Shown here: piece after piece, positions 1 to 64,000 of the stretch | Layout: the number at the start of each line of letters is the position of its first letter | Position numbering within the stretch: the first letter of the stretch is position 1 | Assembly (NCBI GenBank): GCA_902790325.1 | Contig: CADARP010000012.1 | Coordinates: 9,475 to 73,474 of the forward strand | Direction: 5' to 3' | Length of the DNA stretch: 64,000 bases | DNA from: Oscillospiraceae bacterium | Lineage (GTDB): Bacteria > Bacillota > Clostridia > Oscillospirales > Acutalibacteraceae | Program-made: the position numbers and the translations under genes | The notes under the pieces: generated by a model | What the model saw: the letters and a program-made list of their open reading frames with translations, nothing else | What the model was told of the DNA's origin: nothing | Databases searched by the model: none

Positions 1-1
1 A

Positions 2-3000
2 TACTACCTGATCGATTCGGGCGAGAAACTTGCCTGGTTCTCGGCCAGGGTCAATTCCGGCTACGTCACGATCAAGGCGAAGCAGACGGCGGACCTTGAC
101 ATGGGCAGCCATCCGTTCACGCCCATCGGCACCGCGAGCCAGAAGTTCAAGGGCATCTATAACGGCGGCGGCTACACGATCTCCAACCTGAAGGTGACGG
201 GAGACGCGGAGGGACAAGGTCTGTTCGGGTATATTTCCACGACCGTGACGGTCGTGACGCTCCATGACGTGGATGAATACGGCAACCAGCTCTCAACGAC
301 TTACACGGAAAAAACATATACGCCCGCCGAGGTCAACAACGTGACGCTGACGGCGGCTTCGATCACCGGCAGCAAAAATGTCGGCGGCATCGTCGGCGTT
401 TCCGAGGGCGGCAAGGTGTTCGGCTGCTCTGTTGCGGGCACGGTGACGTCTACCGGCTCCAATGCGGGCGGCATCGTCGGCTATAACTATTCCGGCGCCA
501 TGATCATCAACTGCCAGAACGACGCGGCAGTCAGCGGCACGGTGCGTATCGCCGGTATTGCAGGCTACTGCTACGGCAACGCGGAGATCTACGGATGCTG
601 CAACACGGGCGCCGTGACCGGCAGTTCCTATGTCGGCGGCGCTGTCGGCACGAATGCCGGCTGCTTTCTCCACCACAGCTACAACAAGGGCGTCATCACC
701 GGCACGACCAACTCCACCGGCGGCCTGGTCGGCTACTGTACGTCCGGCGAACTGTTCTGCATGTACTCGATCGGTTCCGTGAGCTGCCCAGGCGAATATT
801 CCGGAGCCGTGCTCGGCAATATGATCTACGGCACGAAGATCGCGAAACTGTACTATGACCGCAGCGACACGACCGCGACCGACAGTTTTGCGACGGCGGC
901 CGAACACGAGCTGATGCTTGACGCAAGCTTCCTGACGGCGCTCAACTACAGTATGGAGATCTATGTCGGCGACTACTTCCATACCAACGACGGCTATCCG
1001 ATCCTGCGTTGGCAGTTGATCGGCTGGGACGGTTCGGTCGGCGAGCCCGAGACGAACAGCAGCGGCGAATACCTGATCACAAGCGGCAGCGAGCTTGCGT
1101 GGTTCGCGGGACTGGTCAACGGCACACTGTCCGGCGTTGCACAGAACAGAGCCGCCAAGGCGCAGGTCATGCGCGACATCCTGCTCAATCCCGGTATTTT
1201 TGACGATGACTCGAAGGTCTGGACGCCCATCGGTACGGAAACGTCCCCCTTTATCGGCACGTTTGACGGCGGCGAACACCGGATCAGCGGCGTGTATCTG
1301 CCCGACAAAGAGGCCAACTATTCCGGTCTGTTCGGCAGCGTCGGCTCCGGCGGCACGGTCAAGAACATTTTCCTGGAAAGTTCACTGATCCGCGGCAAGA
1401 ACTACAGCGGTGCAATCGCCGGTGCGGTTCTGGAAAACGGTTTGATCGAAAACTGCTTCAACTATTCCACGGTGCAGTCGCAGTACTATACCGGCGGTAT
1501 CGCCGGAATGAGCGCAGGCACGATCCGGACCTGCGGCAATGTCGGCAGCGTTGTGGGTGAATACTACTCCGGCGGCATCACCGGCGCGAACAACGGCGGC
1601 AGCGTCACGAGCTGCTTCAACAACGGCAAGGTCACCGGCGTTTCGCGCACGGGCGGCATTCTCGGCAACAATTACGGCGTGATCCGCAGCTGTTACAATA
1701 ACGGCATCGTGGAGGGCGGCGTTTCGGTCGGCGGTTTGGTCGCCTATCAGAACAGCGGCGCGGAAAACGGATTCACCGCATGCTACAACATCGGCTTCGT
1801 TAAGGGTACCATGCAGGTCGGCGCCGTGGTCGGCTACATGCAGAACGGCACGCTGACGTACTGCTACTACGACACCGAGCGTTCCGGAGCGGCGGACAAC
1901 GCGCTGGGCGCGACGGGCAAAACGTCGGCGCAGATGGCGGAGCCGACGTCTATCAGCGCGTTCGACGGCTTCTCCTATGCGGAATGGGTGGATCGCGGTG
2001 CGGATCAGTATTTTGACTACTGTCCGGAGCTGAAGGTGTTTTACAACTCCAACAACGCACTGCTGAAAGCGACGTCCAAGGAGAGCGCCGCCGTGGTCAA
2101 ACGGTCCTTTACCGTTATGGCGGAAGTCGACGGCGAAATGAATTCCTATTATGCATCCGTCAAACTCGGCGTGCAGCATATCGGCACGCACGAGGGTACG
2201 CTCACGCTCATCCGCGACGCGTCCGTCGTGGAAACGACCGTGGTGAACGGCAACGTCACGATTACCGACAACGCGCAGACGCGCACGCTCACGCGCGGCC
2301 TGGCGTTTTCCGGCAGTTTCTTCAGTGTCAACGGTATGCTGACGCTTGTCGGCACCGGCACAGATACGCTGTGTCTGAACGGCGGCGGTTTGTCGGTTTC
2401 CGGCGCCGCGCCCGTGTACGTCGCCTCGACCGGCCGCGTTACGCTGGAAAAAGGCGCGCTGATCACCGCCAACCGCGCTCCGTCATACGGCGGCGGCGTC
2501 TATGTGAACGGCGGTTCGCTGACGATGAAAGGCGGCAAGATCTCCGGCAACAGTGCCTCGTACGGCGGCGGTCTGTACAGCGCGGGCGGCGTGCTCGTGC
2601 TCGAGGGCGGTACGATCACATCCAATACCGCGCAGAACGGCGGCGGCGTGTATCTGCAGGGTGCCGGCGCGGAGGTCACGGTTTCCGGCACAGCGGTTAC
2701 AAACAACAGCGCGACGAACAACGGCGGCGGTATGTATAACCAAGACAGCCCCGTTGACTGGACGGGCGGTACGCTGACCGGCAACACGGCGGCGCAGCAG
2801 GGCGGCGGCGCGTACAATGCGGGCACGCTTCGTCTGTCCGGCGGCAGCATTTCGGGCAATACGGCTGCAGCCGGCGTCGGCGTCTATCAGGCGGGCGCGC
2901 TGGAAACATCCGGCAAAGTTTCACTCGCGTCGAGCGATGACATCTATCTGCCGTCCGGCCGCATCGTGACCAATACCGACCGCATCAGCACCAGCGGAAC

Positions 3001-4819
3001 GGTGGCGAATATCACGGCGGAGAATTACGCGGCGGGTACCCGTGTGCTCGGCGGTGAATTCTGTGCCGCAAACTATGCAAAATATGTCGTGAACGTCCCG
3101 GCAGGCGCGGATGAGCTGTTTATCAATTCCACGGGCTATCTCGTGGCTAAGGAAACGCACAACGTGGCGCGTGTGAGTATGTTCGGCGCGTACAGTGTCT
3201 ACTATACATCCCTCAAGGAGGCCGTCGAGGCAATCGGCAACGAAGCCGGCATGATTACGATGGTCGACAATGACAACATAGAAGAGACGATCAACGTACA
3301 GGGCAATATCATCGTCACCATTGTGGGCGACGAAAGCGCGTCCCGCACGCTGACGCGTTACCGCACCTGCACCGGCGCGATGTTCCGTGTCGCCGAGGGC
3401 GCGACGCTCGAATTCGGTGCGACCGGCACGGCGGACAACGCATCGCTTATTGTGGACGGCGGCAGCACGCTGTACGGCACATACGGTACCTGCATCGTTG
3501 AGAACCACGGCACGGTTCGCGTCAAGGACGGCGCGACGCTGCAGAACGCGTCTTCCTCCGGGGACGGCGCGGCGATCCGCAACAGCGGCACGCTGGAGAT
3601 CGCAGGCGGTCTGATCCAGAACTGTACATCCGCAAACGGCGGCGCGGTCTGGAACGAGGGAACGGTCGGAATGACCGGCGGTACGATCCGCAACAGCTCG
3701 GCAGTGAACGGCGGCGCGATCTACAACGCGGGCAGCCTTGCGTTCAACGGCGGTACGATCACAGCCAATACCGCATCGCAGAACGGCGGCGGCATCTGCT
3801 CCGCGTCCGGCTCTGCCGACATGGACGGCGGTGTTTTGGAGACGGTCGTGACCCACATTGTGGACGGTAAGGAAGAACCGGTCCTGGACGAGAACGGCAA
3901 TCCGACGATCATCGAAACGGTCATTTCCGGCACGCTGTCCGGCAATACCGCAAGAAACGGCGGCGGTATGTATGTTTCGGGCGGCACGGGATCGATCACG
4001 TCCGGCGAGATCACCGGCAACATGTCCCCGAACGGCGGCGGTATTTATCTTGCGGGCGGCAGCTATACCGTCAAGGGCGGCAGCATCGCATCCAATACAT
4101 CGTCCGCGCACGGCGAGGCGATCTACAACGCCGCAGAGCTGACGCTGGATTCCGTACAGATCGACCCGGACGGCGACATCTATCTTGTGACGGGACACAC
4201 GGTCGTTCCCATGGGCACGGCGCCGTCGGCTGTCCTGACGCCTGCGAGCTATGCCATCGGCACGCCGATGCTCTCCGGCAGCGGCACAGCGGCGCTGCAC
4301 GGCGGATTCACCGTATCCAACGACCGCTTCTTTGTCAACGCGTCCGGTCTTCTGGATACAACGACGATCTCGGTCAAGGAATCGTCGCACATGAAGGTCG
4401 GCTATACCGACGGCTTTATCACGGGCATCGATGTCGAACACCGAACCGTTTCCGAGATTCTTGCGCAGTTTGACAACGACGCTTCCTCGCTGAGCCTGCG
4501 CAGCCGGAAAGGCACGGCGCTTTCGGACGACGACCTCATCAGCACGGGCTGTGTGATCGTGTTGCAGGACGGCGCCGGAAATACGCTCGACAGCAAGACG
4601 TTCGTGGTGGTCGGCGATGTGAACGGCGACGGCGAAATCAACGGCGTCGACGCGTCGCACGTCTATTATTTCCTTGCCGGCATGCTGGATAAGAACAGCG
4701 CCGCCAACGCGGCGGATTACCGCGCCGCGGACGCCGACAACGACGGCAGAGTAGATGGGTCCGATGCGGATCTGCTGCGTGCGTGCGGTCTGTACAAGGC
4801 GACGGTCGCCCAGCCGTAA
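2..4819 (+). CDS. Giant secreted/cell-surface repeat protein (GLUG-motif repeats, PMP-like beta-helix repeats, C-terminal dockerin); 5' end cut by the window edge
   Basis: The frame is open from nt 2. The upstream residues YYLIDSGEKLAWFSARVNSG repeat the later module EYLITSGSELAWFAGLVNG, so the Met at 101 is internal. There are many GGIVG/GGLVGY (GLUG-like) units, then many NGGGVY/GGGLY/GGAIYN units (polymorphic-membrane-protein-like). The C-terminus GDVNGDGEINGVDASHVYY...ADADNDGRVDGSDADLL is a two-repeat type-I dockerin signature. Confidence 0.8.
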   Translation, partial: YYLIDSGEKLAWFSARVNSGYVTIKAKQTADLDMGSHPFTPIGTASQKFKGIYNGGGYTISNLKVTGDAEGQGLFGYISTTVTVVTLHDVDEYGNQLSTTYTEKTYTPAEVNNVTLTAASITGSKNVGGIVGVSEGGKVFGCSVAGTVTSTGSNAGGIVGYNYSGAMIINCQNDAAVSGTVRIAGIAGYCYGNAEIYGCCNTGAVTGSSYVGGAVGTNAGCFLHHSYNKGVITGTTNSTGGLVGYCTSGELFCMYSIGSVSCPGEYSGAVLGNMIYGTKIAKLYYDRSDTTATDSFATAAEHELMLDASFLTALNYSMEIYVGDYFHTNDGYPILRWQLIGWDGSVGEPETNSSGEYLITSGSELAWFAGLVNGTLSGVAQNRAAKAQVMRDILLNPGIFDDDSKVWTPIGTETSPFIGTFDGGEHRISGVYLPDKEANYSGLFGSVGSGGTVKNIFLESSLIRGKNYSGAIAGAVLENGLIENCFNYSTVQSQYYTGGIAGMSAGTIRTCGNVGSVVGEYYSGGITGANNGGSVTSCFNNGKVTGVSRTGGILGNNYGVIRSCYNNGIVEGGVSVGGLVAYQNSGAENGFTACYNIGFVKGTMQVGAVVGYMQNGTLTYCYYDTERSGAADNALGATGKTSAQMAEPTSISAFDGFSYAEWVDRGADQYFDYCPELKVFYNSNNALLKATSKESAAVVKRSFTVMAEVDGEMNSYYASVKLGVQHIGTHEGTLTLIRDASVVETTVVNGNVTITDNAQTRTLTRGLAFSGSFFSVNGMLTLVGTGTDTLCLNGGGLSVSGAAPVYVASTGRVTLEKGALITANRAPSYGGGVYVNGGSLTMKGGKISGNSASYGGGLYSAGGVLVLEGGTITSNTAQNGGGVYLQGAGAEVTVSGTAVTNNSATNNGGGMYNQDSPVDWTGGTLTGNTAAQQGGGAYNAGTLRLSGGSISGNTAAAGVGVYQAGALETSGKVSLASSDDIYLPSGRIVTNTDRISTSGTVANITAENYAAGTRVLGGEFCAANYAKYVVNVPAGADELFINSTGYLVAKETHNVARVSMFGAYSVYYTSLKEAVEAIGNEAGMITMVDNDNIEETINVQGNIIVTIVGDESASRTLTRYRTCTGAMFRVAEGATLEFGATGTADNASLIVDGGSTLYGTYGTCIVENHGTVRVKDGATLQNASSSGDGAAIRNSGTLEIAGGLIQNCTSANGGAVWNEGTVGMTGGTIRNSSAVNGGAIYNAGSLAFNGGTITANTASQNGGGICSASGSADMDGGVLETVVTHIVDGKEEPVLDENGNPTIIETVISGTLSGNTARNGGGMYVSGGTGSITSGEITGNMSPNGGGIYLAGGSYTVKGGSIASNTSSAHGEAIYNAAELTLDSVQIDPDGDIYLVTGHTVVPMGTAPSAVLTPASYAIGTPMLSGSGTAALHGGFTVSNDRFFVNASGLLDTTTISVKESSHMKVGYTDGFITGIDVEHRTVSEILAQFDNDASSLSLRSRKGTALSDDDLISTGCVIVLQDGAGNTLDSKTFVVVGDVNGDGEINGVDASHVYYFLAGMLDKNSAANAADYRAADADNDGRVDGSDADLLRACGLYKATVAQP

Positions 4820-4845
4820 GCCGGACGAAATGCAAATTGTATTAC

Positions 4846-4877
4846 AAAAGGCGCCGCAAAAGCAGCGCCTTTTTGTG
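4846..4877 (+). terminator. Rho-independent terminator after the surface-protein gene
   Basis: GC-rich hairpin aaaggcgccgc-aaaa-gcagcgccttt followed by a T-run, about 30 nt after the stop codon. Confidence 0.6.
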
Positions 4878-4951
4878 CGGGGGCCGGAAGTCCGGAATAC
4901 GGAGCTTTACATTCCGGCTGCAATCTTAAAAGCTGTGCAGGAGGCTGTTTT

Positions 4952-5803
4952 ATGACAAATCGGGAGATCAATATCCGCGATCCTTTTGTGCTGTGCGAGA
5001 ACGGCACGTATTATATGTACGGTACGCGCGCAAAGGATTTCGGCATGCGCACCGGCGGCTTTGACGTCTATGTCGGCACGGATCTCGAAAACTGGTCGGC
5101 GCCGCAGGCGGTGTTCGATTCCGCAAAGTACGGCATGAACGACGGCAGCAACTGGGCGCCGGAGGTGCATCGGTACGGCGGCCTTTACTATATGTTTGCG
5201 ACCTTCACGCAGCCCAACGGCAGGCGCGGGACGTATTCGCTGGTCAGCGAAAGTCCGGTCGGACCGTTCCGCCCGAACAGTGAAAAGCCGCTGACGCCCG
5301 AGGAATGGGAGAGTCTCGACGGCACGCTGTGGGTGGAGAACGGAAAACCGTATCTTGTGTTCTGTCATGAGCATGTGCAGATCCTCAACGGTACGGTCTG
5401 TATCGTGGAGCTGTCCCAAGATCTTGCGCGCGCGGTTTCGGAACCGACGCTGCTGTTTTACGGCTCCGATGCGTACGGCGTGCCGGAAAACCCGGACGGC
5501 AGATACGTCACGGACGGGCCGTTTCTGTACCGCGCGGCGAACGAAAAACTATTCATGATCTGGTCGACCTGCCCGCCGACCGGGTACTATCAGGGAATGT
5601 GCATATCCGAAACAGGATGCGCCGCGGGACCGTGGACGCAGCTTCCGCCGCTGTATACAAAGGACGGCGGTCATGGGATGCTGTTCCGCGACAGGGACGG
5701 AGCGCTCCGCCTGACGCTGCACAGCCCGAACCGTTCCCTGGAAGAAAGACCGGTGTTTTTCCGTGTGCGGGAAGGCATTGAGCGTTTGGATATTGCGGAA
5801 TAA
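4952..5803 (+). CDS. Glycoside hydrolase family 43 (beta-xylosidase/arabinofuranosidase-like)
   Basis: N-terminal IRDPFVLCENGTYYMYGT, WAPEVHRYGGLYYMFAT and DGTLWVENGKPYLVF match GH43 five-bladed propeller blade motifs. No signal peptide. Confidence 0.8.
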   Translation: MTNREINIRDPFVLCENGTYYMYGTRAKDFGMRTGGFDVYVGTDLENWSAPQAVFDSAKYGMNDGSNWAPEVHRYGGLYYMFATFTQPNGRRGTYSLVSESPVGPFRPNSEKPLTPEEWESLDGTLWVENGKPYLVFCHEHVQILNGTVCIVELSQDLARAVSEPTLLFYGSDAYGVPENPDGRYVTDGPFLYRAANEKLFMIWSTCPPTGYYQGMCISETGCAAGPWTQLPPLYTKDGGHGMLFRDRDGALRLTLHSPNRSLEERPVFFRVREGIERLDIAE

Positions 5804-6056
5804 AAGGAGAAGCGCACTGGCTTTCGGGATCTGCGGATCGTCGGCTTCTGCCGGACGCTGTCTTCCTTTCCGATGCCGACCGTTTGCATCGACCGGAGCC
5901 TGATGCGGGACGTTTCCTTACTGCCGCTGTCAACGCCGCTGCGCGGATCGACGGCGAACAGGTCGGGATCGTCCGCGGCAAGCGCCGCCGAAAAAAAGAA
6001 AACCGCGGGAATGAAACGACGTCAGTCACGGATTCCCGACGATCTGAGGTGTTTTT

Positions 6057-7169
6057 ATGAAAAAGATTCTGTGCTGCCTGCTGGCGCTGACACTGTGCTG
6101 CGCCTTTGCCGTCTGCACCGCGGCAGAAGAGGCAACGGTCGAAAAAACGCTGCACGTCATCTCGTTCAACGTGGACGGACTGCCGATCCCGTCGTTCCTG
6201 TCCTCGACGAAGCGTCCTGCGCGCGAGGCAACGCGTCTGATCGCACGTCAGGTGAACGAAACGGACTGCGATATTCTGTGTGCGCAGGAGGACTTCAACT
6301 ACCACGGTGTTCTCTCGCGCGAGCTGGATCTGAAAAACCGGACGGTCACGAGCGGGCCTGCCGTGATCGGCGACGGTCTGAATATCTTCTCGCGTTATCC
6401 GATCTACAATGTGCGGCGCGCGGCATGGGACGCGGCATACGGCGTGTTCGACTGCGGCTCGGACGAGCTGACGCCGAAGGGCGTCCTCGTCTGCACGGTT
6501 GAAATCGAAGACGGCGTGTTTGTCGATGTGTACACCTTACATGCGGATGCATGGGAGGACGACGACTCCATGCTCGCCAAAGCCGCGCAGTTCGACCAGT
6601 TGGCGGCGCTGATCGACGAAGTCTCCGGCACGGACAGAGCCGTGCTGCTGACCGGTGATTTCAATACGAATTATTCGACGTTCCGCGACGGATACAAAGC
6701 GGGCAGCTACAATATCGACCTGTGTCAGAAACTTCTCGACAACTTCGTCTCCGACGGGTTCAAAGACGCGTGGATCGAGGCGAACACCGGCGGCAATTAC
6801 GACTTCACCTATGCCGAGATGCGGGAGAAGTACGGCTGCGACTATCCGCGCACGTGGGATACGCTCGATCACATCTACTACCGCGACGGCGCAGGCGTCA
6901 CGCTGACGCTTGAGGACGCGTTTTACGACGACATGGACTGCGACGCCGTCACGTGGCCGGGACATCTGTCCGACCATGCGGCTGTACACGCTCGGTTCAC
7001 CGTGTCGATCGACAAGACGCTGACCAAAGCACCTGATTCGCTCGAAAAGGAGCGTCCGCGTCCTCTGCGGTATTTGTTCGATGCGGCCGCATCCATCGCC
7101 AAAACAGTTCGCACCGCCCTCGTTCACCTGCCCGACCTGTGGGAAAAAGGGATCGGATGGCTCAAGTGA
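6057..7169 (+). CDS. Secreted endonuclease/exonuclease/phosphatase (EEP) family protein
   Basis: Signal peptide MKKILCCLLALTLCCAFAVCTAA. EEP motifs ISFNVDGLP, ILCAQEDFN, LLTGDFN and LDHIYY. Confidence 0.75.
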   Translation: MKKILCCLLALTLCCAFAVCTAAEEATVEKTLHVISFNVDGLPIPSFLSSTKRPAREATRLIARQVNETDCDILCAQEDFNYHGVLSRELDLKNRTVTSGPAVIGDGLNIFSRYPIYNVRRAAWDAAYGVFDCGSDELTPKGVLVCTVEIEDGVFVDVYTLHADAWEDDDSMLAKAAQFDQLAALIDEVSGTDRAVLLTGDFNTNYSTFRDGYKAGSYNIDLCQKLLDNFVSDGFKDAWIEANTGGNYDFTYAEMREKYGCDYPRTWDTLDHIYYRDGAGVTLTLEDAFYDDMDCDAVTWPGHLSDHAAVHARFTVSIDKTLTKAPDSLEKERPRPLRYLFDAAASIAKTVRTALVHLPDLWEKGIGWLK

Positions 7170-7189
7170 ATACAGGAAAGCATGCAAAA

Positions 7190-7226
7190 ATGCCGGGTCA
7201 TTCCAAAAGCGGAATGCCCGGCATAT
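7190..7226. terminator. Bidirectional hairpin terminator between convergent genes
   Basis: atgccgggtcattcc-aaaagc-ggaatgcccggcat lies between the + strand EEP gene and the - strand 171-aa gene, flanked by A/T runs. Confidence 0.5.
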
Positions 7227-7247
7227 TTGATGGATATCGATTTCCGG

Positions 7248-7763
7248 CTAACTCTCTACTGTCTCGATCCTTGCCTCGCTGCCGTCTGTGAATACCGCGT
7301 ACAGCTGCGGCAGATCGCCCGAGGCGGTGCGCCGCGTCTTGTGGAACCGCGCTGTCAGGATCAGATCGAACGACGTCGTCTCTCCTGCTTCCAGCGAAAA
7401 GGTGCTGTACTCCTCGCCCCACATGCGCACGGACGCTTCGGGCGAGAGCAGGTACCCGCTCTTGTAGTCCGACGGAAGCTCGGCGCGCAGCGCAAAATCG
7501 GACAGATCCTTGTTTGTGCCGTTGCGCAGCGTGACGGTATATGTCAGCAGCACCGTATCCGACCGCTCCTCATACATCGAGAAATGGCTTGACGCCTTGA
7601 CCATGACGGGCGCTGTCCGGATATCGCTTTTGTGCAGCATCTTCGTCCCGAAGGTCAACAGCGCCACGACCGCCGCGGCAATGGCGAGCACGACCGCAAC
7701 GGGCATCCAGATTCTTCTCTTTTGTCTGCGCGAAGTTCCGACGGTCACGTCTGTCTGTCCCAT
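7248..7763 (-). CDS. Hypothetical single-pass membrane protein
   Basis: 171-aa ORF directly downstream of glyQS on the same strand. It has a basic N-terminus, then the hydrophobic helix IWMPVAVVLAIAAAVVALLTF. No recognisable family. Confidence 0.55.
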   Translation of the reverse strand: MGQTDVTVGTSRRQKRRIWMPVAVVLAIAAAVVALLTFGTKMLHKSDIRTAPVMVKASSHFSMYEERSDTVLLTYTVTLRNGTNKDLSDFALRAELPSDYKSGYLLSPEASVRMWGEEYSTFSLEAGETTSFDLILTARFHKTRRTASGDLPQLYAVFTDGSEARIETVES

Positions 7764-7775
7764 ACGAATCTTCCT

Positions 7776-9155
7776 TTAAAAGGCGAGTGATTTTTCGATA
7801 TAGCCGACCAGCTCGCTGATGGGCAGGCGCACCTGATCCATCGAGTCACGGTCACGCACCGTTACACAGCCGTCTTCTTCGGACTCGAAATCGTATGTGA
7901 TGCAGAACGGCGTGCCGATCTCGTCCTGGCGGCGATAGCGTTTGCCGATGGAGCCGGTTTCGTCAAAGTCGGTCATGAAGTATTTGCTCACTTCGTCGCG
8001 GATCTCCATCGCCTTGTCGCTGAGTTTCTTGCTCAGCGGAAGCACGGCCGCCTTATACGGCGCGACGGCGGGACTCAGATGCAGAACCACGCGCGTGTCG
8101 TTCTTTTCGGCGTCGATGACTTCTTCGTCGTATGCCTCGCAAAGCAGCGCCAGCACCGTGCGGTCGAGACCGTAGGTCGACTCGATGATATACGGGATGA
8201 ACCGCTCGTTTGTGACGGGATCGAGATAGTCCATCTTGGTGCCGCTGTATTCCTGGTGGCGCGTCAGATCGAAATCGGTGCGGTTGTGCGTGCCGTTGAT
8301 CTCGCCCCAGCCGAACGGGAACAGGAATTCGATGTCGCACGCGGCCTTGGCATAGTGCGCCAGCTTTTCGTGATCGTGGAAACGCAGATGCTCCGGCGCG
8401 ATGCCGAGATCCTCAAAGTATTTCTTGCCGTATTCCTTGAAGTAATCGTACAGTTCGCCGTCCGTGCCTTCCTTGCAGAAGGTCTGGAACTCCATCTGCT
8501 CAAACTCGATCGTGCGGAACGTGAAGTTGCCGGGCGTGATCTCGTTGCGGAACGCCTTGCCGATCTGGCCGATGGAGAACGGGAGCTTGGCGCGCATGGT
8601 GCGCTGCACGTTCAGGAAGTTGACATATTCGCCCTGCGCGTTTTCGGGGCGCAGATAGATGACGCTCTTGCTGTCGTTGGTCACGCCGCGGAACGTCTGG
8701 AACATCAGATTGAACTCGCGGATGTCCGTGAAGTTGTGCTTGCCGCAGTTGGGACAGGGAATAGAGTGTGCCTTGATGTAGTCGAACATCTCTTCCTTCG
8801 TCATGCCGTCGGCGTGCGCGTCGGGATCGAAGTCGTCGATCAGGTTGTCGGCGCGGTGGCGCATCTTGCATTCCTTGCAGTCAAGCAGCGGGTCGGAGAA
8901 CGATGCGACGTGGCCGCTCGCTTCCCAGACGCGCGGATTCATCAGGATGTCCGCGTCGACCTCAAAGCTGTTGTGGCGCTCCTGAATAAAGCGCTTTCTC
9001 CATGTGTCCTTGACATTGTTCTTCAGACGCGCGCCCAGGGGGCCGTAGTCCCACGTGTTGGCAAGTCCGCCGTAGATGTCGCTTCCGGGGAAGATGAAGC
9101 CTCTGCCTTTGCACAGCGCGACGATCGCGTCCATGGATTTCTGCGTGTTGTCCAT
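7776..9155 (-). CDS. glyQS: Glycine--tRNA ligase (single-chain class II GlyRS)
   Basis: N-terminal IVALCKGRGFIFPGSDIYGGLANTWDYGPLG and the overall 459-aa length are typical of GlyQS. Confidence 0.95.
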   Translation of the reverse strand: MDNTQKSMDAIVALCKGRGFIFPGSDIYGGLANTWDYGPLGARLKNNVKDTWRKRFIQERHNSFEVDADILMNPRVWEASGHVASFSDPLLDCKECKMRHRADNLIDDFDPDAHADGMTKEEMFDYIKAHSIPCPNCGKHNFTDIREFNLMFQTFRGVTNDSKSVIYLRPENAQGEYVNFLNVQRTMRAKLPFSIGQIGKAFRNEITPGNFTFRTIEFEQMEFQTFCKEGTDGELYDYFKEYGKKYFEDLGIAPEHLRFHDHEKLAHYAKAACDIEFLFPFGWGEINGTHNRTDFDLTRHQEYSGTKMDYLDPVTNERFIPYIIESTYGLDRTVLALLCEAYDEEVIDAEKNDTRVVLHLSPAVAPYKAAVLPLSKKLSDKAMEIRDEVSKYFMTDFDETGSIGKRYRRQDEIGTPFCITYDFESEEDGCVTVRDRDSMDQVRLPISELVGYIEKSLAF

Positions 9156-9357
9156 ACCATATCTCTCCTTACTCTGACAATACCATATTATGATACCGCA
9201 TTATCCGCAAAAACGCAACACGTTTTCTGTATTTTTTTCGGCTTTTTTATCGACAAAAGAACGCCGGCGCCCTTGCTTTTCTCCGATGATTGTGTTTAAA
9301 TAAAAACGGAAACCGAATAGAAATACAACCCGAAAACAGGAAACAGAGGTGTCTGTT

Positions 9358-11823
9358 ATGTCCAAACGTATCCATATGATCTGCAACGCGCATCTCGATC
9401 CCGTCTGGCAGTGGACGTGGGAAGAAGGCGCGGCGGAAACGCTGTCCACGTTCCGCGTGGCGGCGAGGCTCTGCCGGCAGTTTGACGGCTTTGTGTTCAA
9501 CCACAACGAGGCGCTTTTGTACCGCTGGATCGAGGAATTTGAACCGGCGCTGTTCGCCGAGATACAAGCGCTTGTCCGCGAAGGCAAGTGGCACATCATG
9601 GGCGGGTGGCATCTGCAGCCCGACTGCAATATGCCGTCCGGCGAAGGATTTGTGCGGCAGATCATGTCCGGCCGGCAGTATTTCAAGGAGAAATTCGGCA
9701 AGGAGCCGACCACGGCGATCAACTTTGATCCGTTCGGCCACACGCGCGGTCTTGTGCAGATCCTGGCGAAGTCCGGCTTCGACAGCTATCTGTTCGGCCG
9801 TCCCGGGCAAGGCGACACGCCGCTGCCTGCGGATCTGTTCACGTGGGTCGGCTACGACGGCTCGCGCGTGACGGCATACCGCCGCTGGGCGTACAACTCT
9901 CCGCTGGGTAAGGCGGCGAAGAAAGTCGAAGATATTGCGAACGCCTGCGAGGACGGCGGGACGGTGATCTGTCTGTGGGGCGTGGGCGACCACGGCGGCG
10001 GTCCGTCCGAGAAGGATCTGCGCGACATTGCACAGCTGCAGAAGGAGATGCGCGGCGCGGGCGTCGAGCTGATCCACTCCACGCCGGAGGACTTTTTCCG
10101 CGAGGTGCGGGGCAAGGCGCTGCCGGAACACGCGGGCGACCTGAATGCGTGGGCAGTCGGCTGCTACACGAGTATGGCGCGCATCAAGCGGCAGTACCGC
10201 CGCACAGAGAACGACTATTTTATGACCGAGCAGATGGCTGCGGCCGCCGCGGCGCAGGGACTCATGGAATACCCGAAAGACGAGCTGCGCGATGCGATGT
10301 ACGATCTGCTGACCGTGCAGTTCCACGACATTCTGCCCGGTTCCGCCGTCAAGCCGGCCGAAGACGCCGCGCTGCAGATGCTCTCACACGGCGCGGAGAT
10401 TCTGTCCCGTGTGCGCACGCGCGCGTTCTTTGCGCTTTCCGGCGGGCAGAAACCGCATTTGCCGGCGGCGATCCCGATTCTCGTATACAACCCCTTCCCG
10501 TACCCCGTGGAGGGCGATTTTGCCTGTGAGATGATGCTGTGGGATCAGAACTGGGCGGAAGAGTTTTCCGTGCCGCAGGTCATGCGCGACGGAGAAGTCC
10601 TGCCGACGCAGTGCGAGAAGGAGAACAGCAGCATCAATCTCGACTGGCGCAAACGGCCCGTGTTCCACGCGACGCTGCAGCCGATGCAGATGAACCGTTT
10701 CGACTGTGCGTTTACCAAGGCGGAAAAACGCCCCGTGCCCGAAACGCGCGGGGATGCAGACTATTTATATCTCGAAAACGATCGCGTGTGCGTGCGCATC
10801 AGCAAAGCGACCGGCTTCCCGGACAGCTATACGGTCGACGGACGCGAACTGCTCTCGGCGCCGTGCGCGCTGCATGTGGTGCGCGACGACAGCGATCCGT
10901 GGGGGATGTGCGTGCACGCGTTCCCCGACCGCATCGGAACGTTCCGCACATTGACGGCGGAAGAAACGGCGGAGTGGTTCGGCCTTTCCCGTCCGCTCGA
11001 CGCCGTGCACTGTATCGAAAGCGGCGCTGTGCGCACTACGGTTGAAGCCGCGCTCGGCTACGGCCGTTCCCGCGCCGCGGTTCGCTATACGCTGTCTAAG
11101 ACAGACGGTTTGCTGCGCGCGGATATCCATGTGCATTGGTGTGAAACGCAGAAGATGCTGAAATTTGCCGTGCCCGCCGCCCTTCCGCAGGCACGGTGCT
11201 TCGGCGAGGTTGCCTACGGCGAAGAAGCGTTTTCGCAGGACGGACAGGAACACTGCGCGCAGAGATACGTGCGGCTGGAAAACGGCGACGCCGCCCTGTC
11301 CGTGCTGACCGATTCGACCTACGGATTCAGCGCGGAGGACAGCACGCTGTACATGACGCTGCTGCGTTCGGCGGCATACTGCGCGCACCCGATCGGCGAC
11401 CGCGAGCGCATTCCGCAGGATCGTCGGACGGCACATATGGAACAGGGCGAGCGCGATTTTGCTTTTGAACTGTTCGGCGGCAGCGCGGAAACGGTGCGCC
11501 GGCAGACGCCCAGACGCGCGGCGCTGCTGAATACGCACATACCCTCTCTCTCCTTCTATCCGCCGCAGGCGGGCAGAAGGGACGCGCCCGTCTTTACGCT
11601 CGACGGCGACGCGGTTTTGCAGACGGCGTTCAAGCAGGCGGAGGACGGCGACGGCTATATCCTGCGGCTGTTCAATCCGTTCGATATCGTCGCGCAGACC
11701 GTGCTTCGCTCGGACGTGTTCTCACTTTGTGAAACGCTCCGCCTAAACCCGTTTGAGATCCGCACGCTGCGCCTGCAATCCGAAAAATATACCCGGACCG
11801 ATCTCATGGAAAAGGAAAGCTGA
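9358..11823 (+). CDS. Alpha-mannosidase, glycoside hydrolase family 38
   Basis: MICNAHLDPVWQW metal-site motif and GVGDHGGGP motif, about 820 aa. The ATG at 9358 is preceded by AGAGGTG with 6-nt spacing; the track ORF starts at GTG 9349. Confidence 0.8.
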   Translation: MSKRIHMICNAHLDPVWQWTWEEGAAETLSTFRVAARLCRQFDGFVFNHNEALLYRWIEEFEPALFAEIQALVREGKWHIMGGWHLQPDCNMPSGEGFVRQIMSGRQYFKEKFGKEPTTAINFDPFGHTRGLVQILAKSGFDSYLFGRPGQGDTPLPADLFTWVGYDGSRVTAYRRWAYNSPLGKAAKKVEDIANACEDGGTVICLWGVGDHGGGPSEKDLRDIAQLQKEMRGAGVELIHSTPEDFFREVRGKALPEHAGDLNAWAVGCYTSMARIKRQYRRTENDYFMTEQMAAAAAAQGLMEYPKDELRDAMYDLLTVQFHDILPGSAVKPAEDAALQMLSHGAEILSRVRTRAFFALSGGQKPHLPAAIPILVYNPFPYPVEGDFACEMMLWDQNWAEEFSVPQVMRDGEVLPTQCEKENSSINLDWRKRPVFHATLQPMQMNRFDCAFTKAEKRPVPETRGDADYLYLENDRVCVRISKATGFPDSYTVDGRELLSAPCALHVVRDDSDPWGMCVHAFPDRIGTFRTLTAEETAEWFGLSRPLDAVHCIESGAVRTTVEAALGYGRSRAAVRYTLSKTDGLLRADIHVHWCETQKMLKFAVPAALPQARCFGEVAYGEEAFSQDGQEHCAQRYVRLENGDAALSVLTDSTYGFSAEDSTLYMTLLRSAAYCAHPIGDRERIPQDRRTAHMEQGERDFAFELFGGSAETVRRQTPRRAALLNTHIPSLSFYPPQAGRRDAPVFTLDGDAVLQTAFKQAEDGDGYILRLFNPFDIVAQTVLRSDVFSLCETLRLNPFEIRTLRLQSEKYTRTDLMEKES

Positions 11824-11824
11824 T

Positions 11825-12538
11825 ATGGCAAACGAATGGATCCTGTACGGCGTGGACGAGCACGACCCGTACTGCCTCAAAAGTCCGCAAGCGCTGACTG
11901 CGTACATCCGCGAGGTCGGCTTCCTGCCGCTGTTCCGGTGCGGTATTCCGGGCTTTTCCGTCGAGGAACGCACCGTGCCGTACTATTGGTGGAGCGGCGA
12001 CGAGCGGCGCGATCCGTGGGAATGGCGTCGGCTTCTTGCCGCGAAAGGCGAGGTCGCATACGGTAAATTTTTCGACGGAAAAGCGGGCTTTATTTCGACC
12101 GACTGGCTGCCTTACTTTGCCAATTACCGGCGCGACGGTTATGATTTCGACGCGCTGTGGGATGAAGGAAAGGCGACGCACCGCCAGAAAAAGATCATGG
12201 ACTGCTTCGCGGACGGACAGGAGCTGTTCTCCCATGTGACGCGCCGCACGGCGGGGTTCGGCAAGGACGGCGAAAAGAATTTCGAGGGTACGGTCACATC
12301 GCTGCAAATGCAGTTGTATCTCGTGATCCGCGACTTCCGCCAGAAGCGCAATAAGGCGGGTCTGCCGTACGGGTGGCATCTGGCGGTCTACACCATGCCG
12401 GAAACGATCTGGGGATACGACCTGCTGTCGTCGGCGTACGGTGAGGAGCCCGCCGCATCGCGCGAGCGCATCTGCCGCCGCCTGCGCGAGGTATACCCCA
12501 TCGCATCGGATGAAGCGGTACAAAAGCTGTTGGGTTAA
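11825..12538 (+). CDS. Conserved hypothetical protein, possibly an AlkZ/YcaQ-related winged-helix protein
   Basis: The ATG at 11825 lies 1 nt after the GH38 stop. FLPLF...IPGFS...DPWEWR...YGKFF..KAGFIS is reminiscent of AlkZ-related proteins; this is recollection only and not verified. Confidence 0.5.
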   Translation: MANEWILYGVDEHDPYCLKSPQALTAYIREVGFLPLFRCGIPGFSVEERTVPYYWWSGDERRDPWEWRRLLAAKGEVAYGKFFDGKAGFISTDWLPYFANYRRDGYDFDALWDEGKATHRQKKIMDCFADGQELFSHVTRRTAGFGKDGEKNFEGTVTSLQMQLYLVIRDFRQKRNKAGLPYGWHLAVYTMPETIWGYDLLSSAYGEEPAASRERICRRLREVYPIASDEAVQKLLG

Positions 12539-12571
12539 AAGTACACGGACAAATCTTTCGGGAGAGATTGC

Positions 12572-14083
12572 ATGAAGATCATTTGCGGCCGCAAGCACGT
12601 TGTCGGTACGGCGGACAGGATGCTGTACGGCCATTTTTTGGAGCACTTTCACAGGCAGATCTATGCGGGCGTTTTCGATCCGTCCTCGCCGTTCGCCGAT
12701 GAAGACGGGTTCCGGCAGGACGTGCTCGACGCGCTGCGGCGCATCCGTACGCCGATCATTCGCTGGCCGGGCGGATGCTTCGTGTCCGCCTACAACTGGA
12801 AATACGGCGTCGGAAAAGACCGCGTCCCCGTTTATGACAAAGCGTGGCGGGTGGAAGAATCGAACCGGTTCGGCACGGACGAGTTTATAAAGCTCTGCCG
12901 CAAGATCGGCTGTGAGCCGTATATCTGCACCAACGCCGGAACAGGGACTGCCGAGGAGATGAGCGACTGGGTCGAATACTGCAATCTGCGCAGCATGGGC
13001 AGATACGCGAAACAGCGCATCGCAAACGGTTTTTCCGATCCGCACCGTGTACGCTACTGGAGCATCGGCAACGAGAACTGGGGCGCACATGAGATCGGCG
13101 CCAAGGAAGCGCGGGAATGGGGGCGTCTGGTGCGGGAATCCGCCAAAATGATGCTGCGTGTCGATCCGACCATCGAGCTGTCCGCCGCATCCATTCCGGA
13201 TCTCGACTGGAACCTCAACCTTCTGCGGGAAGCGGGACAGTACCTGGACTGGATCTCCATCCACGGTTATTGGGGCAACACGAAAAACGGTACCCTGCCC
13301 GACGATTATGATACAGTCATCCTGCACACGGGTGCAGATATCGCCGGCTCCATCGATCGCGTCCGTGCCTATCTGACGGCGGTCGGGCTGGAAAAGAAGA
13401 TCCGGATCGCATTTGACGAGTGGAATCTGCGCGGGTGGTATCACCCGAATCTGATGGATTCGTGGGACCGCGACAGTCTGTGCGGGGAGGACGAGGCGTT
13501 CTACCGCGACAAGGTGCTCGGCGAGCGCGATAAAAACGATATAAACGCGATTTACACGATGGCGGACGCCGTGTTTTCCGCGTCGTTCCTCAATACATGC
13601 CTGCGCAACTGCGATCTGGTGCGCATGGCGTGCTTCTCGCCCGTCGTCAACACGCGCGGCGCGATCTTTACGCATGCGGACGGGATCGTGCTGCGCCCGC
13701 AGTTCTTCGTTTTTGAGATGTATTCCGGTCTGCTGCGGGACACGGTGCTGCAGCAGTGGAGCGAAGACGTGCCGTCGATCAGCGGACACGCAGATGACGA
13801 GACGAAAACCGTCGATGCGATCGACGTCGTCGTGACGTGCGGCGATAAAGGATATGCCGTCTCCGCCGTCAATAAGGACCCGAAGACAGCACACACGGTC
13901 GAACTGCGCTTCCTCGACGGTACGCCGCGCGAAATGCGGATGCACACGCTGAACGGCCCCTCTCCCGACGCATACAACGACGTCGGGCAGACGCAGGTCG
14001 GTGTGACTGTCGGCACGTGGACGCCGTTTGACGGCACGTTCACACTCCCGCCGCACTCTGTCAATGTGATCGAGCTGCGCTGA
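12572..14083 (+). CDS. abfA: Alpha-L-arabinofuranosidase, glycoside hydrolase family 51
   Basis: GHFLEHFHRQIYAGVFDP, IRWPGGCFVSAYNW and IGNENWG motifs, about 500 aa. Confidence 0.85.
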   Translation: MKIICGRKHVVGTADRMLYGHFLEHFHRQIYAGVFDPSSPFADEDGFRQDVLDALRRIRTPIIRWPGGCFVSAYNWKYGVGKDRVPVYDKAWRVEESNRFGTDEFIKLCRKIGCEPYICTNAGTGTAEEMSDWVEYCNLRSMGRYAKQRIANGFSDPHRVRYWSIGNENWGAHEIGAKEAREWGRLVRESAKMMLRVDPTIELSAASIPDLDWNLNLLREAGQYLDWISIHGYWGNTKNGTLPDDYDTVILHTGADIAGSIDRVRAYLTAVGLEKKIRIAFDEWNLRGWYHPNLMDSWDRDSLCGEDEAFYRDKVLGERDKNDINAIYTMADAVFSASFLNTCLRNCDLVRMACFSPVVNTRGAIFTHADGIVLRPQFFVFEMYSGLLRDTVLQQWSEDVPSISGHADDETKTVDAIDVVVTCGDKGYAVSAVNKDPKTAHTVELRFLDGTPREMRMHTLNGPSPDAYNDVGQTQVGVTVGTWTPFDGTFTLPPHSVNVIELR

Positions 14084-14162
14084 CACGGGGAACGCCGCGC
14101 CTTGACAAAGGTTAGGCTCTCTTTTATAATGGAACAAACATCACGACACGGAGGTACGGAAC

Positions 14163-15206
14163 GTGCAGGAAACGATTTGGGTAGTCATTCCGGTCTACAA
14201 CGCGCAGCATGATGTGAAGCGCGCTGTGCGTGCTGTGCAGAAACAGACGTACGCGCCGCTGCGTATTGTGCTGGTGGACGACGGCTCCAAGGATCGCAGC
14301 CCGGAGATCTGCGACGCGCTGGCTGCGCAGGACGCGCGTATCCGTGTCGTGCACCAGGAGAACGGCGGCTCTTTTGCGGCGCGAAAAGCCGGTGTGCTCG
14401 CGTGCGACGCTGCCGACGGGGACTATATCTGCTTTTGCGACGCCGACGATCGGATGCCGCCGCATGCGCTGCAGGCGCTGTACACGGCGTGCAGCCGGTT
14501 CGACGCGGACATCAGTCTGGCTGTGCTGACCAGAATCTGGCACGGACTCAGGCTCCAAAAACCTGCGAAGGGACAGCCGGATCTGTGCATCGAGCGCAAG
14601 ACATTTTTTGAAAAATACTTCTGCAGTTGGTACGGGATCACGCTGATGCCGGTCAACTTGTGCGGAAAGCTGTATCGGGCGCCGCTGATCGCGGCGGCAT
14701 ACAACGCCGTTCCGCCGGGGACGACGCGATTCTTCGGCGAGGATCTTGTCGTGACGCTCAACGCATGCGCCGCGGCAAACCGGATCGTGTGGATCCCGGA
14801 CGAAGTCTACGATTATCGCATGGGCGGCGGATCGTCGCGCTATCGGCCGGACATGCTGCGGGAGTTTATCGGACTGTACCGCTACAAGATGGCGTTTTCC
14901 GAGAATTACACGGCGCCGCAGGATCTGCGTCTGCTCAGCGACATCGAGCTGTGCAATGTGACGCTGTCTTTCTGCCGCACCGTGATGGCGGAAAAAGCGC
15001 TGACGCCGCAGGAACGCCGTGCGGTCATCGGGGAGAGCGTGCGTCTGCCGGAGATCCTGGCTGCCGCCGAGCATGTGCTCGCGTCGGACTACACGGAAAA
15101 AACATACGCGCGGATGATCGCGCAGGCGGACGTGGATGCGATCGAGCGGGAAGCCGCGCCGGTCGGGTTCGTACACAAGGCGCTGCGCCGCGTTCTGCAC
15201 AGATAA
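14163..15206 (+). CDS. Glycosyltransferase family 2
   Basis: VVIPVYNAQHDVKRAVRAVQKQTY...IVLVDDGSKDRS...CDADD (DxD) is a typical GT-A fold signature. GTG start. Confidence 0.8.
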   Translation: MQETIWVVIPVYNAQHDVKRAVRAVQKQTYAPLRIVLVDDGSKDRSPEICDALAAQDARIRVVHQENGGSFAARKAGVLACDAADGDYICFCDADDRMPPHALQALYTACSRFDADISLAVLTRIWHGLRLQKPAKGQPDLCIERKTFFEKYFCSWYGITLMPVNLCGKLYRAPLIAAAYNAVPPGTTRFFGEDLVVTLNACAAANRIVWIPDEVYDYRMGGGSSRYRPDMLREFIGLYRYKMAFSENYTAPQDLRLLSDIELCNVTLSFCRTVMAEKALTPQERRAVIGESVRLPEILAAAEHVLASDYTEKTYARMIAQADVDAIEREAAPVGFVHKALRRVLHR

Positions 15207-15219
15207 ACACAAACAGAAA

Positions 15220-15262
15220 CCCCTCTGCCGGACTTGTTTGTTCGGCGGAGGGGCTGTTTCTT
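15220..15262. terminator. Hairpin terminator between the GT2 gene and the tRNA-Arg(CCU) gene
   Basis: cccctctgccg ... cggcggagggg stem followed by a T-rich tract. Confidence 0.5.
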
Positions 15263-15313
15263 GTCTCTTGACAGACAAAAACAAGAGCGCAGACAGACTG
15301 CACTCTTGCTCTC

Positions 15314-15388
15314 TGGCACCCCCTGGGGGAATCGAACCCTCAACTGACCCTTAGGAGGGGCCCGTTATATCCATTTAACTAAGGAGGC
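15314..15388 (-). tRNA. tRNA-Arg (anticodon CCU), CCA encoded
   Basis: Manual cloverleaf on the reverse complement. Acceptor stem GCCUCCU/AGGGGGU, D stem GUUA/UAAC. Anticodon stem GGCCC/GGGUC with loop CUCCUAA. T arm GAGGG-UUCGAUU-CCCCC, then G-CCA. There is a G1-U72 wobble and one A-C mismatch in the T stem. Confidence 0.75.
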
Positions 15389-15401
15389 ACAGAACGGTAT
15401 T

Positions 15402-15430
15402 ATACTATCAGAATTTTTGTGTGCTGTCAA
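15402..15430 (-). promoter_or_regulatory. Sigma-70-type promoter for tRNA-Arg(CCU)
   Basis: On the minus strand, TTGACA, a 17-nt spacer, then TAGTAT (overlapping TATAAT), ending about 14 nt upstream of the tRNA 5' end. Confidence 0.5.
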
Positions 15431-15492
15431 GGAGAAAAACCAAAAACGGCTGCCGCGTTCCGAACCGGAAAACGGCAGCCGATCGTATGTGC

Positions 15493-16701
15493 TTATCTTG
15501 CGGCAGGGACGTTCAAAACGAGATTGGTCAGCGGGAACGAGCAGCACGGATGGATGCAGTCGAACTTGTGGTCCGCCATGCGGCGGTACTCCATGTTCTT
15601 CGGCACATACACCTTGCCCGCGAGCAGATGCGAGTGGCAGAAGCCGCATTCGCCGCTGCGGCAGCGCGCCGGGACGGCGATGCCGTTCTTTTCGAGGATC
15701 TGCATGACGGAGTCGCCCGTAGAACCGGTAACGGTCTTCGTCTCATCTTGGATTGTGACCGTGATCTGCACTGTCTGGGGTACGTCAGACGGATAATCCG
15801 GCTGCGAAGCGGGGTTGTGGAATTCGCCGAACATCTCGTGGCGGATGTACTTGCGCGGAAGGTCGAGCTTCTCGAGCTCCTTGTCCACGAACGCATACAT
15901 CTGCTGCGGGCCGCACAGGAAGACCGAATACGGTTCGTCCGCGGGCGCGTACTTCTGGATGAGCTCCGCGGTGATGAATCCCTTCTCGGTGCCCTTGCGC
16001 ATTCTGCCGGCCGTCTTCTCGCTCAGGACATGGATGACCTTGACCTTGTCGGTCTTCTTCGCGATGGCGGCCAACTCGTCGCGGAACAGGATGCTTTCCC
16101 ACGTGCGGCTGCCGTAAAGCAGCGTCATCTCGAAATCCTCGTCGCCGTCGGCGATGGCTGCCGCCATGGACAGGAACGGCGTGATACCGCTGCCGCCCGC
16201 AAGGCAGATGACCTTTTTCGCGTCGCGCAGCGGCTGGTACTCGAACGTGCCGGACGGCGCGGAAACTTCGACAGGCGTACCGACAGCCCAGTTGTCGAGG
16301 ATGTAGCGGGACATAAGTCCGCCTTCGACGAGCTTGATGGTCAGCGTATATTTGCCTTCGACCGCCTCTTTGGGCGAACCGGAGATGGAGTATGCGCGCG
16401 TGACGCGCATGCCTTCGATCGTCTCGAATACGGTCAGATACTTGCCCGCGCCGAAGGGAGCGAGCGCCGTCGTGCCGCGTTCGGGATCGGGAACGAGCTC
16501 AAAGCTCTTGCAGTCTTCGCCGCGCTCGATGACGGCGGAAACGCGCAGATACTGCCGCACGGGATGCAGCGCGCGCGCGATCACGCGCGACTGGTCGGAG
16601 CCGGGAGGCAGCGTTGCGGGCGAAGCTTCAAAGCGATCCTGCCGGTCGGGCAGCATGGAAAGGAACTTTTTATAGTCGAGTGATTTGAGCGGACTTGCCA
16701 T
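15493..16701 (-). CDS. FAD/NAD(P)-binding ferredoxin-reductase-type oxidoreductase with a C-terminal plant-type 2Fe-2S ferredoxin domain
   Basis: RAYSISGSP (FAD RxYS motif), LAGGSGITP (NAD-binding motif) and the C-terminal CRSGECGFCHS...C cluster motif. Confidence 0.75.
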   Translation of the reverse strand: MASPLKSLDYKKFLSMLPDRQDRFEASPATLPPGSDQSRVIARALHPVRQYLRVSAVIERGEDCKSFELVPDPERGTTALAPFGAGKYLTVFETIEGMRVTRAYSISGSPKEAVEGKYTLTIKLVEGGLMSRYILDNWAVGTPVEVSAPSGTFEYQPLRDAKKVICLAGGSGITPFLSMAAAIADGDEDFEMTLLYGSRTWESILFRDELAAIAKKTDKVKVIHVLSEKTAGRMRKGTEKGFITAELIQKYAPADEPYSVFLCGPQQMYAFVDKELEKLDLPRKYIRHEMFGEFHNPASQPDYPSDVPQTVQITVTIQDETKTVTGSTGDSVMQILEKNGIAVPARCRSGECGFCHSHLLAGKVYVPKNMEYRRMADHKFDCIHPCCSFPLTNLVLNVPAAR

Positions 16702-16702
16702 C

Positions 16703-18268
16703 TTACTTGCCCTCCTTGAATGCTTTGATCGTCAGATTGGCGGCCTTTTCGCCGGTGTGGTATGCACAGCCGTAACCGTCGCCGCGTTCCTGCGATGCGC
16801 CGCAGAACAGGAAATTGTCGAACGGCTGATCCTTCATGTACTGGATGGTACGCGGGATCATGCTGTCCCATTTCTGGAGCATATAGCCGTAAGGCGTGCC
16901 GTGCGGGGTGTTCAGATAGCGCGAGAACGTCGGCGGCAGCGCGATCTCGATCTCTTCGATGTACGGCTGGATGGAGACGTTCAGCGCCTTTTCGCACGTT
17001 TCGATCATATCTTTGGCGACTTTGGTCTTGAACTTCTTATAGTCCTTCGGCTCAACATCCTGCATCACGTCGTCGAACGTCATGGACGTCAGGAACAGGA
17101 TGCTCGTGCCCTCGGGGGAGCAGTCGGGGATCGCGTTGTTCATGCAGTTGATGATGCAGTAGCCGCTGCCGTATTCCTTGCACAGTTCATACTGCGTATC
17201 GGAATCGGTATCGGGCGCGATGAAGATGGAGTAATCTTTGAAGCCGAGCTCCTCCGCGGTCTTGTTCATGCCGAGATAGACTGTCGTCAGGCTCACGGCG
17301 ACCTTGCGCGCGTTGGTCATCTGCAGCTGCTTTTTCGGAATGTCTTTGAGATCGAACAGATCGTTCCACACAAAGTTCGGCATACCGTTGCAGATGAAGC
17401 GCTTGCCGTACACTTCCTTTTCGCCGTTGACGACCACGCCGGCAGGTTTGCCGCCCTGCATGATGATCTTGGTCACTTCGGAGTTGTACCAGATGTCGCC
17501 GCCGTAGTCGCGGATGACCTTGTCGATCGCAAGACTCATCTCGTGGCTTCTGCGCTTGGGCATACCGGCGCCGTTCTTGATATAGCCGTGCAGCATGCAC
17601 ATATAGTACATGAAGTCGAACTGGGATGCGGGCACGCCCATGTAGCACCAGTAGGTGCAGAAAATATCCTGCGCTTTTTTCGGCATGCCGAGCGCGTCAA
17701 GGCCGTCTTTCAACGTGTGCGACGTCATGCGCATGATGTCGGGCAGCACTTTTGCCGCGCCGGCGCCGCCGCGCAGGAAGTCGCCGTCCTCGATCTTGTC
17801 GAGCGCTTTGAAGAAATCCTGGGCGATGCGGAACGCCGCCATGCTGCTCTCGTAGGAACCGGGGACAAGCTCGTCGAGCTTGCGGGAGAACGCCTCGAAC
17901 CCGACGGGCATGCGCACGTCCACGACGACCTCCACGCCGTCCTCGTTGACGAACGTGTCCGTGTCGCCCTCCTTGGCGGGAACGACGAGACGGAACGTGG
18001 ATTCGTCCCGGACCCAGTCGACCTGTCCGCCGATGCGGGCGAAGAACTTCTCAATATCGCCGGGATCTCCGGGCGCGCCGATGCCGGCCAGCTCGTGCAG
18101 CGACGGCTCGAATTCAAAACGGCCGCGCACGAATGAGGAGGCGGAGCCTCCGGGGATGTTGTGTCTCTCCAGCAGAAGCGTGGAAAGACCGGCTTTTGCG
18201 CAGGTCGCGGCTGCCGCCAGACCGCCGTTGCCCGCGCCGATCACAATTACGTCATAGGTTTTGGCCAT
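16703..18268 (-). CDS. NAD(P)/FAD-dependent oxidoreductase, phytoene-desaturase (CrtI)-like family
   Basis: The ATG at 18268 (MAKTYDVIVIGAGNGGLAAA dinucleotide-binding motif) has a GGAGG RBS upstream. Its stop lies 1 nt from the start of the downstream reductase gene. The track ORF extends further upstream without support. Confidence 0.75.
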   Translation of the reverse strand: MAKTYDVIVIGAGNGGLAAAATCAKAGLSTLLLERHNIPGGSASSFVRGRFEFEPSLHELAGIGAPGDPGDIEKFFARIGGQVDWVRDESTFRLVVPAKEGDTDTFVNEDGVEVVVDVRMPVGFEAFSRKLDELVPGSYESSMAAFRIAQDFFKALDKIEDGDFLRGGAGAAKVLPDIMRMTSHTLKDGLDALGMPKKAQDIFCTYWCYMGVPASQFDFMYYMCMLHGYIKNGAGMPKRRSHEMSLAIDKVIRDYGGDIWYNSEVTKIIMQGGKPAGVVVNGEKEVYGKRFICNGMPNFVWNDLFDLKDIPKKQLQMTNARKVAVSLTTVYLGMNKTAEELGFKDYSIFIAPDTDSDTQYELCKEYGSGYCIINCMNNAIPDCSPEGTSILFLTSMTFDDVMQDVEPKDYKKFKTKVAKDMIETCEKALNVSIQPYIEEIEIALPPTFSRYLNTPHGTPYGYMLQKWDSMIPRTIQYMKDQPFDNFLFCGASQERGDGYGCAYHTGEKAANLTIKAFKEGK

Positions 18269-18353
18269 AAGGAACTCCTCTCTTCTCAAAAGATTCTGCC
18301 TATTATATGTATCATACCATGATTTTACTGCTGTTGCAAGATTTTTTTGCGGC

Positions 18354-18959
18354 TTACGTCCACAATTCCTCCGGCAGGTGGCTGACGTCGTTGACGAGCT
18401 TCGCTTTGACACGGCCGTCCGGCAGAAACAGGATGCGGTCGACGCAGGCGTTGCGCTGGCTGAAATTGAACTGCGCCGGTTTCGGCAGCCCCATCGCCGC
18501 CAGCAGCAGATATGTGTTGAACTGCCCGTGCGCAACGAGCAGGACGGTGCCTTCCGGACATTTTTCGCGCACATAACGGATTGCGTACCGCGCGCGGTCG
18601 AGCGCGATCTCGTCCGTTTCCTGCGGCAGTGCGTGCCGGTCGGGATAGACGGCGGTCGGGCAGACTTCCCGCAGCTTCTCCGTCGGAAGGCCGCAGTAGT
18701 CCGGGACAGGCTGATGCTCCATCAGCTCCGGCAGCAGCTCGACCGGGATCGGGCGTTTCTGCCGCGAGAGGACGGCCTGCGCCGTCTCGACCGCACGCAG
18801 CAGCGGACTGCAAAAGATCGCGTCGAATGGTACGGATGCAAGGCGTTCCGCCAGGAGATTTGCCTGCGTGTGCCCGCGCTGCGTCAGCACGGGGTCGGCG
18901 GAGTCGTCCGCGCCCGTATTGCCGAACGTCTCCGCATGACGCACAAGATACAGATCCAT
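18354..18959 (-). CDS. Histidine phosphatase (phosphoglycerate mutase-like) family protein
   Basis: MDLYLVRHAETFGN is the catalytic RHG motif. The ATG at 18959 is preceded by AGGAGG. Confidence 0.8.
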   Translation of the reverse strand: MDLYLVRHAETFGNTGADDSADPVLTQRGHTQANLLAERLASVPFDAIFCSPLLRAVETAQAVLSRQKRPIPVELLPELMEHQPVPDYCGLPTEKLREVCPTAVYPDRHALPQETDEIALDRARYAIRYVREKCPEGTVLLVAHGQFNTYLLLAAMGLPKPAQFNFSQRNACVDRILFLPDGRVKAKLVNDVSHLPEELWT

Positions 18960-19022
18960 CCGGCACCTCCTTTTTGTTTCTTTACGGCTCAATATACCAT
19001 AAAAACGGCATAAAATCCACTC

Positions 19023-19051
19023 TTGCATCCTGCGCGGAAATGGTGTATAAT
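19023..19051 (+). promoter_or_regulatory. Sigma-70-type promoter upstream of miaB
   Basis: TTGCAT (19023-19028), a 17-nt spacer, then TATAAT (19046-19051). Confidence 0.6.
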
Positions 19052-19109
19052 ACTATGCTGTATAGTTGTATACTGTCATTCTATACCCTTTGCAGAAGGA
19101 GAACTCCCT

Positions 19110-20516
19110 TTGAGTCTGTACGATCCTATGAAAAACGTCGTTCCGCCTTCGGAAACGGCACGGCAAAATGAATACGCGGCGCTGGTGCGGACGGTGCTGG
19201 ACGCGCGTTTTTCCGACAAGCCGCGCGCCTTTGTGCACACCTACGGCTGCCAGGGCAACGTGTCCGACGGCGAGCGCATGAAGGGGATGCTGCGCGCGTG
19301 CGGCTTTGTCTTCACCGACACGCCGGACGACGCCGATCTGGTGCTGTACAATACATGCGCCGTGCGCGAGCATGCGCAGGACAGGGTGTTCGGCAACGTA
19401 GGCGCGTTAAAACCCATCAAGAACAAACGCCGCCACATGAAGATCGCGCTGTGCGGGTGCATGGTGCAGCAGCCGCATGTGGCGCAGCGCCTGCGCAGGA
19501 GCTATCCGTTCGTCGACCTGATCTTCGGCACACATGTGACGCACCGCCTTCCGGAGTTTTTGTACCGCCTGTACTGCACGGGCGAAAAGGTCTGCGAGAT
19601 CCCGCAGTCCGACGGCGTGATCGCGGAGAATATCCCCGTCTCGCGCGACAGCAGTTTCAAAGCGTGGGTGCCGATCATGTACGGCTGCAACAACTTCTGC
19701 AGCTACTGCATCGTGCCGTATGTGCGCGGACGCGAGCGAAGCCGCACCGTCGATGCGATCCTCGACGAGGTGCGTTCGGTCGTTGCGGCGGGATACAAAG
19801 AGATTACCCTCCTGGGACAAAACGTCAACTCCTATAAAGGCGAGCTGGACTTCGCGGGACTTCTGCGCGAGATCAACGCCATTCCCGGCGAATTCCTCAT
19901 CCGCTTCATGACCTCGCACCCGAAGGACTGTACGCGCGAGCTGATCGACACGATCGCCGCGTGTGAGAAGGTCGAGCGTCATCTGCACCTGCCGTTCCAG
20001 AGCGGCAGCGACCGTATCCTGCGCGAAATGAACCGGCACTATGACCGCGCGCAGTATCTTTCTTTGGTAAACTACGCGAAACAGACGATCCCCGATCTGC
20101 TGCTGACGAGCGATGTGATCGTCGGCTTTCCGGGCGAGACGGCGCAGGAGTTCGACGAAACGCTCTCGCTCGCGGACGAGGTGGGATTCTCATCGCTGTT
20201 TCTGTTCATCTATTCCCCGCGCGAGGGGACAAAGGCGGCGTCCATGCCGGACGAGACCGACCGTGCGGAAAAGGTGCGGCGGTTCCAGTCGCTCGAAAAA
20301 CTCCAGGCGCAGCACAGCACACGGATCGCCGAAAGTATGGTCGGACGGACATTCCGCGTCCTGTGCGAGGAGGAGAACCGCGAGGGTGTCCTCACAGGCA
20401 AGACGAGCGGCAGCATGCCGGTGGAGTTTCCGGGCGCGGCGGACCGCGTCGGTACGTTTGTCGATGTGCGCATCACCGAGCGCACGGGTTGGACGCTGAA
20501 GGGAGAGATCGTATGA
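19110..20516 (+). CDS. miaB: tRNA (N6-isopentenyl-adenosine37-C2)-methylthiotransferase MiaB
   Basis: TYGCQGNVSDGERM (UPF0004 domain), the radical SAM site MYGCNNFCSYCIVPYVRGRERS, and a TRAM-like C-terminus. The start is assigned to TTG 19110, 7 nt after GAAGGAG. ATG 19128 is the alternative. Confidence 0.85.
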   Translation: MSLYDPMKNVVPPSETARQNEYAALVRTVLDARFSDKPRAFVHTYGCQGNVSDGERMKGMLRACGFVFTDTPDDADLVLYNTCAVREHAQDRVFGNVGALKPIKNKRRHMKIALCGCMVQQPHVAQRLRRSYPFVDLIFGTHVTHRLPEFLYRLYCTGEKVCEIPQSDGVIAENIPVSRDSSFKAWVPIMYGCNNFCSYCIVPYVRGRERSRTVDAILDEVRSVVAAGYKEITLLGQNVNSYKGELDFAGLLREINAIPGEFLIRFMTSHPKDCTRELIDTIAACEKVERHLHLPFQSGSDRILREMNRHYDRAQYLSLVNYAKQTIPDLLLTSDVIVGFPGETAQEFDETLSLADEVGFSSLFLFIYSPREGTKAASMPDETDRAEKVRRFQSLEKLQAQHSTRIAESMVGRTFRVLCEEENREGVLTGKTSGSMPVEFPGAADRVGTFVDVRITERTGWTLKGEIV

Positions 20517-21337
20517 GAGCGCTGGGCATGAGTCTGACGGACGGCGAAACGCCGTGGCGTGAGCAGATGCGTCTGATTGCCGACGCGGGCTTCGACTGTA
20601 CGTTCTTCGACTGGGACGCGGATGTCAATACGCTTGAACGCACGGATTTTGCGCGAAACTGCGGCCTTTCGATCGACTCGCTGCACGCGCCGTTCGGCAG
20701 GATCAACAGCTTCTGGGAGGACACGCAGGAGGGCGCGGACTACCATGCGCTGATGCTTCGCATCCTCGACGAATGCGCCGCGGCCGGGATCAATAAGCTC
20801 GTCATGCATACCACCGTCGGCAACCATCCGCCGCAGACGTGCGAACGCGGATTTATTCGGTACCGAACGATGTGCGATTACGCAAAGGAAAAGGGCGTGC
20901 ACATCTGTTTTGAAAACCTCGAACCATTCCCGCATCTGCATGAGATTCTCGCCGTGATCGACGATCCGTTTCACGGATTCTGCTGGGACTGCGGCCACAA
21001 TTTGTGCTACACGCCGCATGTGGATATGATGGCGCGGTATGCGGATCGCCTCATGTGTCTGCACCTGCACGACAACAACGGCGTCACGCAGCCGGGCAAC
21101 ATCGACTTCCGCGACGATCTGCACATGCTGCCGTTCGACGGTGTGCTCGACTGGGAGTGGACCGCGCGCAAGATCGCGGACAGCGGCTATACGGGACCGC
21201 TGACATTTGAGTATTCTTCACGCACGGCGCGCCGTCACGCCGATAAGCCGTACGGCGCATTCGTGCGGACGGCAAAGGAGCGCGCGGTGCGGCTGCGCGA
21301 TATGATCGACAATATTGAAAAGGAAATAAAGGAGTAA
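20513..21337 (+). CDS. Sugar phosphate isomerase/epimerase (xylose-isomerase-like TIM barrel)
   Basis: ATGA overlap with the miaB stop. FENLEP, CWDCGHN and LHLHDNNG metal-site motifs. Confidence 0.7.
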   Translation: MRALGMSLTDGETPWREQMRLIADAGFDCTFFDWDADVNTLERTDFARNCGLSIDSLHAPFGRINSFWEDTQEGADYHALMLRILDECAAAGINKLVMHTTVGNHPPQTCERGFIRYRTMCDYAKEKGVHICFENLEPFPHLHEILAVIDDPFHGFCWDCGHNLCYTPHVDMMARYADRLMCLHLHDNNGVTQPGNIDFRDDLHMLPFDGVLDWEWTARKIADSGYTGPLTFEYSSRTARRHADKPYGAFVRTAKERAVRLRDMIDNIEKEIKE

Positions 21338-21340
21338 ACC

Positions 21341-21748
21341 ATGGATCTGATTCAAATGACAAGAGAGCTGGGCGCGGCGCTGCAGCAGGACGCGCGGTAC
21401 CTCGAATTCATGCAGGCGCATGACGAAAACGAAAAGGACAGCGCACTGCAGGCCCTCATCGGCAAAATCCAGCTCGTGCACATGTCCTACAACCGCGAGG
21501 CGTCCAAGGACGACAAGGACGAGGAAAAACTCAAGGAATACGACCGGCAGTTCAACACACTCTACAACGAAGTGATGTGCAATCCGAATATGCGCCGCTA
21601 TGAAAAAGCGCGCGACGAAGCGGACAAGCTCATGAAGGAGATCACCGGCATCCTGACGCTGTGCATGCGCGGCGAGGATCCGATGACGTGTGATCCGAAC
21701 GCGGGTTCGTGCGGCGGCGACTGCGGTTCATGCGGCGGATGCGGCTGA
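21341..21748 (+). CDS. YlbF/YmcA-family regulatory protein with a Cys-rich C-terminal tail
   Basis: N-terminal LGAALQQDARYLEFMQA...LIGKIQL pattern of the YlbF family. The C-terminus is CDPNAGSCGGDCGSCGGCG. Confidence 0.65.
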   Translation: MDLIQMTRELGAALQQDARYLEFMQAHDENEKDSALQALIGKIQLVHMSYNREASKDDKDEEKLKEYDRQFNTLYNEVMCNPNMRRYEKARDEADKLMKEITGILTLCMRGEDPMTCDPNAGSCGGDCGSCGGCG

Positions 21749-21785
21749 TTTTTTACAGAGTCTGAATGAATAGGAAGTGCGGAGC

Positions 21786-24398
21786 ATGGCGGAATTGACG
21801 CCGATGATGCGCCAGTATTTTGAGATCAAAAAAGAATACAGCGACACGATTCTGATGTTCCGGCTCGGAGACTTTTACGAAATGTTCTTTGACGATGCCA
21901 AAACGGCGTCGCGCGAGCTGGAGCTGGTGTTGACCGGCCGCGACTGCGGACAGGAGGAGCGCGCGCCGATGTGCGGCGTGCCGTTCCACAGTGCCGATTC
22001 CTATATTGCGCGTTTGGTGCAAAAAGGCTACAAGGTCGCCATCTGTGAGCAGACCGAGGACCCCGCGCTGGCCAAGGGTCTGGTGAAACGCGCTGTGGTG
22101 CGCGTCATCACGCCCGGTACGGTCATCGAGAGCAGTATGCTCGACGAGTCGCGCAACAATTATCTCGGGTGTATCGTGCTCGACAAAAAAGAGGCGGGCG
22201 TCTGCTTTGCCGACGTGTCCACGGGCGAGGTGCACGCGGCGCAGTTGAGCGGCAAGGACGTCGCTGCCAAGATCATCAACGAGCTGTGCCGGTTCTCCCC
22301 GACGGAGGTGCTGCTCTCGCCGCAGGTCTGTGCGCAGAGCGAGATCGTCGAATTCGTTCGGGATCGAATCCACGCCGCCGCAGAGACGATGGATGCAGAC
22401 TTTTTCTCCGTTTCCGACTGCGGCACGGAGGTTTTGCGCCACTTCAAGGTCGCTTCATCGGCCGAGATCGGCGTGGAGGGCGAGCAGGCGACGGTTGCGC
22501 TGGGTGCATCACTTCGGTACCTGAAGGATGTGCAGAAATCGGAATTGGACAACATCCGCTCCGTCGACTATTACAGTGACGCACGTTTCATGAAGCTGGA
22601 CGCGTCGTCCCGCCGCAATCTGGAACTGACCGAAACCATGCGCACGCGCGAGAAGCGCGGGACGCTGCTGTGGGTGTTGGACAAGACGCGTACCCCTATG
22701 GGGAAGCGTCTGATACGCAGTTGGCTCGAACAGCCGCTTCTGAGCATTCCGCGCATTACCAGACGGCAGGGTGCGATCGACGAATTGGTGCGCGAAGGCA
22801 TTCTGCGCGAGGAGATCCGCGCGATCCTTTCGGACATCGGCGATATGGAACGCGTGATGGCGCGCGTTGTCTACGGTACCGCAAATGCCAAGGAACTCAA
22901 AGCGCTCGAACAGACGGCGGACAAGCTGCCTGCGCTCAAGGCGCTGCTTGACGGCTGCGGTTCGACGCTGCTGCGGGAACTGTACGCGCAGCTTGATCCG
23001 CTCGAGGATGTGACCGCGTGGATCCGCGAGGCGATTGTCGAGGACCCGCCGTTCTCCGTGCGTGAGGGCGGCATGATCGCCGCAGGCTTCAACGAGGAAC
23101 TTGACGCGCTGCGCAGCATCGTGACGGACAACAAGGGATTCATCGCGTCCATCCAGATGCAGGAGCAGGAAAAGACCGGCATCAAGAAGCTGAAAATCGG
23201 ATACAATCGTGTATTCGGCTATTATATAGAGGTACCGAACGCCTTTAAGGAGCTGGTACCCGAAACATACATCCGCAAGCAGACACTTGCCAACTGCGAG
23301 CGGTACATCACGGAGGAGCTCAAGACGCTCGAAGCCAAGGTGCTTTCGGCGCAGGAGCGCATCACGGGACTGGAATACGAGATCTTTTCCGCCGTGCGTG
23401 AAAAGGTGGCGGATCAGTTTTCCCGCATCCAAAAGACGGCGGTTTCCGTTGCCGCGCTCGACACGCTCGCCTCGCTTGCGCAGGTCGCACAGGATCACGG
23501 ATATGTATGCCCGCAGATCACGGACGACCGCACGCTCGACATCCGCGACGGCCGCCATCCCGTGGTCGAGCAGATGCTCGGCGGGCTGCCGTTTGTGCCC
23601 AATGACACCGTGCTTGACTGCGCGGAAAACCGATGCGCGATCATCACCGGTCCTAATATGGCGGGTAAATCGACATATATGCGGCAGGTTGCGCTGATTA
23701 CGCTCATGGCGCAGATCGGCTCGTTCGTACCGGCCAAAGCGGCGACAATCGGCGTCTGCGACAGCATATTCACACGCGTGGGCGCATCGGATGATCTCGC
23801 ATCCGGACAGTCCACATTCATGGTCGAAATGAGTGAGGTCGCCTCGATCCTCAAAAATGCGACGAGCAAGAGTCTGATCATCTTTGACGAGATCGGCCGC
23901 GGTACATCGACGTTCGACGGCATGAGCATCGCCCGCGCGGTGCTGGAATATGCTGCGGATCCGAAGAAACTCGGGGCAAAGACGCTGTTCGCTACGCATT
24001 ACCATGAGCTGACGGAGCTCGAGGAGACGATCCCCGGTGTGCGTAACTATAACATTGCCGTCAAAAAACGCGGCGACGACATCACGTTCTTGCGCCGGAT
24101 CGTGCGCGGCGGTGCCGACGGCAGCTACGGTATTGAGGTAGCGAAGCTTGCAGGCGTGCCGAACGGTGTCGTTCAGCGGGCAAAAATCATCCTGCAGGAG
24201 CTGGAGGAGAAGGGATACTGCGCCCGGACGCCGCAGGATCATACGGTACCGAAAGATGATTCGCCGCAGATGACATTCGGCGGCGGCCGGGAAAGTGAGA
24301 TCGTCGGGAAGCTGCGCAGTCTGGACGTCAATACGCTCACGCCGATCGAGGCGTTGACGGAGCTGTTCACGCTCTGCGCCGAGGCGAAATCGATTTGA
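21786..24398 (+). CDS. mutS: DNA mismatch repair protein MutS
   Basis: TPMMRQYFEIKKEY N-terminus, Walker A GPNMAGKSTYMRQ, DEIGRGTSTFDG. Confidence 0.95.
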   Translation: MAELTPMMRQYFEIKKEYSDTILMFRLGDFYEMFFDDAKTASRELELVLTGRDCGQEERAPMCGVPFHSADSYIARLVQKGYKVAICEQTEDPALAKGLVKRAVVRVITPGTVIESSMLDESRNNYLGCIVLDKKEAGVCFADVSTGEVHAAQLSGKDVAAKIINELCRFSPTEVLLSPQVCAQSEIVEFVRDRIHAAAETMDADFFSVSDCGTEVLRHFKVASSAEIGVEGEQATVALGASLRYLKDVQKSELDNIRSVDYYSDARFMKLDASSRRNLELTETMRTREKRGTLLWVLDKTRTPMGKRLIRSWLEQPLLSIPRITRRQGAIDELVREGILREEIRAILSDIGDMERVMARVVYGTANAKELKALEQTADKLPALKALLDGCGSTLLRELYAQLDPLEDVTAWIREAIVEDPPFSVREGGMIAAGFNEELDALRSIVTDNKGFIASIQMQEQEKTGIKKLKIGYNRVFGYYIEVPNAFKELVPETYIRKQTLANCERYITEELKTLEAKVLSAQERITGLEYEIFSAVREKVADQFSRIQKTAVSVAALDTLASLAQVAQDHGYVCPQITDDRTLDIRDGRHPVVEQMLGGLPFVPNDTVLDCAENRCAIITGPNMAGKSTYMRQVALITLMAQIGSFVPAKAATIGVCDSIFTRVGASDDLASGQSTFMVEMSEVASILKNATSKSLIIFDEIGRGTSTFDGMSIARAVLEYAADPKKLGAKTLFATHYHELTELEETIPGVRNYNIAVKKRGDDITFLRRIVRGGADGSYGIEVAKLAGVPNGVVQRAKIILQELEEKGYCARTPQDHTVPKDDSPQMTFGGGRESEIVGKLRSLDVNTLTPIEALTELFTLCAEAKSI

Positions 24399-24438
24399 TC
24401 GGATTTGATTTAACTGATATACGAAAGGTGGGACTTTT

Positions 24439-26409
24439 GTGCCGAAGATCGTACGACTGCCGAAATCGGTGGCGGATCTGATCGCGGCCGGCGAGGTCGT
24501 TGAGCGTCCGTCGTCGGTCGTGAAGGAACTTTTGGAAAACAGCATAGACGCCGGCGCAAAAAAGATCACCGTCGAGATCCGCCGCGGCGGGGTGCAGTAC
24601 ATCCGTGTCACGGACGACGGCTGCGGCATCGCCCGCGAGGACGTGCGCAACGCGTTTGTCAGCCACGCCACAAGCAAAATCACCGGCGCAGATGATCTGA
24701 ATCGCATCTTCACGCTTGGATTCCGCGGCGAAGCGCTTGCATCGGCAGCGGCTGTGAGCCGTGTCGAAGTCATGACGCGCATGGCGGACGAGCCCATCGG
24801 CACACATTACTGCATCGAAGGCGGCGAAGAGACGCTGCTCGACGACGCGGGCTGTCCGGTCGGTACGACGCTGATCGTGCGTGACCTTTTCTACAACACG
24901 CCCGCGCGCATGAAGTTTCTGAAAAAAGACGTTGTTGAAGCCAACTCTGTGGCGGGTGTTGTGGACCGCATTGCGCTCTCGCATCCCGAGATCAGTATCC
25001 GGTTCATCCGCGAGGACAAGCAGACACTGCTCACGCCCGGAGACGGCAAAACAGAAAGCGCGATCTATGCTGTGTTCGGACGGGAATTCCTCGCAAGCCT
25101 TCTGCCGGTGTCCTATACGTGCGACGGTGTAACGGTCGATGGATTCGTCTCGAAGCCGAGTGCTTCGCGCCCGAATCGAAGCATGCAGTTCTTTTACCTG
25201 AACGGACGGTTTATCAAGACGGGAACCGGCTCCGCCGCGTTGTCCGAAGCATACAAACACGCGATCATGGCCGGAAAGTTTCCTGCCTGTGTTCTGAATA
25301 TTACGGTGCCGAACCAACTGGTGGACGTCAATGTCCATCCGGCAAAGATCGAAGTGCGGTTTGCCAATGAAAAGATGATTTTCAACGCGGTATACTACGC
25401 GGTGAAGAACACGCTTGAGGGGGATCGATCCAAAGCGCCGCTGCATATAAACCCCGACAAGAATGCGCTGCGCAATTTCTACGCAATGGCCGGAGAAGAA
25501 AAGCCGCAGCAGATGGAACTGCGCACTGCGGTGCAAAAAAGGGACGACTTTTTTGTACATACGTCGGATGTATCCGCTCTTTTTGATTCGGCACCGAAAC
25601 GTGCGCCGAAACCGACAGACAGCGTAACGCTGCGCGCACCGGCGGCGATACAGGATGCGGCGGACGAATTTGCGTTTCTTGCGCAGCCTTCCGTGCGCAA
25701 ACCTCCCGCGGCGGCCGAAAATGCTCCGCCCCCTGCTCCGGAACCCGTGCCGGTCGAGTCCGGAACCGAACGACCCGCCGAACCCGCACAGACGGCAGAA
25801 CCTGCACAGACCGCAGAATCTGTTCAGACAGAGGATGCGGCGCCGGAATTCCGCGTGATCGGCGAGGCGTTCCGCACATATATATTTGTCGAAACCGAAA
25901 ACAAAATCTGGATTATAGATAAACATGCCGCGCATGAGCGGATGCTGTATGAGCAGCTTCGCGCATCGCCGGACGGAAAAGCTTCGCAGATGCTGCTCGC
26001 GCCGATCCCCGTGACGCTGCGCAAGGACGAGTACGACGCTGTCCTGGAGCATGCCGGTATGCTTGCCGACGCGGGATTTACCGTGGAAGACTTCGGTACC
26101 GGAACAATTTCTGTGACGTCATGCCCGATCTTGCTGGACGCATCGGATGTTCCGGACGCGATCGCGGAGCTTGCAGGCTATCTCTGCCGCAGTTCGCAGC
26201 AGATCCTGACCGAAAAGATGGACTGGATCTACCACAACACCGCATGCCGCGCCGCAATCAAAGGCGGCGATTTCACTTCTGAATATGAGCTGCGGCAGTT
26301 TACCGAAAAACTGCTGTCCATGCCGCAGATTCGTACGTGTCCGCACGGCCGTCCCGTGATGATCGAGATGACGCGTCGGGAAATGGAGAAGAGCTTTGGA
26401 CGCGTGTGA
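24439..26409 (+). CDS. mutL: DNA mismatch repair endonuclease MutL
   Basis: LIAAGEVVERPSSVVKELLENSIDAG GHKL ATPase N-terminus and C-terminal dimerisation/endonuclease region. GTG start. Confidence 0.95.
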   Translation: MPKIVRLPKSVADLIAAGEVVERPSSVVKELLENSIDAGAKKITVEIRRGGVQYIRVTDDGCGIAREDVRNAFVSHATSKITGADDLNRIFTLGFRGEALASAAAVSRVEVMTRMADEPIGTHYCIEGGEETLLDDAGCPVGTTLIVRDLFYNTPARMKFLKKDVVEANSVAGVVDRIALSHPEISIRFIREDKQTLLTPGDGKTESAIYAVFGREFLASLLPVSYTCDGVTVDGFVSKPSASRPNRSMQFFYLNGRFIKTGTGSAALSEAYKHAIMAGKFPACVLNITVPNQLVDVNVHPAKIEVRFANEKMIFNAVYYAVKNTLEGDRSKAPLHINPDKNALRNFYAMAGEEKPQQMELRTAVQKRDDFFVHTSDVSALFDSAPKRAPKPTDSVTLRAPAAIQDAADEFAFLAQPSVRKPPAAAENAPPPAPEPVPVESGTERPAEPAQTAEPAQTAESVQTEDAAPEFRVIGEAFRTYIFVETENKIWIIDKHAAHERMLYEQLRASPDGKASQMLLAPIPVTLRKDEYDAVLEHAGMLADAGFTVEDFGTGTISVTSCPILLDASDVPDAIAELAGYLCRSSQQILTEKMDWIYHNTACRAAIKGGDFTSEYELRQFTEKLLSMPQIRTCPHGRPVMIEMTRREMEKSFGRV

Positions 26410-27355
26410 GAAGATACCCGTGCTTGCGGTCGTCGGACCGACCGCGTCCGGCAAGACGGCGCTGGCTGTGCGGCTGGCAAAAAAGTTCGGCGCCGAAATT
26501 ATTTCGGCGGACTCGATGCAGATCTATTCGGATTTGTATGTTTCGACTGCCAGACCTGACGAAACAGAGATGCAGGGCGTCCCGCACCACCTGCTCGGAT
26601 TTCTGCCTGCCGATCAGCCGTACAGCGCCGCGGACTTCTGCGCGATGGCCAAGGCGTGCGCCGCCGATATTCATTCGCGCGGCAAACGCGTGATCCTGTG
26701 CGGCGGGACGGGACTGTATGTGCAGTCATTTTTGGAGAATATCACGTTTACCGGCGAGGGCGGCGATCCGGACTTCCGGGCGAAGATGCACCGCCTTGCC
26801 GAAGAACAGGGCAATGAGGCCGTCTGGCGCGAGCTGTGTGCCGTCGATCCGGACGGTGCGCAGGCGCTGCACCCCAACAATCTCGGACGTGTGATCCGCG
26901 CACTGGAGATTTATCGCAGTACAGGTCTTACGACCGCGCAGCAGCGGGTACAGTCGCGGCTTGAGCCGTCTCCGTACCGCTCGCTTGTGCTGTGCCTTGA
27001 CTTTCAGGATCGGCAGAAGCTGTATGCGCGCATCGACCTGCGCGTGCAGGAAATGCTGCGCCGCGGTCTGGAAGCGGAGGCGCGTCGCTTTTTTGAACGT
27101 TACGGAACGGACAGCGGAACCGCGCGGCAGGCAATCGGCTGCAAGGAGTTCCTGCCGTATTTCCGCGGCGAGATCCCGTATGCGCAGGCAGTGGAATCAA
27201 TCTGCCGCGGGACGCGCCGCTATGCCAAGCGGCAGCTGACATGGTTCCGGCGTATGCCGGGCATTCAAACGATTTATGCGGACGCACAGCAGGATGTGTT
27301 CGATCAGGCGCTGGAGCGGATCGACGCGGACGGGCTGTTCTCTTCGGGAGGATAA
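26396..27355 (+). CDS. miaA: tRNA dimethylallyltransferase MiaA
   Basis: VVGPTASGKTALAV P-loop, ISADSMQIY, and conserved mutS-mutL-miaA synteny. Confidence 0.9.
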   Translation: MDACEKIPVLAVVGPTASGKTALAVRLAKKFGAEIISADSMQIYSDLYVSTARPDETEMQGVPHHLLGFLPADQPYSAADFCAMAKACAADIHSRGKRVILCGGTGLYVQSFLENITFTGEGGDPDFRAKMHRLAEEQGNEAVWRELCAVDPDGAQALHPNNLGRVIRALEIYRSTGLTTAQQRVQSRLEPSPYRSLVLCLDFQDRQKLYARIDLRVQEMLRRGLEAEARRFFERYGTDSGTARQAIGCKEFLPYFRGEIPYAQAVESICRGTRRYAKRQLTWFRRMPGIQTIYADAQQDVFDQALERIDADGLFSSGG

Positions 27356-27359
27356 AGCA

Positions 27360-28700
27360 GTGGCAAAGAAAACGGAACGAAATCGCACGAAAAATGCGCG
27401 CACACGAATGCTCGTGCAGCGCGTTGTGGTCGTGCTTGTCGTATTGGGACTTGCCGGCACGCTCATCTACCAGATCGCAAAGCTGCGGCAAAATCCGATC
27501 CGTACCACGACGGCATTGGAAGAGACGGTATACGACGAGCTGGATACGGACGTCTTCGTGCTGCGGGACGAGCAGGCCGTGCAGGCGGATCTGTCCGGTT
27601 ACACGGTCCTGTTTGTGCAGGACGGCGAGCGCGTCGAGGCAGGCGCGCAGATCGCCGCGCGGTTTGCGGATTCCGGTTCGGCCAAACGATATGCGGATCT
27701 GATGGAGCTGCGCGCGGAATACGATCGCTACGCGGCGCTTTCGAGCGGACGGGAGTATTCATCCATGAAGGTCGAAGCGCTCATGCAGAGGGCGGCGGAC
27801 AGGGTGTGCGCGTTCATCGACGCGGCCGACACCGGCAATATCGCCGCGGCCAAAACATACGAGAATGATTTCCTCGGGCAGGAGACGGCGCTGGAGATCG
27901 CGGTCACCGGCGATCTCGATCTTTCGTCCAAGATCGCCGATCTTTCCCAGAAACTGCAGGCGCAGGAGGCGACTGTCGGGGAGTATACGTCCGTCACAAC
28001 CGAAGTCCAGTCGGCGGGGTATTTCTTCAGCCGGACGGACGGATGCGAGGACGTGCTGTCTTATGCGGACGCCGACAAGCTGACCGTCGAACAGATTGAG
28101 CTTGCGCTGGGCGAAAAGCCGGCGCAGTCATCCGGCAGCAAGATCGTCAAGAGCCACGTCTGGTATGTCGCGGCGATTCTCGATACGCAGACGGCGGAAA
28201 AGCTGACGGTCAAAAAGAGTACCGTGCGCATCGCGTTCCCGAAGGCGGGCGTCCCGGACGTGCACGCGACCGTGTACGCGCTCAACCCGGATACCGACGG
28301 GAAGTGTGCGGCGGTATTCCGCTGCATCGAAGTCAGCGAATCGCTGCTGCGGCTGCGCCGGAGCGAGGCACGCATCATCCTCGGGGAGAAGACCGGCTTC
28401 AGGGTGCCGCAGAGCGCGGTACGCTATCTCGACATGAACACATACGACGAGAACGGAAAGGCGATCGTCGATGAAAACGGCAACAATGTGACGGCAAAGA
28501 CACGCTGCGTGTTCATCTTGCGCGGCAACGTCGTTTCACAGCGCAGATTGTATGTGGTCTACACGGGCGACGATTATCTGCTGTCCGGAACGCCGGATAT
28601 GGAAAAAGATAAGACGCTCACGGGCAATTACGTCGGGCGGTACGATGAGATCATTACGGGAGGGAAGAATCTGTATGCAGGCGCAGTCATATACGAATGA
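27360..28700 (+). CDS. Membrane-anchored HlyD-like (coiled-coil plus barrel-sandwich) protein
   Basis: GTG at 27360, 8 nt after GGGAGG. Basic N-terminus, then the TM helix VVVVLVVLGLAGTLIY. The family call rests on architecture only. Confidence 0.5.
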   Translation: MAKKTERNRTKNARTRMLVQRVVVVLVVLGLAGTLIYQIAKLRQNPIRTTTALEETVYDELDTDVFVLRDEQAVQADLSGYTVLFVQDGERVEAGAQIAARFADSGSAKRYADLMELRAEYDRYAALSSGREYSSMKVEALMQRAADRVCAFIDAADTGNIAAAKTYENDFLGQETALEIAVTGDLDLSSKIADLSQKLQAQEATVGEYTSVTTEVQSAGYFFSRTDGCEDVLSYADADKLTVEQIELALGEKPAQSSGSKIVKSHVWYVAAILDTQTAEKLTVKKSTVRIAFPKAGVPDVHATVYALNPDTDGKCAAVFRCIEVSESLLRLRRSEARIILGEKTGFRVPQSAVRYLDMNTYDENGKAIVDENGNNVTAKTRCVFILRGNVVSQRRLYVVYTGDDYLLSGTPDMEKDKTLTGNYVGRYDEIITGGKNLYAGAVIYE

Positions 28701-29409
28701 GCTCCTTGCGGGGATGCAGCGCGTGGAGGAGAGCTGGAAACGTGTGCGTTCCGACGTGGAGGAGGCGGCGATCCGCGCCGGACGCAATCCGGACGACGTG
28801 CGGCTGATGGCGGTCACCAAGACGGTGGAACCGGTTTTCATCAACCACGCGATCTCCCTGGGCGCGACGCTGATCGGCGAGAATAAGGTGCAGGAATTCC
28901 TCGCAAAGAAACCGTCGCTCGAGGGTGCGTACGAGGCGCATCTGATCGGCCATCTGCAAACGAACAAGGTGCGCCAGATCGTCGGGCAGGTCGACATGAT
29001 CCAGTCGGTCGACAGCGTGAAGCTCGCGCGCGAGATCGGCAAAGAATCCGAAAAAAAGGGCGTCGTCAGCGACATTCTGCTCGAGGTGAACATCGGTCTC
29101 GACCCCAACAAATTCGGCATTTTGCCCGACGCGCTGGAGGAAACGGCATGCGAGATCGCGGAGATTTCCGGCGTTCGGGTGTGCGGATTGATGACTGTGC
29201 CGCCTTTTGATGCGGATTTGGAAAAAACACGCAGATTTTTTTCAAATATGTATCGGCTATATATTGACATTACAGAGAAAAAAATACATAATATATTTAT
29301 GCATGTTTTGTCCATGGGCATGAGCGGAGATTATGCGCAGGCAATCGCCGAGGGCGCGACGCTTGTGCGCGTGGGCACGGCGATCTTCGGATCGCGCAAT
29401 TACCGGTGA
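28675..29409 (+). CDS. yggS: YggS/YlmE-family pyridoxal-phosphate homeostasis protein
   Basis: VRLMAVTKTV (PLP lysine) and IGENKVQE. Located upstream of sepF as in dcw-distal clusters. Confidence 0.85.
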   Translation: MQAQSYTNELLAGMQRVEESWKRVRSDVEEAAIRAGRNPDDVRLMAVTKTVEPVFINHAISLGATLIGENKVQEFLAKKPSLEGAYEAHLIGHLQTNKVRQIVGQVDMIQSVDSVKLAREIGKESEKKGVVSDILLEVNIGLDPNKFGILPDALEETACEIAEISGVRVCGLMTVPPFDADLEKTRRFFSNMYRLYIDITEKKIHNIFMHVLSMGMSGDYAQAIAEGATLVRVGTAIFGSRNYR

Positions 29410-29466
29410 AATCCGGTCGGAATCGGTCAGGAATGAATATTTTAAAATATCAGGAGGAACAACATC

Positions 29467-29991
29467 ATGGGATTCATTGACAAGCTCAAGGAAATGGCAA
29501 AAATCACAGACGAGGACTACATCGACGGCACGGACGACTATCAGGGTTACGAGGACGACTACGCGGCGGACGACTATGCCGCGGAAGAACCCGCCTCCTT
29601 CGCCGCGCCTGCCCGCGAGAGCGAGCCGCCGCGTGAGGAATCGTATGCCCGCCGCCGCGTCAACTACCAGCCGGCAGAGCGCGAGAGCGGCCGTGTCGTG
29701 GACATCCACTCCGGCAACCGCTCGCAGGTCGTCTTCAAGAAGCTGGACAAGTTCGAGGACGCCGGCGCCGTTGCGGACGTGCTGAACGAAAAGAAGATCG
29801 TCATCCTCAATCTGGAGACTTGCCCCAACGATATTTCCAGACGCGTGCTGGATTTCCTGTACGGCGTCGCCTATGCCAACAACGGCGAGATCAAGCGCGT
29901 TGCGGGCAGAGCGTATATCATCACCCCCTATAATGTTCCCGTTTCCGGCGAAATGCTGGATGATATTGAAAACGCCGGCGCGAATCTGTAA
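29467..29991 (+). CDS. sepF: Cell division protein SepF
   Basis: C-terminal KIVILNLE...RRVLDFLYGVAYANNGEIKRVAGRAYIITP is the SepF core. Confidence 0.9.
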   Translation: MGFIDKLKEMAKITDEDYIDGTDDYQGYEDDYAADDYAAEEPASFAAPARESEPPREESYARRRVNYQPAERESGRVVDIHSGNRSQVVFKKLDKFEDAGAVADVLNEKKIVILNLETCPNDISRRVLDFLYGVAYANNGEIKRVAGRAYIITPYNVPVSGEMLDDIENAGANL

Positions 29992-30026
29992 GTGACAGTC
30001 GGGTCGTGCGGGAAGGAGAGAGTACA

Positions 30027-31505
30027 ATGCTGGCACCCAAACAAATCAGAAGCTACCAATTCCAGTCTGCGGGCGAGGGTCTGTACAGAGCGGACGAGGT
30101 CGATGCGTTTTTCGGCACCGTCGGCAGCGCGTATGAAAAGATCTACAACGACAACGGCGACATGATCAAGCGCATCAACATGCTTGCCGATAAGGTCAAG
30201 GCGTACAAGGAAGAGGAAGAGCTCATCAAGAAGACGCTGCTCGTTGCGCAGAAACAGGCGGACGAGCTCGAGGAGACGTCCAAGCGCAAGAGCGAGGCGC
30301 TTGTCGCCTCGGCGCAGAAGCAGGCGCAGGAAAAGACGGCCGCGGCCGAGAAGCGCTCCAAGGATCTGCTGAATGCTTCCGAGGATCGCGCGCGTGTGAC
30401 GCTGGCCGACGCCAACCAGAAGGCTGCCGCCATCCTCAAGGGCGCGAGCGAGACCGCGGAAAACACGCTCACCACCGCCAGAAACAAGGCTGCGATGATG
30501 CTCAGCGAGGCGAAGTCGCGCGCGGAAAAGATGCTCACGGACGCACAGTCGAAATCCAACGAGATCCTCGGCTCCATCAAGAGCGAGACGGAGTCCGAAA
30601 AGAAAGCGCTCGAATCCGTCCGCGCACAGACCAAGGCATTCAAGCAGCAGCTGCTCGACTCTTATGACCAGCAGCGTATCATGGCTCTGCAGACGCTCGG
30701 CTTTGTCGACGCGGAAGACAGCGTGACGCGCAATGCGGTGCAGGCCGCGGCTGCCGTGACGCCGATTGCGGCGCCGGCGCCGATCGAACTGCCGGAGGAA
30801 CCCGCGATCGAACCGTCGATCCTGCCGATCGACACGAGTACATACTCCACCGAGGACGACGATCTGTTCATTGCGACCTTTGCCGAAACGGTCGACTCCG
30901 ATACGGCGGAGGAGCCGGCGGCGGAAACTGTCGAGCCGCAGCCCGAAACCACGCAAGCGCCTGCCGAGGACGAGAACGACGGTTTCTCGTTTGTGCAGAG
31001 TTTTGACGCGCTCATGTCCGAGCCCGAGCCTGTGAAGGCGGACGAGGAGGAGATCCCCGAGGTCGAACTTGCCGACATCGACGAGATCTTCAGCAGCGCG
31101 CTTGCGGCGCCTGCCGATCCCGAACCGCAGGAGCCGGAATTTGATTTTGTCACGCCGTTCGACGAGCTGAAGGATTCGTTCAGCGCGCCGGCCGCGCCGC
31201 AGGAACCGGAACAGGACAGCGCATTCAGCGCACGTATGCAGCAGATGCTGTCCGAGGAGCCGGAGGAGCCGACGCAGGTCGTGGAGCCGCTCGACCCGCC
31301 GAAGATGGCGAAGCAGCCGCAGGCGCCGGTCGAAGCGGAAGAGGATGACGACGACAAGCCGGAAAAGAAGCACCGCCGTTTTTCTCTGTTCAGCCGTTAT
31401 GAAGACGATGACGATGAAGATGAAGACGACGAGGATGACGATGAGGACGAGGACGACGACGAGGACGACGGCGACAGCAGTTTCCGCGGCTTCTTCCGCA
31501 GATAA
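30027..31505 (+). CDS. divIVA: DivIVA-domain protein with a long coiled coil and a poly-acidic C-terminal tail
   Basis: The DivIVA N-domain is FQSAGEGLYRADEVDAFFGTV. The ATG at 30027 follows GGAAGGAG. The tail is EDDDDEDEDDEDDDEDEDDDEDDGDSS. Confidence 0.8.
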   Translation: MLAPKQIRSYQFQSAGEGLYRADEVDAFFGTVGSAYEKIYNDNGDMIKRINMLADKVKAYKEEEELIKKTLLVAQKQADELEETSKRKSEALVASAQKQAQEKTAAAEKRSKDLLNASEDRARVTLADANQKAAAILKGASETAENTLTTARNKAAMMLSEAKSRAEKMLTDAQSKSNEILGSIKSETESEKKALESVRAQTKAFKQQLLDSYDQQRIMALQTLGFVDAEDSVTRNAVQAAAAVTPIAAPAPIELPEEPAIEPSILPIDTSTYSTEDDDLFIATFAETVDSDTAEEPAAETVEPQPETTQAPAEDENDGFSFVQSFDALMSEPEPVKADEEEIPEVELADIDEIFSSALAAPADPEPQEPEFDFVTPFDELKDSFSAPAAPQEPEQDSAFSARMQQMLSEEPEEPTQVVEPLDPPKMAKQPQAPVEAEEDDDDKPEKKHRRFSLFSRYEDDDDEDEDDEDDDEDEDDDEDDGDSSFRGFFRR

Positions 31506-31511
31506 TCGTCC

Positions 31512-32003
31512 ATGAAGAACCGAAAGGCGTTTCGGATCGCAGGCGAGCTGCTGCTGATCGGTATTTTGATCGGCGCAGACCAGCTTCTGAAGCAGTGGGC
31601 GGAGCGATCCCTCGGCAGCGGTCGTGTGCTGCAGGCTGACGGCTTCATGGCGCTGCGGTATGTGCGCAACACCGGTGCGGCATTCAGCATCCTGTCGGGC
31701 AGGACGGTCGTTCTGGTCTGGGGCACGGGGATCGTGCTGCTCGGCCTGACGGTATATCTGCTGCTCGGCCGCAGCAAAAACCGCCTGCTTGACGCGGCGC
31801 TGCTTCTGGTGATCGCGGGCGGCGCGGGCAATTTGATCGACCGCGTGCGGCTGGGATATGTGATCGACTATATCGAGCCGCTGTTTGTGGATTTTGCCGT
31901 GTTCAACTTTGCGGACTGTCTGATCACCGTCGGCGCCGCGCTGATGGTTGTGTGGGCGATCCGCGGAACGACACGGAAAAAGTCCCGAAAGGAAACGACG
32001 TGA
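31512..32003 (+). CDS. lspA: Lipoprotein signal peptidase II
   Basis: VRNTGAAFS, GGAGNLIDR and FNFADCLITVG motifs. Confidence 0.9.
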   Translation: MKNRKAFRIAGELLLIGILIGADQLLKQWAERSLGSGRVLQADGFMALRYVRNTGAAFSILSGRTVVLVWGTGIVLLGLTVYLLLGRSKNRLLDAALLLVIAGGAGNLIDRVRLGYVIDYIEPLFVDFAVFNFADCLITVGAALMVVWAIRGTTRKKSRKETT

Positions 32004-32938
32004 GAACATTCACCGTAGGACCCGAGGACGAGGGTCAGCGAGCCGATAAATATCTGGCGCTCACGGAACCGGAGTGGTCGCGTGCATTCATCCAGAAACT
32101 GCTGGAAGAGGAACGCGTCCTCCTGCGCGGCAAGGCCGTGCGCAAGAGCGGCAGGGTCAGCGCAGGCGACGTGCTGGAAGTGGATGTTCCGCCGGCGCGC
32201 GAGACCGCGGTCGTGCCGCAGGACATACCGCTCGACGTGCGGTACGAGGACGACTGGCTCCTGGTCGTCAACAAGCCGCGCGGCATGGTGGTACATCCCG
32301 CCGCAGGCAACCCGGACGGCACACTGGTCAATGCGCTGCTTTACCACTGCGGCGACAGTTTGTCCGGTATCAACGGCGAGATCCGTCCCGGCATCGTACA
32401 CCGCATCGACAAAGATACGAGCGGGCTTCTGATCGTAGCCAAGACCGACGCCGCGCATCGGGCGCTCGCCTCGCAGATCGAGGCGCATACGTTCCGCCGG
32501 GAATACCGCGCTGTGCTGCACGGTCATTTCCGGGACACGGCCGGTACGGTCGACGCGCCCATCGGGCGCAGCGAAAAGGACCGCAAAAAGATGTGCGTGA
32601 CGCAGAAAAACGCACGTCACGCGGTCACGCATTACAAGATACTGGAAGATTTCGGCGCGTTTTCCTACGCCGCGCTGCGGCTGGAGACCGGACGCACGCA
32701 CCAGATCCGCGTACACATGGCGCACATCGGTCATCCCGTTGCGGGAGATCCGGTGTACGGGCCGAAAAACGGTGTGACCGAGCTGCACGGCCAGTGCCTG
32801 CACGCCGGCCTGATCGGCTTCCGGCATCCGCAAGACGGACGTTATATCGAGATCGTTTCCGAGCTTCCGCCTTATTTTGAGGCGTTTCTGCGAAAGCTGC
32901 GGAATCAATATGGGAGAGACACGCATGCAGAAGGATAG
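32000..32938 (+). CDS. rluD: RluA-family 23S rRNA pseudouridine synthase (RluD-like)
   Basis: The GTG at 32000 overlaps the lspA stop (GTGA). S4 domain, catalytic HRIDKDTSGLL, TGRTHQIRVH. Confidence 0.85.
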   Translation: MRTFTVGPEDEGQRADKYLALTEPEWSRAFIQKLLEEERVLLRGKAVRKSGRVSAGDVLEVDVPPARETAVVPQDIPLDVRYEDDWLLVVNKPRGMVVHPAAGNPDGTLVNALLYHCGDSLSGINGEIRPGIVHRIDKDTSGLLIVAKTDAAHRALASQIEAHTFRREYRAVLHGHFRDTAGTVDAPIGRSEKDRKKMCVTQKNARHAVTHYKILEDFGAFSYAALRLETGRTHQIRVHMAHIGHPVAGDPVYGPKNGVTELHGQCLHAGLIGFRHPQDGRYIEIVSELPPYFEAFLRKLRNQYGRDTHAEG

Positions 32939-33404
32939 CAAGATCATTCTTATCATCACCTCGGTGATCGCCGCCGTGGCGGTCTGTATACTGCTGTTCC
33001 TGGGAATCCACTACCTGTTCGGCAATCCGGCAGGCTGGGTTTTCAAGGCGGATATGAAGACGTTCACGGTCGTGACCGGCGGCGACTATTCCGCGCAGCA
33101 GATCGCAAGCTATATGCGCCAGATGCGCGAGGACGATCTGACCTATCTGCGCGTCACGGACAAAGTCTACTGCGCCGTGGGCGGCGAGGATGTCTACGGG
33201 CATCTCGACGGCATGATGCAGGAACAGGGCTTCCAGTTCATCGGGTGCGACGGCAATCTGCAGAATATGCGCTGCTACTACAAGGACGGCAAGGCGTGCT
33301 GGGTGCGTGTGGAATTCGACATCAACGGCGTCTGGAGCATTTGGAACATCGGCAATCTGTTTGATTATGATCTGGCCAAGGACGGCTATAAGAATATGCA
33401 GTGA
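32925..33404 (+). CDS. Hypothetical membrane-anchored protein
   Basis: The ATG at 32925 follows GGGAGAG. N-terminal TM helix IILIITSVIAAVAVCILLFLG. No recognisable family. Confidence 0.5.
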   Translation: MQKDSKIILIITSVIAAVAVCILLFLGIHYLFGNPAGWVFKADMKTFTVVTGGDYSAQQIASYMRQMREDDLTYLRVTDKVYCAVGGEDVYGHLDGMMQEQGFQFIGCDGNLQNMRCYYKDGKACWVRVEFDINGVWSIWNIGNLFDYDLAKDGYKNMQ

Positions 33405-33464
33405 CACAGGGCTGCGCCGCACCGACTGCGGCGCGCTTTGCGTTGAATTTTGGAGGTGGCTGTT

Positions 33465-34307
33465 TTGAACGCAGCAGAAAAGAAAAATTTGCAAATCACC
33501 GCCTGTAAGGTACGCATGGGCATTATCGAGGGCGTATTTCAGGCAAAGTCGGGTCATCCCGGCGGCAGTCTTTCGGCGGCGGATATCATGACATACCTGT
33601 ATTTCAAGGTCATGCGCGTGGACCCGCAGAACCCGAAGTGGGAGGATCGTGACCGTTTTGTCCTCTCAAAAGGACACATCGCTCCGTGTCTGTACTCTGT
33701 GCTCGCACAGCGCGGCTTTTTCCCGGTCGAGGAACTCAAGACGCTGCGCAAGGTAGATTCGCGGCTGCAGGGACATCCGAGCATGCACTATACGCCCGGT
33801 GTGGACATGAGCTCCGGTTCGCTCGGCCAGGGCATTTCGACCGCGGTCGGTATGGCGCTGGGCGCGAAGATCGCCAAAAAGGACGTGCGCGTCTACACGG
33901 TGCTCGGCGACGGCGAGATCGGCGAGGGACAGGTTTGGGAGGCGGCTATGTATGCCGCGGCCAAGAAGCTCGATAACCTGGTCGCTGTGATCGACAACAA
34001 CAATCTGCAGATCGACGGTACGCTCGAGGAGGTCAATTCTCCCTATCCGATCCCCGAAAAATTCGCGGCGTTCGGCTGGAACGTCGTCGAGATCGATGCG
34101 CATGACTTCGACCAGATCGAGGATGCATTCGCAAAAGCGGCGGCGTGCAAGGGCAAACCCACCGCGATCGTTGCCAAGAGCGTCAAGGGCAAGGGCGTTT
34201 CCTTCATGGAGAACGAGTGCAAGTGGCACGGCTCTGCGCCCAACGCGGAACAGTACGAGCAGGCGATGCGTGAGCTGAACGCAGCGCTGGCGGAATTGGA
34301 GGGCTGA
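33465..34307 (+). CDS. Transketolase, N-terminal (TPP-binding) subunit
   Basis: SGHPGGSLSAADI and GDGEIGEGQVWEA motifs. The start is probably TTG 33465 after GGAGGTGG; the track starts at 33450. Confidence 0.85.
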   Translation: MNAAEKKNLQITACKVRMGIIEGVFQAKSGHPGGSLSAADIMTYLYFKVMRVDPQNPKWEDRDRFVLSKGHIAPCLYSVLAQRGFFPVEELKTLRKVDSRLQGHPSMHYTPGVDMSSGSLGQGISTAVGMALGAKIAKKDVRVYTVLGDGEIGEGQVWEAAMYAAAKKLDNLVAVIDNNNLQIDGTLEEVNSPYPIPEKFAAFGWNVVEIDAHDFDQIEDAFAKAAACKGKPTAIVAKSVKGKGVSFMENECKWHGSAPNAEQYEQAMRELNAALAELEG

Positions 34308-34309
34308 TC

Positions 34310-35257
34310 ATGGCAGATATCGTAAAAATCGCGACACGCGACAGCTACGGCAAGGCGCTCGTCGAAATGGGCGCAACGAACGATAAACTGGTTGTGCTGG
34401 ACGCCGACCTTGCGGCGGCGACCAAGACGGCAGGTTTCAAAAAGGCGTATCCCGACCGGTTCTTTGATACCGGCATCGCCGAGAGCAACATGATGTGCGT
34501 GGCGGGCGGACTTGCCACGATGGGCTTTACCGTGTTTGCCAGCACGTTCGCGATGTTCGCTGCGGGACGTGCGTTTGAGCAGGTGCGCAACACCATCGGC
34601 TATCCGCACCTGAACGTCAAGATCGGCGCGACGCACGCGGGCATCTCCGTCGGCGAGGACGGTGCGAGCCACCAGTGCTGTGAGGATATCGCGCTCATGC
34701 GCACGATCCCCGGCATGACGATCATCAATCCCGCCGACGATGTGGAAGCGCGTCAGGCGGTCTATGCGGCCGCCGCGATGGACGGCCCCGTGTATATGCG
34801 GTTCGGCAGACTGGCCGTGCCGGTGATCTTCGACGAGAGCTACAAGTTCGAGATCGGCAAGGGCGCACAGCTTGTGGACGGCACGGATGTGACAATCATC
34901 GCCACCGGCCTGATGGTCGGCGAAGCGCTCGCCGCCGCGGAGCTTCTGAAGGCGGACGGCATTTCCGCCGCCGTCGTCAACATGGCGACCATCAAGCCGA
35001 TCGACCGCGACATCATTGTCAATGCCGCGAACAAGACCGGTGCGATTGTGACGGCCGAGGAGCACAATATCATCGGAGGCCTGGGCGGCGCCGTGGCGGA
35101 GGTCATCTGCGAGACGGTTCCCGTTCCCGTGGTTCGTCTGGGCGTGGAGGACACGTTCGGTCGTTCCGGCCCCGCGCTTGAGCTGCTGCATGTGTTCGGA
35201 CTGGACGCGGCGCACATCGCCGAGAAGGCGAAGGCTGCCGTGGCGATGAAGAAATAA
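34310..35257 (+). CDS. Transketolase, C-terminal (pyrimidine-binding) subunit
   Basis: FFDTGIAESNMM and GASHQCCEDIALMR motifs. Immediately follows the N-terminal subunit. Confidence 0.9.
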   Translation: MADIVKIATRDSYGKALVEMGATNDKLVVLDADLAAATKTAGFKKAYPDRFFDTGIAESNMMCVAGGLATMGFTVFASTFAMFAAGRAFEQVRNTIGYPHLNVKIGATHAGISVGEDGASHQCCEDIALMRTIPGMTIINPADDVEARQAVYAAAAMDGPVYMRFGRLAVPVIFDESYKFEIGKGAQLVDGTDVTIIATGLMVGEALAAAELLKADGISAAVVNMATIKPIDRDIIVNAANKTGAIVTAEEHNIIGGLGGAVAEVICETVPVPVVRLGVEDTFGRSGPALELLHVFGLDAAHIAEKAKAAVAMKK

Positions 35258-35348
35258 AATGATTGCCGTTCGGTACGGCTTATGCTGTCCGGTGGAGAGC
35301 CGGACAGCATTTTACACTTTTTAACTATTCAGTCTTTTGGAGTGGCAT

Positions 35349-35723
35349 ATGGGAGAAACGGGCGACGTCCTGTTCGGCAGATCCGCATTCGGCGGATTCA
35401 ACCGCAGGGACGTGATGGACTATATCGACAAACTGCAGCGCGACGCCGCCGCAAAAAGCGGCGATCCCGATCTGCGTGCGCAGATCGAACGGGAGCTTGA
35501 CGCGCTGGAGCGGGAGAATCGCTCTTTGCGGGCGGAGAACGAGCGCCTTCGCGCACAGCTGCATGCGCAACAGACGGCGGACGCGAAACAGACGGATGCG
35601 CCGCGATCTGCCGCGCTGGCGGACGACGTGTTTTCCGCGACGGCCGAGACGGTGCGCGAATCCGAAACAAAGGGACTGTCCATGGGCGATGTTGATGAGA
35701 TGGTACAAAAATATTTCGGTTGA
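35349..35723 (+). CDS. Small DivIVA-like coiled-coil protein
   Basis: FGGFNRRDVMDYIDKL resembles the DivIVA N-domain, followed by a heptad-rich segment (ELDALERENRSLRAENERLRAQL). The ATG at 35349 follows GGAGTGG. Confidence 0.5.
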   Translation: MGETGDVLFGRSAFGGFNRRDVMDYIDKLQRDAAAKSGDPDLRAQIERELDALERENRSLRAENERLRAQLHAQQTADAKQTDAPRSAALADDVFSATAETVRESETKGLSMGDVDEMVQKYFG

Positions 35724-35748
35724 ATGACTGTTTTGAAGGATAATTTCG

Positions 35749-36279
35749 ATGGCAGAGCATAGGATTAAGGTTGAAGAACTGAAAGAAAAAGCGCCGATGC
35801 TGCATGCGGGCGACCGTGTGCTGCTGTCCGGCACCGTTTATACGGCGCGAGACGCCGCGCACAAGCGCATCACGGCGCTGCTCGATGCGGGCGAAGAATT
35901 GCCGTTTCCGCTTGCGGGCGCCTGCATCTATTATGCGGGACCTACGCCGGCGGAACCGGGCGCGGTGATCGGAAGCTGCGGACCGACGACGTCCGGCCGC
36001 ATGGATCGGTTTGCGCCGCGTCTTTTGGATCTGGGGCTTGCGGCCATGATCGGCAAGGGACAGCGGAACGCCGACGTTGTATCGGCGATCAAGCGCAACG
36101 GCGCGGTATATCTGTGCGCCGTGGGCGGCGCGGGCGCATTGGCCGCGCAGAGTGTGCAAAAGTGCGAGGAGATCGCGTTCAAAGATCTGGGATGTGAAAG
36201 TATCAAGCGTATGACGGTACTGGATTTCCCGCTGATCGTAGCCATTGATTCGGAGGGAAACGATCTTTTCAAGAGGTGA
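35749..36279 (+). CDS. Fe-S hydro-lyase beta subunit (class I fumarate hydratase / L-tartrate dehydratase C-terminal domain)
   Basis: LSGTVYTARDAAHKRI, YYAGPTPA, CGPTTSGRMD and MIGKGQR motifs of the FumA/TtdB C-terminal domain. Confidence 0.8.
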   Translation: MAEHRIKVEELKEKAPMLHAGDRVLLSGTVYTARDAAHKRITALLDAGEELPFPLAGACIYYAGPTPAEPGAVIGSCGPTTSGRMDRFAPRLLDLGLAAMIGKGQRNADVVSAIKRNGAVYLCAVGGAGALAAQSVQKCEEIAFKDLGCESIKRMTVLDFPLIVAIDSEGNDLFKR

Positions 36280-36283
36280 AGAC

Positions 36284-37318
36284 GTGTCCCTTTCCCTGTT
36301 CCTGCGGCAGATCATCGCGTCGCCCCCGCTCGGTTGGACGACGCTTCTGATTCTCGGCGTGGTCTTCGTCAACGGATGGACGGACGCGCCGAACGCGATC
36401 GCTACCTGCGTGTCGACCCGGTGTATGCCGGTGCGTGCGGCGGTGTTGATGGCGGCCGTCTGCAATCTTCTGGGCGTACTGGTCATGACGAGCCTCGGCG
36501 CGCTTGTCGCCGAGACCATCTACAACATTGCGGATTTCGGCGGCGACAAAAGCCGTGCGCTCATTGCGCTGTGCGCGGCGATGACGGCGATCGTGCTGTG
36601 GGCGGTCGCGGCTTGGGCATTCGGCATCCCGACCAGCGAAAGCCACGCGCTGATCGCGGGCGTATCCGGTGCGGCTGTTGCGCTTGAGGGGTTCGGCGCA
36701 CTGCACGGCGGAGAATGGATGAAAGTCCTGCTCGGACTGGTTTTGTCCGCTGTGCTCGGTTTTGCCTCCGGATTCTGCGTGGTCAAGGCCGTGGCGCGGC
36801 TGTTCCGGAATGTGCGTCTTGCGCCGGCGCAGCGGTTTTTCCGCGCGGCGCAGATCTTCGGCGGCGCGGCTATGGCATTTATGCACGGCGCGCAGGACGG
36901 ACAAAAATTTATCGGCATTTTTCTTCTGGGGATCTCTCTGGCGGGCGGCGCATCCGGTTTCACGGTCCCGCTTTGGCTGATGATCCTGTGCGCGTCGACG
37001 ATGGGGCTGGGCACATGCGTCGGCGGGTACAAGATCATCAAATCCGTCGGAATGGATATGGTGAAGCTCGAAAAATACGAGGGCTTCTCCGCGGATCTTG
37101 CAGGTGCGTTCTGTCTGTTTCTGTCTACGGTGACGGGACTGCCTGTCAGTACGACGCACACCAAGACCACGGCGATCATGGGCGTCGGTGCGGCGTCGCG
37201 TGTGCGGTCCGTGCGCTGGAGCGTGGCGCGGGATATGGCGCTCGCATGGGTGCTGACGTTTCCCGGCTGTTCGGCAGTCGGCTATTTGACGGCGCGGTTG
37301 TTCATGCGCCTGTTTTGA
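36284..37318 (+). CDS. pit: Inorganic phosphate transporter, PiT family
   Basis: NGWTDAPNAIAT signature and a multi-TM profile. GTG at 36284 after AGAGGTGA. Confidence 0.85.
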   Translation: MSLSLFLRQIIASPPLGWTTLLILGVVFVNGWTDAPNAIATCVSTRCMPVRAAVLMAAVCNLLGVLVMTSLGALVAETIYNIADFGGDKSRALIALCAAMTAIVLWAVAAWAFGIPTSESHALIAGVSGAAVALEGFGALHGGEWMKVLLGLVLSAVLGFASGFCVVKAVARLFRNVRLAPAQRFFRAAQIFGGAAMAFMHGAQDGQKFIGIFLLGISLAGGASGFTVPLWLMILCASTMGLGTCVGGYKIIKSVGMDMVKLEKYEGFSADLAGAFCLFLSTVTGLPVSTTHTKTTAIMGVGAASRVRSVRWSVARDMALAWVLTFPGCSAVGYLTARLFMRLF

Positions 37319-37334
37319 GCGAAAGGAACGTGCT

Positions 37335-37958
37335 ATGCAGCGAGCGCATAAACAGGACTATTTCCAAACACTCGAGCGCCAATCCGCATACGGCGTGCAG
37401 GCGTCGCAGATCGTGCGGGATTTTCTCACGGACTTCGACGCGTTCCGTATGCCCGGAACGGTGCGCGAGATGCACCGCATCGAGCAGGAGGCGGACAGTC
37501 TGCGCCGCGAGATGACCGAGGCGCTCTCTCGCGAGTTTCTGCCGCCGATCGAGCGCGAGGATTTGCTGGCGCTGTCGATGGGACTTGACGACGTGACCGA
37601 CGCGGCAGAGGACACGCTGCGGCATTTATATATGTTTAACGTAGAATCGGCGACTTCCGACGCGGCGGAGCTTGCGGACGCGGCGCTCTCGTGCTGCGGC
37701 GCGCTGCACCGCGCGGTGTGCGCCTTCCGGGAATTCAAAAAGATCGACAAACTGCGGCCGCTGCTGCTGACCGTTCATGAATGGGAATCAAAAAGCGACG
37801 CGTTATATACCGAAAGCGTGCGGCGGCTCTACTGCGGGACGAACGACCCGCGCCGGCTGCTGCGCTGGACGCAGATCTACGGCAATTTAGAAAGCTGCTG
37901 CGACGTGTGCGAGCGCGCTGCGGATCTGATGGAGACCGTGATGTTCAAAAATGCATAG
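37335..37958 (+). CDS. DUF47-family (PhoU-like) Pit accessory protein
   Basis: About 205 aa, helical, adjacent to pit. Pattern DYF...E.E.D......L...F..P..RED is typical of DUF47. Confidence 0.75.
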   Translation: MQRAHKQDYFQTLERQSAYGVQASQIVRDFLTDFDAFRMPGTVREMHRIEQEADSLRREMTEALSREFLPPIEREDLLALSMGLDDVTDAAEDTLRHLYMFNVESATSDAAELADAALSCCGALHRAVCAFREFKKIDKLRPLLLTVHEWESKSDALYTESVRRLYCGTNDPRRLLRWTQIYGNLESCCDVCERAADLMETVMFKNA

Positions 37959-37982
37959 CATTTTATCAGAAAGGAATAAGAA

Positions 37983-39308
37983 ATGGCATATCCAATTGTA
38001 GCGATCGTCGGCAGACCCAACGTGGGCAAATCCACGCTGTTCAACAAGCTGACCGGCAGCCGTCTGTCCATCGTGGACGATACGCCCGGCGTGACGCGCG
38101 ACCGCATCTTCGGCGAGTGCGAGTGGCTGGGACACACGTTTCTGCTGGTGGATACCGGCGGTATCGAGCCGTTCTCGGACGACGTGATCCTCTCGCAGAT
38201 GCGCCGTCAGGCGGAGCTGGCGATCGACAGCGCCGACGTGATCGTGCTCGTGACGGATATCCGTTCCGGTGTGGTCGCGACCGACGCGGAAGTTGCAAAC
38301 ATGCTGCAAAAGAGCGGCAAACCCATCGTTCTCTGCGTCAACAAGTGCGATGCCGTGGGCGAGACGCCTGCGGAGTTTTATGAGTTTTATAATCTGGGTC
38401 TGGGCGATCCGATCGCCGTTTCCTCCGTCCACGGACACGGGACGGGCGATCTGCTCGACGAAGTGCTGCGGTATCTGCCGGAACATGCGGCCGAGGAAGA
38501 GGAGGACGACCGCATCCGTGTCGCCGTGATCGGCAAGCCCAACGTCGGCAAGTCGTCGCTGGTCAACGCCATCTGCGGCGAGAACCGCATGATCGTCTCC
38601 AACATCGCCGGTACGACGCGCGACGCGACCGACACGGCGGTGGAAAACAAATACGGAAAATTCATCTTCATCGACACCGCCGGACTGCGGCGCAAGAGCC
38701 GTGTCGATACGGCGATCGAAAAATACTCCGTCATCCGCGCGCGCATGGCAGTGGAACGCGCACAGGTCTGCGTCATCATGATCGACGCGACCGAGGGTTT
38801 CACCGAGCAGGATTCCAAGGTTGCGGGCATTGCGCACGAGCAGGGCAAGGCATGCATCATTGCGGTCAACAAGTGGGACGCGGTGGAAAAGGACGGCAAA
38901 ACGATGGACGCCGCGCGCAAGAAGCTGATGAACGATTTCTCGTTCATGTCCTATGCGCCCATCATTTTCATTTCCGCCAAGACCGGACAGCGGCTCGACC
39001 GGCTGTTCGAGCTGATCAAATACGTCGACGACCAGAACGCCATGCGCATCAAGACCGGTCGGCTCAATGAGATCCTTGCCGCGGCGACAACGCGTGTGCA
39101 GCCGCCGACGGACAAGGGCAGACGGCTCAAGATCTACTACATGACGCAGGCGTCGACGCGTCCGCCGACGTTCGTCTGCTTCGTCAACCGCAAGGATCTG
39201 TTCCATTACAGCTACCAGCGGTATCTGGACAACCAGATCCGCGAGGTGTTCGGACTCGAGGGTACGCCGACGCGATGGATCGTGCGGGAAAGAGAGCAGA
39301 AGTCATGA
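37983..39308 (+). CDS. der: Ribosome biogenesis GTPase Der (EngA)
   Basis: Two G domains (GRPNVGKSTLFN and GKPNVGKSSLVN) plus a KH-like C-terminus. Confidence 0.95.
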   Translation: MAYPIVAIVGRPNVGKSTLFNKLTGSRLSIVDDTPGVTRDRIFGECEWLGHTFLLVDTGGIEPFSDDVILSQMRRQAELAIDSADVIVLVTDIRSGVVATDAEVANMLQKSGKPIVLCVNKCDAVGETPAEFYEFYNLGLGDPIAVSSVHGHGTGDLLDEVLRYLPEHAAEEEEDDRIRVAVIGKPNVGKSSLVNAICGENRMIVSNIAGTTRDATDTAVENKYGKFIFIDTAGLRRKSRVDTAIEKYSVIRARMAVERAQVCVIMIDATEGFTEQDSKVAGIAHEQGKACIIAVNKWDAVEKDGKTMDAARKKLMNDFSFMSYAPIIFISAKTGQRLDRLFELIKYVDDQNAMRIKTGRLNEILAAATTRVQPPTDKGRRLKIYYMTQASTRPPTFVCFVNRKDLFHYSYQRYLDNQIREVFGLEGTPTRWIVREREQKS

Positions 39309-39826
39309 GGATCCTCGGCATCGACCCCGGCTACGCGATCGTCGGCTACGGCGTGATCGACTATCAGAATACGCGCTTTTCCGTCGTGGATTACGGCGCG
39401 ATCCTGACCGACGCCGGCACGCCCTTCAACGAGCGGCTCGAGCAGATCTACGACGAGACGTTTGCTCTCATGCAGCGATGGAAGCCGCAGGCAATGGCAA
39501 TCGAGAAGCTGTTTTACAACACCAACGCAAAGACCGTCATCGACGTCGGTCAGGCGCGCGGCGCGCTGATCCTCGCGGCGCAGAAAAACGCGCTCGAGAT
39601 TGCGGAATATACGCCCCTGCAGGTCAAGCAGAGCGTGGTCGGCTACGGCCGCGCAGAGAAAAAGCAGGTGCAGGAGATGACAAAGCTGATTCTGAACCTT
39701 GCAAAGATTCCCAAGCCCGACGACACCGCGGACGCGCTGGCGATCGCAATCTGCCATGCCCATGCGGGCGGCTCGCTGTTCGCAGGCGGCAAGATCGACA
39801 TGTCGCGTGTGCGCAACGGGATATGA
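39305..39826 (+). CDS. ruvC: Crossover junction endodeoxyribonuclease RuvC
   Basis: MRILGIDPGYAIVGYG N-terminus. ATGA overlap with the der stop. Confidence 0.9.
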   Translation: MRILGIDPGYAIVGYGVIDYQNTRFSVVDYGAILTDAGTPFNERLEQIYDETFALMQRWKPQAMAIEKLFYNTNAKTVIDVGQARGALILAAQKNALEIAEYTPLQVKQSVVGYGRAEKKQVQEMTKLILNLAKIPKPDDTADALAIAICHAHAGGSLFAGGKIDMSRVRNGI

Positions 39827-39842
39827 TATGGAGTAAAAACGC

Positions 39843-40448
39843 ATGATTTACAGTTTGACGGGAAAAATCGTACATACAGACGTTTCCGGCGTGGCCGTGC
39901 AGTGCGGCGGCGTGGCGTTCTACTGCGCCGCCTCCTTCAATACGCTGCGGCGTATCGGCAATATCGGCGCGGACGTGACGCTGTATACCTATTTAAGTGT
40001 ACGTGAAGACGCGATGGAGCTGTTCGGCTTTCACGACGCACAGGAGCTGCAGTGTTTCAAGCTCCTGATCGGCGTGACAGGCGTGGGGCCGAAGGCGGCG
40101 CTGGCGATTCTGTCGCAGTTCGAGCCGGAGCGTCTGGCGCTGTGCGTCGCGTCCGGCGACAGCAAGAGCATCACCAAGGCGCAGGGCGTGGGCAACAAGC
40201 TTGCGCAGCGCGTGGTGCTGGAACTGAAGGACAAATTCAAGGCGGAGGTACCTGCCGCGTTCGGCGCCGAGGTCGAAGCGGCAGGCGTCGCTTCCGCGTC
40301 CGCGAACTGCGAGGAAGCGGTCAGCGCGCTGGAAATGCTCGGTTACAGCCGCAGCGAAGCGTCCGCCGCAATCGGGAAGTTGGACAGCGCGCTGCCGACG
40401 GAGACGCTGATCCGTCAGGCGCTGCGGAATCTATCGAAACTATCATAA
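39843..40448 (+). CDS. ruvA: Holliday junction branch migration protein RuvA
   Basis: MIYSLTGKI N-terminus, HhH motifs (GVGPKAALAIL, GVGNKLAQRV), ruvCAB order. Confidence 0.95.
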   Translation: MIYSLTGKIVHTDVSGVAVQCGGVAFYCAASFNTLRRIGNIGADVTLYTYLSVREDAMELFGFHDAQELQCFKLLIGVTGVGPKAALAILSQFEPERLALCVASGDSKSITKAQGVGNKLAQRVVLELKDKFKAEVPAAFGAEVEAAGVASASANCEEAVSALEMLGYSRSEASAAIGKLDSALPTETLIRQALRNLSKLS

Positions 40449-40460
40449 CGGAGAAAGAGT

Positions 40461-41486
40461 ATGGATACGGATTACGAAAACCGGATCGTGGCGCCCGAAT
40501 ATACGTCCGAGGATCAGGACGTGGAGCTGTCGCTGCGCCCGCGCAGACTCAGCGAATACATCGGACAGGAAAAGGTCAAGGAAAACCTGAAAATCTATAT
40601 CGAAGCAGCCAAAAAGCGCGGAGAGAGCCTGGACCATGTGCTGCTTTACGGCCCGCCCGGACTGGGCAAAACGACGCTGTCCGGTATCATCGCCAACGAG
40701 ATGGGCGTGAATCTGCGTGTGACGTCCGGTCCCGCGATCGAAAAGCAGGGGGATCTTGCGGCGCTGCTGACAAACCTCAACGAGGGCGACATTCTCTTTA
40801 TCGACGAAGTGCACCGTCTCAACCGCAGTGTGGAGGAGGTGCTGTATCCCGCGATGGAGGACAACGCGCTGGACATCATCATCGGCAAGGGGCCGTCCGC
40901 GCGTTCCATCCGGCTTGATTTGCCGCGTTTCACGCTTGTGGGCGCGACGACGCGTGCCGGCCAGCTTTCGGCGCCGCTGCGCGACCGTTTCGGCGTGATC
41001 TTCCGACTCGAGATGTACACGCCGGAGGAGCTGGCGATGATCGTGCGGCGCAGCGCGGACATTCTCGGCATCGGCATCGACGAGGCAGGCGCGCTCGAGA
41101 TCGCGTCGCGCTCCAGAGGTACGCCGCGAATCGCAAACCGGCTTCTCAAACGCGCGCGGGATTTTGCGCAGGTGATCGGCGACGGCCATATCGACGCGGA
41201 CAATGCCCGCATCGCGCTTGACCGCATGGAGATCGACCGCTTGGGTCTGGATGCGATCGACCGGCTTCTGCTGACATCGATGATCCGCAATTACAACGGC
41301 GGCCCTGTCGGCCTCGATACGATCGCTGCGGCCATCGGCGAAGAGGCGGTCACGATCGAGGACGTCTATGAGCCGTATCTCATGCAGATCGGTTTTCTGT
41401 CCCGCACGCCGCGCGGCCGTATGGTCACGCCGGCGGGTTACGCCCATGTGGGCATCCCTATGCCGGGGCAGCAGCAATTATTCTGA
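40461..41486 (+). CDS. ruvB: Holliday junction DNA helicase RuvB
   Basis: [37 protein letters not shown]. Confidence 0.97.
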
Positions 41487-41513
41487 ATCCAACTTTGAAA
41501 GGAAGAGCGAGAC

Positions 41514-42863
41514 ATGGGCAGACTGTTCGGAACGGATGGCGCGCGCGGCGTCGCCAACAGCGAATTGACATGCGAGCTGGCGATGCAGATCGGCCGTGCC
41601 GCCGCGATGGTGCTGGCGGCCAAGGATATCCGCCGTCCGCGGGTGATGATCGGCAAGGACACGCGCATGAGTTCGGATATGCTGGAATCCGCGATCGCGG
41701 CGGGACTGTGTTCCGTCGGTGCGGATGTGCTGCTGCTGGGCGTTGTGCCGACGCCGGCAGTCGCGTTTCTCGTGCGGGAGAAGGGGTATGACGCGGGCGT
41801 CATGATCTCCGCCTCGCACAATCCGTGTGAATACAACGGCATCAAGATTTTTAAATCGGACGGCTACAAACTGCCGGATGCGGTTGAGGAACAGATCGAG
41901 CAGATCATTCTCGATGAGGCAGCTGTCCCGCCGGTACGCATCGGCGGCGATGTGGGCACGGTGCGTTCCGATCCGTCGATGCGTGAGGAATATATCCGTC
42001 ACATCTACCGCACGTCCGATTTCATTTTTACGGATATGCATATTGCGCTGGACTGCGCCAACGGCAGCGCGTCCTTTACGGCACCGAAGCTGTTTGCCGA
42101 TCTCGGTGCGCAGTGCGATCTGCTCGCGTACGAGCCGGACGGCGTCAACATCAACCGCGGCTGCGGCTCGACGCATCTCGAAGCGCTGCAGGAATACGTG
42201 CGCACGCATAAGCTGGACGCCGGCTTCGCCTTCGACGGCGACGCAGACCGGCTTCTGTGCGTGGACAGCGACGGCAACGTCGTGGACGGCGACAAGATCA
42301 TGGCCGTCTGCGCCGCGGATCTGCAGCGGCGCGGCAAGTTGAAGAATGATACGCTGGTCGTGACGGTTATGAGCAACATGGGACTTTTGCGGTTCTGCGA
42401 TGCGCACGGCATCTCCACGGAGAAGACCAAGGTCGGCGACCGGTACGTGCTGGAAAATATGCTGCAGAACGGCCATGTACTCGGCGGCGAGCAGTCCGGT
42501 CACGTGATCTTTCTGGACTTCGCCAACACAGGCGACGGCCAGCTCACGGCGGTGCAGGTGCTTGGCGTCATGAAGCGCACGGGCAGAACGCTGGCGGATC
42601 TCGCGGGCGAAATGGAAGTGTACCCGCAGGTCATGCAGAATGTGCGTGTGTCCAACATGGGCAAGGTGCGCATGTCCTCCGATCCGGAGATCCGTGCGGC
42701 AATCGACGAGGCGGAGAAGGAACTCGGCGCAAACGGGCGCGTGCTTGTGCGCGTGTCCGGTACGGAGCCGCTGGTACGCGTGATGCTCGAGGGCAAGGAC
42801 GAAGCGCTGATCCGGAAACTGTGCGGCGAGATCGCAGAAGTCGTACGGGAGAGACTGATCTGA
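41514..42863 (+). CDS. glmM: Phosphoglucosamine mutase
   Basis: FGTDGARGVAN and the active-site SASHNP. Confidence 0.95.
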   Translation: MGRLFGTDGARGVANSELTCELAMQIGRAAAMVLAAKDIRRPRVMIGKDTRMSSDMLESAIAAGLCSVGADVLLLGVVPTPAVAFLVREKGYDAGVMISASHNPCEYNGIKIFKSDGYKLPDAVEEQIEQIILDEAAVPPVRIGGDVGTVRSDPSMREEYIRHIYRTSDFIFTDMHIALDCANGSASFTAPKLFADLGAQCDLLAYEPDGVNINRGCGSTHLEALQEYVRTHKLDAGFAFDGDADRLLCVDSDGNVVDGDKIMAVCAADLQRRGKLKNDTLVVTVMSNMGLLRFCDAHGISTEKTKVGDRYVLENMLQNGHVLGGEQSGHVIFLDFANTGDGQLTAVQVLGVMKRTGRTLADLAGEMEVYPQVMQNVRVSNMGKVRMSSDPEIRAAIDEAEKELGANGRVLVRVSGTEPLVRVMLEGKDEALIRKLCGEIAEVVRERLI

Positions 42864-42896
42864 AAAAACGAAGGCAAAAACAGAGGAAGTTAGAGT

Positions 42897-43775
42897 ATGA
42901 GAATCGCGGACAAATGGCAGGATTACGAACTGATCGACTGTTCCGAAGGAGAGCGGCTTGAGCGGTGGGGCAATACCATTCTCATCCGCCCCGATCCGCA
43001 GGTGATCTGGAAAACGGAAAAGACAAACGCGCTCTGGCGGCAGGCACACGGACGATATCTGCGCTCGAACACGGGCGGCGGACGCTGGACGATGTACAAA
43101 GATGTTCCGGGACACTGGGCGATCGGTTACGGAGAACTGCAATTCAATATCAAGACCATGGGCTTCAAGCACACGGGACTGTTTCCCGAGCAGGCGGTCA
43201 ACTGGGACAGAACGATGGACATCATCCGCAAAGCCGGCCGCGAGGTCAAAGTGCTGAACCTGTTTGCCTACACGGGCGGCGCGACGGTCGCCGCGCTCAA
43301 AGCGGGCGCTTCGGTCGTGCATGTGGACGCGTCCAAGGGCATGGTCACATGGGCAAAGGAAAACGCCGTACAGTCGGGCGTGGGAGACAGACCGGTGCGC
43401 TGGATTGTGGACGACTGCATCAAGTTCGTCCAGCGTGAGATCCGCCGCGGAAACCGCTACGACATCATCATCATGGACCCGCCGTCCTACGGGCGCGGAC
43501 CGAACGGCGAGGTGTGGACGCTCGAGGACAAGATCTATGACCTTGTGCAGAACTGTATGAAGCTGTTGTCCGACGATCCGCTGATGATGCTGATCAATTC
43601 GTATACGGCGGGTCTGGCGCCTTCTGTCATGCAGTATATCCTCGGCACGGGCGTCACGCCGCAGCTCGGCGGCACAATCGAATGCGATGAGATCGGCCTT
43701 CCGGTGACCGAGTCGGGCATGGTGCTGCCGTGCGGTGCGTCCGCATTCTGGATTTCACAAGAAGCAGGATTATAA
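42897..43775 (+). CDS. Class I SAM-dependent (rRNA m5C RlmI/K-like) methyltransferase
   Basis: NLFAYTGGATVAALKAGA (SAM motif I) and IIMDPPSYGRG (motif IV). Confidence 0.7.
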   Translation: MRIADKWQDYELIDCSEGERLERWGNTILIRPDPQVIWKTEKTNALWRQAHGRYLRSNTGGGRWTMYKDVPGHWAIGYGELQFNIKTMGFKHTGLFPEQAVNWDRTMDIIRKAGREVKVLNLFAYTGGATVAALKAGASVVHVDASKGMVTWAKENAVQSGVGDRPVRWIVDDCIKFVQREIRRGNRYDIIIMDPPSYGRGPNGEVWTLEDKIYDLVQNCMKLLSDDPLMMLINSYTAGLAPSVMQYILGTGVTPQLGGTIECDEIGLPVTESGMVLPCGASAFWISQEAGL

Positions 43776-43781
43776 ACGTCT

Positions 43782-44636
43782 ATGGACACGATTATTCAAC
43801 TGAGAAACGTCAGCTTTGCCTATGAGACGGAGGAGGAAAAGAACCTCGCCGTGCAGGGCGTCGATCTGGACGTGCGCCGCGGTGAGTTTCTTGCCGTGGT
43901 GGGACACAACGGTTCCGGCAAATCGACGCTGGCAAAGCTGTTCAACGCAATATTGCTGCCGACCGAAGGTCACGTGCTCGTGGAGGGCATGGACACTTCG
44001 GACGAAGAGAAGGTCTACGAGATCCGTCGGCGCGTGGGCATGGTGTTTCAGAACCCCGACAACCAGATCGTTGCGACCATCGTCGAGGATGATGTGGCGT
44101 TCGGTCCGGAGAATCTGGGCGTCCCGCCTGCGGAGATCCGCGCACGCGTGGACGAAGCGCTGCGCGCGGTCGGCATGTACGAATACCGCCTGTACGAGCC
44201 GCACAAGCTCTCCGGCGGACAAAAGCAGCGCGTTGCCGTGGCGGGGATCATCGCCATGCGCACGGACTGCGTGATTTTCGACGAATCCACGGCTATGATC
44301 GATCCCAAGGGACGGCGCGAGGTGCTGGAAACGGTGCGCAAACTCAACCGGGAGCTGGGGATCACGGTCGTGTTTATCACGCATTTCATGGAGGAGGCGG
44401 CGCTGGCAGACCGCGTCGTCGTGATGGACAGCGGAACCATTGCCGCCGAAGGAACGCCTGCGCAGATCTTTGCCGATACGGCGCTGCTGCAGCGCACGGG
44501 ACTGGAGCTGCCCCCCGCGGCGCAGCTTGCACGCACGCTGCGGGAACACGGCGTGGAGCTCCCGGATGAGACGCTGACGCCGGAACAATGTGCGGACGCA
44601 TTGTTTCGCGCGGCGCAGAAAGCGGGGGTGGTCTGA
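43782..44636 (+). CDS. ecfA1: Energy-coupling factor transporter ATPase EcfA1
   Basis: GHNGSGKSTL Walker A, LSGGQKQRVAVA signature, and ecfA-ecfA-ecfT-truA synteny. Confidence 0.9.
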   Translation: MDTIIQLRNVSFAYETEEEKNLAVQGVDLDVRRGEFLAVVGHNGSGKSTLAKLFNAILLPTEGHVLVEGMDTSDEEKVYEIRRRVGMVFQNPDNQIVATIVEDDVAFGPENLGVPPAEIRARVDEALRAVGMYEYRLYEPHKLSGGQKQRVAVAGIIAMRTDCVIFDESTAMIDPKGRREVLETVRKLNRELGITVVFITHFMEEAALADRVVVMDSGTIAAEGTPAQIFADTALLQRTGLELPPAAQLARTLREHGVELPDETLTPEQCADALFRAAQKAGVV

Positions 44637-45499
44637 TGGCGGTTCTGGAGGTGCGCAATTTGTCGCACTGCTACGGCGCGAAGACGCAGATGCAGGTGTT
44701 TGCCGTCAAAAACGTGAGCCTGCGCGTAGAAGCGGGCGAGCTGCTGGGCGTGATCGGACACACCGGTTCCGGCAAGTCTACGCTCATCCAGCATTTCAAC
44801 GGACTGCTCACGCCGACGAGCGGCGAGGTGCTGCTCGACGGCGAAAACATATTCAAGGATAAAGCGACGACCCACGCGGCACGCTTCCGCGTCGGAATGT
44901 GTTTCCAGTATCCGGAGTATCAACTTTTTGAAGAAACAGTCTATAAGGATATTTCGTTCGGCCCGCGCAACATGAAACTGTCCGACGACGAGATCGACCG
45001 CCGTGTGCGCAAAGCCGCGCAGTTTGTCGGACTGCCGGATGCGCTGCTCGAGAAATCACCGTTTGATCTGTCCGGAGGCGAGAAGCGCCGCGCGGCGATT
45101 GCGGGCGTGATGGCAATGGAACCGGAGATCCTTGTGCTTGACGAGCCGACGGCCGGACTGGATCCCAGGGGACGCGATACGATCCTGCGGCTGGTCGAGC
45201 ATTACCGCACGGAAACGGGCAGCACGGTCATCCTCGTTTCCCACAGCATGGAGGACATCGCGCGTATGGCGACGAAAGCGCTGGTGATGAACCGCGGCGA
45301 AGCGGCGCTGTACGGTACGGTGGACGAAGTGTTTTCACAGGGAGATAAGCTCGTTTCCATGGGATTGGACGTACCGGCGGTGACGCGCATCTTTTTGTCG
45401 CTGCATGACCGCGGCGTGCCGGTGCGTACGGACGTCTACACAAACGAGCAGGCGGCTGCGGAGTTTCGGCGCCTCTTGGGAAAGGAGGCGCGCGCATGA
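44636..45499 (+). CDS. ecfA2: Energy-coupling factor transporter ATPase EcfA2
   Basis: The ATG overlaps the ecfA1 TGA by 1 nt. GHTGSGKSTL, LSGGEKRRAAIA. Confidence 0.9.
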   Translation: MAVLEVRNLSHCYGAKTQMQVFAVKNVSLRVEAGELLGVIGHTGSGKSTLIQHFNGLLTPTSGEVLLDGENIFKDKATTHAARFRVGMCFQYPEYQLFEETVYKDISFGPRNMKLSDDEIDRRVRKAAQFVGLPDALLEKSPFDLSGGEKRRAAIAGVMAMEPEILVLDEPTAGLDPRGRDTILRLVEHYRTETGSTVILVSHSMEDIARMATKALVMNRGEAALYGTVDEVFSQGDKLVSMGLDVPAVTRIFLSLHDRGVPVRTDVYTNEQAAAEFRRLLGKEARA

Positions 45500-46311
45500 T
45501 CCGGGACATCACGATCGGACAGTATCTGTCCGGCACGTCGTTTATGCACAAGCTCGACGCGCGCGTCAAAATTGTCTGTACGTTTGCCTATATCATCACG
45601 ATCTTTCTGTGCAAAAACTTCTGGTCGCTCGGCCTGATGGTTGCTTTTGCTGCGCTGATGACGCTGCTCTCGCGCGTGCCGGTGCGCATGCTTCTGCGTT
45701 CGCTGCGCCCGGTGGCCTTTATCCTGTTGTTTACGGCGGTGCTGAACCTTTTCTATACAAAGACAGGCAGCGTGCTGTTCCAGTGGAAATTCCTCATTCT
45801 GACAGACAAGGGCTTGTACACGGCCGTCTTCATGGCGGTGCGCATTCTGAGCCTTGTTTCGGTCAGCGCGCTGCTGACGTATACGACAACGCCGACCGCG
45901 CTGACGGACGGTATCGAAAAACTGCTCTCGCCCCTCAAGCTCATCAAAGTCCCGGTGCATTCGCTGGCGATGATGATGACGCTGGCGCTGCGGTTCATCC
46001 CGACGCTGATCGAGGAGATCGACCGCATCATGAGCGCACAGAAAGCACGCGGTGCCGACCTCGAGACCGGCGGATTCATCCAGCGCGCCAAGGCGCTGCT
46101 GCCGGTGCTGATCCCGCTGTTCGTTTCGGCGTTCCGGCGCGCATATGAGCTGGCGTTCGCCATGGAGTGCCGCTGCTACCGCGGCGGCGAGGGCAGGACG
46201 CGCATGAAACAGATGAAGCTCGGCGTGCGCGACGCGGTCACGGCCGTCTGCTTTGTCCTGTTGATCGCAGGCGTTGTTCTGCTTGGCCGGTTCTTCCCGG
46301 CGGTGATTTAG
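45496..46311 (+). CDS. ecfT: Energy-coupling factor transporter transmembrane component EcfT
   Basis: GQYLSGTSFMHKLDARVK N-terminus, ARGAD motif, multi-TM profile. Confidence 0.9.
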   Translation: MIRDITIGQYLSGTSFMHKLDARVKIVCTFAYIITIFLCKNFWSLGLMVAFAALMTLLSRVPVRMLLRSLRPVAFILLFTAVLNLFYTKTGSVLFQWKFLILTDKGLYTAVFMAVRILSLVSVSALLTYTTTPTALTDGIEKLLSPLKLIKVPVHSLAMMMTLALRFIPTLIEEIDRIMSAQKARGADLETGGFIQRAKALLPVLIPLFVSAFRRAYELAFAMECRCYRGGEGRTRMKQMKLGVRDAVTAVCFVLLIAGVVLLGRFFPAVI

Positions 46312-46316
46312 GGAAT

Positions 46317-47069
46317 ATGAGAAATCTTCTTTTGACCTTGCGTTATGACGGCGGCGCCTACCACGGCTGGCAGGTGCAGGAAAACGCCGTTACGGTGCAG
46401 CAGACGCTGCAGGACGCGATCGAAGCCGTATTCGGCGCGCGGCTGCCGGTGATCGGCTGTTCCCGCACGGACGCGGGCGTTCATGCAAGAATGTTCTGCG
46501 TCAATTTTCGCACCGACTCCGCGATCGACTGTGCGCGCATTCCGTATGCGCTCAACGCGCATCTGCCGGACGATATCGGCGTATACGACTGCCGGCAGGT
46601 ACCGGACGACTTTCACGCACGCTACAGCTGCGTTTCAAAGACGTATGTGTACGTGATCCGGAACAGCCCGTTCCGTGATCCGTTCGCTGTCGGACGGGCG
46701 GCGACGGTACGCTGGCCGCTCGATGAAAACATGCTGCATGACCAGGCGCAGGCATTTGTCGGCACGCATGATTTCGCAGCGTTTGCGGCCGCGGGCGGCA
46801 GCGTGGAGGACACCGTGCGCACCGTGCGCAGCGCATGTGTGCGGCGCGACGGGGAGACGGTCCTGTTTTCGGTTCGGGCGAACGGCTTTTTGTACAATAT
46901 GGTGCGCATCATGGTCGGTACGCTTCTGGACATTGCGTCGGGCAAGATTCCCCGGGGGAGCATCCCGGAGATACTGCAATCGCTCGACCGTTCCCGCGCC
47001 GGTGCGACCGCGCCGCCGCAGGGCTTATATCTTCAATCTGTTGAATACAATTTTCGGGATGTGGAATAA
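46317..47069 (+). CDS. truA: tRNA pseudouridine(38-40) synthase TruA
   Basis: LTLRYDGGAYHGWQVQ and GCSRTDAGVHA (catalytic Asp). Confidence 0.9.
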   Translation: MRNLLLTLRYDGGAYHGWQVQENAVTVQQTLQDAIEAVFGARLPVIGCSRTDAGVHARMFCVNFRTDSAIDCARIPYALNAHLPDDIGVYDCRQVPDDFHARYSCVSKTYVYVIRNSPFRDPFAVGRAATVRWPLDENMLHDQAQAFVGTHDFAAFAAAGGSVEDTVRTVRSACVRRDGETVLFSVRANGFLYNMVRIMVGTLLDIASGKIPRGSIPEILQSLDRSRAGATAPPQGLYLQSVEYNFRDVE

Positions 47070-48265
47070 TGGCGGAACGAAAACGTTTTTTGCAGCGGAA
47101 AACGCTGCGGCGTATACTGCTGATCCTGTTTGCTGCTCTGGTGGTGATCTTCGGCTCTCTGTATGCCGTATCGCGCACGTTCGGGCGTGTACCGCTGTCG
47201 AATGTGGCGGATGTATTCACCGCGTTCTCGGTCAAAGGGAATGATGCGTTTCCTTACGTCACGGATGCGGGAAGCGTGGTGCGGATGGTGCCGATCGGCG
47301 GCGGCGTAGGCGTGCTGCGCATGGACAGGTTCGATATCCTCACCAAATCCGGCGCGACGCTGCAGTCGGTGCAGCATACGTATACGTCTCCCGCGGTGGA
47401 AGTTTGCGGCGGCCGCGCGCTGCTGTACGATCGCGGCGGCACGCGGTATATGCTGCTGAGCAAGACGGGCAAGCTGCGCACAGGTCAGATCAAAGAGAAG
47501 GACGATACGGACGACAAGACGGACAAAAAGGACAAGCAGATCCTGACTGCCGCGCTGGACGAGCACGGCCGGATTGCGATCGCCGTATCCTCCGAAAACA
47601 CAAAGAGTGTTCTGACGGTGTACAAAGCGAACGGTGCCGGATTATATCAGTACAAATGTGTATCGGAATATATCACGGATATTGCGTTTACGCCGAACGG
47701 GATCGCGATGACGGTCGTCGGCGCCAAAAATGCGACGGCATATTCGCGGCTGCTGTCGATGCGTTTCGGCAAAACGGAGCTTCTTGCGGACTATACGTAT
47801 GACGATACGTCTTTGTTTCATGTGCACGCGAGCGGGAATACCGTCACGGCGTGCAGCAGTACACTGCTGACGACGCTGCACCGCAAGGTGCAGCAGCCGG
47901 ACGTTTTGTTCGGCAGCGATACGCTGCAGTTTTTCTGCGCAGACGAAAGCGGCAAATCGACCCTGACGCTTCTGACGTACGGCAACGAGCATGAGTCAAA
48001 ACTGCGCGGTCTTTCCGCAAAGGGCGAGACGGCGTTTGAGACGGAATGCGGCGAGAAGATCAAGGACACATCACGCAGCAGCGTATATACCTGCGTCCTG
48101 ACGGACGATGCGGTGCTGACGTACAATAATGCCGGCGCGTGTGTCGGCACACTGACGCTTACCCAGGCGGCGCGCGGCATCTGCGTGAACGACCGCACGG
48201 TGTTCGTGCTGTTCAATGACCACATCGACGCGTTCCCCGCGGCCGGTGAGCACACGGACAGTTGA
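47069..48265 (+). CDS. Hypothetical membrane-anchored protein (beta-rich ectodomain)
   Basis: The ATG overlaps the truA TAA. Basic N-terminus plus the TM helix ILLILFAALVVIFGSLY. No family recognised. Confidence 0.55.
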   Translation: MAERKRFLQRKTLRRILLILFAALVVIFGSLYAVSRTFGRVPLSNVADVFTAFSVKGNDAFPYVTDAGSVVRMVPIGGGVGVLRMDRFDILTKSGATLQSVQHTYTSPAVEVCGGRALLYDRGGTRYMLLSKTGKLRTGQIKEKDDTDDKTDKKDKQILTAALDEHGRIAIAVSSENTKSVLTVYKANGAGLYQYKCVSEYITDIAFTPNGIAMTVVGAKNATAYSRLLSMRFGKTELLADYTYDDTSLFHVHASGNTVTACSSTLLTTLHRKVQQPDVLFGSDTLQFFCADESGKSTLTLLTYGNEHESKLRGLSAKGETAFETECGEKIKDTSRSSVYTCVLTDDAVLTYNNAGACVGTLTLTQAARGICVNDRTVFVLFNDHIDAFPAAGEHTDS

Positions 48266-48301
48266 CGCGGGGATGTCCAAAGTGGTATACTGGAGTGACA
48301 G

Positions 48302-49381
48302 ATGATGAAACGGCTGATTTCTGCGGCGGTTTGCGCCGCGCTTTTGTGGACGACGGTTTGCTTTGCCGTCTGGGCACAGGACGAGGTTTCTGCGGAATGC
48401 GCGCTCTCGAAAGACGGCGCGGTCGACGCGGCGGACGTGCTGCAATCGCTCATTGACGAAAACCCGAACCGCACGATCTGGTTTCCGGACGGCGAGTATC
48501 TGCTTTCACATCCGATCTGCACGCCGGCAGATCCGCGCAAAAGCGTGGATTTGCGTTTGTCCAATTACGCGATCCTGCGTGCCGCGCCGGACTTTTCCGG
48601 CGAAGCGCTTGTGCGGCTCGGCGCAAAGGACCCCGCCAACGATACGGCGACGCCCGGCAGCAACTATGCGCTCAGCGGCGGCGTGCTCGACGGCAGCGGT
48701 GTGACCGGCGGCGTGACGATCGAGGGCGGCAGAGAAACGGCGATCCGCGAACTGTCGATCAAAAACGCGATCGTCGGCATCCATATTTTCTACGGTGCGA
48801 ATGCCGGCTCGTCCGACGCGGATGTACGCGATGTGAACATCATCGGAACGGGCGGCACGGATTCGGTGGGCATCTTCGCGGAGGGGTACGACAACACTTT
48901 CACGAACATCCGCATCGGACACGTTTTTGTGGGTGTGCATCTGCGTTCGGGGGCGAATGTGCTGCGCAATATCCACCCGCTGTACTACTCGGACTACACG
49001 GACTATGAAAACAGTTGCGGATTCCTGGATGCGTCCGGCAGCAACGTGTACGATTTTTGCTACAGCGATCAGTTCTGCGTCGGCTTTCGCACGCTCGGAG
49101 ATATATCCAATGTCTATTCCAACTGCTATTGCTATTGGTACTCCGCGGCGGGCGGTCGCGAGATCGGCTTCCGCGCGGACGGCAAATTCAACTCTGTCGT
49201 GACGAATGCGCGCCTGACGTTCCGGAGCGACACGAACAACGCTGTGCTGCAGACGACACGATTCTTCGGCAAAGGGACGTTTGACAACTTGCTGGTCCAA
49301 TCGTCTCTTGTGAAAGACAGGAGCTATCGGCGATTCCTGCGCGGCAGCTTTTTCTGGCTGCTCAACCGATGGTTCGGATAA
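48302..49381 (+). CDS. Secreted right-handed beta-helix protein (pectate-lyase-superfamily / GH28-related N-domain)
   Basis: Signal peptide. DAADVLQSLIDENPNRTIWFPDGEYLLSHPI matches the Pectate_lyase_3-type N-terminal motif. Confidence 0.6.
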   Translation: MMKRLISAAVCAALLWTTVCFAVWAQDEVSAECALSKDGAVDAADVLQSLIDENPNRTIWFPDGEYLLSHPICTPADPRKSVDLRLSNYAILRAAPDFSGEALVRLGAKDPANDTATPGSNYALSGGVLDGSGVTGGVTIEGGRETAIRELSIKNAIVGIHIFYGANAGSSDADVRDVNIIGTGGTDSVGIFAEGYDNTFTNIRIGHVFVGVHLRSGANVLRNIHPLYYSDYTDYENSCGFLDASGSNVYDFCYSDQFCVGFRTLGDISNVYSNCYCYWYSAAGGREIGFRADGKFNSVVTNARLTFRSDTNNAVLQTTRFFGKGTFDNLLVQSSLVKDRSYRRFLRGSFFWLLNRWFG

Positions 49382-49391
49382 GGAGTATTTT

Positions 49392-50099
49392 GTGGAATAT
49401 GTGATTTTGTATGCGGTGGACGGCGCTTTGCTGCTTCTGCTGTTGTGTACGATCCTGCGGTGTGCGCATCTGGGATTTGTGCGCTCGCTCGCAGGCATCA
49501 TCGCATGGATTGCGGCTTCCGCGATCTCTCTGCATTACTGCGCGCCGCTGGCAACGGCCTGCTATGATCGTCTCCTGCACGAGCGTGTGGTGGCGATGGC
49601 CGAGCAGAATATCCGGGACGCCGCAGACGCGACGTTCACGGTCGAGTATACGAACGATATTCTGGACGGTCTGCCGGGATTTGCGGTGAAGGCCGCGGAA
49701 AGCGTGGGCGTCGATGTCGCTGCGCTGCAGAGCAAGACGGTGCAGCTGCCGCACGAAACGGCTGAGGCTGTGGAGCGGGTGTGTCTTGCGCCGATCATCA
49801 CGGCGGCTGTGAAGGTGCTGCTGTTCATCGTGATCCTGCTTGTGACCGGCGGCCTCGTACAGGCCGTTCTGTCGCCTGTCGGCAAGGTGCTGCACAAAGC
49901 ACCCGTGATCGGCACAACGGACCGTGCGCTCGGTGCGGTGTTCGGCCTTTTGAAAGGCGCGGTGCTGGTCGCGGTTCTGGCAATGCTGCTGCTTGTTGCG
50001 GGCGGCGTTGTTGAGGGACGATTTGCCGAAGCGGTGAACCATTCCCGGATCGTATCATTCGTCGAGAGCAGTCCGTTTGCGGACGGACTGTTCAGATAA
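49392..50099 (+). CDS. CvpA-family membrane protein
   Basis: GTG start. Four hydrophobic helices with a CvpA-like N-terminal arrangement (DGALLLLLLCTILRCAHLGFVRSL). Confidence 0.55.
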   Translation: MEYVILYAVDGALLLLLLCTILRCAHLGFVRSLAGIIAWIAASAISLHYCAPLATACYDRLLHERVVAMAEQNIRDAADATFTVEYTNDILDGLPGFAVKAAESVGVDVAALQSKTVQLPHETAEAVERVCLAPIITAAVKVLLFIVILLVTGGLVQAVLSPVGKVLHKAPVIGTTDRALGAVFGLLKGAVLVAVLAMLLLVAGGVVEGRFAEAVNHSRIVSFVESSPFADGLFR

Positions 50100-50132
50100 A
50101 ATCATTTGCGGAGTATCCGCGGAGGAAACATT

Positions 50133-50801
50133 ATGCAAAGTCTTGGAGACAACATAAAAGGATTGTTTAAAAACTGGAAGACCGTTCCAAACCTGCTGTC
50201 GGCGCTGCGTATCGTCATGGTGCCGATCATGGCTGTGTTGTTCGTGAAGGGGTATCCGCTCTGGGCGGTGTTCGTGCTGTTTTTGTCGGGACTGTCCGAT
50301 TTCGTCGACGGCAAGATCGCCCGCCGCTTCAACCAGATCAGCGACCTGGGCAAGATACTCGATCCGCTTGCCGACAAGTTGACGCAGATCACCGTGGCGG
50401 TGCTGCTGTTCCTGTTTTTCCGCAGTGCGCAGGAGTCACCGGAAATGCGCGCGTTCAGCTGGGTGTTCCTGCTGTTCGTGGGCAAAGAGCTGTTTATGGT
50501 CGTGATGAGCGTCTGGCTGCTGAGTATCGGGCTGCGCCCCGGCGCGGCGGAAATCTACGGCAAGGTCGCTACATTCGCGTATTATCTTGTGATGCTGTTC
50601 ATCGTCGCGTTCGGCCCCGAGGTCGGTGCGTTCCGCAATTTCTGGACAGCGCCTTCGCTGCTTTTGCAGATCCTCGTCGTGGTGTCCGTGGTGCTGTGCT
50701 TCATTGCGCTGTTCAGCTATTTCCCGGGCGTGTGGCGGCTGCTGCAGGAGCGTAAACAGAAACTCCAGCAAGAACAAAATCAACAAGGAGACGATCAATG
50801 A
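50133..50801 (+). CDS. pgsA: CDP-alcohol phosphatidyltransferase (phosphatidylglycerophosphate synthase-like)
   Basis: Signature D-G-x2-A-R-x8-G-x3-D-x3-D: SDFVDGKIARRFNQISDLGKILDPLADK. The ATG at 50133 follows GGAGGAA. Confidence 0.85.
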   Translation: MQSLGDNIKGLFKNWKTVPNLLSALRIVMVPIMAVLFVKGYPLWAVFVLFLSGLSDFVDGKIARRFNQISDLGKILDPLADKLTQITVAVLLFLFFRSAQESPEMRAFSWVFLLFVGKELFMVVMSVWLLSIGLRPGAAEIYGKVATFAYYLVMLFIVAFGPEVGAFRNFWTAPSLLLQILVVVSVVLCFIALFSYFPGVWRLLQERKQKLQQEQNQQGDDQ

Positions 50802-53074
50802 AACAGGTACTTTGCAGCAGATGCAAAAAACGGCCGGCGATGTTTTTTATCACCAAGATGGAAGGCGATAAAAGCACGCAGGAAGGGCTTTGCATGAAGT
50901 GCGCGATGGATATGAATATTGGCCCCATCAAGCAGATGATGCAGAGCATGGGCATATCCGAGGACGAGATTGACGACGTGTCCGCACACTATGACGAGAT
51001 GTTCGGCACGGACGGTTCGTTTGAATCCGGCGGCGCCGGAACGCTGCCGTTTATGCAGATGTTCGGACAAGGCGACGCACAGCAGCCGGATCAGGACGCG
51101 CCCGCCGAAGAAGATAAAAAGAAAAAGCGCAGAAAAGAAAAGAAACCGCAGGAGAAAAAGGAACGTAAATTCCTTTCGCTCTACTGTACGGATCTGACGG
51201 AAAAAGCGCGCGCAGGCAAGATCGACCGCATCATCGGCCGCGAAAAAGAGATCGAGCGCACGGTGCAGATTCTGTGCCGCCGCTCGAAGAACAATCCCTG
51301 CCTGATCGGCGAGCCGGGCGTGGGCAAGACAGCGATCGCCGAAGGACTTGCGATCCGGATCGCATCGGGAAACGTTCCGGTGCGGCTGCTGGATAAAGAG
51401 ATCCATCTGCTGGATCTGACCGCGCTTGTTGCGGGCACCCAGTTCCGCGGCCAGTTCGAGAGCCGCATCAAGGGATTGGTCGAAGAGGTCAAGCAGGAGG
51501 GGAACATTATTCTGTTTATCGACGAGGTGCATTCTCTCGTCGGTACGGGCGACGCCGAGGGTTCCATGAACGCGGCGAATATCCTCAAACCTTCGCTATC
51601 GCGCGGTGAGATCCAGATCATCGGCGCGACGACATTCACGGAATACCGCAAATATATCGAAAAGGATGCGGCGCTCGAGCGGCGTCTGCAGCCGGTCAAG
51701 GTCGAGGAGCCGTCCATCGACGATACGTGCGAGATGCTGGCCGGCGTGAAATCGTACTATGAAAACTTCCATGCCGTGCGCGTGAGCGATTCTCTCATCC
51801 GCAAGGCAGTGGTGCTGTCCGAGCGATACATCAACGACCGTTTCCTGCCCGACAAGGCGATCGATCTGCTCGATGAGGCGTGCACATGCGCGAATCTGCG
51901 CAACAAAGCGATCGGTGAGCTGGAGCTCTGCCGCCGTCGTATCGACGAGCTGAACGCGCAGCAGCAGTCGCTCATGGAGCAGCCGGACCAGACGGATTAC
52001 GAGGAGATCGCCAAGATCAAATCCGAGCTGATCGTCGAGGAAGAAAACCGCGAGAAGCTGGAAGCGCAGGCGGCGGACTGCTATGTGACCGAAGACGACC
52101 TTGCGCATGTTATCCAGCTTTGGACAGGCATTCCCGCCAGCAAGATCATCGAGAGCGATATGCGCCGTCTGGCCGGACTTGCCGACCGGCTGCGCGAAAA
52201 GATCATCGGCCAGGACGAAGCGATCGACGTTGTGGCGGCGGCAGTGCGCCGCAGCCGCGTGCAGATCAGTCCGCGCCGCAGACCGTCGTCGTTCATCTTT
52301 GTCGGCCCCACCGGCGTGGGCAAAACGGAGCTGGTCAAGCAGCTTGCCGCGGAGCTTTTCGATACGCCGGAAACACTCATTCGGCTCGATATGTCCGAGT
52401 TTATGGAGAAGCACTCCGTGTCGCGCATCATCGGCTCGCCGCCCGGTTACGTCGGTTATGACGAAGCGGGACAGTTGACGGAAAAAGTACGCCGCAAACC
52501 GTATTCGGTGATCCTGTTTGACGAGATCGAAAAGGCACATCCGGACGTGATGAACATCCTGCTGCAGATCCTTGACGAAGGGCGCATCACCGACGCGCAG
52601 GGACGCACGGTCAACTTTGAAAACACCGTCATCATCATGACGTCCAACGCAGGGTCCGACCGCAGAGAGGGCGCGCTCGGTTTCGGCAAGACGAAACAGG
52701 AAGCGTCTGCGGAGAAAGCGATGAAGGCGCTGCGGGATTTCCTGCGGCCGGAATTCATCGGACGTGTGGACGAGATCGTGGTATTCCATGATTTGTCTGG
52801 CGAGTCGATGAAAAAGATCGCGAATCTGATGCTCACGGAGCTTGTGGAACCGCTGCGCGACAAGGGCGTGAAGCTGACGTGGACGCAGGACGTTCCGGCT
52901 GCGCTGGCGGAGAAGGCGAGCGGCGGCGAACGCGGTGCGCGTGACCTGCGCAACGCAGTGCGCAAGAACGTCGAGGACAGGATTGCGTCGATCCTGGTCA
53001 ACCGTATTGACACGCCGCCGACCGAAATGCGTGTCACAGCCTTTGCAGGCGATATATTCGTAGAAGCAGACTAA
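50798..53074 (+). CDS. Clp/Hsp100-family AAA+ ATPase (ClpC/ClpA-like, two NBDs) with an N-terminal C4 zinc-ribbon in place of Clp_N repeats
   Basis: CSRCKK...CMKC at the N-terminus and a KKKKRRKEKKPQEKKERK linker. NBD1 GEPGVGKTAI and NBD2 GPTGVGKTEL, with a sensor/arginine-finger region. Confidence 0.85.
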   Translation: MKQVLCSRCKKRPAMFFITKMEGDKSTQEGLCMKCAMDMNIGPIKQMMQSMGISEDEIDDVSAHYDEMFGTDGSFESGGAGTLPFMQMFGQGDAQQPDQDAPAEEDKKKKRRKEKKPQEKKERKFLSLYCTDLTEKARAGKIDRIIGREKEIERTVQILCRRSKNNPCLIGEPGVGKTAIAEGLAIRIASGNVPVRLLDKEIHLLDLTALVAGTQFRGQFESRIKGLVEEVKQEGNIILFIDEVHSLVGTGDAEGSMNAANILKPSLSRGEIQIIGATTFTEYRKYIEKDAALERRLQPVKVEEPSIDDTCEMLAGVKSYYENFHAVRVSDSLIRKAVVLSERYINDRFLPDKAIDLLDEACTCANLRNKAIGELELCRRRIDELNAQQQSLMEQPDQTDYEEIAKIKSELIVEEENREKLEAQAADCYVTEDDLAHVIQLWTGIPASKIIESDMRRLAGLADRLREKIIGQDEAIDVVAAAVRRSRVQISPRRRPSSFIFVGPTGVGKTELVKQLAAELFDTPETLIRLDMSEFMEKHSVSRIIGSPPGYVGYDEAGQLTEKVRRKPYSVILFDEIEKAHPDVMNILLQILDEGRITDAQGRTVNFENTVIIMTSNAGSDRREGALGFGKTKQEASAEKAMKALRDFLRPEFIGRVDEIVVFHDLSGESMKKIANLMLTELVEPLRDKGVKLTWTQDVPAALAEKASGGERGARDLRNAVRKNVEDRIASILVNRIDTPPTEMRVTAFAGDIFVEAD

Positions 53075-53124
53075 AGCGATCCGAACAAAATGCAATATTG
53101 CATTGAGTTTTTCACCGGAATCTC

Positions 53125-53153
53125 TTGACAAAACGGCGGTGATTTGCTACAAT
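53125..53153 (+). promoter_or_regulatory. Consensus sigma-70 promoter of the tRNA-Gly/tRNA-Arg pair
   Basis: TTGACA (53125-53130), a 17-nt spacer, then TACAAT (53148-53153), about 19 nt upstream of the first tRNA. Confidence 0.7.
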
Positions 53154-53171
53154 AATCACCGTCGTAAATAT

Positions 53172-53245
53172 GCGGGTGTAGTTCAATGGCAGAATCCCAG
53201 CCTTCCAAGCTGGTTGTGTGGGTTCGATTCCCATCACCCGCTCCA
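53172..53245 (+). tRNA. tRNA-Gly (anticodon UCC), CCA encoded
   Basis: Acceptor stem GCGGGUG/CACCCGC, anticodon stem CCAGC/GCUGG with loop CUUCCAA, T loop UUCGAUU. Confidence 0.9.
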
Positions 53246-53249
53246 TTTT

Positions 53250-53326
53250 GCGCCTGTAGCTCAGCTGGATAGAGCATCTGCCTTCTAAGCAGAGGGCCAG
53301 GGGTTCGAGTCCCTTCAGGCGCGCCA
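53250..53326 (+). tRNA. tRNA-Arg (anticodon UCU), CCA encoded
   Basis: Acceptor stem GCGCCUG/CAGGCGC, D arm AGCUCAGCUGGAUAGAGC, anticodon loop CUUCUAA, T loop UUCGAGU. Confidence 0.9.
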
Positions 53327-53328
53327 CG

Positions 53329-53377
53329 CTGGAACGACTATTTTGATACAATGTAGTCGTTCCAGCTTTTTCTTTTC
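53329..53377 (+). terminator. Rho-independent terminator of the tRNA operon
   Basis: Perfect 12-bp stem ctggaacgacta / tagtcgttccag followed by ctttttcttttc. Confidence 0.8.
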
Positions 53378-53437
53378 AAATCGTTGATAAATAAGGGATT
53401 GCGACGAGCCACAGGTTCAAAATGAATACGTTATACG

Positions 53438-53481
53438 GCGCAGAAGAGCACAATTTGAGGCTTTTCTGCGCTGCTTTTTTT
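53438..53481 (+). terminator. Second terminator-like hairpin inside the island junction
   Basis: 11-bp stem gcgcagaagag / cttttctgcgc (one G-T pair) followed by tgcttttttt. There is no obvious upstream gene for it to terminate. Confidence 0.45.
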
Positions 53482-53498
53482 ATGGGCTTTCGGCAAAA

Positions 53499-53545
53499 TT
53501 GCAACCGGTTGCAGGGGGTTGCAGGGGGTTGCAAGGGGGTTGCAT
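53499..53545 (+). repeat. Helically phased direct-repeat array (5 x TTGCA; core GGTTGCAGGGG) beginning with the palindrome TGCAACCGGTTGCA
   Basis: TTGCA occurs at 53499, 53509, 53519, 53529 and 53540 (spacing 10, 10, 10, 11 bp): ttgcaaccgg ttgcaggggg ttgcaggggg ttgcaaggggg ttgca. An AT-rich tract follows, and the array lies 75 nt upstream of the HTH gene. Confidence 0.85.
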
Positions 53546-53619
53546 TTCAAAAAATTTTAAATTTAGGGGGGAAACATTGGCCGTTTTCGTGTCCGTGTAG
53601 TGGAAGGGAGTGTTTTTTC

Positions 53620-54003
53620 GTGACGGAACGAGATAAATCTATCATCCTTGCTATGCGAGAAAACGGCGAATCATATTCGGAAATTGCGAACGCTCTCCGG
53701 ATTCCTGTCGGAACCGTAAAGGCATTATGCAGCCGCGAAAAGAAAACGGACACGAACGCGGGTGTCCTCTGTCTGACCTGTGGCGCACCAATCCCTGCGT
53801 TATCTCACGGGAAAGCGAAGAGGTTCTGCAGTCGACGCTGCTACAACAAGTGGTGGCACGCAAACCATACCGATCGGACGACGTACAACCGCACCTGCCC
53901 GGTCTGCGGTAAGGTGTTCACCGTCCGATCCAATAAGTGTCAGAAGTATTGCTCGGCAGATTGCTATCAGGCGGCGCGAAAGGCAGGCGGCGAACATGAA
54001 TAA
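53620..54003 (+). CDS. Sigma-70 region-4-like HTH protein with a C-terminal double zinc-ribbon (recombinase-module accessory/regulator)
   Basis: GTG at 53620 after GGAAGGGAG. ENGESYSEIANALRIPVGTVKALCSR is the HTH. CLTCG...CSRRCYNKWWH...CPVCG...YCSADCY are the Cys clusters. The upstream part of the track ORF (53422-53619) reads through the repeat array and is rejected. Confidence 0.7.
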   Translation: MTERDKSIILAMRENGESYSEIANALRIPVGTVKALCSREKKTDTNAGVLCLTCGAPIPALSHGKAKRFCSRRCYNKWWHANHTDRTTYNRTCPVCGKVFTVRSNKCQKYCSADCYQAARKAGGEHE

Positions 54004-54166
54004 GGATCTATTTGAATCGCTGCTTGCCTACAAAAGCATCATGGCACAGGCGAAGGTTCTGCTCCGGCGGGGCATCATAACGAAACGAGAGTACGCGCAT
54101 TTTGATACAATGTTCACCAAAAAGTACGGGTTATCTTTGGATAGTATTTTTCGGGAAAAGAGTTGA
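53996..54166 (+). CDS. Small (56 aa) SHOCT-like protein
   Basis: The ATG at 53996 overlaps the end of the HTH gene by 8 nt. LLRRGIITKREYAHFDTMFTKKY resembles the SHOCT G-x-I[TS]-x-x-E[YF] motif. Confidence 0.5.
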   Translation: MNKDLFESLLAYKSIMAQAKVLLRRGIITKREYAHFDTMFTKKYGLSLDSIFREKS

Positions 54167-54212
54167 AGTGTAGGCGGTTTAGAGCAAATATGGAGGCGGA
54201 GGTGAAAACGCA

Positions 54213-55511
54213 ATGCAAATCAAAAAACTGCCGACACTTCCGACGCTCCAGAAGAAAAAACAGGTTGCCGCATACGCACGTGTGTCAACGGGCAAGGACG
54301 CAATGCTGCACTCTTTGTCGGCGCAGGTCAGCTATTACAGCGCATACATCCAAAAACAGCCGGAATGGCTGTACTGCGGTGTGTATGTGGACGAAGCGAT
54401 CACAGGGACCAAAACGGAACGACCGGAGTTTCAGCGGCTTCTTGCCGACTGCCGTTCCGGAAAGATCGATATGATCATCACAAAGTCCATTTCCCGCTTT
54501 GCGCGAAACACTGTCACACTGCTTGAAACGGTGCGTGAATTAAAGGCACTTGGCATCGACGTATTTTTTGAAGAGCCGAATATTCACACGTTGAGCGCAG
54601 CCGGTGAAATGATGCTGACGATTCTGGCGTCGGTCGCACAGGAAGAGAGCCGTATGACGAGTGAGCGCATGAAATGGCGCGTGCGGAAGAATTTTGAAGA
54701 AGGCGTTCCATGGAATGTGACGATCCTCGGCTACACTCTACGCAACGGGCGCTTTGTAGTCGTACCGGAAGAAGCCGCGGTCGTGCGTCAGATTTTCGAC
54801 CTGTATATGGAGGGAAAAGGCTACGCCGCTATCGCCGACATACTGAACGCGGCTGACGCGAAAACGCGGTACGGACGCACGTGGAACCACACATCCGTGC
54901 GCTGGGTGCTGCGGAACTACGCCTACACCGGAAACCTTCTCCTGCAGACGACATACTCCGAAAACCATATCACGAAGCGCATGCGTCCAAATACGGGCGA
55001 AATGCCCATGTACCACGCGCAAGGTACACACGAGGCGATCATACCGCAAGAACTCTATGATGCCGTACAGCGCGAAATAGAGCGTCGTGACGCGAAGTAT
55101 TCTGACGCCGATAAACGCAGACAGACGCCGCTGGCGGGAAAAGTGTTCTGCGGCATCTGCGGCAAACGCTGTAGACGTAAGAAACGGCATGATAGGCAGG
55201 TGTGGATTTGCAACACGTTCAACGTGCACGGAAAAGACGCCTGTCCTGCAAGAGCAGTACCGGAGGATATTCTGATGCCGCTGGTTGAGGGCATCGACGT
55301 TGAACGAATTGATATTTGTAATAATAATCTGATCCGGATTCAGACAACCGGCGGTGACGTAGTGGAGCGCACATGGGCGCTGACGTCACGCCGCGACAGT
55401 TGGACACCGGAGATGAGAGAGAAAGCGAGGGAAAGAGCCAATGGCAGTTGTAACCAAAATACCAGCGACGAAAAACAAATTCACGTCGGCGTCGGCATCG
55501 CAAACGCATAA
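54213..55511 (+). CDS. Large serine recombinase 1 (resolvase catalytic domain, recombinase domain, zinc ribbon)
   Basis: VAAYARVSTGKD (catalytic Ser), IDMIITKSISRFARNT, recombinase-domain YGRTWNHTSVRWVLRNYAYTG, zinc ribbon CGICGKRC...CNTF...CP. Confidence 0.9.
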   Translation: MQIKKLPTLPTLQKKKQVAAYARVSTGKDAMLHSLSAQVSYYSAYIQKQPEWLYCGVYVDEAITGTKTERPEFQRLLADCRSGKIDMIITKSISRFARNTVTLLETVRELKALGIDVFFEEPNIHTLSAAGEMMLTILASVAQEESRMTSERMKWRVRKNFEEGVPWNVTILGYTLRNGRFVVVPEEAAVVRQIFDLYMEGKGYAAIADILNAADAKTRYGRTWNHTSVRWVLRNYAYTGNLLLQTTYSENHITKRMRPNTGEMPMYHAQGTHEAIIPQELYDAVQREIERRDAKYSDADKRRQTPLAGKVFCGICGKRCRRKKRHDRQVWICNTFNVHGKDACPARAVPEDILMPLVEGIDVERIDICNNNLIRIQTTGGDVVERTWALTSRRDSWTPEMREKARERANGSCNQNTSDEKQIHVGVGIANA

Positions 55512-57021
55512 ACGCCGCGTCGCCGCATACGCCCGTGTATCCACGGATAAGGACGAGCAGCTCACCAGCTATAAGGCGCAGGTGGACTATTACAAAAAAT
55601 ACATTCAGAACAACGATGAGTGGGAATACGTCGATGTGTATGCAGACGAAGGCATCACGGGGACGAGCACGAAAAGCCGTAAGAGATTTAACGAAATGAT
55701 CGCCGACGCGCTTGCCGGAAAGATCGACTTGATTATCACAAAATCGGTTTCCCGTTTCGCTCGGAACACGGTGGACACGCTCGTCAACATCCGCAAGCTG
55801 AAAGATGCCGGTGTCGAGTGTTTTTTTGAAGAACAGGGCATTTGGACGTTCGATAGCACGGGTGAACTGATGATCACTATGCTCTCCTCTATCGCACAGG
55901 AAGAAGCCCGCAATATTTCCGAGAACGTTACATGGGGACACCGTAAGCGGTTTGAGGACGGCAAGATTATGCTGGCGTACAAACGCTTTCTCGGTTATGA
56001 CCGTGGTGAAGATGGTAAGCCGGTCATCAATCCGGAAGAAGCTGAGATTGTACGTCAGATTTACAGATGGTTTATTGAAGGCAAGACGCCGTTCATGATC
56101 TGTAAGGAATTGGAGGCGCTGGGGATTAAAACGCCCGGTGAGAAAGAGAAATGGGGGCGGAGTACGGTTATCAGTATTCTCTCCAATGAAAAATACAAAG
56201 GTGATGCCCTGTTGCAGAAGAGCTTCACGGTGGATTTCCTGACGAAAAAGACCAAAAAGAATGAGGGGGAAGTTCCGCAGTATTACGTCGAGGGCAGCCA
56301 TCCTGCCATTATCAATCCGAAGGAATGGGATTATGTGCAGGCGGAACTTGCCCGCCGCAAAATCATCGGTAAAGCGTACAGTGGTACGAGTGTATTCTCT
56401 TCTCGATTGGTCTGCGCCGACTGCGGTGATTTCTTCGGGCAGAAAGTATGGCACTCCACTGATGCGTACAGAAAAGAGATATGGCGATGCAACCACAAAT
56501 TTGACGGCGATAAGCAATGCAGCACGCCACACCTTGTCGTGGAGCAGATTCAGGCTCTATTTCTGCAGGCGTACAACGAACTGATGCGTGATCGCAGTCA
56601 GGTGATCGCCGACTGTGGAGTTATGCGTGACGCTCTTTTGGATACTACAGACATTCAGAAGCAGATCGCAAAGGTCGATGAGGAGATGGAGATCACCGCA
56701 GCTTTGGTCGCTGCCGCCGTCAAAGAGAACGCAACGTTGCCTCAGTCGCAGGAAGAATACAATGAGAAATATGCTGCGCTTGAGGAACGGTTCTTGGAAC
56801 AGAAAGACAAACGCGCCGCCCTTGAGGCGAAGATCGCAGAACGAAAAGCGAGAGCGCATGAACTGGATTTGTTCACATACGCTCTCGCGGAAAGTGATTT
56901 AATTGTGTCAGAGTGGGATGAACAGTTGTGGTTGACACTGATCGAAAAAGGCACTGTCCTGCCGGAAGGCAGCATCAGTTTTCTGTTCAAAAACGGAACG
57001 GAGATATTGGCGGCAATGTAA
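55441..57021 (+). CDS. Large serine recombinase 2 (with a C-terminal coiled coil)
   Basis: VAAYARVSTDKDEQ, IDLIITKSVSRFARNT, WGRSTVISILSNEKYKGD, zinc ribbon CADCG...CNHKF...C. Its start overlaps recombinase 1 by 71 nt. Confidence 0.9.
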   Translation: MAVVTKIPATKNKFTSASASQTHKRRVAAYARVSTDKDEQLTSYKAQVDYYKKYIQNNDEWEYVDVYADEGITGTSTKSRKRFNEMIADALAGKIDLIITKSVSRFARNTVDTLVNIRKLKDAGVECFFEEQGIWTFDSTGELMITMLSSIAQEEARNISENVTWGHRKRFEDGKIMLAYKRFLGYDRGEDGKPVINPEEAEIVRQIYRWFIEGKTPFMICKELEALGIKTPGEKEKWGRSTVISILSNEKYKGDALLQKSFTVDFLTKKTKKNEGEVPQYYVEGSHPAIINPKEWDYVQAELARRKIIGKAYSGTSVFSSRLVCADCGDFFGQKVWHSTDAYRKEIWRCNHKFDGDKQCSTPHLVVEQIQALFLQAYNELMRDRSQVIADCGVMRDALLDTTDIQKQIAKVDEEMEITAALVAAAVKENATLPQSQEEYNEKYAALEERFLEQKDKRAALEAKIAERKARAHELDLFTYALAESDLIVSEWDEQLWLTLIEKGTVLPEGSISFLFKNGTEILAAM

Positions 57022-57114
57022 GTACATTCATCTACAAAGAAAACAATGAAACGAAAAAGTGTTTGTATAAATTGGTTGCAGGGCTAAAGAAGTTCACCTT
57101 GAGGATAAATGCCA

Positions 57115-57321
57115 TCAATTTTTATCCCAGCGATTTGCGTCTGTCCAGCGAAACTTGGGCGTTGTTTCTTTTCGATCACATCCTGCTTTGCATTTGTCTC
57201 TTCCCCAGATATTACACACTTCATGTGTCATCCCATCAATAGGATAAACGTGGTGATGAATGCAATCAATGCAATACTCTGTTTCTGGTATACCATCCAC
57301 ATTATTGTGATAAACGTCCAA
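57115..57321 (-). CDS. Mini Cys/His-rich protein, possible minimal HNH-like fold (68 aa)
   Basis: CIDC-I-HHHVYPIDG...N-IW...CKAGCD follows the CxxC...HH.xP..G...N...CxxC[H/D] order of HNH nucleases. Same strand as the operon, 100 nt downstream of it. A short ORF, so it could be spurious. Confidence 0.35.
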   Translation of the reverse strand: MDVYHNNVDGIPETEYCIDCIHHHVYPIDGMTHEVCNIWGRDKCKAGCDRKETTPKFRWTDANRWDKN

Positions 57322-57420
57322 TTACGCTCACTCCTTTAAAAATGAAAAATGATGTAATAAATCATAAGGTTGTAGTATTAGTTCGTTTGTTTTCTTTTGA
57401 GATCTTTCCTTAGGTGAATG

Positions 57421-57852
57421 TCAAGGGTTTGCAGCAACATTCTTCTCATACAAGAATTGTAAATCCTGTAATACGCGCTTCTCCAGTAATTCTTGATCAC
57501 CTCCAGCGGAATTAATAATGTCTCTCAGCTTTTTGAATCCGGACTCAGCACACCGTTCTGCTTCATCGTAATTGATTTCGCGATTTGCATATCGATCGAT
57601 GTCGTCTTTATTTTCTGGGATCCCAAGCAAAATTGAAGCAAACAGTGCAAGGTCATATGATTTAATGTTTTTGAGCAAGAAATACCCGTCTTTTTTTCCT
57701 TTCATTTCTTCTGGTGAGTCTAAACCAAGTGCCGTTGCTAAAAGGAAGATGTCTTTTGCGTCCATCATATGCATCCCAAGTGTATTGTTTTCATTGCACT
57801 CATGAAGCAGACCATCTCGCAGGGAACTATTGATGAAAATTCTATCACGCAT
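57421..57852 (-). CDS. Hypothetical protein, DndE-sized and possibly DndE-like (143 aa from ATG 57852; the track ORF extends to 57960)
   Basis: The ATG at 57852 overlaps the last codons and TGA of the upstream ATPase gene (GATGCGTGA), which suggests translational coupling. It sits directly after a DndD-like gene, as dndE does. KKDGYFLLKNI...LALFASILLG is loosely reminiscent of DndE; this is recollection and needs an HMM check. Confidence 0.45.
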   Translation of the reverse strand: MRDRIFINSSLRDGLLHECNENNTLGMHMMDAKDIFLLATALGLDSPEEMKGKKDGYFLLKNIKSYDLALFASILLGIPENKDDIDRYANREINYDEAERCAESGFKKLRDIINSAGGDQELLEKRVLQDLQFLYEKNVAANP

Positions 57853-59872
57853 CGCCTTTACCAATCCCTTCAATTTGTTCTTCGTTATCAGAGAGTGCAA
57901 TATCTCGAATAGATGCTGCTCTTTCATCGTAAAGACTTTGGACTTCATTGGAGTATTCATCCGGAGTGAAAAGCATAATAATCTGCTTATACCTCGAAAC
58001 CTTTAAGAGTTCCGCAGCCATGTTTGCGCGATTTGAATCGGAAACCCTTCCCAATGGTGAGTCGACAACAAGGGGACAGTTTTTGCCTGATGCATCATGA
58101 ATTGCGAGAGTAAAAGAATATGCCAATGCCATGTATTCTGTAGCACTCAAGGAACCAGTCATCTGATTACCTTGCATATTATATACAGTTAATTCATATT
58201 TGTCGTTGATGTCGATTTTTCCAAAGGTATTCTTTTTCCAAATCATGGCGTTGAAACGTTCCCAAGTCTGACGCTGAATGTCCTCTTTGATCTCATCCAT
58301 AATGGCTTTTTCGACAGCGTCGTACTGTGAATTCAGAGTTCTAAAGGCGACCACTTCCCTCGACAACAGATCTTTCCTTTGCCTCTTTTCCTCAATTTTA
58401 CCTCTCTCCGCTATTTTTGTGGCTAAAGTTTCAGAGAGCCTTTTAATATCACTTTGGTTCAATGCCAGACGTTGTTGCAAAGATACAAGCTCATCGTTTG
58501 CATTTTTGCGTTCTGATTCTATTTTTCGTACGTCAATTCCGCCACTTTCGTCAGAGTATCGAGCTAAAAAAGCGCTTATATCATCGAGAGCCTTTTGTGT
58601 TTCTGCGATGGTTTCGGTATAATAATTATCTCGTTTCACCAGCTTTTTATATTCAGATGGGAACTCTTTGCAGCGGGCGATAATTGTTTCAAGGCCCCCT
58701 TTAATCTCCATCAGAAAATTTGATGTCGCTGAAGAAACATCCAACTCATCTAATAGCTTTTGCAAGTGCTGAATGGCCTTTTCATCAAGTGCGCCGTTGC
58801 AGATAGGACAGAATTTTGCATGATCAGATAGCAGAGATTGAATCTGCTCTTTATCGATATTGGGTGGTAATGTGCCTGCATTTTGCTTTTCGTGAATTAG
58901 GTCTAATGCAAACTTCACGCGCGGATAAAAACTTAGAAGCGTCCAGTATGTAGTAATAAATGCGTTTTTCTCCGCAATAAAGCTTTCATAATCGCTTTGG
59001 AGTTCTTTTAGCTCTTTACTCAAGGCTAACCGTTTTCCGATGTTTAGCCTAATAGGTGCGTATCCTTGCAAAGTTGCGTCTGCATCTGCAATTATACGTC
59101 GTAGTTCAGGCAACCGAGCTTCAATCTCGCTGTTTTGTGCCTTAAGATCGGATATTTTTCCTTCAAGAATGCGGATTTCGTCTGCTAAATCCGGAGCGCT
59201 TTCCTTCCCCAGTTTGGTAGCTTGCCGATACTTTTCATCGGCCATTGTACGCACATGATTGCTGGCGTTCCTCAAAAGCGTAACTTGCGAAATGTTGAAA
59301 ATTGAAGACTTTATCTTTTCGGACTTTTCGCTTGTAAAGTAGCTTTTTAGGTTTTCACCATCAAAGAAGTAGTAGTCATAAATTGCCTCATCGAAGTATT
59401 GCTTAACGATACTTTGAACTTCAGCTTCATCTTCGATAACAACAGAGTTCGCAGCGCTGTCGGTTGGGGTCTTGATTACCTTCAACTTTGACTGCCCTGG
59501 TCGTGCGCTTTTTGCATTGGTCAGGGGACTTTCAATCACGAAGAAAGATTGAGTGCGTTCAAATACTATGATTTCCCCGTCATTGTTCAAGGTCAAGCGG
59601 GCAGTAACGCTAAGCGAGTCTTTTGGATTTGAGCGCTGAACGAGTGCACTGTTAACTATAGGAAGCGCTTTATCTTTGTCACTCAGATAATGCTCTGACG
59701 CATAAAGACACCAGAGAATGCCATTTAGAAAAGTTGTTTTTCCCGTTCCGTTTTTTGCGCGAAGAATGTGCAAATCACAGTCCTCTCCACTTTGGAAGGA
59801 CACATTAACAGACCTGTACTGGCGATAGTTTTCAAATTCAACTTTAGTTATTCTGATCATCACTATCACCAT
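57845..59872 (-). CDS. SMC/Rad50-like ABC ATPase of the DndD type
   Basis: N-terminal IRITKVEFENYRQY, Walker A AKNGTGKTTFLNGILWCLY and FFDGE. A long coiled-coil middle contains CPICNG (hook-like CxxC, residues 355-358). LSATEYMALAYSF is the ABC signature. Walker B/D-loop PLVVDSPLGRVSDSNR is followed by QIIMLFTPDE. The alternative start ATG 59860 gives MIRITKV. Confidence 0.75.
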   Translation of the reverse strand: MVIVMIRITKVEFENYRQYRSVNVSFQSGEDCDLHILRAKNGTGKTTFLNGILWCLYASEHYLSDKDKALPIVNSALVQRSNPKDSLSVTARLTLNNDGEIIVFERTQSFFVIESPLTNAKSARPGQSKLKVIKTPTDSAANSVVIEDEAEVQSIVKQYFDEAIYDYYFFDGENLKSYFTSEKSEKIKSSIFNISQVTLLRNASNHVRTMADEKYRQATKLGKESAPDLADEIRILEGKISDLKAQNSEIEARLPELRRIIADADATLQGYAPIRLNIGKRLALSKELKELQSDYESFIAEKNAFITTYWTLLSFYPRVKFALDLIHEKQNAGTLPPNIDKEQIQSLLSDHAKFCPICNGALDEKAIQHLQKLLDELDVSSATSNFLMEIKGGLETIIARCKEFPSEYKKLVKRDNYYTETIAETQKALDDISAFLARYSDESGGIDVRKIESERKNANDELVSLQQRLALNQSDIKRLSETLATKIAERGKIEEKRQRKDLLSREVVAFRTLNSQYDAVEKAIMDEIKEDIQRQTWERFNAMIWKKNTFGKIDINDKYELTVYNMQGNQMTGSLSATEYMALAYSFTLAIHDASGKNCPLVVDSPLGRVSDSNRANMAAELLKVSRYKQIIMLFTPDEYSNEVQSLYDERAASIRDIALSDNEEQIEGIGKGDA

Positions 59873-60032
59873 CCATTTCCTTTAGGTAATCAATAACCAG
59901 CCGCTCATATGTTTCCTTGAACCTATGATTCCCCTTATCCTCTTCTTCAAGAATGGCGAGCATAAGCATTTTTAGATCTTCCGGCACATCGAGCGCAACA
60001 ATTTTTTCAAATATCTTCTCACTGATAGGCAT
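59844..60032 (-). CDS. Small acidic protein (62 aa), unknown function
   Basis: The ORF overlaps the helicase stop by 14 nt and the ATPase start by 17-29 nt, so it fills the junction exactly. The C-terminus is DGDSDDQNN. No family recognised. Confidence 0.45.
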   Translation of the reverse strand: MPISEKIFEKIVALDVPEDLKMLMLAILEEEDKGNHRFKETYERLVIDYLKEMDGDSDDQNN

Positions 60033-62106
60033 CTTCGCTTACCCCGTTTCTTTTAAAGATTTCAATCACTTCATCTCGGTTTATTGCGTTATCTGCGATT
60101 TGCATTGCGCGACGGAATTCTTTTTGGAGGATCCTAATATCTATTTCACTACCACTGGACGGGCTGACAATTAAATCATAGATGTGAGAAAAGGATTTTC
60201 CTTTGCATGGCCTAATAACCCTACCAACTCTTTGGACGAATTCTCGTGGATTTGTGCTGCTTGCCATCAAAATTGCAATTCTTGCTGTGGTAATATCGAT
60301 TCCTTCGTCCAAACATTTGATTCCTATCAGAACTTGCACACGCCCATTTCTAAACTGATCAATGGCTTCTTGCCGCTCTGTATTGCCATGGACGCCTACT
60401 TTTTTCGAGGCCGATATTTCTTCAGTGATTTTGCAACGTGATATTTCGTGACTACTGAGCATATTCAGTAGAGGGGACACCTGTTTATCTGTTGCAAAAA
60501 TAATTGTGTCTTTGATGCGAGACTCATTATTGAGCTGTAAAACAATCTCTTCAACAGACGCGAGTTTCATTTCTGCATTCTTTAAGATATTAGCTCTTCG
60601 AATCAGGAGCATGTTCAAACGCTCAACGTCAACTTCTTCCGCAGAAGAAACAACGGCAATCTCACGGCTCAACTTCGAATAGTCTCTACACTCTGATTCT
60701 GACAGTTCAACAAAAACAGGATGATAATAGAACGGATTAAGAAACGGCTTTCCGGTTAAAGGATTAATTGTTCCCAACGCGTCTTTAATTGTGAATTCAA
60801 ATGATTGATTGCCGAAATACTCCCGAATAATACTGGTTCCATATTCATCAAACATGCGTTCCGGTGTTGCACTTAATCCAACACGATAGCGGTATATATC
60901 TAATAATGCCTGTTTCTGATGATCTGAGCCAATAGCATGAACTTCGTCGCAGATAAACATAATTTCCGCTTTGCCATGATTCTTGCTGATGATTTCAATA
61001 AAAGCGTTGCTCGAAACCGTATTATGCGTTGTGTATACTATCGCATTTTTATAACGATCTGCGTTAAGATCTAATAAGCATATTTCAAGATCCTTTTTCC
61101 ACCTGGGATTACTCCCGTCGATAATACGCGAACGATCACTTTCAATACCAAGTGATTCGATATCCGTTTGCCACTGCCGTGACAAGGTGTTTTGCGGAGT
61201 CGCAATAATCACGAGAAGCCTCTTGGTATGCGAAAGAAGAGTCAGCATGCATCCAATTGCTGTCCTCGTTTTTCCTGTTCCAGTTGCCATCTCCATGAGG
61301 AGACTACGGTCGTTTTCAAGCCATTTATTCACAGCCTTTTGCTGATGGCTAAATAGCGAAATCTCATTTACTTTTTCTTTTTGTCTATCCCTGTATTTTT
61401 TCATTATTGAGAGATCGCTCACATTGCGTGGCGCCACCTCAATAATCTTGTGTGTTATTGACTCAGGAATGGTATATACAGCTGCAACATCGTCCCTTTC
61501 GCCATTCCAAAACTCATTAAATTTTTTTAAATCAGCAAGCAAATACTCTCTTTGACCAGGTTCCCATGATTTGAACGTTTTGAATTCCTCAATGTTACTT
61601 AACCATGCTTGCGCAGACTCATTGATCGACCCACTGAAAGATATCATGTCTCCATTAGAATCGTAACCAATACCAATCTTTTGGTGGAATAAACTATCTG
61701 ACGAATGTCGGTCAACGACGATTTTAATATCGAGTTTTTTATTTGCCAGTAACCAAGCGAGGGCTTGTAAGTTGTCCAATTGTTTAAATGCTTCTATATC
61801 GAACTGCTGAAAAAAAGAAAGCGCTTCAGGTGCGACATTCGATTGGGATTCTCTTAGAACGCGTGCGTCCTGCTCCGATAACCGTGGAGAAATCAGTAGA
61901 CGCATAAACCCGCCATTTCGTATTAACCCTTCTATCCCTTTTGAAGCGACGGCAAGACTGCTGCTGCTAAAGAATCCTGCAATCCGGAAATATTGCTTCG
62001 TCTGCTCAAGCATCGGAATGTAAAAAGCGTCAAGAAGCTGAGAACGATCGCTGGATGTTTCATAGCTGATTTTTATATCCAGATTTCTGTAACCCATCAT
62101 TGCCAC
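60019..62106 (-). CDS. PLD-family (HKD) nuclease domain fused to an SF2 DEAH-box helicase (ResIII plus Helicase_C)
   Basis: The HKD motif FHQKIGIGYDSNGDMISFSGSINES is at residues 140-164 (nt about 61621-61686). Helicase motif I MATGTGKT (274-281), motif II ICDEVH (385-390), motif III GLSATPER, motif VI QRVGRVIRP. An in-frame ATG at 62100 forms an ATGA overlap with the upstream stop and may be the true start. Confidence 0.85.
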   Translation of the reverse strand: MAMMGYRNLDIKISYETSSDRSQLLDAFYIPMLEQTKQYFRIAGFFSSSSLAVASKGIEGLIRNGGFMRLLISPRLSEQDARVLRESQSNVAPEALSFFQQFDIEAFKQLDNLQALAWLLANKKLDIKIVVDRHSSDSLFHQKIGIGYDSNGDMISFSGSINESAQAWLSNIEEFKTFKSWEPGQREYLLADLKKFNEFWNGERDDVAAVYTIPESITHKIIEVAPRNVSDLSIMKKYRDRQKEKVNEISLFSHQQKAVNKWLENDRSLLMEMATGTGKTRTAIGCMLTLLSHTKRLLVIIATPQNTLSRQWQTDIESLGIESDRSRIIDGSNPRWKKDLEICLLDLNADRYKNAIVYTTHNTVSSNAFIEIISKNHGKAEIMFICDEVHAIGSDHQKQALLDIYRYRVGLSATPERMFDEYGTSIIREYFGNQSFEFTIKDALGTINPLTGKPFLNPFYYHPVFVELSESECRDYSKLSREIAVVSSAEEVDVERLNMLLIRRANILKNAEMKLASVEEIVLQLNNESRIKDTIIFATDKQVSPLLNMLSSHEISRCKITEEISASKKVGVHGNTERQEAIDQFRNGRVQVLIGIKCLDEGIDITTARIAILMASSTNPREFVQRVGRVIRPCKGKSFSHIYDLIVSPSSGSEIDIRILQKEFRRAMQIADNAINRDEVIEIFKRNGVSEDAYQ

Positions 62107-62792
62107 CTTATTTGATCTTTAAGCGGAAGATCCTCAAGTATTAGGTTCATAATAATCTCATTATTATGTTTCCTTCTAATAATCGTTTGCCCAGAAAGTG
62201 CAACTGATACAGTATCAATATAAGACGCATATCCGTTCGTCTTTGCTTCGTAGATTAGTGTTTTAATCAATGGATTTCTTACCGCTAACCGTTTGATTAG
62301 TTCGTGCTTTTCCTCGACAGATAGCATTGTAGACACACTGCCTAATGAAGATATTCGCACCATATTACATTTTCGATCTGGCTCTCGTCCAATAAGAACA
62401 AGAGTGAGCATCGCGGCAGTTTTGGCATGGTTTTCTCCGTATTTGATACATGCATACTGCTGTGATGCGTGTGTTAGCCTTTGACCGGCCTCTTCGTAAG
62501 AAAGCCGATTTTCTTCAAATTCCAAAATGGTGCACAACGTGTCTGTCGCATCATCGAGTTTGCTGTATTGGAAAATATCTTTTGGCGATAACGGATAAGG
62601 ATGGTTGATGGCGTCGAGTAACCTTAAAATAGGAATTGAAAGCAATAACCTTATTGCCTCAACAACATCATCGTTATCACCCACGGTTAGTGTTTCTAAA
62701 GATTCTGGTGAATAGTCGAGATACTGTTGTAAAAAAACATTTTCTTTTTCCGTGTTTCCTGTCGCCAAAAGCCAATCCCTATAAAAGCTCAT
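62097..62792 (-). CDS. Hypothetical protein (231 aa), no recognisable family
   Basis: The ORF is tightly packed between the radical SAM and PLD-helicase genes (19-nt gap upstream, overlapping stop/start downstream). The AT-rich codon usage matches its neighbours. Confidence 0.6.
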   Translation of the reverse strand: MSFYRDWLLATGNTEKENVFLQQYLDYSPESLETLTVGDNDDVVEAIRLLLSIPILRLLDAINHPYPLSPKDIFQYSKLDDATDTLCTILEFEENRLSYEEAGQRLTHASQQYACIKYGENHAKTAAMLTLVLIGREPDRKCNMVRISSLGSVSTMLSVEEKHELIKRLAVRNPLIKTLIYEAKTNGYASYIDTVSVALSGQTIIRRKHNNEIIMNLILEDLPLKDQIRWQ

Positions 62793-62811
62793 AGTCCTTG
62801 CCTCGGTATCT

Positions 62812-63987
62812 TTAATCTTTCATATGAAGATCCTGATAATCTTCATATCGCAAATCAAAGTATCTTTCTGCGATTTCTGGGTGCTTTGCCTCAAAATCAA
62901 GCATTGCTTTATATGATGAGCACAGTGTCCCCTCGGTTTTGTGAAGTTTCTGATTTTCTTCGCAAAAACGTCTGAAGCTCATTTTTTTATATATGCTCGG
63001 CTGGTTGCCCCAACGTGCAATGGCAATATACATACCGGCGTATTCGGACTCTTTCCATGGCTTATAGTTTTTGTCTTGATAACGCATGATATAAGGGAGA
63101 CACTGATAATGCATTAACAATTCCAGCCGCTTGAAACAGTTTTCAATGTCAATCGCATCCGTTCCTTCAAAACCAACAAGAACATAAAACTTGATATTCC
63201 GTGCTTTGGAGTATCTTCTGATCATCTCAAGTTTTTGCTTGATCAGTTCATAATCTGCGATATTATCAAATGCGAAAGTATAGTCTCCGTCGTATTTTGC
63301 CGCAAACAGTATTTTACATTTTTCATCTGTTAAAAGTCTCTCGTCGAGCCCTTGCTTGAATTTAAATGGGTACCCAGTATTGATTAACTGCTGAAGTAGT
63401 TCCCTCCAGTTTGGATAGCCGAGAAAATTGTCATCCAATAAGCAAATTGCCCTGCGGTTTCTGTCAAAAAACTCATCAAGGGGACTACTTGGGAAAACAT
63501 GGTCGTATTTTTTGTTTACGCAGAACTCACATTTCCGAAAACATCCGCGAGTTAAGAATCCTATACTATAGTCCGTATACTCTTTGAACTTAACCAGGAA
63601 AGCCTTTCTGTTAAAGGACTCGCCCCTCTCTTGTTCTGCTTTTCTTACTTCACTTTCAATCCATTCATCATACAGAGTATAATCAGGCATGTGGTGTTCG
63701 ATTCTCGGATCGAGGTTGGGTGCTTTGTCAAAAAAGAATCCCGTCCCTCCATAGCTCACTTTATCCCTATCCTCCATATAGTGCTGTATCCATTCAGGAA
63801 CGGGGGTATCTGTAAACACCTTTGAAATATAAATATGATCGTATTCGTGTATATCCACTTGTTGTAAAATTAATGTAACTTCAGCACCTTGCTCCTTCCA
63901 GTATCCAGATATCTTCTCACATATGAGGTTTGGAAAACGGTGCTTTTTTCTGCCTATTAAATCGGCGTCTATGATTCCTATTTTCAT
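62812..63987 (-). CDS. Radical SAM enzyme with an N-terminal roughly 140-aa Rossmann/B12-binding-like domain
   Basis: The canonical 4Fe-4S/SAM motif GFLTRGCFRKCEFCV (C149-x3-C153-x2-C156; nt 63520-63543) follows the N-terminal domain MKIGIIDADL.... The ATG at 63987 has GGGAAGTGA upstream. Only 13 nt of upstream sequence are in the window. Confidence 0.8.
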   Translation of the reverse strand: MKIGIIDADLIGRKKHRFPNLICEKISGYWKEQGAEVTLILQQVDIHEYDHIYISKVFTDTPVPEWIQHYMEDRDKVSYGGTGFFFDKAPNLDPRIEHHMPDYTLYDEWIESEVRKAEQERGESFNRKAFLVKFKEYTDYSIGFLTRGCFRKCEFCVNKKYDHVFPSSPLDEFFDRNRRAICLLDDNFLGYPNWRELLQQLINTGYPFKFKQGLDERLLTDEKCKILFAAKYDGDYTFAFDNIADYELIKQKLEMIRRYSKARNIKFYVLVGFEGTDAIDIENCFKRLELLMHYQCLPYIMRYQDKNYKPWKESEYAGMYIAIARWGNQPSIYKKMSFRRFCEENQKLHKTEGTLCSSYKAMLDFEAKHPEIAERYFDLRYEDYQDLHMKD

Positions 63988-64000
63988 CTGGTCACTTCCC

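Follow-up and report, generated by a model that had tools for sequence, protein, structure and literature searches.

Six genes at the end of the 64,000-nt stretch of Oscillospiraceae DNA analysed here (the window) raise the question of how a restriction-type machine could recognise self DNA where its usual modification genes are replaced by others. The first-pass annotation had described these genes as one translationally coupled operon on an AT-rich island beside a tRNA pair, and both descriptions were borne out: six tightly packed minus-strand ORFs were confirmed with their coordinates and overlaps (Table 1), and they are genuine genes, not ORFs arising by chance, since each has strong homologues. 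Our best explanation, held with moderate confidence, is that they make up a restriction-modification-like cassette, self-contained and horizontally mobile.

A coupled operon on an AT-rich island

Table 1. Features of the operon and its island setting in the window
Feature	Position	Strand	Size or start	Description
tRNA-Gly(tcc)	53172-53245	plus		found by ARAGORN
tRNA-Arg(tct)	53250-53326	plus		found by ARAGORN
HTH/treble-clef protein	53422-54003	plus		after tRNA pair
large serine recombinase 1	54213-55511	plus		Pfam Resolvase, Recombinase, Zn_ribbon_recom
large serine recombinase 2	55441-57021	plus		Pfam Resolvase, Recombinase, Zn_ribbon_recom
island context region overall	53172-57021	plus		
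g6 = pbeD	57421-57852	minus	143 aa from ATG overlapping g5 stop	
g5 = pbeC	57845-59872	minus	675 aa	ABC ATPase with zinc hook
g4 = pbeB	59844-60032	minus	62 aa	acidic
g3 = pbeA	60019-62100	minus	ATG start	HKD (PLD-type) nuclease fused to SF2 DExH helicase
g2	62097-62792	minus	231 aa	partner protein, winged-helix-like core
g1	62812-63987	minus	391 aa	radical SAM enzyme

The g1 and g2 genes are separated by a 19-nt gap with GAGG upstream, and the pbeA start lies on the g2 stop (ATGA, 62097-62100), with alternative pbeA starts at 62106 (GTG) and 62097 (ATG). Further down, g3 and g4 overlap by 14 nt and g4 and g5 by 29 or 17 nt, g4 thus overlapping both neighbours, while the pbeD start lies on the pbeC stop within an 8-nt overlap. 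A 179-aa reading of g6 from 57960 was set aside, as gene callers on identical contigs did not pick this longer form. The operon promoter lies outside the window. GC content falls in steps (0.60, 0.50, 0.40) from the host (~0.60) through the recombinase region (0.50-0.52) to the operon (0.38-0.43). Three metagenome contigs show the same island arrangement, and its far boundary lies past the window end and past contig L001.

PbeABCD and the slot of its modification genes

The genes g3 to g6 are PbeABCD, an already named anti-virus cassette also known as the "CxC ABC-ATPase-DndE" system, the CxC system having reportedly been first described by Krishnan et al. in 2020. The cassette was published by Xiong et al. 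(2019, Nat Commun; PMC6459918) and re-annotated as a CxC ABC-ATPase-DndE system by the Aravind laboratory (PMC10853773). Hence the initial impression of an unnamed gene combination applies to the g1-g2 partner alone, which is the only new part, and the DISARM comparison made at that time is not relevant.

The assignments of PbeA, PbeC and PbeD rest on HMM and profile comparison, and that of PbeB on position, size and synteny. As anticipated from its "dnd restriction"-type HKD-helicase architecture, g3 matches PADLOC PbeA over its full length (1.4e-196) and TIGR04095 dnd_restrict_1 at 1.5e-100 (337 bits; cut-off 600 bits), together with Pfam ResIII, Helicase_C and, weakly, PLDc_2; its HQKIGIGYD...GSINES (HxK...GSxN) and DEVH motifs can be read directly. 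Lying between pbeA and pbeC, g4 fits by placement and size PbeB, which has 66 aa in H. jeotgali (PMC6459918) and is described as a "rapidly evolving small disordered protein" (PMC10853773); it shows 33-53% identity in 15 syntenic loci (tblastn). The motifs cited for g5 (FFDGE, CPIC, DSPLGRVSDSNR) are present, and its proposed kinship with DndD holds, its clade being sister to DndD, but its identity is PbeC, as indicated by PADLOC (PbeC 2e-82 versus DndD 1.1e-32), by a TIGR03185 score of 96 bits, under the 246-bit cut-off, and by 102 bits against a bona fide Ruegeria PbeC versus 66 bits against DndD from the same plasmid. The CxxC zinc hook of PbeC is invariant in 21 homologues. For g6, assigned earlier to the dndE position, no single-sequence HMM match was obtained; a profile of 15 syntenic homologues aligned with 7 bona fide PbeD (hhalign 97.7%, E 2.3e-12, 112 columns), and no similarity to canonical DndE was detectable. 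Thus g6 is PbeD, the cognate of "DNA phosphorothioation-associated protein 4".

PbeABCD function depends on a host DNA mark (PMC6459918). In agreement with the reported absence of classical sulfur-insertion genes, no dnd genes or DNA methylase lie within the window or 6.7 kb further upstream, and their slot is occupied by g1 and g2. In the canonical loci (L088, L089), dndCDE-cysteine desulfurase lies directly upstream of pbeA. These DndCDEA-PbeABCD systems share with the window the four effector genes in the same order and overlapping, including a PbeA with HKD nuclease and SF2 helicase, a small acidic PbeB and a PbeD of ~145 aa. They differ in that the window has no DndC/D/E/A nearby and carries a radical SAM gene and a novel 231-aa protein coupled upstream, in the zinc hook (CxxC in the window clade, CxC in Ruegeria dnd-linked PbeC) and in their hosts, which are haloarchaea and aerobes rather than gut or rumen anaerobes. 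Methylase-linked cassettes also are without dnd and have an alternative putative modification gene as partner: on an Aurantiacibacter plasmid (L092) a DNA methylase overlaps the pbeA start, the site of g1-g2 here, and on a Haloprofundus plasmid (L087) a methylase lies downstream. In these cassettes an ordinary SAM-dependent DNA methyltransferase takes the place of the radical SAM enzyme with its accessory protein.

"Solitary" Pbe loci without adjacent dnd genes are common (58% of 553 PbeAC pairs; PMC6459918), and our search for modification genes spans the window and 6.7 kb beyond it. The cassette could then be an ordinary PbeABCD, solitary or dependent on Dnd or methylase genes located elsewhere, with g1-g2 as an independent mobile-element module travelling beside defence genes, for example a MiaB-like RNA/tRNA-modifying enzyme or an anti-restriction function of the element. 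We regard this as unlikely: g1-g2 stand exactly where the methylase of L092 stands, and g2 is translationally coupled to pbeA (ATGA). Xiong et al. also suggested that solitary Pbe clusters are possibly inactive (PMC6459918). It appears very improbable that the cassette is in decay and survives as a non-functional passenger of the island: none of the six ORFs is broken, their catalytic motifs (Walker A, DEVH, HKD, CxxxCxxC) are conserved, several independent contigs carry identical copies, and the arrangement is kept across phyla.

The radical SAM enzyme g1 and its partner g2

As first annotated, g1 is a radical SAM enzyme, on the basis of its fold and invariant cysteines. Its motif CFRKCEFC provides the CxxxCxxC signature (C149-x3-C153-x2-C156), which 30 homologues retain without exception, along with C23, C182, C296 and C342. 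The AF2 model (pLDDT 88, pTM 0.84) comprises an N-terminal Rossmann-like domain (~1-82), a helical linker, a (beta/alpha)6 radical SAM core (~140-305) and a helical C-terminal part, with MiaB 7mjz (E 7e-7), CysS 9n1d, RimO 2qgq and SuiB as top Foldseek PDB matches. HMM searches gave no Pfam, NCBIfam or PADLOC family for g1; phrog_9298, a "radical SAM domain protein", matches it at 3.6e-50. The family is large, with 5,813 homologues in a word-index search and 1,769 clusters at 50% identity in an exhaustive search.

The methylthiotransferases MiaB and RimO and the B12-dependent radical SAM methylase CysS share with g1 an N-terminal Rossmann/flavodoxin-like domain followed by the (beta/alpha)6 core. 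Moreover, a VLVGFEG motif can be read in g1, which resembles the IVGFPGE motif of this group. Identity is nevertheless just ~12%, and the g1 C-terminus is helical. The substrates of these closest structural relatives are RNA (MiaB, RimO) or small molecules and peptides (CysS, SuiB), and DNA for none. While the best matches, tRNA and ribosomal-protein methylthiotransferases, would suit an independent RNA-modifying module, g1 has neither the three N-terminal auxiliary-cluster cysteines of MiaB nor its RNA-binding TRAM domain, and its genomic context suggests DNA rather than tRNA. We propose, from context and fold, that g1 is a DNA-modifying catalytic subunit. Because the auxiliary-cluster cysteines are absent, MiaB-type thiolation seems less likely than C-methylation or another C-H functionalisation.

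The partner g2 is mostly helical, with a winged-helix-like core (~96-147; AF2 pLDDT 95.6) and the invariant motifs KYGENHxK, RLxxRN and TxxRRxxN. It has no Pfam, NCBIfam, PADLOC or PHROG match and no significant fold match in PDB or BFVD, the best being ROQ and MarR winged helices (E 0.04-0.2). Co-linear with g1 in 39 of 80 species-level representative loci, g2 shows only ~30% identity where g1 reaches 60-70%. We propose that it is a DNA-binding, specificity or coupling subunit; it could also be a plain transcription regulator.

Exchangeable partners and a possible self-marking module

Among these 80 loci, the order g1-g2-PbeA-(B)-C-D recurs in 26, across several phyla, with median gaps of 10, -8.5 and -1 nt and variable, unrelated flanks, and this conserved order further argues against an independent g1-g2, although many g1 loci are without Pbe. 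The g1(+g2) core is joined to a ParB-like/SNF2 module in 12 loci and to a GmrSD-like nuclease in 5; in architecture C, g1-g2 are followed by a DUF262(GmrSD_N)+HNH nuclease. Architectures A, B and C are interleaved on the g1 tree. Such swapping would be expected if a modification core can exchange its restriction modules, and the high conservation of g1 (60-70% identity, versus 30-55% for g2 and the Pbe proteins) agrees with a catalytic subunit under constraint whose specificity and effector partners diversify. Nucleases of the GmrSD type usually depend on modification, and this partner fits self-modification only if the host mark is sensed in an SspE-like manner. Architecture C, which is not that of the window, parallels SspABCD-SspE, a modification module with a mark-sensing effector, and other modules with GmrSD/DUF262-type readers, but its nuclease is not an SspE match in PADLOC and the Ssp modification genes are absent.

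That a radical SAM enzyme supplies the modification, as suggested at the outset, is the best-supported hypothesis after this comparison, and we see about an even chance that g1-g2 form a module marking self DNA for PbeABCD, judging from context and fold. In the model that we propose, g1 would use a 5'-deoxyadenosyl radical, derived from SAM with a [4Fe-4S] cluster, to mark its probable substrate, host DNA, covalently, and g2, a rapidly diverging winged-helix protein, would provide DNA binding or sequence specificity, or couple g1 to the effector. PbeC (ABC ATPase, zinc hook) and PbeD would scan or clamp DNA, PbeA (HKD nuclease-SF2 translocase) would attack or block unmarked DNA, and the small acidic PbeB may be a regulator. 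PbeABCD, presumably reading the mark, would act as a restriction or exclusion machine with g1-g2 in the DndCDEA/methyltransferase slot. If so, this pair, standing in for the usual sulfur-insertion or methylation partner, may mark DNA in a chemically new way. Phage thymidine hypermodification, where a phage-encoded radical SAM enzyme acts on DNA post-replication (Lee et al. 2018, 2021; PMC5889632, PMC8989533), is a precedent for such a role; it differs in being 5-hmdU-dependent and in its kinase and aGPT-Pplase partners, absent at the window locus, and none of the searches detected homology.

Sensor-effector defence systems, too, typically combine a conserved core with effectors that can be swapped, and radical SAM defence without DNA modification exists (viperins; Ophion, bioRxiv 10.1101/2025.09.30.679545). 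The g1-g2 pair might then sense, signal or regulate without marking DNA, g2 being a winged-helix transcription factor or trigger sensor, in line with its sole fold signal, and g1 making a small molecule (a viperin-like nucleotide analogue or signal) that directly inhibits phage or activates variable nuclease effectors. This seems doubtful to us, as g1 matches nothing in PADLOC, defence-associated radical SAM families included, as conserved partners from a small-molecule pathway, such as a nucleotide kinase, are lacking, and as PbeABCD is a complete machine whose gate, where tested, is a DNA mark and not a signal (PMC6459918).

The phage copies of g1 likewise lie within methylase and SAM-synthetase clusters rather than defence loci. 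They form a separate clade without g2 and directly adjoin a DNA methylase (C5 or ParB-N4/N6) in 16 of 19 loci, near SAM-synthetase-like and PAPS-reductase-like genes. Under the self-marking model, such phages would mark their own DNA through g1 alone, beside methylases, and so escape restriction. Phages encoding g1 include C. tetani phiCT453B, Bacteroides LoVEphage and Oscillospiraceae phage NatCom_21982, and in one gene call a C5-methylase tail is fused to g1.

The PbeABCD operon and its island

The first-pass annotation had described six tightly packed minus-strand ORFs, proposed as an undescribed Dnd-like operon; all six are present in the window (g1 to g6 in the table), and the reported junctions hold, including the ATGA overlap between g2 and g3 at 62097-62100. 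Genes g1 and g2 are separated by a 19-nt gap, g3 and g4 share 14 nt, g4 and g5 share 29 or 17 nt, and g5 and g6 share 8 nt, giving a g6 of 143 aa with the start that gene callers also picked on identical metagenome contigs. The GC content is 38 to 43% in the operon, 50 to 52% in the adjoining recombinase region, and ~60% in the host. Together, this GC step, the tRNA pair, the HTH gene, and the two large serine recombinase genes establish that the operon sits on an integrated element, whose far end lies past the window and past L001, the longest matching contig. Promoter and terminator scans of the operon performed no better than on shuffled sequence; upstream of g1, the 354-nt gap contains one plausible extended -10 promoter, at a position outside the window.

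Features of the island and operon in window coordinates
Feature	Position	Strand	Remarks
tRNA-Arg(cct)	15314-15388	-	host part of the window; no relation to the island
tRNA-Gly and tRNA-Arg	53172-53326		followed by the HTH gene, then the two recombinases
HTH/treble-clef protein	53422-54003	+	193 aa; Sigma70_r4_2; phrog_2308, 5.5e-28
Large serine recombinases, tandem	54213-55511, 55441-57021	+	mutual overlap of 71 nt
g6 (pbeD)	57421-57852	-	start at 57852
g5 (pbeC)	57845-59872	-	
Zinc hook of pbeC	58799-58810	-	residues 355-358
g4 (pbeB)	59844-60032	-	
g3 (pbeA)	60019-62100	-	
g2	62097-62792	-	231 aa
g1	62812-63987	-	391 aa

On L001, a small SHOCT_2 ORF is called between the HTH gene and the first recombinase. 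On the operon's upstream side, beyond window position 64000, the same contig encodes (1014-6338) a 1,009-aa protein with a weak Fic match, a SRAP-domain protein (144 aa), and several small ORFs, which may represent further defence or toxin cargo. The island's HTH/treble-clef protein falls in ORF cluster F17 with the gene directly upstream of g1 in four phage-type loci (L047, L048, L050, and L067), which hints at phages of this kind as the source of the island and its cassette.

Genes g3 to g6 are PbeABCD, the CxC ABC-ATPase-DndE system, based on the following: (i) g3 matches the PADLOC PbeA model over its full length (1.4e-196, residues 7-680), with Pfam ResIII, Helicase_C, and weak PLDc_2 domains and the motifs HxK...GSxN and DEVH of an HKD-type nuclease fused to an SF2 DExH helicase; (ii) g4, an acidic 62-aa ORF overlapping both neighbours and matched by no HMM, resembles PbeB (a fast-evolving acidic or disordered protein of ~60-70 aa encoded between pbeA and pbeC) in size, charge, and position, and it is kept at 33 to 53% identity in 15 syntenic loci; (iii) g5, with Walker A, FFDGE, and DSPLG motifs, matches PADLOC PbeC over its full length at 2e-82 but DndD at only 1.1e-32, and scores 102 bits against the PbeC and 66 bits against the DndD of the Ruegeria plasmid L088, which carries both dndCDE and pbeABCD; (iv) the CxxC at the g5 coiled-coil apex, invariant in 21 homologues, fits the zinc hook of the "CxC ABC-ATPase" clade (PMC10853773); and (v) g6, for which single-sequence HMM scans returned nothing, directly follows pbeC as expected of PbeD (~125-170 aa, "DNA phosphorothioation-associated protein 4") and yields a family profile (15 syntenic homologues) that aligns with a profile of seven bona fide PbeD at an hhalign probability of 97.7% (E 2.3e-12). 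Against a very shallow alignment of two Rhodobacterales DndE, the g6 profile gave a probability of 0.2%; remote homology of PbeD and DndE has been asserted (PMC10853773). The hook reads CxxC in 21 of 21 radical-SAM-linked PbeC homologues and CxC (KCICG) in the dnd-linked Ruegeria PbeC, a spacing that may serve as a clade marker.

Against TIGR03185, the DndD equivalog of the classical Dnd system, g5 scores 96.3 bits, below the cut-off of 245.85; DndC (PAPS-reductase-like), DndA/IscS, and DndB were not detected in the operon or the flanks seen; and no dnd match that would point to an adjacent DndCDEA module came from the six proteins, from 6.7 kb of upstream L001 sequence, or from the recombinase side downstream. 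DISARM was dropped because no DrmA/B/C-type matches were found and PbeA is a far better fit.

Xiong et al. gave PbeABCD its name in 2019 and tested the system in haloarchaea (PMC6459918), where all four pbe genes were required and protection depended on DndCDEA phosphorothioation of the host DNA. Unlike this characterised system, the window cassette has no adjacent DndCDEA. PbeAC pairs without nearby dnd genes made up 320 of 553 in that study, about half of them with a nearby methylase (PMC6459918), and a later re-annotation also lists methylase-linked variants (PMC10853773); neither paper mentions a radical SAM partner. Among the canonical Pbe loci retrieved, L088 and L089 carry dndCDE and a cysteine desulfurase upstream of pbeA, the Aurantiacibacter plasmid L092 has a DNA methylase overlapping the pbeA start, and the Haloprofundus plasmid L087 has its methylase after pbeD instead.

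The radical SAM enzyme g1 and its partner g2

The g1 family is very large, with 5,813 homologues in a word-index search (the top 120 at ≥67% identity) and 1,769 clusters at 50% identity in an exhaustive search. Across 30 sequences, C149, C153, and C156 (the CxxxCxxC motif) never vary, nor do C23, C182, C296, and C342. In the confident AlphaFold model (pLDDT 88), a Rossmann-like domain at the N terminus is followed by a helical linker and a six-stranded beta/alpha core, which carries the cysteine motif, and the C-terminal domain is helical; residues 140-302 alternate six strands with helices as a partial (beta/alpha)6 TIM-barrel, and the motif follows directly on its first strand (140-143). Foldseek related this model with a probability of 1.00 to MiaB (E 7e-7), RimO, and the B12-dependent CysS, with SuiB also matched, and PHROGs placed g1 in phrog_9298, "radical SAM domain protein" (3.6e-50). 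No Pfam, NCBIfam, or PADLOC family was found for g1, including PF04055, for which the distant family member P0141 reached 20.5 bits against a cut-off of 29.5; matches in these scans to Herpes_ORF32, TnsA, and a 12-bit MiaB-like model were noise. PDB sequence-profile searches were empty for g1, g2, and g6.

A MiaB-type methylthiotransferase was rejected, as g1 has neither the cysteine triad of the N-terminal auxiliary cluster nor a TRAM domain. Its only invariant cysteine in residues 1-100 is C23, against the three that hold the auxiliary [4Fe-4S] cluster in the N-terminal domain of MiaB and RimO; the model shows helices throughout residues 310-385 and no C-terminal TRAM beta-barrel; and TIGR01578 gave 12.5 bits for a cut-off of 315. 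The lack of auxiliary-cluster cysteines argues against MiaB-like thiolation, and the modelled Rossmann-like domain with the similarity to CysS would allow cobalamin-dependent C-methylation. All hosts seen are, judging from organism names, strict anaerobes, consistent with an oxygen-labile enzyme. A viperin-type reading ranked low, there being no PADLOC match at all.

Among the fusion partners of long g1 homologues, two were informative. One is the tail of a C5 methylase: P0168 reads as g1 joined to the C-terminal part of such an enzyme. The other is a LAGLIDADG insert: P0174 (734 aa) and the plasmid record LC711081.1 (24554-25036) are g1 homologues interrupted by a LAGLIDADG or intein-type homing element.

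The partner g2 had 41 word-index homologues, with the invariant polar motifs KYGENHxK, RLxxRN, and TxxRRxxN. It had no usable Pfam, NCBIfam, or PADLOC match, and fold searches of its very confident model (pLDDT 95.6) against PDB and BFVD gave no significant relative; the only weak matches that recurred were ROQ- and MarR-type winged helices that bind nucleic acids. Across loci, g2 is only ~30% identical where g1 is 60 to 70% identical, a contrast in sequence conservation that fits the proposed split between a catalyst and a specificity or coupling protein. Such a pair could also be a sensor, signal, or regulator, which we consider unlikely.

Exchangeable nuclease modules around g1

Scanning one genome per species yielded 80 loci with g1 relatives, in taxa that include Clostridia, Negativicutes, Bacteroidota-associated bins, Fibrobacter, Sphaerochaeta, Verrucomicrobiota, Myxococcota, Mollicutes, and an archaeal bin. 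Four recurrent architectures were defined by tblastn and all-against-all clustering of neighbouring ORFs. Architecture A, the type in the window, is g1-g2-PbeA-(B)-PbeC-PbeD; it occurs in 26 of the 80 species-level loci, plus one truncated locus. It is tightly packed everywhere (median gaps of 10, -8.5, and -1 nt) in variable flanks (Schlafen-like helicase, PIN, AAA_15, GTPase, or housekeeping genes), and no dnd or methylase genes lie directly upstream of 10 such cassettes. We consider it very improbable that the window cassette is a dead remnant.

Architecture B, g1-ParB-like-135 aa-SNF2 helicase-ParB-like-g2, occurs in 12 loci. It is found in L006 (10001-15734) and in L009, L011, L014, L020, L021, L024, L028, L031, and L057, and permuted in L063 and L073; its parts include a ParB_N-like protein of ~334 aa, a ZorD/DpdE-like SNF2 helicase (1e-47), and a second ParB_N-like protein, making it an unnamed six-gene candidate system. 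In L006, it adjoins PDC-S61 and hence sits in a defence island. Architecture C, g1-g2-GmrSD_N+HNH nuclease, occurs in five loci (L004, 10001-13892; L007; L010; L016; L029); with its 675-aa GmrSD_N (DUF262) and HNH nuclease, it recalls a modification module with an SspE-type reader. Architecture D comprises 21 phage loci with g1 alone between the replication and packaging modules. On the g1 tree, phage copies form one clade and A, B, and C are interleaved, a topology showing that nuclease modules were swapped repeatedly around a conserved g1(+g2) core.

Among the 19 phage loci that could be evaluated, 16 have g1 directly next to a DNA methyltransferase (C5 or ParB-N4/N6 fusion), and SAM-synthetase-like, PAPS-reductase-like, and amidoligase genes are often near. 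Relatives of g1 occur in deposited phages such as Oscillospiraceae phage NatCom_21982, C. tetani phiCT453B, and Bacteroides LoVEphage and its relatives; Methanomassiliicoccales viruses, a Marinitoga virus, and plasmids also carry them. In the phage loci L051, L053, L059, and L084, and also in L071, L076, L080, and L083, g1 is flanked by truncated SAM-synthetase-like genes (PF00438 N-domain only, 260 aa), PAPS-reductase-domain genes, and methylases, an arrangement that looks like a compact phage "DNA modification island".

A candidate DNA-modification module

The best-supported reading, to which we would give an even chance, is that g1-g2 is a radical-SAM DNA-modification module. It rests on a Pbe effector shown elsewhere to need a host DNA mark, a visible locus without a known marking enzyme, a translationally coupled radical SAM enzyme in the very slot that other Pbe loci fill with a methylase or Dnd module, the coupling of g1 to two other restriction-type modules, and phage g1 orthologues embedded in DNA-methylase clusters. 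In this mechanism, g1 would catalyse the DNA mark and g2, a fast-diverging winged-helix protein, would act as specificity or coupling factor. The rival reading, in which g1-g2 is an RNA-modifying module that hitchhikes next to an ordinary solitary Pbe, or Pbe is served by modification genes elsewhere, has solitary PbeAC pairs as precedent and faces the same couplings; we judge it improbable.

More tentatively, the DNA-modification reading extends to a composite proposal that we regard as possible, if somewhat doubtful as a whole: g1 would found a DNA-modifying radical SAM family, widespread in strictly anaerobic gut and rumen bacteria, archaea, and their phages, that installs a new covalent mark (e.g., a C-methyl/alkyl or other C-H-functionalised base or sugar, possibly cobalamin-dependent); this mark would be the "self" label for at least three restriction modules (PbeABCD, the GmrSD-like nuclease, and ParB-SNF2) and a phage anti-restriction device, with g2 as a new type of specificity or coupling subunit. 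There is, likewise, a substantial chance, somewhat short of even, that the g1-g2 system hides a new kind of DNA modification.

The claim that the operon matches no named system stands in part: two thirds of it is PbeABCD, and the g1-g2 partner, with its modular tie to three effector types, is absent from PADLOC v2 and the literature searched, where we found nothing on a radical SAM system with Pbe, DndD, or DUF262. Ophion, the sole radical-SAM defence system that turned up, differs in composition (radical SAM, PHP, and PRTase). Should g1-g2 mark DNA, PbeABCD would have a third kind of partner, after phosphorothioation and methylation, and this would be, as far as could be found, the first restriction-modification-type system with a radical-SAM modification step. 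Given the size of the family, an unfamiliar DNA modification would then be common in anaerobic gut microbiomes and their phages, with consequences for sequencing-based epigenomics, phage host range, gut phage therapy, and enzymology. Even without a DNA mark, the g1-g2 core with three interchangeable nuclease modules represents unnamed candidate defence systems. The family is directly testable, since cultured phages (phiCT453B, LoVEphage and relatives) carry g1.

Finally, in the Dialister loci L037-L040 and L046, a ~1,090-aa protein with RNA-polymerase alpha-CTD-like and sigma70 region 4 domains lies directly upstream of g1. Beside pbeABCD in L088, L089, and L092 lies a "sigma factor-like HTH DNA-binding protein" comparable to it in size and domain order; in pairwise comparison, the two share a weak similarity that is restricted to the HTH (E 8e-5).

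Follow-up and report, generated by a model that had tools for sequence, protein, structure and literature searches.

The DNA analysed here, a stretch of 64 kb referred to below as the window, contains a low-GC mobile island with an operon of six genes. All six genes lie on the minus strand. In operon order they encode a 391-amino-acid (aa) radical-SAM enzyme (rSAM, 62812..63987); a 231-aa partner protein (p231, 62097..62792); PbeA, which combines an HKD (PLD-family) nuclease with an SF2 (DExH) helicase (60019..62100); a small acidic protein of 62 aa in the position of PbeB (59844..60032); PbeC, a 675-aa coiled-coil ABC ATPase of the CxC clade (57845..59872); and PbeD, a 143-aa protein predicted to be a clade-2 DndE-like double ribbon-helix-helix protein (57421..57852). 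The genes are closely packed. p231 starts 19 nt past the rSAM stop codon (+19), and its TGA overlaps the ATG of PbeA (TGATG; −1 to −4 nt, depending on the PbeA start chosen). The PbeB-position gene overlaps the end of PbeA by 14 nt and the start of PbeC by 29 nt, and the ATG of PbeD at 57852 overlaps the ATPase stop codon (57845-57847) by 8 nt, as the preliminary description of this DNA had indicated. That description was concerned with the last two genes, PbeC and PbeD, as a DndD/DndE-like pair; within the same 6.5 kb it overlooked PbeA and PbeB upstream and the radical-SAM gene at the start of the operon.

The boundary and mobility genes of the island lie on the plus strand. They comprise tRNA-Gly and tRNA-Arg (53172-53326, found with ARAGORN), a gene for an HTH/Zn-ribbon protein of 193 aa (53422-54003) and a pair of genes for large serine recombinases (54213-55511 and 55441-57021) with Resolvase, Recombinase and Zn_ribbon_recom Pfam domains, seen on identical contigs. 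The GC content, about 60% in the host, drops to 50% and then, over the operon, to 38-43%. An identical contig of 80 kb extends 6.7 kb beyond the end of the window and encodes a Fic-like protein of 1011 aa, an SRAP protein and small ORFs.

The Pbe restriction module

PbeA and a small PbeB gene upstream of PbeC, with a DndE-like gene downstream in one operon, constitute the layout of the PbeABCD system, and we regard the identity of the module as Pbe-type as nearly certain. The length of PbeA is 692-695 aa, according to which start codon is used (ATG at 62100 or 62097, GTG at 62106), and the protein matches the PADLOC PbeA model with 653 bits over positions 3-668 of 672. Its score of 337 bits with the NCBIfam model TIGR04095 (‘DNA phosphorothioation system restriction enzyme’) falls short of the cutoff of 600. 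Pfam recognises ResIII, Helicase_C and DEAD domains, and the HxK...D...GSxNE, GTGKT and motif II DExH (DEVH in the window) sequences are conserved in 25 orthologues. The 62-aa product of the next gene, assigned by position and size only, matched none of the HMM libraries tried and did not match haloarchaeal PbeB. A homologue of 50-65 aa occupies the same position in 14 loci. The unmatched sequence fits the account of PbeB as a ‘rapidly evolving small protein’ (PMC10853773).

For the 675-aa ATPase, the reading frame and the motifs reported previously are all present: a Walker A motif (NGTGKTT, residues 41-47), FFDGE (169-173), CPIC (355-358) midway along a coiled coil some 400 residues long, and LFTPDE (634-639). 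The Walker B motif and D-loop, PLVVDSPLGRVS, lie at residues 600-611. The CxxC of the putative Zn hook is placed between Walker A and the signature/Walker B region (576-611). Across 18 PbeC orthologues this CxxC is invariant, and Walker A, the signature and Walker B are invariant or nearly so. These motifs are far beyond chance, since full-length HMM matches reach E = 2e-82.

The PADLOC PbeC model PDLC02723 scores 275.7 bits over ATPase residues 6-634 and the entire profile (1-618 of 618), so that PbeC models outscore DndD 2.5-fold. The DndD model TIGR03185 has a curated NCBIfam cutoff of 245.85 bits, and the protein reaches 96.3. As controls run alongside, a bona fide DndD, from Halorubrum trapanicum, scored 519.8 bits and a bona fide PbeC 35.6. 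The region of a real DndD that aligns with the hook contains no cysteines, in keeping with the description of the Cys hook as a feature that DndD lacks and that defines the sister ‘CxC’ clade, PbeC (PMC10853773). The ATPase is thus PbeC and not DndD. The preliminary description was right to place it in the DndD-related branch, as the DndD model scores above those for LmuB, PtuA, RecF and Rad50, and mistaken in assigning it to DndD itself and in reading the CPIC hook as a hallmark of that protein.

The small protein ends at 57421. A longer reading of 179 aa, from 57960, exists; the real length is 143 aa because 27 homologues all start at or near ‘MRDR’. An AlphaFold2 (AF2) model (pLDDT 87, pTM 0.82) predicts a strand S1a (residues 4-8), helices H1a (9-22) and H2a (32-42), an 11-residue linker, S1b (54-59), H1b (65-76), a 14-residue loop, a 26-residue H2b (91-116) and a C-terminal helix of 21 residues (120-140). 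In clade-2 DndE proteins a linker of 10-20 residues joins two tandem ribbon-helix-helix units, H2b is elongated and the C-terminal helix has 19 residues or more (PMC10853773). The predicted topology fits this layout and supports the assignment of the protein as PbeD, in line with the earlier suggestion of a DndE-type protein. Foldseek searches with the model returned DndE chains (4lrv, 5wtu, 7x4e) as 10 of 44 matches, all of them weak (E = 2-6, prob ≤0.30, TM 0.41-0.61). Neither a profile search against the PDB nor Pfam scans of 28 members gave a sequence match to DndE, and hhalign comparison with two real DndE proteins and one haloarchaeal PbeD was non-significant; this result is uninformative rather than negative because the alignment is shallow (Neff 2.3).

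The radical-SAM enzyme and p231

The first gene of the operon encodes a protein that begins with a flavodoxin/Rossmann-like domain, continues with a radical-SAM barrel and ends in a helical region (AF2, pLDDT 95; residues 317-389 all-helical in the model). Across 39 homologues its CxxxCxxC motif (C149/C153/C156) hardly varies, and no further cysteine is conserved. Together with the predicted partial TIM barrel, the motif identifies the protein as a member of the radical-SAM superfamily. It matches the phage family phrog_9298, ‘radical SAM domain protein’, with E = 4e-50. Pfam and NCBIfam assign it to no family (PF04055, 11.5 bits against a threshold of 29.5; the methylthiotransferase model TIGR01578, 12.5 bits against a cutoff of 314.7), and its own family comprises 1769 clusters at 50% identity. 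In Foldseek searches the nearest structures were MiaB and RimO (E = 1e-7 to 5e-5, prob 1.0); SuiB and lipoyl synthase (LipA) came next, and probabilities for the four folds were 0.97-1.0. TM scores of 0.45-0.48 against MiaB and RimO indicate that the similarity is mostly architectural. These two enzymes, whose substrates are macromolecules (tRNA and protein), share with rSAM a flavodoxin-like domain at the N-terminus and a radical-SAM barrel after it. They differ in having an N-terminal UPF0004 domain, with three conserved cysteines that hold an auxiliary [4Fe-4S] cluster, and a TRAM barrel at the C-terminus. Since rSAM lacks both these cysteines and the TRAM domain, we rejected a role as methylthiotransferase or sulfur inserter. 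A cobalamin-dependent class B methylase is so far not supported, there being no B12-dependent radical-SAM structure among the top Foldseek matches.

p231 is homologous to the C-terminal ~250 aa of fused rSAM proteins of 626-688 aa. Its N-terminal half is variable and its C-terminal half contains invariant KYGENxxK and STxxRRxxN motifs. Searches of Pfam, NCBIfam, PADLOC, PHROG and the PDB gave no match. Pfam scans of 27 members at E values up to 10 yielded stray matches (DUF7226 in three members, E = 0.035), and a PDB profile search yielded one match at chance level, with no DNA-binding domain recognisable by sequence.

We compared 80 genome loci, the best-scoring of 449, picked by rSAM similarity alone; locus frequencies in this set are therefore not an unbiased census. 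The order rSAM-p231-PbeA-(B)-C-D recurs in 27 of these best 80, in Clostridia, Negativicutes, Bacilli/Mollicutes-like groups, Verrucomicrobiota and Lentisphaerae, and is kept even where PbeC identity has fallen to 27-47%. rSAM itself is 60-84% identical across many genomes. In 7 of the 27 Pbe-type loci, and also in P0215, P0223 and P0233, rSAM and p231 are fused. The pair is found with other modules as well: in seven loci, rSAMs 68-71% identical to that of the window precede GmrSD-like enzymes (GmrSD_N), and in 11 the pair accompanies ParB-like/SNF2 cassettes with a ZorD/DpdE-like helicase. Such re-use suggests the modularity typical of modification/restriction pairs. Separate or fused, p231 is present in 26/27 Pbe-type, 7/7 GmrSD-type and 10/11 ParB-SNF2-type loci, and in 1/20 of the phage type. 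The phage homologues (phrog_9298) sit among genes for ParB-methyltransferases and C5-methyltransferases, upstream of terminase, which is the usual site of phage genes that protect DNA.

A crude motif screen of 28 Pbe-type loci found no methyltransferase, PP-loop or cysteine-desulfurase motif within ±10 kb; with the same motifs it detected methyltransferases in 10 of 20 phage-type loci. Likewise, among ORFs of at least 180 aa in the 64-kb window and the 6.7 kb beyond it, there was neither a PP-loop (SGGKDS) nor a cysteine-desulfurase (SGSAC) motif, so the statement that dndA, dndC and iscS are lacking nearby holds by motif, including in the sequence past 64000 whose inspection had been recommended. 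Their lack is not the anomaly that it was taken for: Xiong et al. (2019) found 320 of 553 PbeAC pairs (58%) without dndCD (PMC6459918), and a Pbe system without dnd genes is for that reason ordinary. The real candidate for the ‘missing’ modification enzyme is the radical-SAM gene.

A proposed self mark and its alternatives

On balance we lean towards the reading in which PbeC and PbeD form the end of a PbeABCD-type module and rSAM-p231, encoded in the same operon, acts as the marker of the cell's own DNA. The parts of this proposal differ in strength. That rSAM-p231 belongs functionally to the Pbe module is very probable; that it marks DNA we consider evenly balanced, DNA as the substrate and the product as the self mark being what we infer from the context of the pair. 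Family-level literature suggests how the module might work. A PbeC dimer and a DNA-binding PbeD would load on DNA and scan it, PbeA, with its helicase and HKD nuclease, would be the effector against DNA without the host mark, and PbeB may be a small regulator. rSAM, with p231 as a DNA-targeting or adaptor subunit, would mark the cell's own DNA. Both groups that have studied Pbe proposed modifications other than phosphorothioation as the partners of solitary Pbe systems (PMC6459918; PMC10853773).

A more specific version, which we put forward tentatively and with somewhat less confidence than an even balance, is that rSAM-p231 writes an undescribed covalent DNA modification by radical chemistry. 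In bacteria, three or more interchangeable restriction modules (PbeABCD, a GmrSD/SspE-like enzyme and the ParB-SNF2 cassette among them) would rely on this mark as the sign of self, and phages would have captured the enzyme without its partner to disguise their own DNA. In a stronger form still, scanning by PbeC-PbeD in the Pbe variant would serve both the writer and the PbeA nuclease, much as DndD-DndE serves DndC. Several observations count against DNA marking: the structures nearest to rSAM, MiaB and RimO, act on tRNA and protein, and p231 has no DNA-binding domain recognisable by sequence. Were p231 the target-recognition subunit, its absence from the phage homologues would also call for an explanation.

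The alternative that survives best, though we consider it unlikely, is that a solitary PbeABCD needs no mark of its own, or has its mark encoded elsewhere by dnd genes or a methyltransferase, and that rSAM-p231 is a sensor, regulator or ‘reader’ of DNA state. The frequency of PbeAC pairs without dndCD nearby, not all of which have a methyltransferase (PMC6459918), speaks for it, as does a proposed abortive-infection mode without a self mark (PMC10853773). The restriction of p231 to cellular defence contexts and its absence from phages would also suit an adaptor or reader, and dnd genes could lie elsewhere in the genome, the sequence covered amounting to about 71 kb. However, a radical-SAM catalyst conserved to this degree over many genomes would be an odd choice for a pure sensor. 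rSAM-p231 is moreover common to three unrelated restriction modules, the phage copies of rSAM sit with methyltransferases, and in the crude motif screen none of the 28 loci had another modification gene within ±10 kb.

It is improbable that rSAM is instead an effector, either making an antiviral nucleotide analogue in the manner of prokaryotic viperins or directly damaging invading DNA, with PbeABCD as a co-operating second arm. The gene heads a defence operon, and radical-SAM defence effectors are established, for example the pVips and the recently reported Ophion OpnA. Against this, rSAM matches no viperin-type family in PADLOC or NCBIfam, phages commonly carry homologues beside DNA-protecting methyltransferases, and the two-domain, MiaB-like architecture suggests a macromolecular substrate.

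The reading of PbeC-PbeD as a Dnd-type DndD/DndE pair without DndA and DndC, either inactive or using the housekeeping IscS with another sulfurtransferase, can draw on DndD being the second-best PADLOC family for the ATPase (111.8 bits), on an end-to-end pairwise alignment with real DndD (82 bits, 21% identity) and on the predicted DndE-like topology of the small protein. It is contradicted by the TIGR03185 score with its controls and by the higher-scoring PbeC models, and the CxxC hook, the adjoining PbeA and PbeB and the lack of a PP-loop enzyme in 71 kb all argue against it, leaving it very improbable. Finally, an ATPase of the Lamassu (LmuB), Gabija/OLD, PtuA or generic SMC/Rad50 type, outside Dnd and Pbe, has weak full-length or N-terminal matches in its favour (LmuB 85.4, ASRP 72.6, Rad50 31 and PtuA 21.1 bits) and can practically be set aside: Lamassu, PtuA, Rad50 and RecF are ruled out on scores far below that of PbeC, the operon has no LmuA, PtuB or GajB partner, and the long coiled coil with its CxxC hook is flanked by PbeA, PbeB and PbeD.

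Comparison with known systems

The known systems closest to the operon are the DndCDEA-PbeABCD system of Haloterrigena/Natrinema jeotgali A29 (PMC6459918) and its like, which are the ‘CxC ABC-ATPase - DndE’ systems of PMC10853773. Both the A29-type PbeABCD and the window encode, in the same order and with overlapping genes, an HKD nuclease with SF2 helicase, a protein of about 60 aa, a coiled-coil ABC ATPase with a Cys hook (about 650 aa) and a DndE-like protein (about 150 aa). The canonical example that we inspected is on a Halorubrum trapanicum plasmid. In canonical Pbe, DndCDEA makes the phosphorothioate marks on which the system depends, whereas the operon described here has no adjacent dndCDEA and has rSAM and p231 at its head. 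Similarity to haloarchaeal Pbe is low, PbeC aligning at its N-terminus only and PbeB not at all, and the operon belongs to a gut-type Bacillota-like bacterium with 60% GC. Antiviral activity that depends on host DNA modification has been shown for one haloarchaeal Pbe system only (PMC6459918).

Solitary or methyltransferase-linked Pbe/CxC systems (a Halococcus dombrowskii plasmid; Figure 4A-iv of PMC10853773) resemble the window in that the Pbe module does without phosphorothioation genes and presumably has some other DNA modification as its partner. The variants described carry C5 or N4 cytosine methyltransferases and MTaX1, where the window has a radical-SAM enzyme instead. Neither Pbe paper mentions a radical-SAM enzyme (PMC6459918; PMC10853773), and in the full-text literature searched we found no description of one in association with Pbe, GmrSD, ParB or SNF2.

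The DndD and DndE proteins of DndABCDE (TIGR03185 and TIGR03184) share with PbeC-PbeD the same proposed role in DNA scanning; the window differs in having no DndA, DndB or DndC and in a small protein with the long loops and long C-terminal helix predicted for clade 2. The architecture of SspE, which reads the host DNA mark, is matched in the seven GmrSD-type rSAM loci, in which rSAM-p231 precedes one DUF262/GmrSD_N protein, about 675 aa long. No GmrSD gene occurs in the window, and in those seven loci the modification genes would be rSAM-p231 and not SspABCD, in contrast to the SspABCD-SspE and GmrSD/BrxU types.

Taken alone, the ATPase and small protein amount to a routine PbeC/PbeD call; the interest lies in a Pbe operon headed by a radical-SAM enzyme. 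How solitary Pbe systems tell self from non-self has been a standing question since 2019, and the operon offers a concrete, testable candidate in a highly conserved enzyme and the partner linked or fused to it, neither of which has a curated family. The pair accompanies three kinds of restriction module, and the enzyme is also carried by phages beside DNA methyltransferases. If the proposal is correct, it would account for a family whose more than 1700 protein clusters are frequent among gut Bacillota and their phages, and a mark made by radical-SAM chemistry would join methylation, phosphorothioation and 7-deazaguanine on the short list of prokaryotic epigenetic self-marks.

The ATPase gene and its neighbours

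The ATPase gene (675 aa, 57845–59872, minus strand) lies where the preliminary description placed it and encodes the motifs listed there: Walker A (NGTGKTT, residues 41–47), FFDGE (169–173), CPIC (355–358, midway along the coiled coil) and LFTPDE (634–639), together with a Walker B/D-loop, PLVVDSPLGRVS, at residues 600–611. The best PADLOC families for this protein were PbeC models, with 275.7 bits and all 618 profile positions spanned, as against 111.8 bits for DndD and 85.4 bits for LmuB; the proposed preference for DndD over LmuB is thus borne out, with both under PbeC. The NCBIfam DndD model TIGR03185 gave 96.3 bits against a curated cutoff of 245.85, and the controls in a single search were 519.8 for the genuine DndD of Halorubrum trapanicum and 35.6 for the PbeC from the same plasmid. 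Given a score so far under the cutoff, these controls and the higher PbeC scores, the window ATPase is by sequence a relative of DndD, not a DndD. A Dnd pair lacking DndA and DndC, as first proposed, is therefore very improbable, and a Lamassu-type ATPase, which fails the same score comparison, can be dismissed with near certainty.

The CPIC motif had been read as a hallmark of DndD. PbeC belongs to the ‘CxC’ clade of ABC ATPases, sister to DndD, and it is this clade that is defined by a cysteine hook at the coiled-coil apex, DndD having none (PMC10853773); the motif therefore sets the window ATPase apart from DndD. The CxxC is invariant among 18 orthologues. More than 20 separate PADLOC PbeC models matched the window protein, and on these profile matches the CxC/PbeC clade is evidently very heterogeneous. 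Pairwise BLASTP against the H. trapanicum dndCDEA-pbeABCD plasmid (L089; coordinates 2003–4030 and 7912–9837) aligned the window ATPase over its full length with DndD from the haloarchaeon (82 bits) and with its PbeC at the N-terminus only (43 bits); the HMMs put it firmly in PbeC despite this pairwise preference.

As described, the next gene starts inside the ATPase stop region, with its ATG at 57852 and an overlap of 8 nt, and encodes 143 aa (PbeD, 57421–57852, minus strand). A longer reading of 179 aa is possible; homologues begin at ‘MRDR’ in the alignment, which favours 143 aa. Public gene calls on identical sequences disagree, with 115 aa on one contig (L001 12911–13258) and 143 aa on two. 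Sequence and profile tests of PbeD against DndE, Pfam and PDB gave no match. In the AF2 model (pLDDT 87, pTM 0.82) two strand-helix-helix units are separated by a linker of 11 residues, a 14-residue loop precedes an H2b of 26 residues, and the C-terminal helix has 21 residues. This predicted topology agrees with that set out for clade 2 of DndE, which pairs with CxC ATPases (PMC10853773). Of the 44 Foldseek matches to the model, 10 were DndE crystal structures, none of them significant (E = 2–6, TM up to 0.61). The suggested likeness to DndE is borne out by the predicted topology, and the comparison with the crystal structures speaks neither for nor against it.

Upstream lies PbeA (60019–62100, minus strand), with a PbeA match of 653 bits and 337 bits to TIGR04095 (‘DNA phosphorothioation system restriction enzyme’). 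Across 25 orthologues, PbeA keeps the HKD nuclease motif and helicase motifs I and II (DExH). Between PbeA and PbeC, overlapping both, an acidic ORF of 62 aa occupies the PbeB position (59844–60032, minus strand). It has no match in PADLOC, NCBIfam or Pfam or to haloarchaeal PbeB, as would be expected since PbeB is described as a rapidly evolving small protein (PMC10853773). These neighbours almost certainly complete a PbeABCD cassette, and the pair first taken for DndD/DndE is the ordinary, already known PbeC/PbeD.

The observation that no sulfur-mobilising pair is visible was correct: there is no ORF with a PP-loop or cysteine-desulfurase motif in the window, nor, on an identical contig, in the 6.7 kb past position 64000, where dndC/iscS might have been found. 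This is no anomaly. In a set of 553 PbeAC pairs, dndCD accompanied only 42% at a distance of up to 10 kb, and solitary pairs have been suggested to work with other modifications (Xiong et al., 2019; PMC6459918). CxC systems with cytosine methyltransferases and without any PT genes have also been reported (PMC10853773), and we inspected one such methyltransferase-linked plasmid directly. With solitary and methyltransferase-linked Pbe/CxC systems already documented, the lack of DndA and DndC is unsurprising.

The genes heading the operon

The translationally coupled operon starts before PbeA, with two further genes on the same strand. The first, rSAM (391 aa, 62812–63987, minus strand), begins 13 nt from the window edge, and the identical contig shows a 350-nt non-coding gap before it. 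The second, p231 (231 aa, 62097–62792, minus strand), has a TGA that overlaps the PbeA ATG.

The 391-aa protein is a radical-SAM enzyme. Its CxxxCxxC motif (C149/C153/C156) is nearly invariant and contains the sole conserved cysteines in 39 diverse homologues; the AF2 model (pLDDT 95) best matches MiaB and RimO (E = 1e-7 to 5e-5), then SuiB and lipoyl synthase; and the sequence matches phrog_9298, ‘radical SAM domain protein’, whilst staying under threshold for every Pfam and NCBIfam family. The family is large: one search gave 5813 matches, a second 1769 clusters at 50% identity. A methylthiotransferase is ruled out by the absence of auxiliary-cluster cysteines and of a TRAM domain, and the leading Foldseek matches gave no sign of a cobalamin-dependent methylase. 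No match to p231 was found in PADLOC, NCBIfam, Pfam, PHROG or PDB profile libraries; it has the invariant motifs KYGENxxK and STxxRRxxN, and fused rSAM forms of 626–688 aa have a homologue of it as their C-terminal domain.

Some rSAM homologues (P0266; plasmid LC711081.1) have an intein-like insertion right before the TRGCxRxCxFC cluster motif, and the annotation of one archaeal plasmid record agrees with this. The usual home of inteins is the essential catalytic site of replication- or phage-associated genes. In the host DNA of the window, a 500-aa ORF at 19686 (plus strand) has CNNFCSYC, a signature usual in MiaB/RimO-type radical-SAM enzymes; this ORF probably encodes a housekeeping methylthiotransferase with no relation to the island.

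The operon lies at the low-GC end of this mobile island: GC is about 60% in the host, drops to 50% and is down to 38–43% across the operon. At 53172–57021 the island starts directly behind tRNA-Gly(TCC) and tRNA-Arg(TCT) (53172–53326). It has genes for a 193-aa HTH/Zn-ribbon protein and for two large serine recombinases of 432 and 526 aa, which overlap, as well as a small SHOCT-like ORF. This tRNA-to-recombinase arrangement is common to three metagenome contigs. Past the right end of the window, upstream of the operon, the island on the identical contig encodes a protein of 1011 aa that weakly matches a Fic domain and a 144-aa SRAP-domain protein (L001 1421–5155), perhaps additional cargo with a defence or toxin role.

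Conservation and re-use of the rSAM–p231 pair

We classified the best 80 of 449 genome loci by rSAM similarity, chosen blind to neighbours. The order rSAM-p231-PbeA-(B)-C-D was found in 27, with p231 (separate or fused) in 26 of them; it is kept even where PbeC identity is 27–47%, and in seven rSAM and p231 are fused. These loci span Clostridia, Negativicutes (Dialister, Phascolarctobacterium, Anaerovibrio), Bacilli, Mollicutes-like groups, Verrucomicrobiota and Lentisphaerae. A further seven, all with p231, pair rSAM-p231 with a GmrSD_N protein some 675 aa long; 11 have rSAM with a ParB-like/136-aa/SNF2 helicase/ParB-like/p231 cassette (p231 in 10); 20 are phage or prophage loci, 19 of them missing p231; 14 are of other types (p231 in one); and in one the rSAM gene was not called. 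Such synteny and fusion make it very probable that rSAM-p231 is functionally part of the Pbe-type module.

Within 10 kb either side of 28 Pbe-type loci (the 27 and the identical contig), crude patterns found no methyltransferase, PP-loop or desulfurase motif; the same patterns picked up methyltransferases in 10 of the 20 phage-type loci. The phage and prophage homologues (phrog_9298; L084 6001–7125 of Oscillospiraceae phage NatCom_21982; L041–L077) are about 50% identical to rSAM and sit between genes for HNH and for methyltransferases (one ParB-fused N6/N4, one C5) and that for the large terminase. A PAPS-reductase-like PP-loop gene is also present in some of these loci.

In three Dialister loci (L036 6729–9986, L037 and L040) the gene directly upstream of rSAM encodes some 1100 aa and includes a sigma-factor-like HTH. 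On a Ruegeria dnd plasmid a ‘sigma factor-like HTH DNA-binding protein’, roughly 1026 aa long (L088 10583–13663), lies directly upstream of a PbeA-like restriction enzyme, by dndBCDE-A. PbeA-type enzymes may thus have another recurrent partner in such large proteins.

A possible role, and comparison with known systems

The Pbe system gains a new variant in this operon, with a radical-SAM module where modification genes should be. In the papers covered by full-text search there was no link of a radical-SAM enzyme to Pbe/CxC, GmrSD-like or ParB-SNF2 modules, and both key Pbe papers name radical SAM solely in connection with DndC (PMC6459918, PMC10853773).

By analogy with the family literature, PbeC dimers with PbeD would scan DNA, PbeA would translocate and cleave or block replication, and PbeB would hold the system in check. 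Genomic context suggests that rSAM, for which p231 would serve as targeting or adaptor subunit, could put a covalent mark on host DNA that would exempt it from PbeABCD, and phages might put rSAM to the same use, protecting their own DNA. We give an even chance to the pair marking DNA. A tentative, rather unlikely alternative is that the pair senses, reads or regulates for a Pbe system that is otherwise solitary, which fits the confinement of p231 to cellular contexts; a viperin-like effector is doubtful indeed, as the phage location of the homologues speaks against it. DNA marking is our preferred reading. The radical-SAM module merits experimental follow-up.

Similarity among rSAMs is uncoupled from the type of partner module. 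Enzymes with 68–71% identity to that of the window accompany GmrSD-like and ParB-SNF2 modules, yet locus L052, whose PbeC is the closest of all and whose PbeA is among the two closest, has an rSAM only 49% identical. This mixing and matching is the pattern typical of modification and restriction modules. The GmrSD_N protein of the seven related loci has the same architecture as SspE and BrxU, and the SNF2 helicase of the ParB-SNF2 loci is like ZorD/DpdE.

Follow-up and report, generated by a model that had tools for sequence, protein, structure and literature searches.

A PbeABCD-type cassette coupled to a putative radical-SAM enzyme and a 231-residue protein on a bacterial mobile island

The stretch of DNA that we analyzed, 64 kb in length (the window), holds a six-gene operon in which the genes for a radical-SAM enzyme, a 231-residue protein (p231), PbeA, PbeB, PbeC and PbeD follow one another in this order (Table 1). 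Starts and stops overlap at four of the five junctions, the TGA of the p231 gene overlapping the PbeA start within AATGATGGG, and the radical-SAM gene is separated from that of p231 by a gap of 19 nt; scans for promoters and terminators gave nothing better than shuffled sequences. The cassette rides on a low-GC mobile island, as seen from the GC content, which drops from 0.60 to 0.40 at the island, and from the serine recombinase and tRNA genes at its edge.

Table 1. Positions in the window of the operon genes, of the PbeA domains and of the island edge
Feature	Position	Strand	Description
Radical-SAM enzyme	62812..63987	minus	391 aa, divergent; CxxxCxPhiC at C149/C153/C156; flavodoxin-like N-terminal domain; first operon gene
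p231	62097..62792	minus	231 aa, fast-evolving, helical, possibly winged-helix-like; stop overlaps PbeA start
PbeA	60019..62106	minus	single-HKD (PLD-superfamily) nuclease domain and XPB/Rad25-like SF2 helicase
PbeA HKD/PLD-like domain	61372..62055	minus	residues ~18-245; NF042964, PLDc_2 in homologs, invariant motif
PbeA HKD catalytic motif	~61615-61686	minus	H141-x-K143...D149...G159-S160-x-N162
PbeA SF2 helicase core	60067..61365	minus	residues ~248-680; ResIII, Helicase_C, TIGR04095
PbeB candidate	59844..60032	minus	62-aa small acidic protein, net charge -9; overlaps PbeA stop and PbeC start
PbeC	57845..59872	minus	coiled-coil ABC ATPase, CxxC zinc hook C355/C358, sister of DndD
PbeD candidate	57421..57852	minus	143 aa from Met37 of a 179-aa ORF; start overlaps PbeC stop by 8 nt
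Two tandem large serine recombinases	54213..57021	plus	island edge, outside the system; Pfam Resolvase, Recombinase and Zn_ribbon_recom
tRNA-Gly and tRNA-Arg	53172-53326		island edge

The open reading frame of PbeA runs for 695 residues from a GTG codon. In homologs and in the output of gene callers the start is Met3 or Met4, giving 692–693 residues, and an exact-sequence look-up found the 692-residue form and no match to the 695-residue form with its GTG start; judging from these comparisons, the true start is likely Met3 or Met4 (62100 or 62097). RNA runs were also searched for the gene, and none was found to hold it. The initial annotation, which quoted motif strings from this reading frame without stating that it lies on the minus strand, had described a single-HKD nuclease domain joined in one protein to a complete SF2 helicase of the DEAH type. 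All of the quoted strings are present, the motifs being located at residues 141 (HQKIGIGYD), 159 (GSINES), 276 (GTGKT), 387 (DEVH), 412 (SAT) and 625 (QRVGRVIR). The last four of these are helicase motifs I, II, III and VI, to which TPQNTL adds motif Ia, and the N-terminal domain contains a single H-x-K, in the spacing H-x-K-x5-D. Both halves of this description were borne out by an alignment of 17 homologs, reaching down to 41% identity, in which H141, K143, D149, G159, S160, N162 and E163 are invariant, as are the Walker A motif, D387/E388/H390, S412–T414 and Q625/R626/G628/R629.

Pfam searches with PbeA identified ResIII (1.6e-21), Helicase_C (2.2e-15) and DEAD, all above their cut-offs, and the nearest solved helicase is the archaeal XPB/Rad25 (1e-26). 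Pfam PLDc_2 scored 17.5 bits on PbeA, under its gathering cut-off of 27, and was detected in 14 of the 17 homologs (best E-value 1.5e-7), while NCBIfam NF042964, a model for a PLD-domain anti-phage protein, matched residues 18–318 (2.6e-29). The ResIII-type SF2 translocase core is common to PbeA, the Res/HsdR subunits of Type I/III systems and archaeal XPB/Rad25; however the nuclease of PbeA is of the HKD/PLD kind and not PD-(D/E)xK as in Res/HsdR, and it is partnered by an ABC ATPase and small proteins rather than by a methylase/specificity complex. Nuc and BfiI are single-HKD nucleases with one HxK...GSxN half-site per chain, and PbeA likewise has one per chain, from which it would follow that PbeA must dimerize to build an active site. 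Unlike Nuc and BfiI, the PbeA domain is fused to a motor, and it has no detectable similarity to solved PLD proteins, a search of its profile against solved structures (PDB) having returned no PLD nuclease.

The PADLOC PbeA model covers the protein end to end (1.4e-196, residues 7–680). These family matches, together with the motif conservation, go far beyond chance, and at the level of sequence PbeA is of a known kind, a member of the anti-phage PbeA family, for which the effector of a defense cassette, as proposed initially, is the best reading. As the family is already in defense catalogs, PbeA itself adds little. The suggestion of a dnd-linked lineage also agreed with our searches, since besides the name given by PADLOC the top NCBIfam match of PbeA was TIGR04095 dnd_restrict_1, the "DNA phosphorothioation system restriction enzyme" (337.4 bits, 1.5e-100). 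However, this match takes in the helicase half only (residues 248–680), which is homologous, and the curated cut-off of this equivalog domain is 600 bits; as the score lies below it, PbeA is not that equivalog by the NCBI criterion, and no dnd genes lie nearby. DISARM (DrmA/DrmC) and Mokosh are defense systems in which PLD nucleases and helicases also come together, and a relation to them had been raised. In DISARM the PLD and helicase parts are separate proteins, unlike the PbeA fusion, and the best 25 of the 37 PADLOC matches of PbeA include no Drm or Mko models. DrmA, DrmB, DrmC, MkoA and MkoB are likewise absent from the listed PADLOC matches of the five cassette proteins, the PbeB candidate giving no match; with no Drm or Mko among the listed matches, we rejected membership in either system.

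The small gene that follows PbeA was assigned as the PbeB candidate from its position and weak similarity only; it is also predicted independently by gene callers, 17 of 19 cassette loci have an ORF of 53–69 residues between the PbeA and PbeC genes, and an HMM scan that included PADLOC and Pfam found no match to the candidate. On PbeC the PADLOC PbeC model scored an E-value of 2e-82, against 1e-32 for DndD in the same collection and 1.6e-27 for the NCBIfam DndD model TIGR03185. The Walker A motif and C355-x-x-C358 of PbeC are invariant among 18 homologs, whereas DndD is without the CxxC hook (PMC10853773). The PbeD candidate keeps its position and family in 18 loci, where the conserved gene encodes 140–150 residues; one homolog of the candidate was matched by the PADLOC PbeD model, weakly (0.0012), and a search for Pfam DndE in 13 members of the family found no match. 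Taking PbeB and PbeD as candidates, the PbeABCD cassette is, on these matches and positions, complete and in the canonical A-B-C-D order, so that the downstream "DndD/DndE-like" genes would be partners of PbeA and not phosphorothioation genes. We accordingly rejected PbeC and PbeD as the DndD and DndE of phosphorothioation, as the PbeC models outscore DndD and the CxxC hook is present. The initial annotation had placed PbeA between putative modification genes and considered this layout unusual; upstream this stands, as the radical-SAM gene is a putative modification gene, but downstream lie PbeB, PbeC and the PbeD candidate, in the arrangement that is canonical for Pbe.

A PbeABCD system has been demonstrated by experiment to provide anti-phage defense in Haloterrigena jeotgali (Xiong et al. 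2019, PMC6459918), and its equivalent under another name is the group of CxC ABC ATPase-DndE anchored systems, for which the Pbe components were dissected (Krishnan/Aravind, PMC10853773). The cassette described here shares with that of H. jeotgali the same components in the same order, i.e., a PbeA with HKD and SF2 domains, a small protein, an ABC ATPase with a CxxC hook and a small downstream protein. However, it differs in having no adjacent dndCDEA or cytosine methylases, and in having the radical-SAM enzyme and p231 coupled upstream. Across 18 loci, no dndA, dndC (DndC/PAPS-reductase) or methylase genes were found in the PbeA cassettes or within ~8–10 kb of them; on the source contig the search covered the 64 kb window and ~6.7 kb past its end. 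Neither dndCDEA nor C5/N4 cytosine methylases with MTaX1 were linked to the cassette within 8–10 kb at any cassette locus, and no methylase or Dnd family recurred in the flanks.

These results bear on the alternative that PbeA is a phosphorothioate (PT)-dependent restriction enzyme, i.e., the TIGR04095 equivalog, with DndD/DndE-based PT machinery encoded around it. The characterized PbeABCD does depend on PT (PMC6459918), TIGR04095 is the best NCBIfam match of PbeA, and PbeC matches DndD models too; yet the shortfall of the TIGR04095 score, the far stronger match of PbeC to its own models, the hook that DndD does not have and the lack of DndA or DndC genes in and around the cassettes all argue against it, and we consider this explanation improbable. 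In addition, 58% of PbeAC pairs have no dndCD nearby (Xiong et al., PMC6459918), and given so many solitary PbeAC pairs in the literature, the lack of a linked modification module does not bar membership in PbeABCD. Roughly half of the PbeAC pairs in the literature are without a known modification partner, and in some of these cases the radical-SAM enzyme together with p231 offers a concrete candidate. What appears to be new here is a Pbe cassette that has these two genes where DNA-marking genes are usual; neither was found in the descriptions of Pbe/CxC systems that were compared, a set that did not include the first CxC description (Krishnan et al. 2020).

Both upstream proteins went unrecognized in PADLOC and Pfam scans. 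The radical-SAM enzyme belongs to a family of ~1,800 clusters at 50% identity, and in an alignment of the enzyme with relatives C149, C153, F155 and C156 are nearly invariant; PHROG 9298 matches it (3.6e-50), Pfam Radical_SAM scored below threshold and in its relatives only, and searches against PDB sequences with the single sequence and with a profile gave no match. We used AF2 predictions for this enzyme and for p231 (database sequences only). The model of the radical-SAM enzyme (pLDDT 94.3) had MiaB, MtaB and RimO as its best folds by Foldseek (8e-8, probability 1.0, 12–16% identity), with further matches to SuiB, MoaA, LipA and BlsE. The likeness to MiaB/MtaB/RimO lies in a flavodoxin-like N-terminal domain and a radical-SAM barrel; in contrast to the methylthiotransferases MiaB and RimO, however, the enzyme is without the three conserved cysteines that serve the auxiliary [4Fe-4S] cluster in the N-terminal part, its alignment containing no conserved Cys beyond the radical-SAM triad, and Pfam matched no C-terminal TRAM domain. 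Based on the missing auxiliary-cluster Cys and TRAM domain we rejected a methylthiotransferase function. MiaB and RimO, the nearest folds, act on tRNA and protein, not on DNA.

The AF2 model of p231 (pLDDT 95.5) matched no PDB fold significantly (best E-value 0.03), the weak matches being mostly to winged-helix proteins, and a search against PDB sequences found no match; as p231 has no significant structural match, we treat "DNA-binding" as a lead only. Its conserved motifs are KYGENHxK and TxxRRxxN. Across loci the radical-SAM enzyme retains 65–67% identity and p231 ~30%, a combination of conserved enzyme and divergent partner that is typical of catalytic and specificity subunits working as a pair. 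The two are fused, independently, in at least 13 family representatives. It appears from these relationships that p231 is an obligate partner of the radical-SAM enzyme, although one cassette locus (L024) is without it.

The same order of six genes was found in three named genomes from two phyla and in about 14 distinct metagenome loci, with carriers among Verrucomicrobiota, Ruminococcus, Lachnospiraceae and Anaerovoracaceae; a scan of genome contigs with a single radical-SAM protein recovered three loci, the wider recovery requiring alignment-based scans. The radical-SAM/p231 pair also accompanies a different gene set, of ParB/SNF2 type, a variant present in Lachnospiraceae bacterium JC7. Phage copies of the radical-SAM enzyme stand alone, relatives being carried by cultured phages such as Clostridium phage phiCT453B and Bacteroides LoVEphage, and their genes adjoin or overlap those for N6/N4 and C5 DNA methylases, MetK and PAPS-reductase-like proteins, near terminase. 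Pbe genes were present at none of 62 viral loci carrying the radical-SAM gene as compared with 13 of 30 cellular ones. This distribution is also relevant to the proposal that the XPB-like helicase-nuclease and SMC-like ATPase serve not defense but the replication, repair or maintenance of the mobile island. The helicase core is indeed nearest to an archaeal repair helicase, XPB/Rad25, recombinases lie on the same element, and in one genome the cassette adjoins phage-like SNF2 and DNA polymerase genes. However, PbeA matches defense-family models over its full length, defense by the family has been shown experimentally (PMC6459918), and the cassette occurs in varied genomic neighborhoods, some with other defense-like gene sets, while being missing from all of the 62 viral loci; we therefore regard a non-defense role as very improbable.

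Starting from the gene identities, motif integrity, gene order, coupling, fusions and phyletic pattern observed, we hold with slightly better than even confidence that PbeA is the nuclease-helicase component in an anti-phage cassette of the PbeABCD (CxC ABC ATPase-anchored) type, encoded by a translationally coupled operon of six genes on a mobile island and working as follows. PbeC, as a Rad50/SMC-like ABC ATPase with a zinc hook, and a small DNA-binding PbeD would load on and scan DNA, as homology and the literature suggest. PbeA would dimerize through its HKD half-site to form one active site of the Nuc/BfiI type, would translocate on DNA with its XPB-like ATP motor, and would then nick, cleave or physically block the replication of DNA that is without the host mark, while the small acidic PbeB may restrain or regulate the complex. 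Restriction by cleavage, as the initial annotation had it, is not established for the family: the sole experimental study observed a block of viral DNA replication and no detectable cleavage (PMC6459918), whereas the comparative-genomics paper makes the case that the nuclease has to be active (PMC10853773). The invariant HKD site bears on this dispute, for which a bacterial cassette as compact as this one, with six genes, makes a convenient test system.

Comparative genomics further suggests that the host mark would be neither a phosphorothioate nor the methyl group of a classical methylase, and that it would be written by the radical-SAM enzyme guided by p231; from the sequence relationships, this pair probably supplies the self-mark of the cassette. 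By the same comparisons, phages carrying the orphan radical-SAM enzyme, beside methylases and SAM synthetase, would mark their own DNA and so escape. The principal alternative to a self-mark is a modification-independent or abortive-infection response, in which a phage cue (e.g., removal of PbeB) would trigger PbeABCD and PbeA would attack any DNA including that of the host, while the radical-SAM enzyme and p231 would have a sensing or regulatory role or be an additional effector (e.g., through an altered nucleotide or RNA modification). Prokaryotic viperins are a precedent for radical-SAM enzymes that act directly against viruses, and the fold of the enzyme, nearest to RNA- and protein-modifying methylthiotransferases, and the one cassette in which p231 is absent also speak for this alternative. 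A suicide model has also been put forward (PMC10853773). However, the radical-SAM family is abundant in phages that have no Pbe genes, amid DNA methylases and MetK, which would be difficult to explain if the enzyme sensed or attacked phages, and a fast-evolving, possibly winged-helix-like p231 that co-varies with the enzyme and can be fused to it fits site recognition; we therefore consider this explanation unlikely, although a good deal less so than the two discussed above.

Returning to the self-mark, we put forward tentatively, and with less than even confidence, a broader idea: the radical-SAM enzyme and p231 may write a new sequence-specific DNA modification that serves as a "self" signal in gut and rumen bacteria for at least two effector sets (PbeABCD and ParB/SNF2), and many phages, which bring methylases and a SAM synthetase of their own, may use orphan copies to evade such systems. 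If the radical-SAM enzyme does modify DNA, this would be an unknown epigenetic chemistry bearing the signature of an arms race, and Dnd-related systems, with phosphorothioation and methylation, would gain a third kind of mark. Mass spectrometry and long-read sequencing would put the idea to a direct test. The "Ophion" defense system also has a radical-SAM component; we consider it unrelated, its partners being PHP and PRTase proteins.

We identify the minus-strand nuclease-helicase gene as PbeA, the first gene of a canonical A-B-C-D cassette of the Pbe (CxC ABC ATPase-anchored) anti-phage systems. PADLOC matched the protein end to end to its PbeA model (E-value 1.4e-196, residues 7–680 against 672 model positions), and all five PbeA sub-models matched. 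The domain structure proposed in the initial annotation, a single-HKD N-terminal domain followed by complete SF2 helicase motifs, was confirmed: every quoted string is present (HQKIGIGYD at 141, GSINES at 159, GTGKT at 276, DEVH at 387, SAT at 412 and QRVGRVIR at 625), the N-terminal domain holds only one H-x-K, and an alignment of 17 homologs (to 41% identity) showed the key residues to be invariant in both the HKD region (H141, K143, D149, G159, S160, N162 and E163) and the helicase (the Walker A residues, D387/E388/H390, S412–T414 and Q625/R626/G628/R629). Homologs and independent gene calls begin three residues later than our ORF, giving a protein of 692 aa. Pfam ResIII, DEAD and Helicase_C all exceeded threshold, and the closest solved helicase was archaeal XPB/Rad25 (1e-26). 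The PLD assignment fared less evenly at the level of domain models; PLDc_2 scored 17.5 bits in PbeA itself, below the cut-off of 27, but was detected in 14 of the 17 homologs (best E-value 1.5e-7), and NCBIfam NF042964 (PLD-domain anti-phage protein) spans residues 18–318 (2.6e-29). No PbeA structure was found among solved structures, nor a solved PLD relative of the HKD domain by profile search.

The strict HKD conservation supports a catalytically competent nuclease, but it cannot decide between cleavage, a replication block and suicide. Archaeal PbeABCD gives ~10^4-fold protection, needing all four pbe genes and phosphorothioate (PT) modification; it blocked the replication of viral DNA, and cleavage was not detected (PMC6459918); the conserved HKD has also been argued to mean that cleavage must occur, with a suicide model as the alternative (PMC10853773). 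A non-defence role in repair is unlikely given this published phenotype and the matches to family models.

The initial annotation also named a dnd-linked restriction family (TIGR04095), and this is indeed the top NCBIfam match of PbeA, but its score of 337 bits is below the curated cut-off (600) and the model covers the helicase half only. Beyond this low score, a PT-dependent dnd restriction enzyme is unlikely in that neither DndA nor DndC is present in the window or the 6.7 kb beyond it, and in that PbeC is not DndD: DndD models score far below PbeC models on this protein. The PbeC Walker A and a CxxC in mid coiled coil (C355, C358) are invariant in 18 homologs, and we equate the latter with the 'CxC zinc hook' that sets the CxC ABC ATPase clade apart from DndD (PMC10853773). 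The genes downstream, previously taken for modification genes, are thus PbeA's partners: PbeC, by its PADLOC match, and candidates for PbeB and PbeD. The PbeB candidate was called independently in three assemblies, an ORF of 53–69 aa with a weakly conserved pattern occupies its position in 17 of 19 cassette loci, and it fits the description of PbeB as a 'rapidly evolving small protein'. The start of the PbeD candidate was placed, following homologs, at Met37 of a 179-aa ORF, with an 8-nt overlap between its ATG and the PbeC stop; the PADLOC PbeD model matched one homolog weakly (0.0012), and Pfam DndE was absent from 13 members of the family.

Coordinates of the Pbe genes and of features at the island edge
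Feature	Coordinates	Strand	Description
PbeA	60019-62106	minus	695 aa from GTG
PbeB candidate	59844-60032		62-aa acidic ORF between PbeA and PbeC, overlapping both
PbeC	57845-59872		next gene downstream of PbeA; PADLOC PbeC, E 2e-82
PbeD candidate	57421-57852		143 aa, after PbeC; positional assignment
Two large serine recombinases	54213-57021		tandem, slightly overlapping, 43% identical to each other; flank the cassette
HTH/zinc-ribbon protein	53422-54003		193 aa; island edge, after the tRNAs
SHOCT peptide	within 53172-57021		56 aa; island edge, between the tRNAs and the end of the recombinases
tRNA-Gly(tcc), tRNA-Arg(tct)	53172-53326		island starts directly after
ClpC/ClpB-type double-AAA ATPase	50798-53074		758 aa, N-terminal zinc-ribbon-like CxxC...CxxC; ordinary chromosomal neighbor

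Upstream of PbeA the operon encodes a 391-aa protein and a 231-aa protein, p231. The 391-aa protein had no Pfam, NCBIfam or PADLOC match; it belongs to a well-conserved family of 1,769 clusters at 50% identity (E-values of 1e-3 or less) with a near-invariant C149-x3-C153-x-F155-C156 motif, some relatives have sub-threshold matches to Pfam Radical_SAM, and PHROG 9298 ('radical SAM domain protein') matched at 3.6e-50. The nearest folds to its AlphaFold model (pLDDT 94.3) are the methylthiotransferases MiaB, MtaB and RimO (Foldseek E-value 8e-8, probability 1.0, TM ~0.5), followed by other radical-SAM enzymes; we ruled out a methylthiotransferase because the family alignment shows no conserved cysteines in the N-terminal part that could bind an auxiliary cluster. 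One 734-aa family member (P0294) carries a LAGLIDADG homing-endonuclease domain at 348–399, N-terminal to the matched radical-SAM stretch (472–727), which may be an intein or homing-endonuclease insertion.

We detected only 41 relatives of p231, none of them named, with the conserved motifs KYGENHxK and TxxRRxxN. Its structure model (pLDDT 95.5) had no significant fold match in the PDB (best E-value 0.03); the non-significant matches were mostly winged-helix proteins (ROQ, MarR, ORC, kleisin WHD), and the predicted helix/strand order of H79–E147 is compatible with a winged helix. Searching with a p231 profile placed this domain C-terminally in no fewer than 13 long representatives of the radical-SAM family (E-values down to 1e-42), and such natural fusions argue that the two proteins work as one unit. 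The fused proteins, of 600–700 aa, include P0243, P0251, P0261, P0264, P0275, P0279, P0284 and P0332.

A gap of 19 nt separates the radical-SAM gene from p231, whose stop overlaps the PbeA start (ATGA). The order radical-SAM, p231, PbeA, PbeB, PbeC, PbeD is kept in MAGs of Verrucomicrobiota, Ruminococcus flavefaciens and Lachnospiraceae, in one Anaerovoracaceae genome and in ~14 distinct metagenome loci. Identity across these loci is 65–67% for the radical-SAM enzyme, 40–57% for PbeA, 27–43% for PbeC and ~30% for p231; a conserved enzyme with a divergent p231 is what would be expected if a catalytic subunit were paired with a recognition subunit that diversifies. The two genes also enclose a set without PbeA or PbeC, in which two ParB-like proteins lie on either side of a 135-aa protein and an SNF2 helicase, and this argues for a portable module joining different effector sets. 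In this second, six-gene cassette the radical-SAM gene comes first, the first ParB-like protein has 334 aa, the helicase is ZorD/DpdE-like (PADLOC 4e-48) and a p231-like gene comes last; it was seen at three metagenome loci (L008, L009 and L015) and in the cultured rumen isolate Lachnospiraceae bacterium JC7 (L170; GCA_000513555.1, 10001–15734).

In IMG/VR, viral contigs contain members of the radical-SAM family at least as often; over 531 matches were confirmed. HKD-PbeA and PbeC lay downstream of the radical-SAM gene in 13 of 30 cellular and none of 62 viral loci, fractions that describe these samples (92 loci extending 6.5 kb or more downstream of it, from the best 80 matches per collection) and not the whole family. 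In a neighbor-joining tree the Pbe- or ParB/SNF2-linked copies form two groups amid phage-type copies. The phage gene sits upstream of terminase, and its neighbors encode N6/N4 and C5 DNA methylases, S-adenosylmethionine synthetase, PAPS-reductase-like proteins, SNF2 helicases and HNH endonucleases; in Oscillospiraceae phage NatCom_21982 it and a DNA methyltransferase gene overlap at the 3' end of the latter. As no Pbe protein accompanies the copies in phages, the substrate must be shared by both settings, and hence be DNA, nucleotides or RNA, with a Pbe protein ruled out. DNA methylases are well known both as orphan enzymes in phages and as cognate copies in host discrimination systems. We consider less likely a system that works by abortive infection or independently of modification, in which the radical-SAM enzyme would serve as a sensor or an effector; the main difficulty of this reading is the abundance of the enzyme in phages, among methylases. 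It is possible, and our tentative suggestion, that radical-SAM and p231 produce a new DNA modification.

With gene identities, motif integrity, operon coupling, conserved order, fusions and phyletic pattern established here, we envisage that the radical-SAM enzyme with p231 would write a self-mark, and that PbeC and PbeD would scan DNA; PbeA, dimerizing via its single HKD half-site and translocating by an XPB-like motor, could nick or cleave unmarked DNA or block its replication, and PbeB may regulate the complex. The PbeA family is already known. In the literature covered, which leaves out the first CxC description (2020), we found no description of a radical-SAM or p231-like protein in Pbe/CxC systems, and therefore rate the cassette as a new variation on the known Pbe system.

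Several phages (among them L096–L103 and L115) carry their own S-adenosylmethionine synthetase beside the small terminase subunit, one to two genes upstream of the radical-SAM gene (usually with an N6/N4 methylase), an arrangement that forms a SAM-consuming DNA-modification block. In phage contigs L031 and L091–L093, relatives of the island-edge HTH/zinc-ribbon protein immediately precede the radical-SAM gene, and in L105 such a relative lies one gene further upstream; an HNH endonuclease usually comes before them. This arrangement hints at common ancestry of the island and those phages.

The island looks like a tRNA-adjacent integrative element with its far end outside the window: G+C drops stepwise from 0.60 to 0.40 at its edge (53172–57021), the cassette having 40% against 60% in the first 50 kb of the window. 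The window extends 13 bases upstream of the operon's first gene, and an 80-kb ENA contig (L001) that contains the sequence reaches 6.7 kb further. This extension has no dnd genes or methylase and shows only small ORFs together with, at 1421–5155 of L001, an SRAP protein (abasic-site sensor) and a Fic-domain protein of 1011 aa that has a small partner on the other strand. Among 99 proteins flanking 18 cassette loci, Pfam found no recurrent methylase or Dnd family, and the commonest families (resolvase, AAA_14, sigma-70 region 4) had three members each. In the Anaerovoracaceae locus (L168; GCA_050953505.1, 4604–7855) the cassette is immediately preceded by CTD6, MC2 and an AAA_23 ATPase of 613 aa, and another locus (L006, 3385–7116) has a similarly sized set (433, 178 and 643 aa) without Pfam matches at the same place; if related, these sets suggest a defence island. 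The PbeD gene of L168 encodes only 76 aa and is followed by two IS21-type transposase/IstB pairs. The sequencing runs containing our sequence are bovine and goat gut metagenomes.
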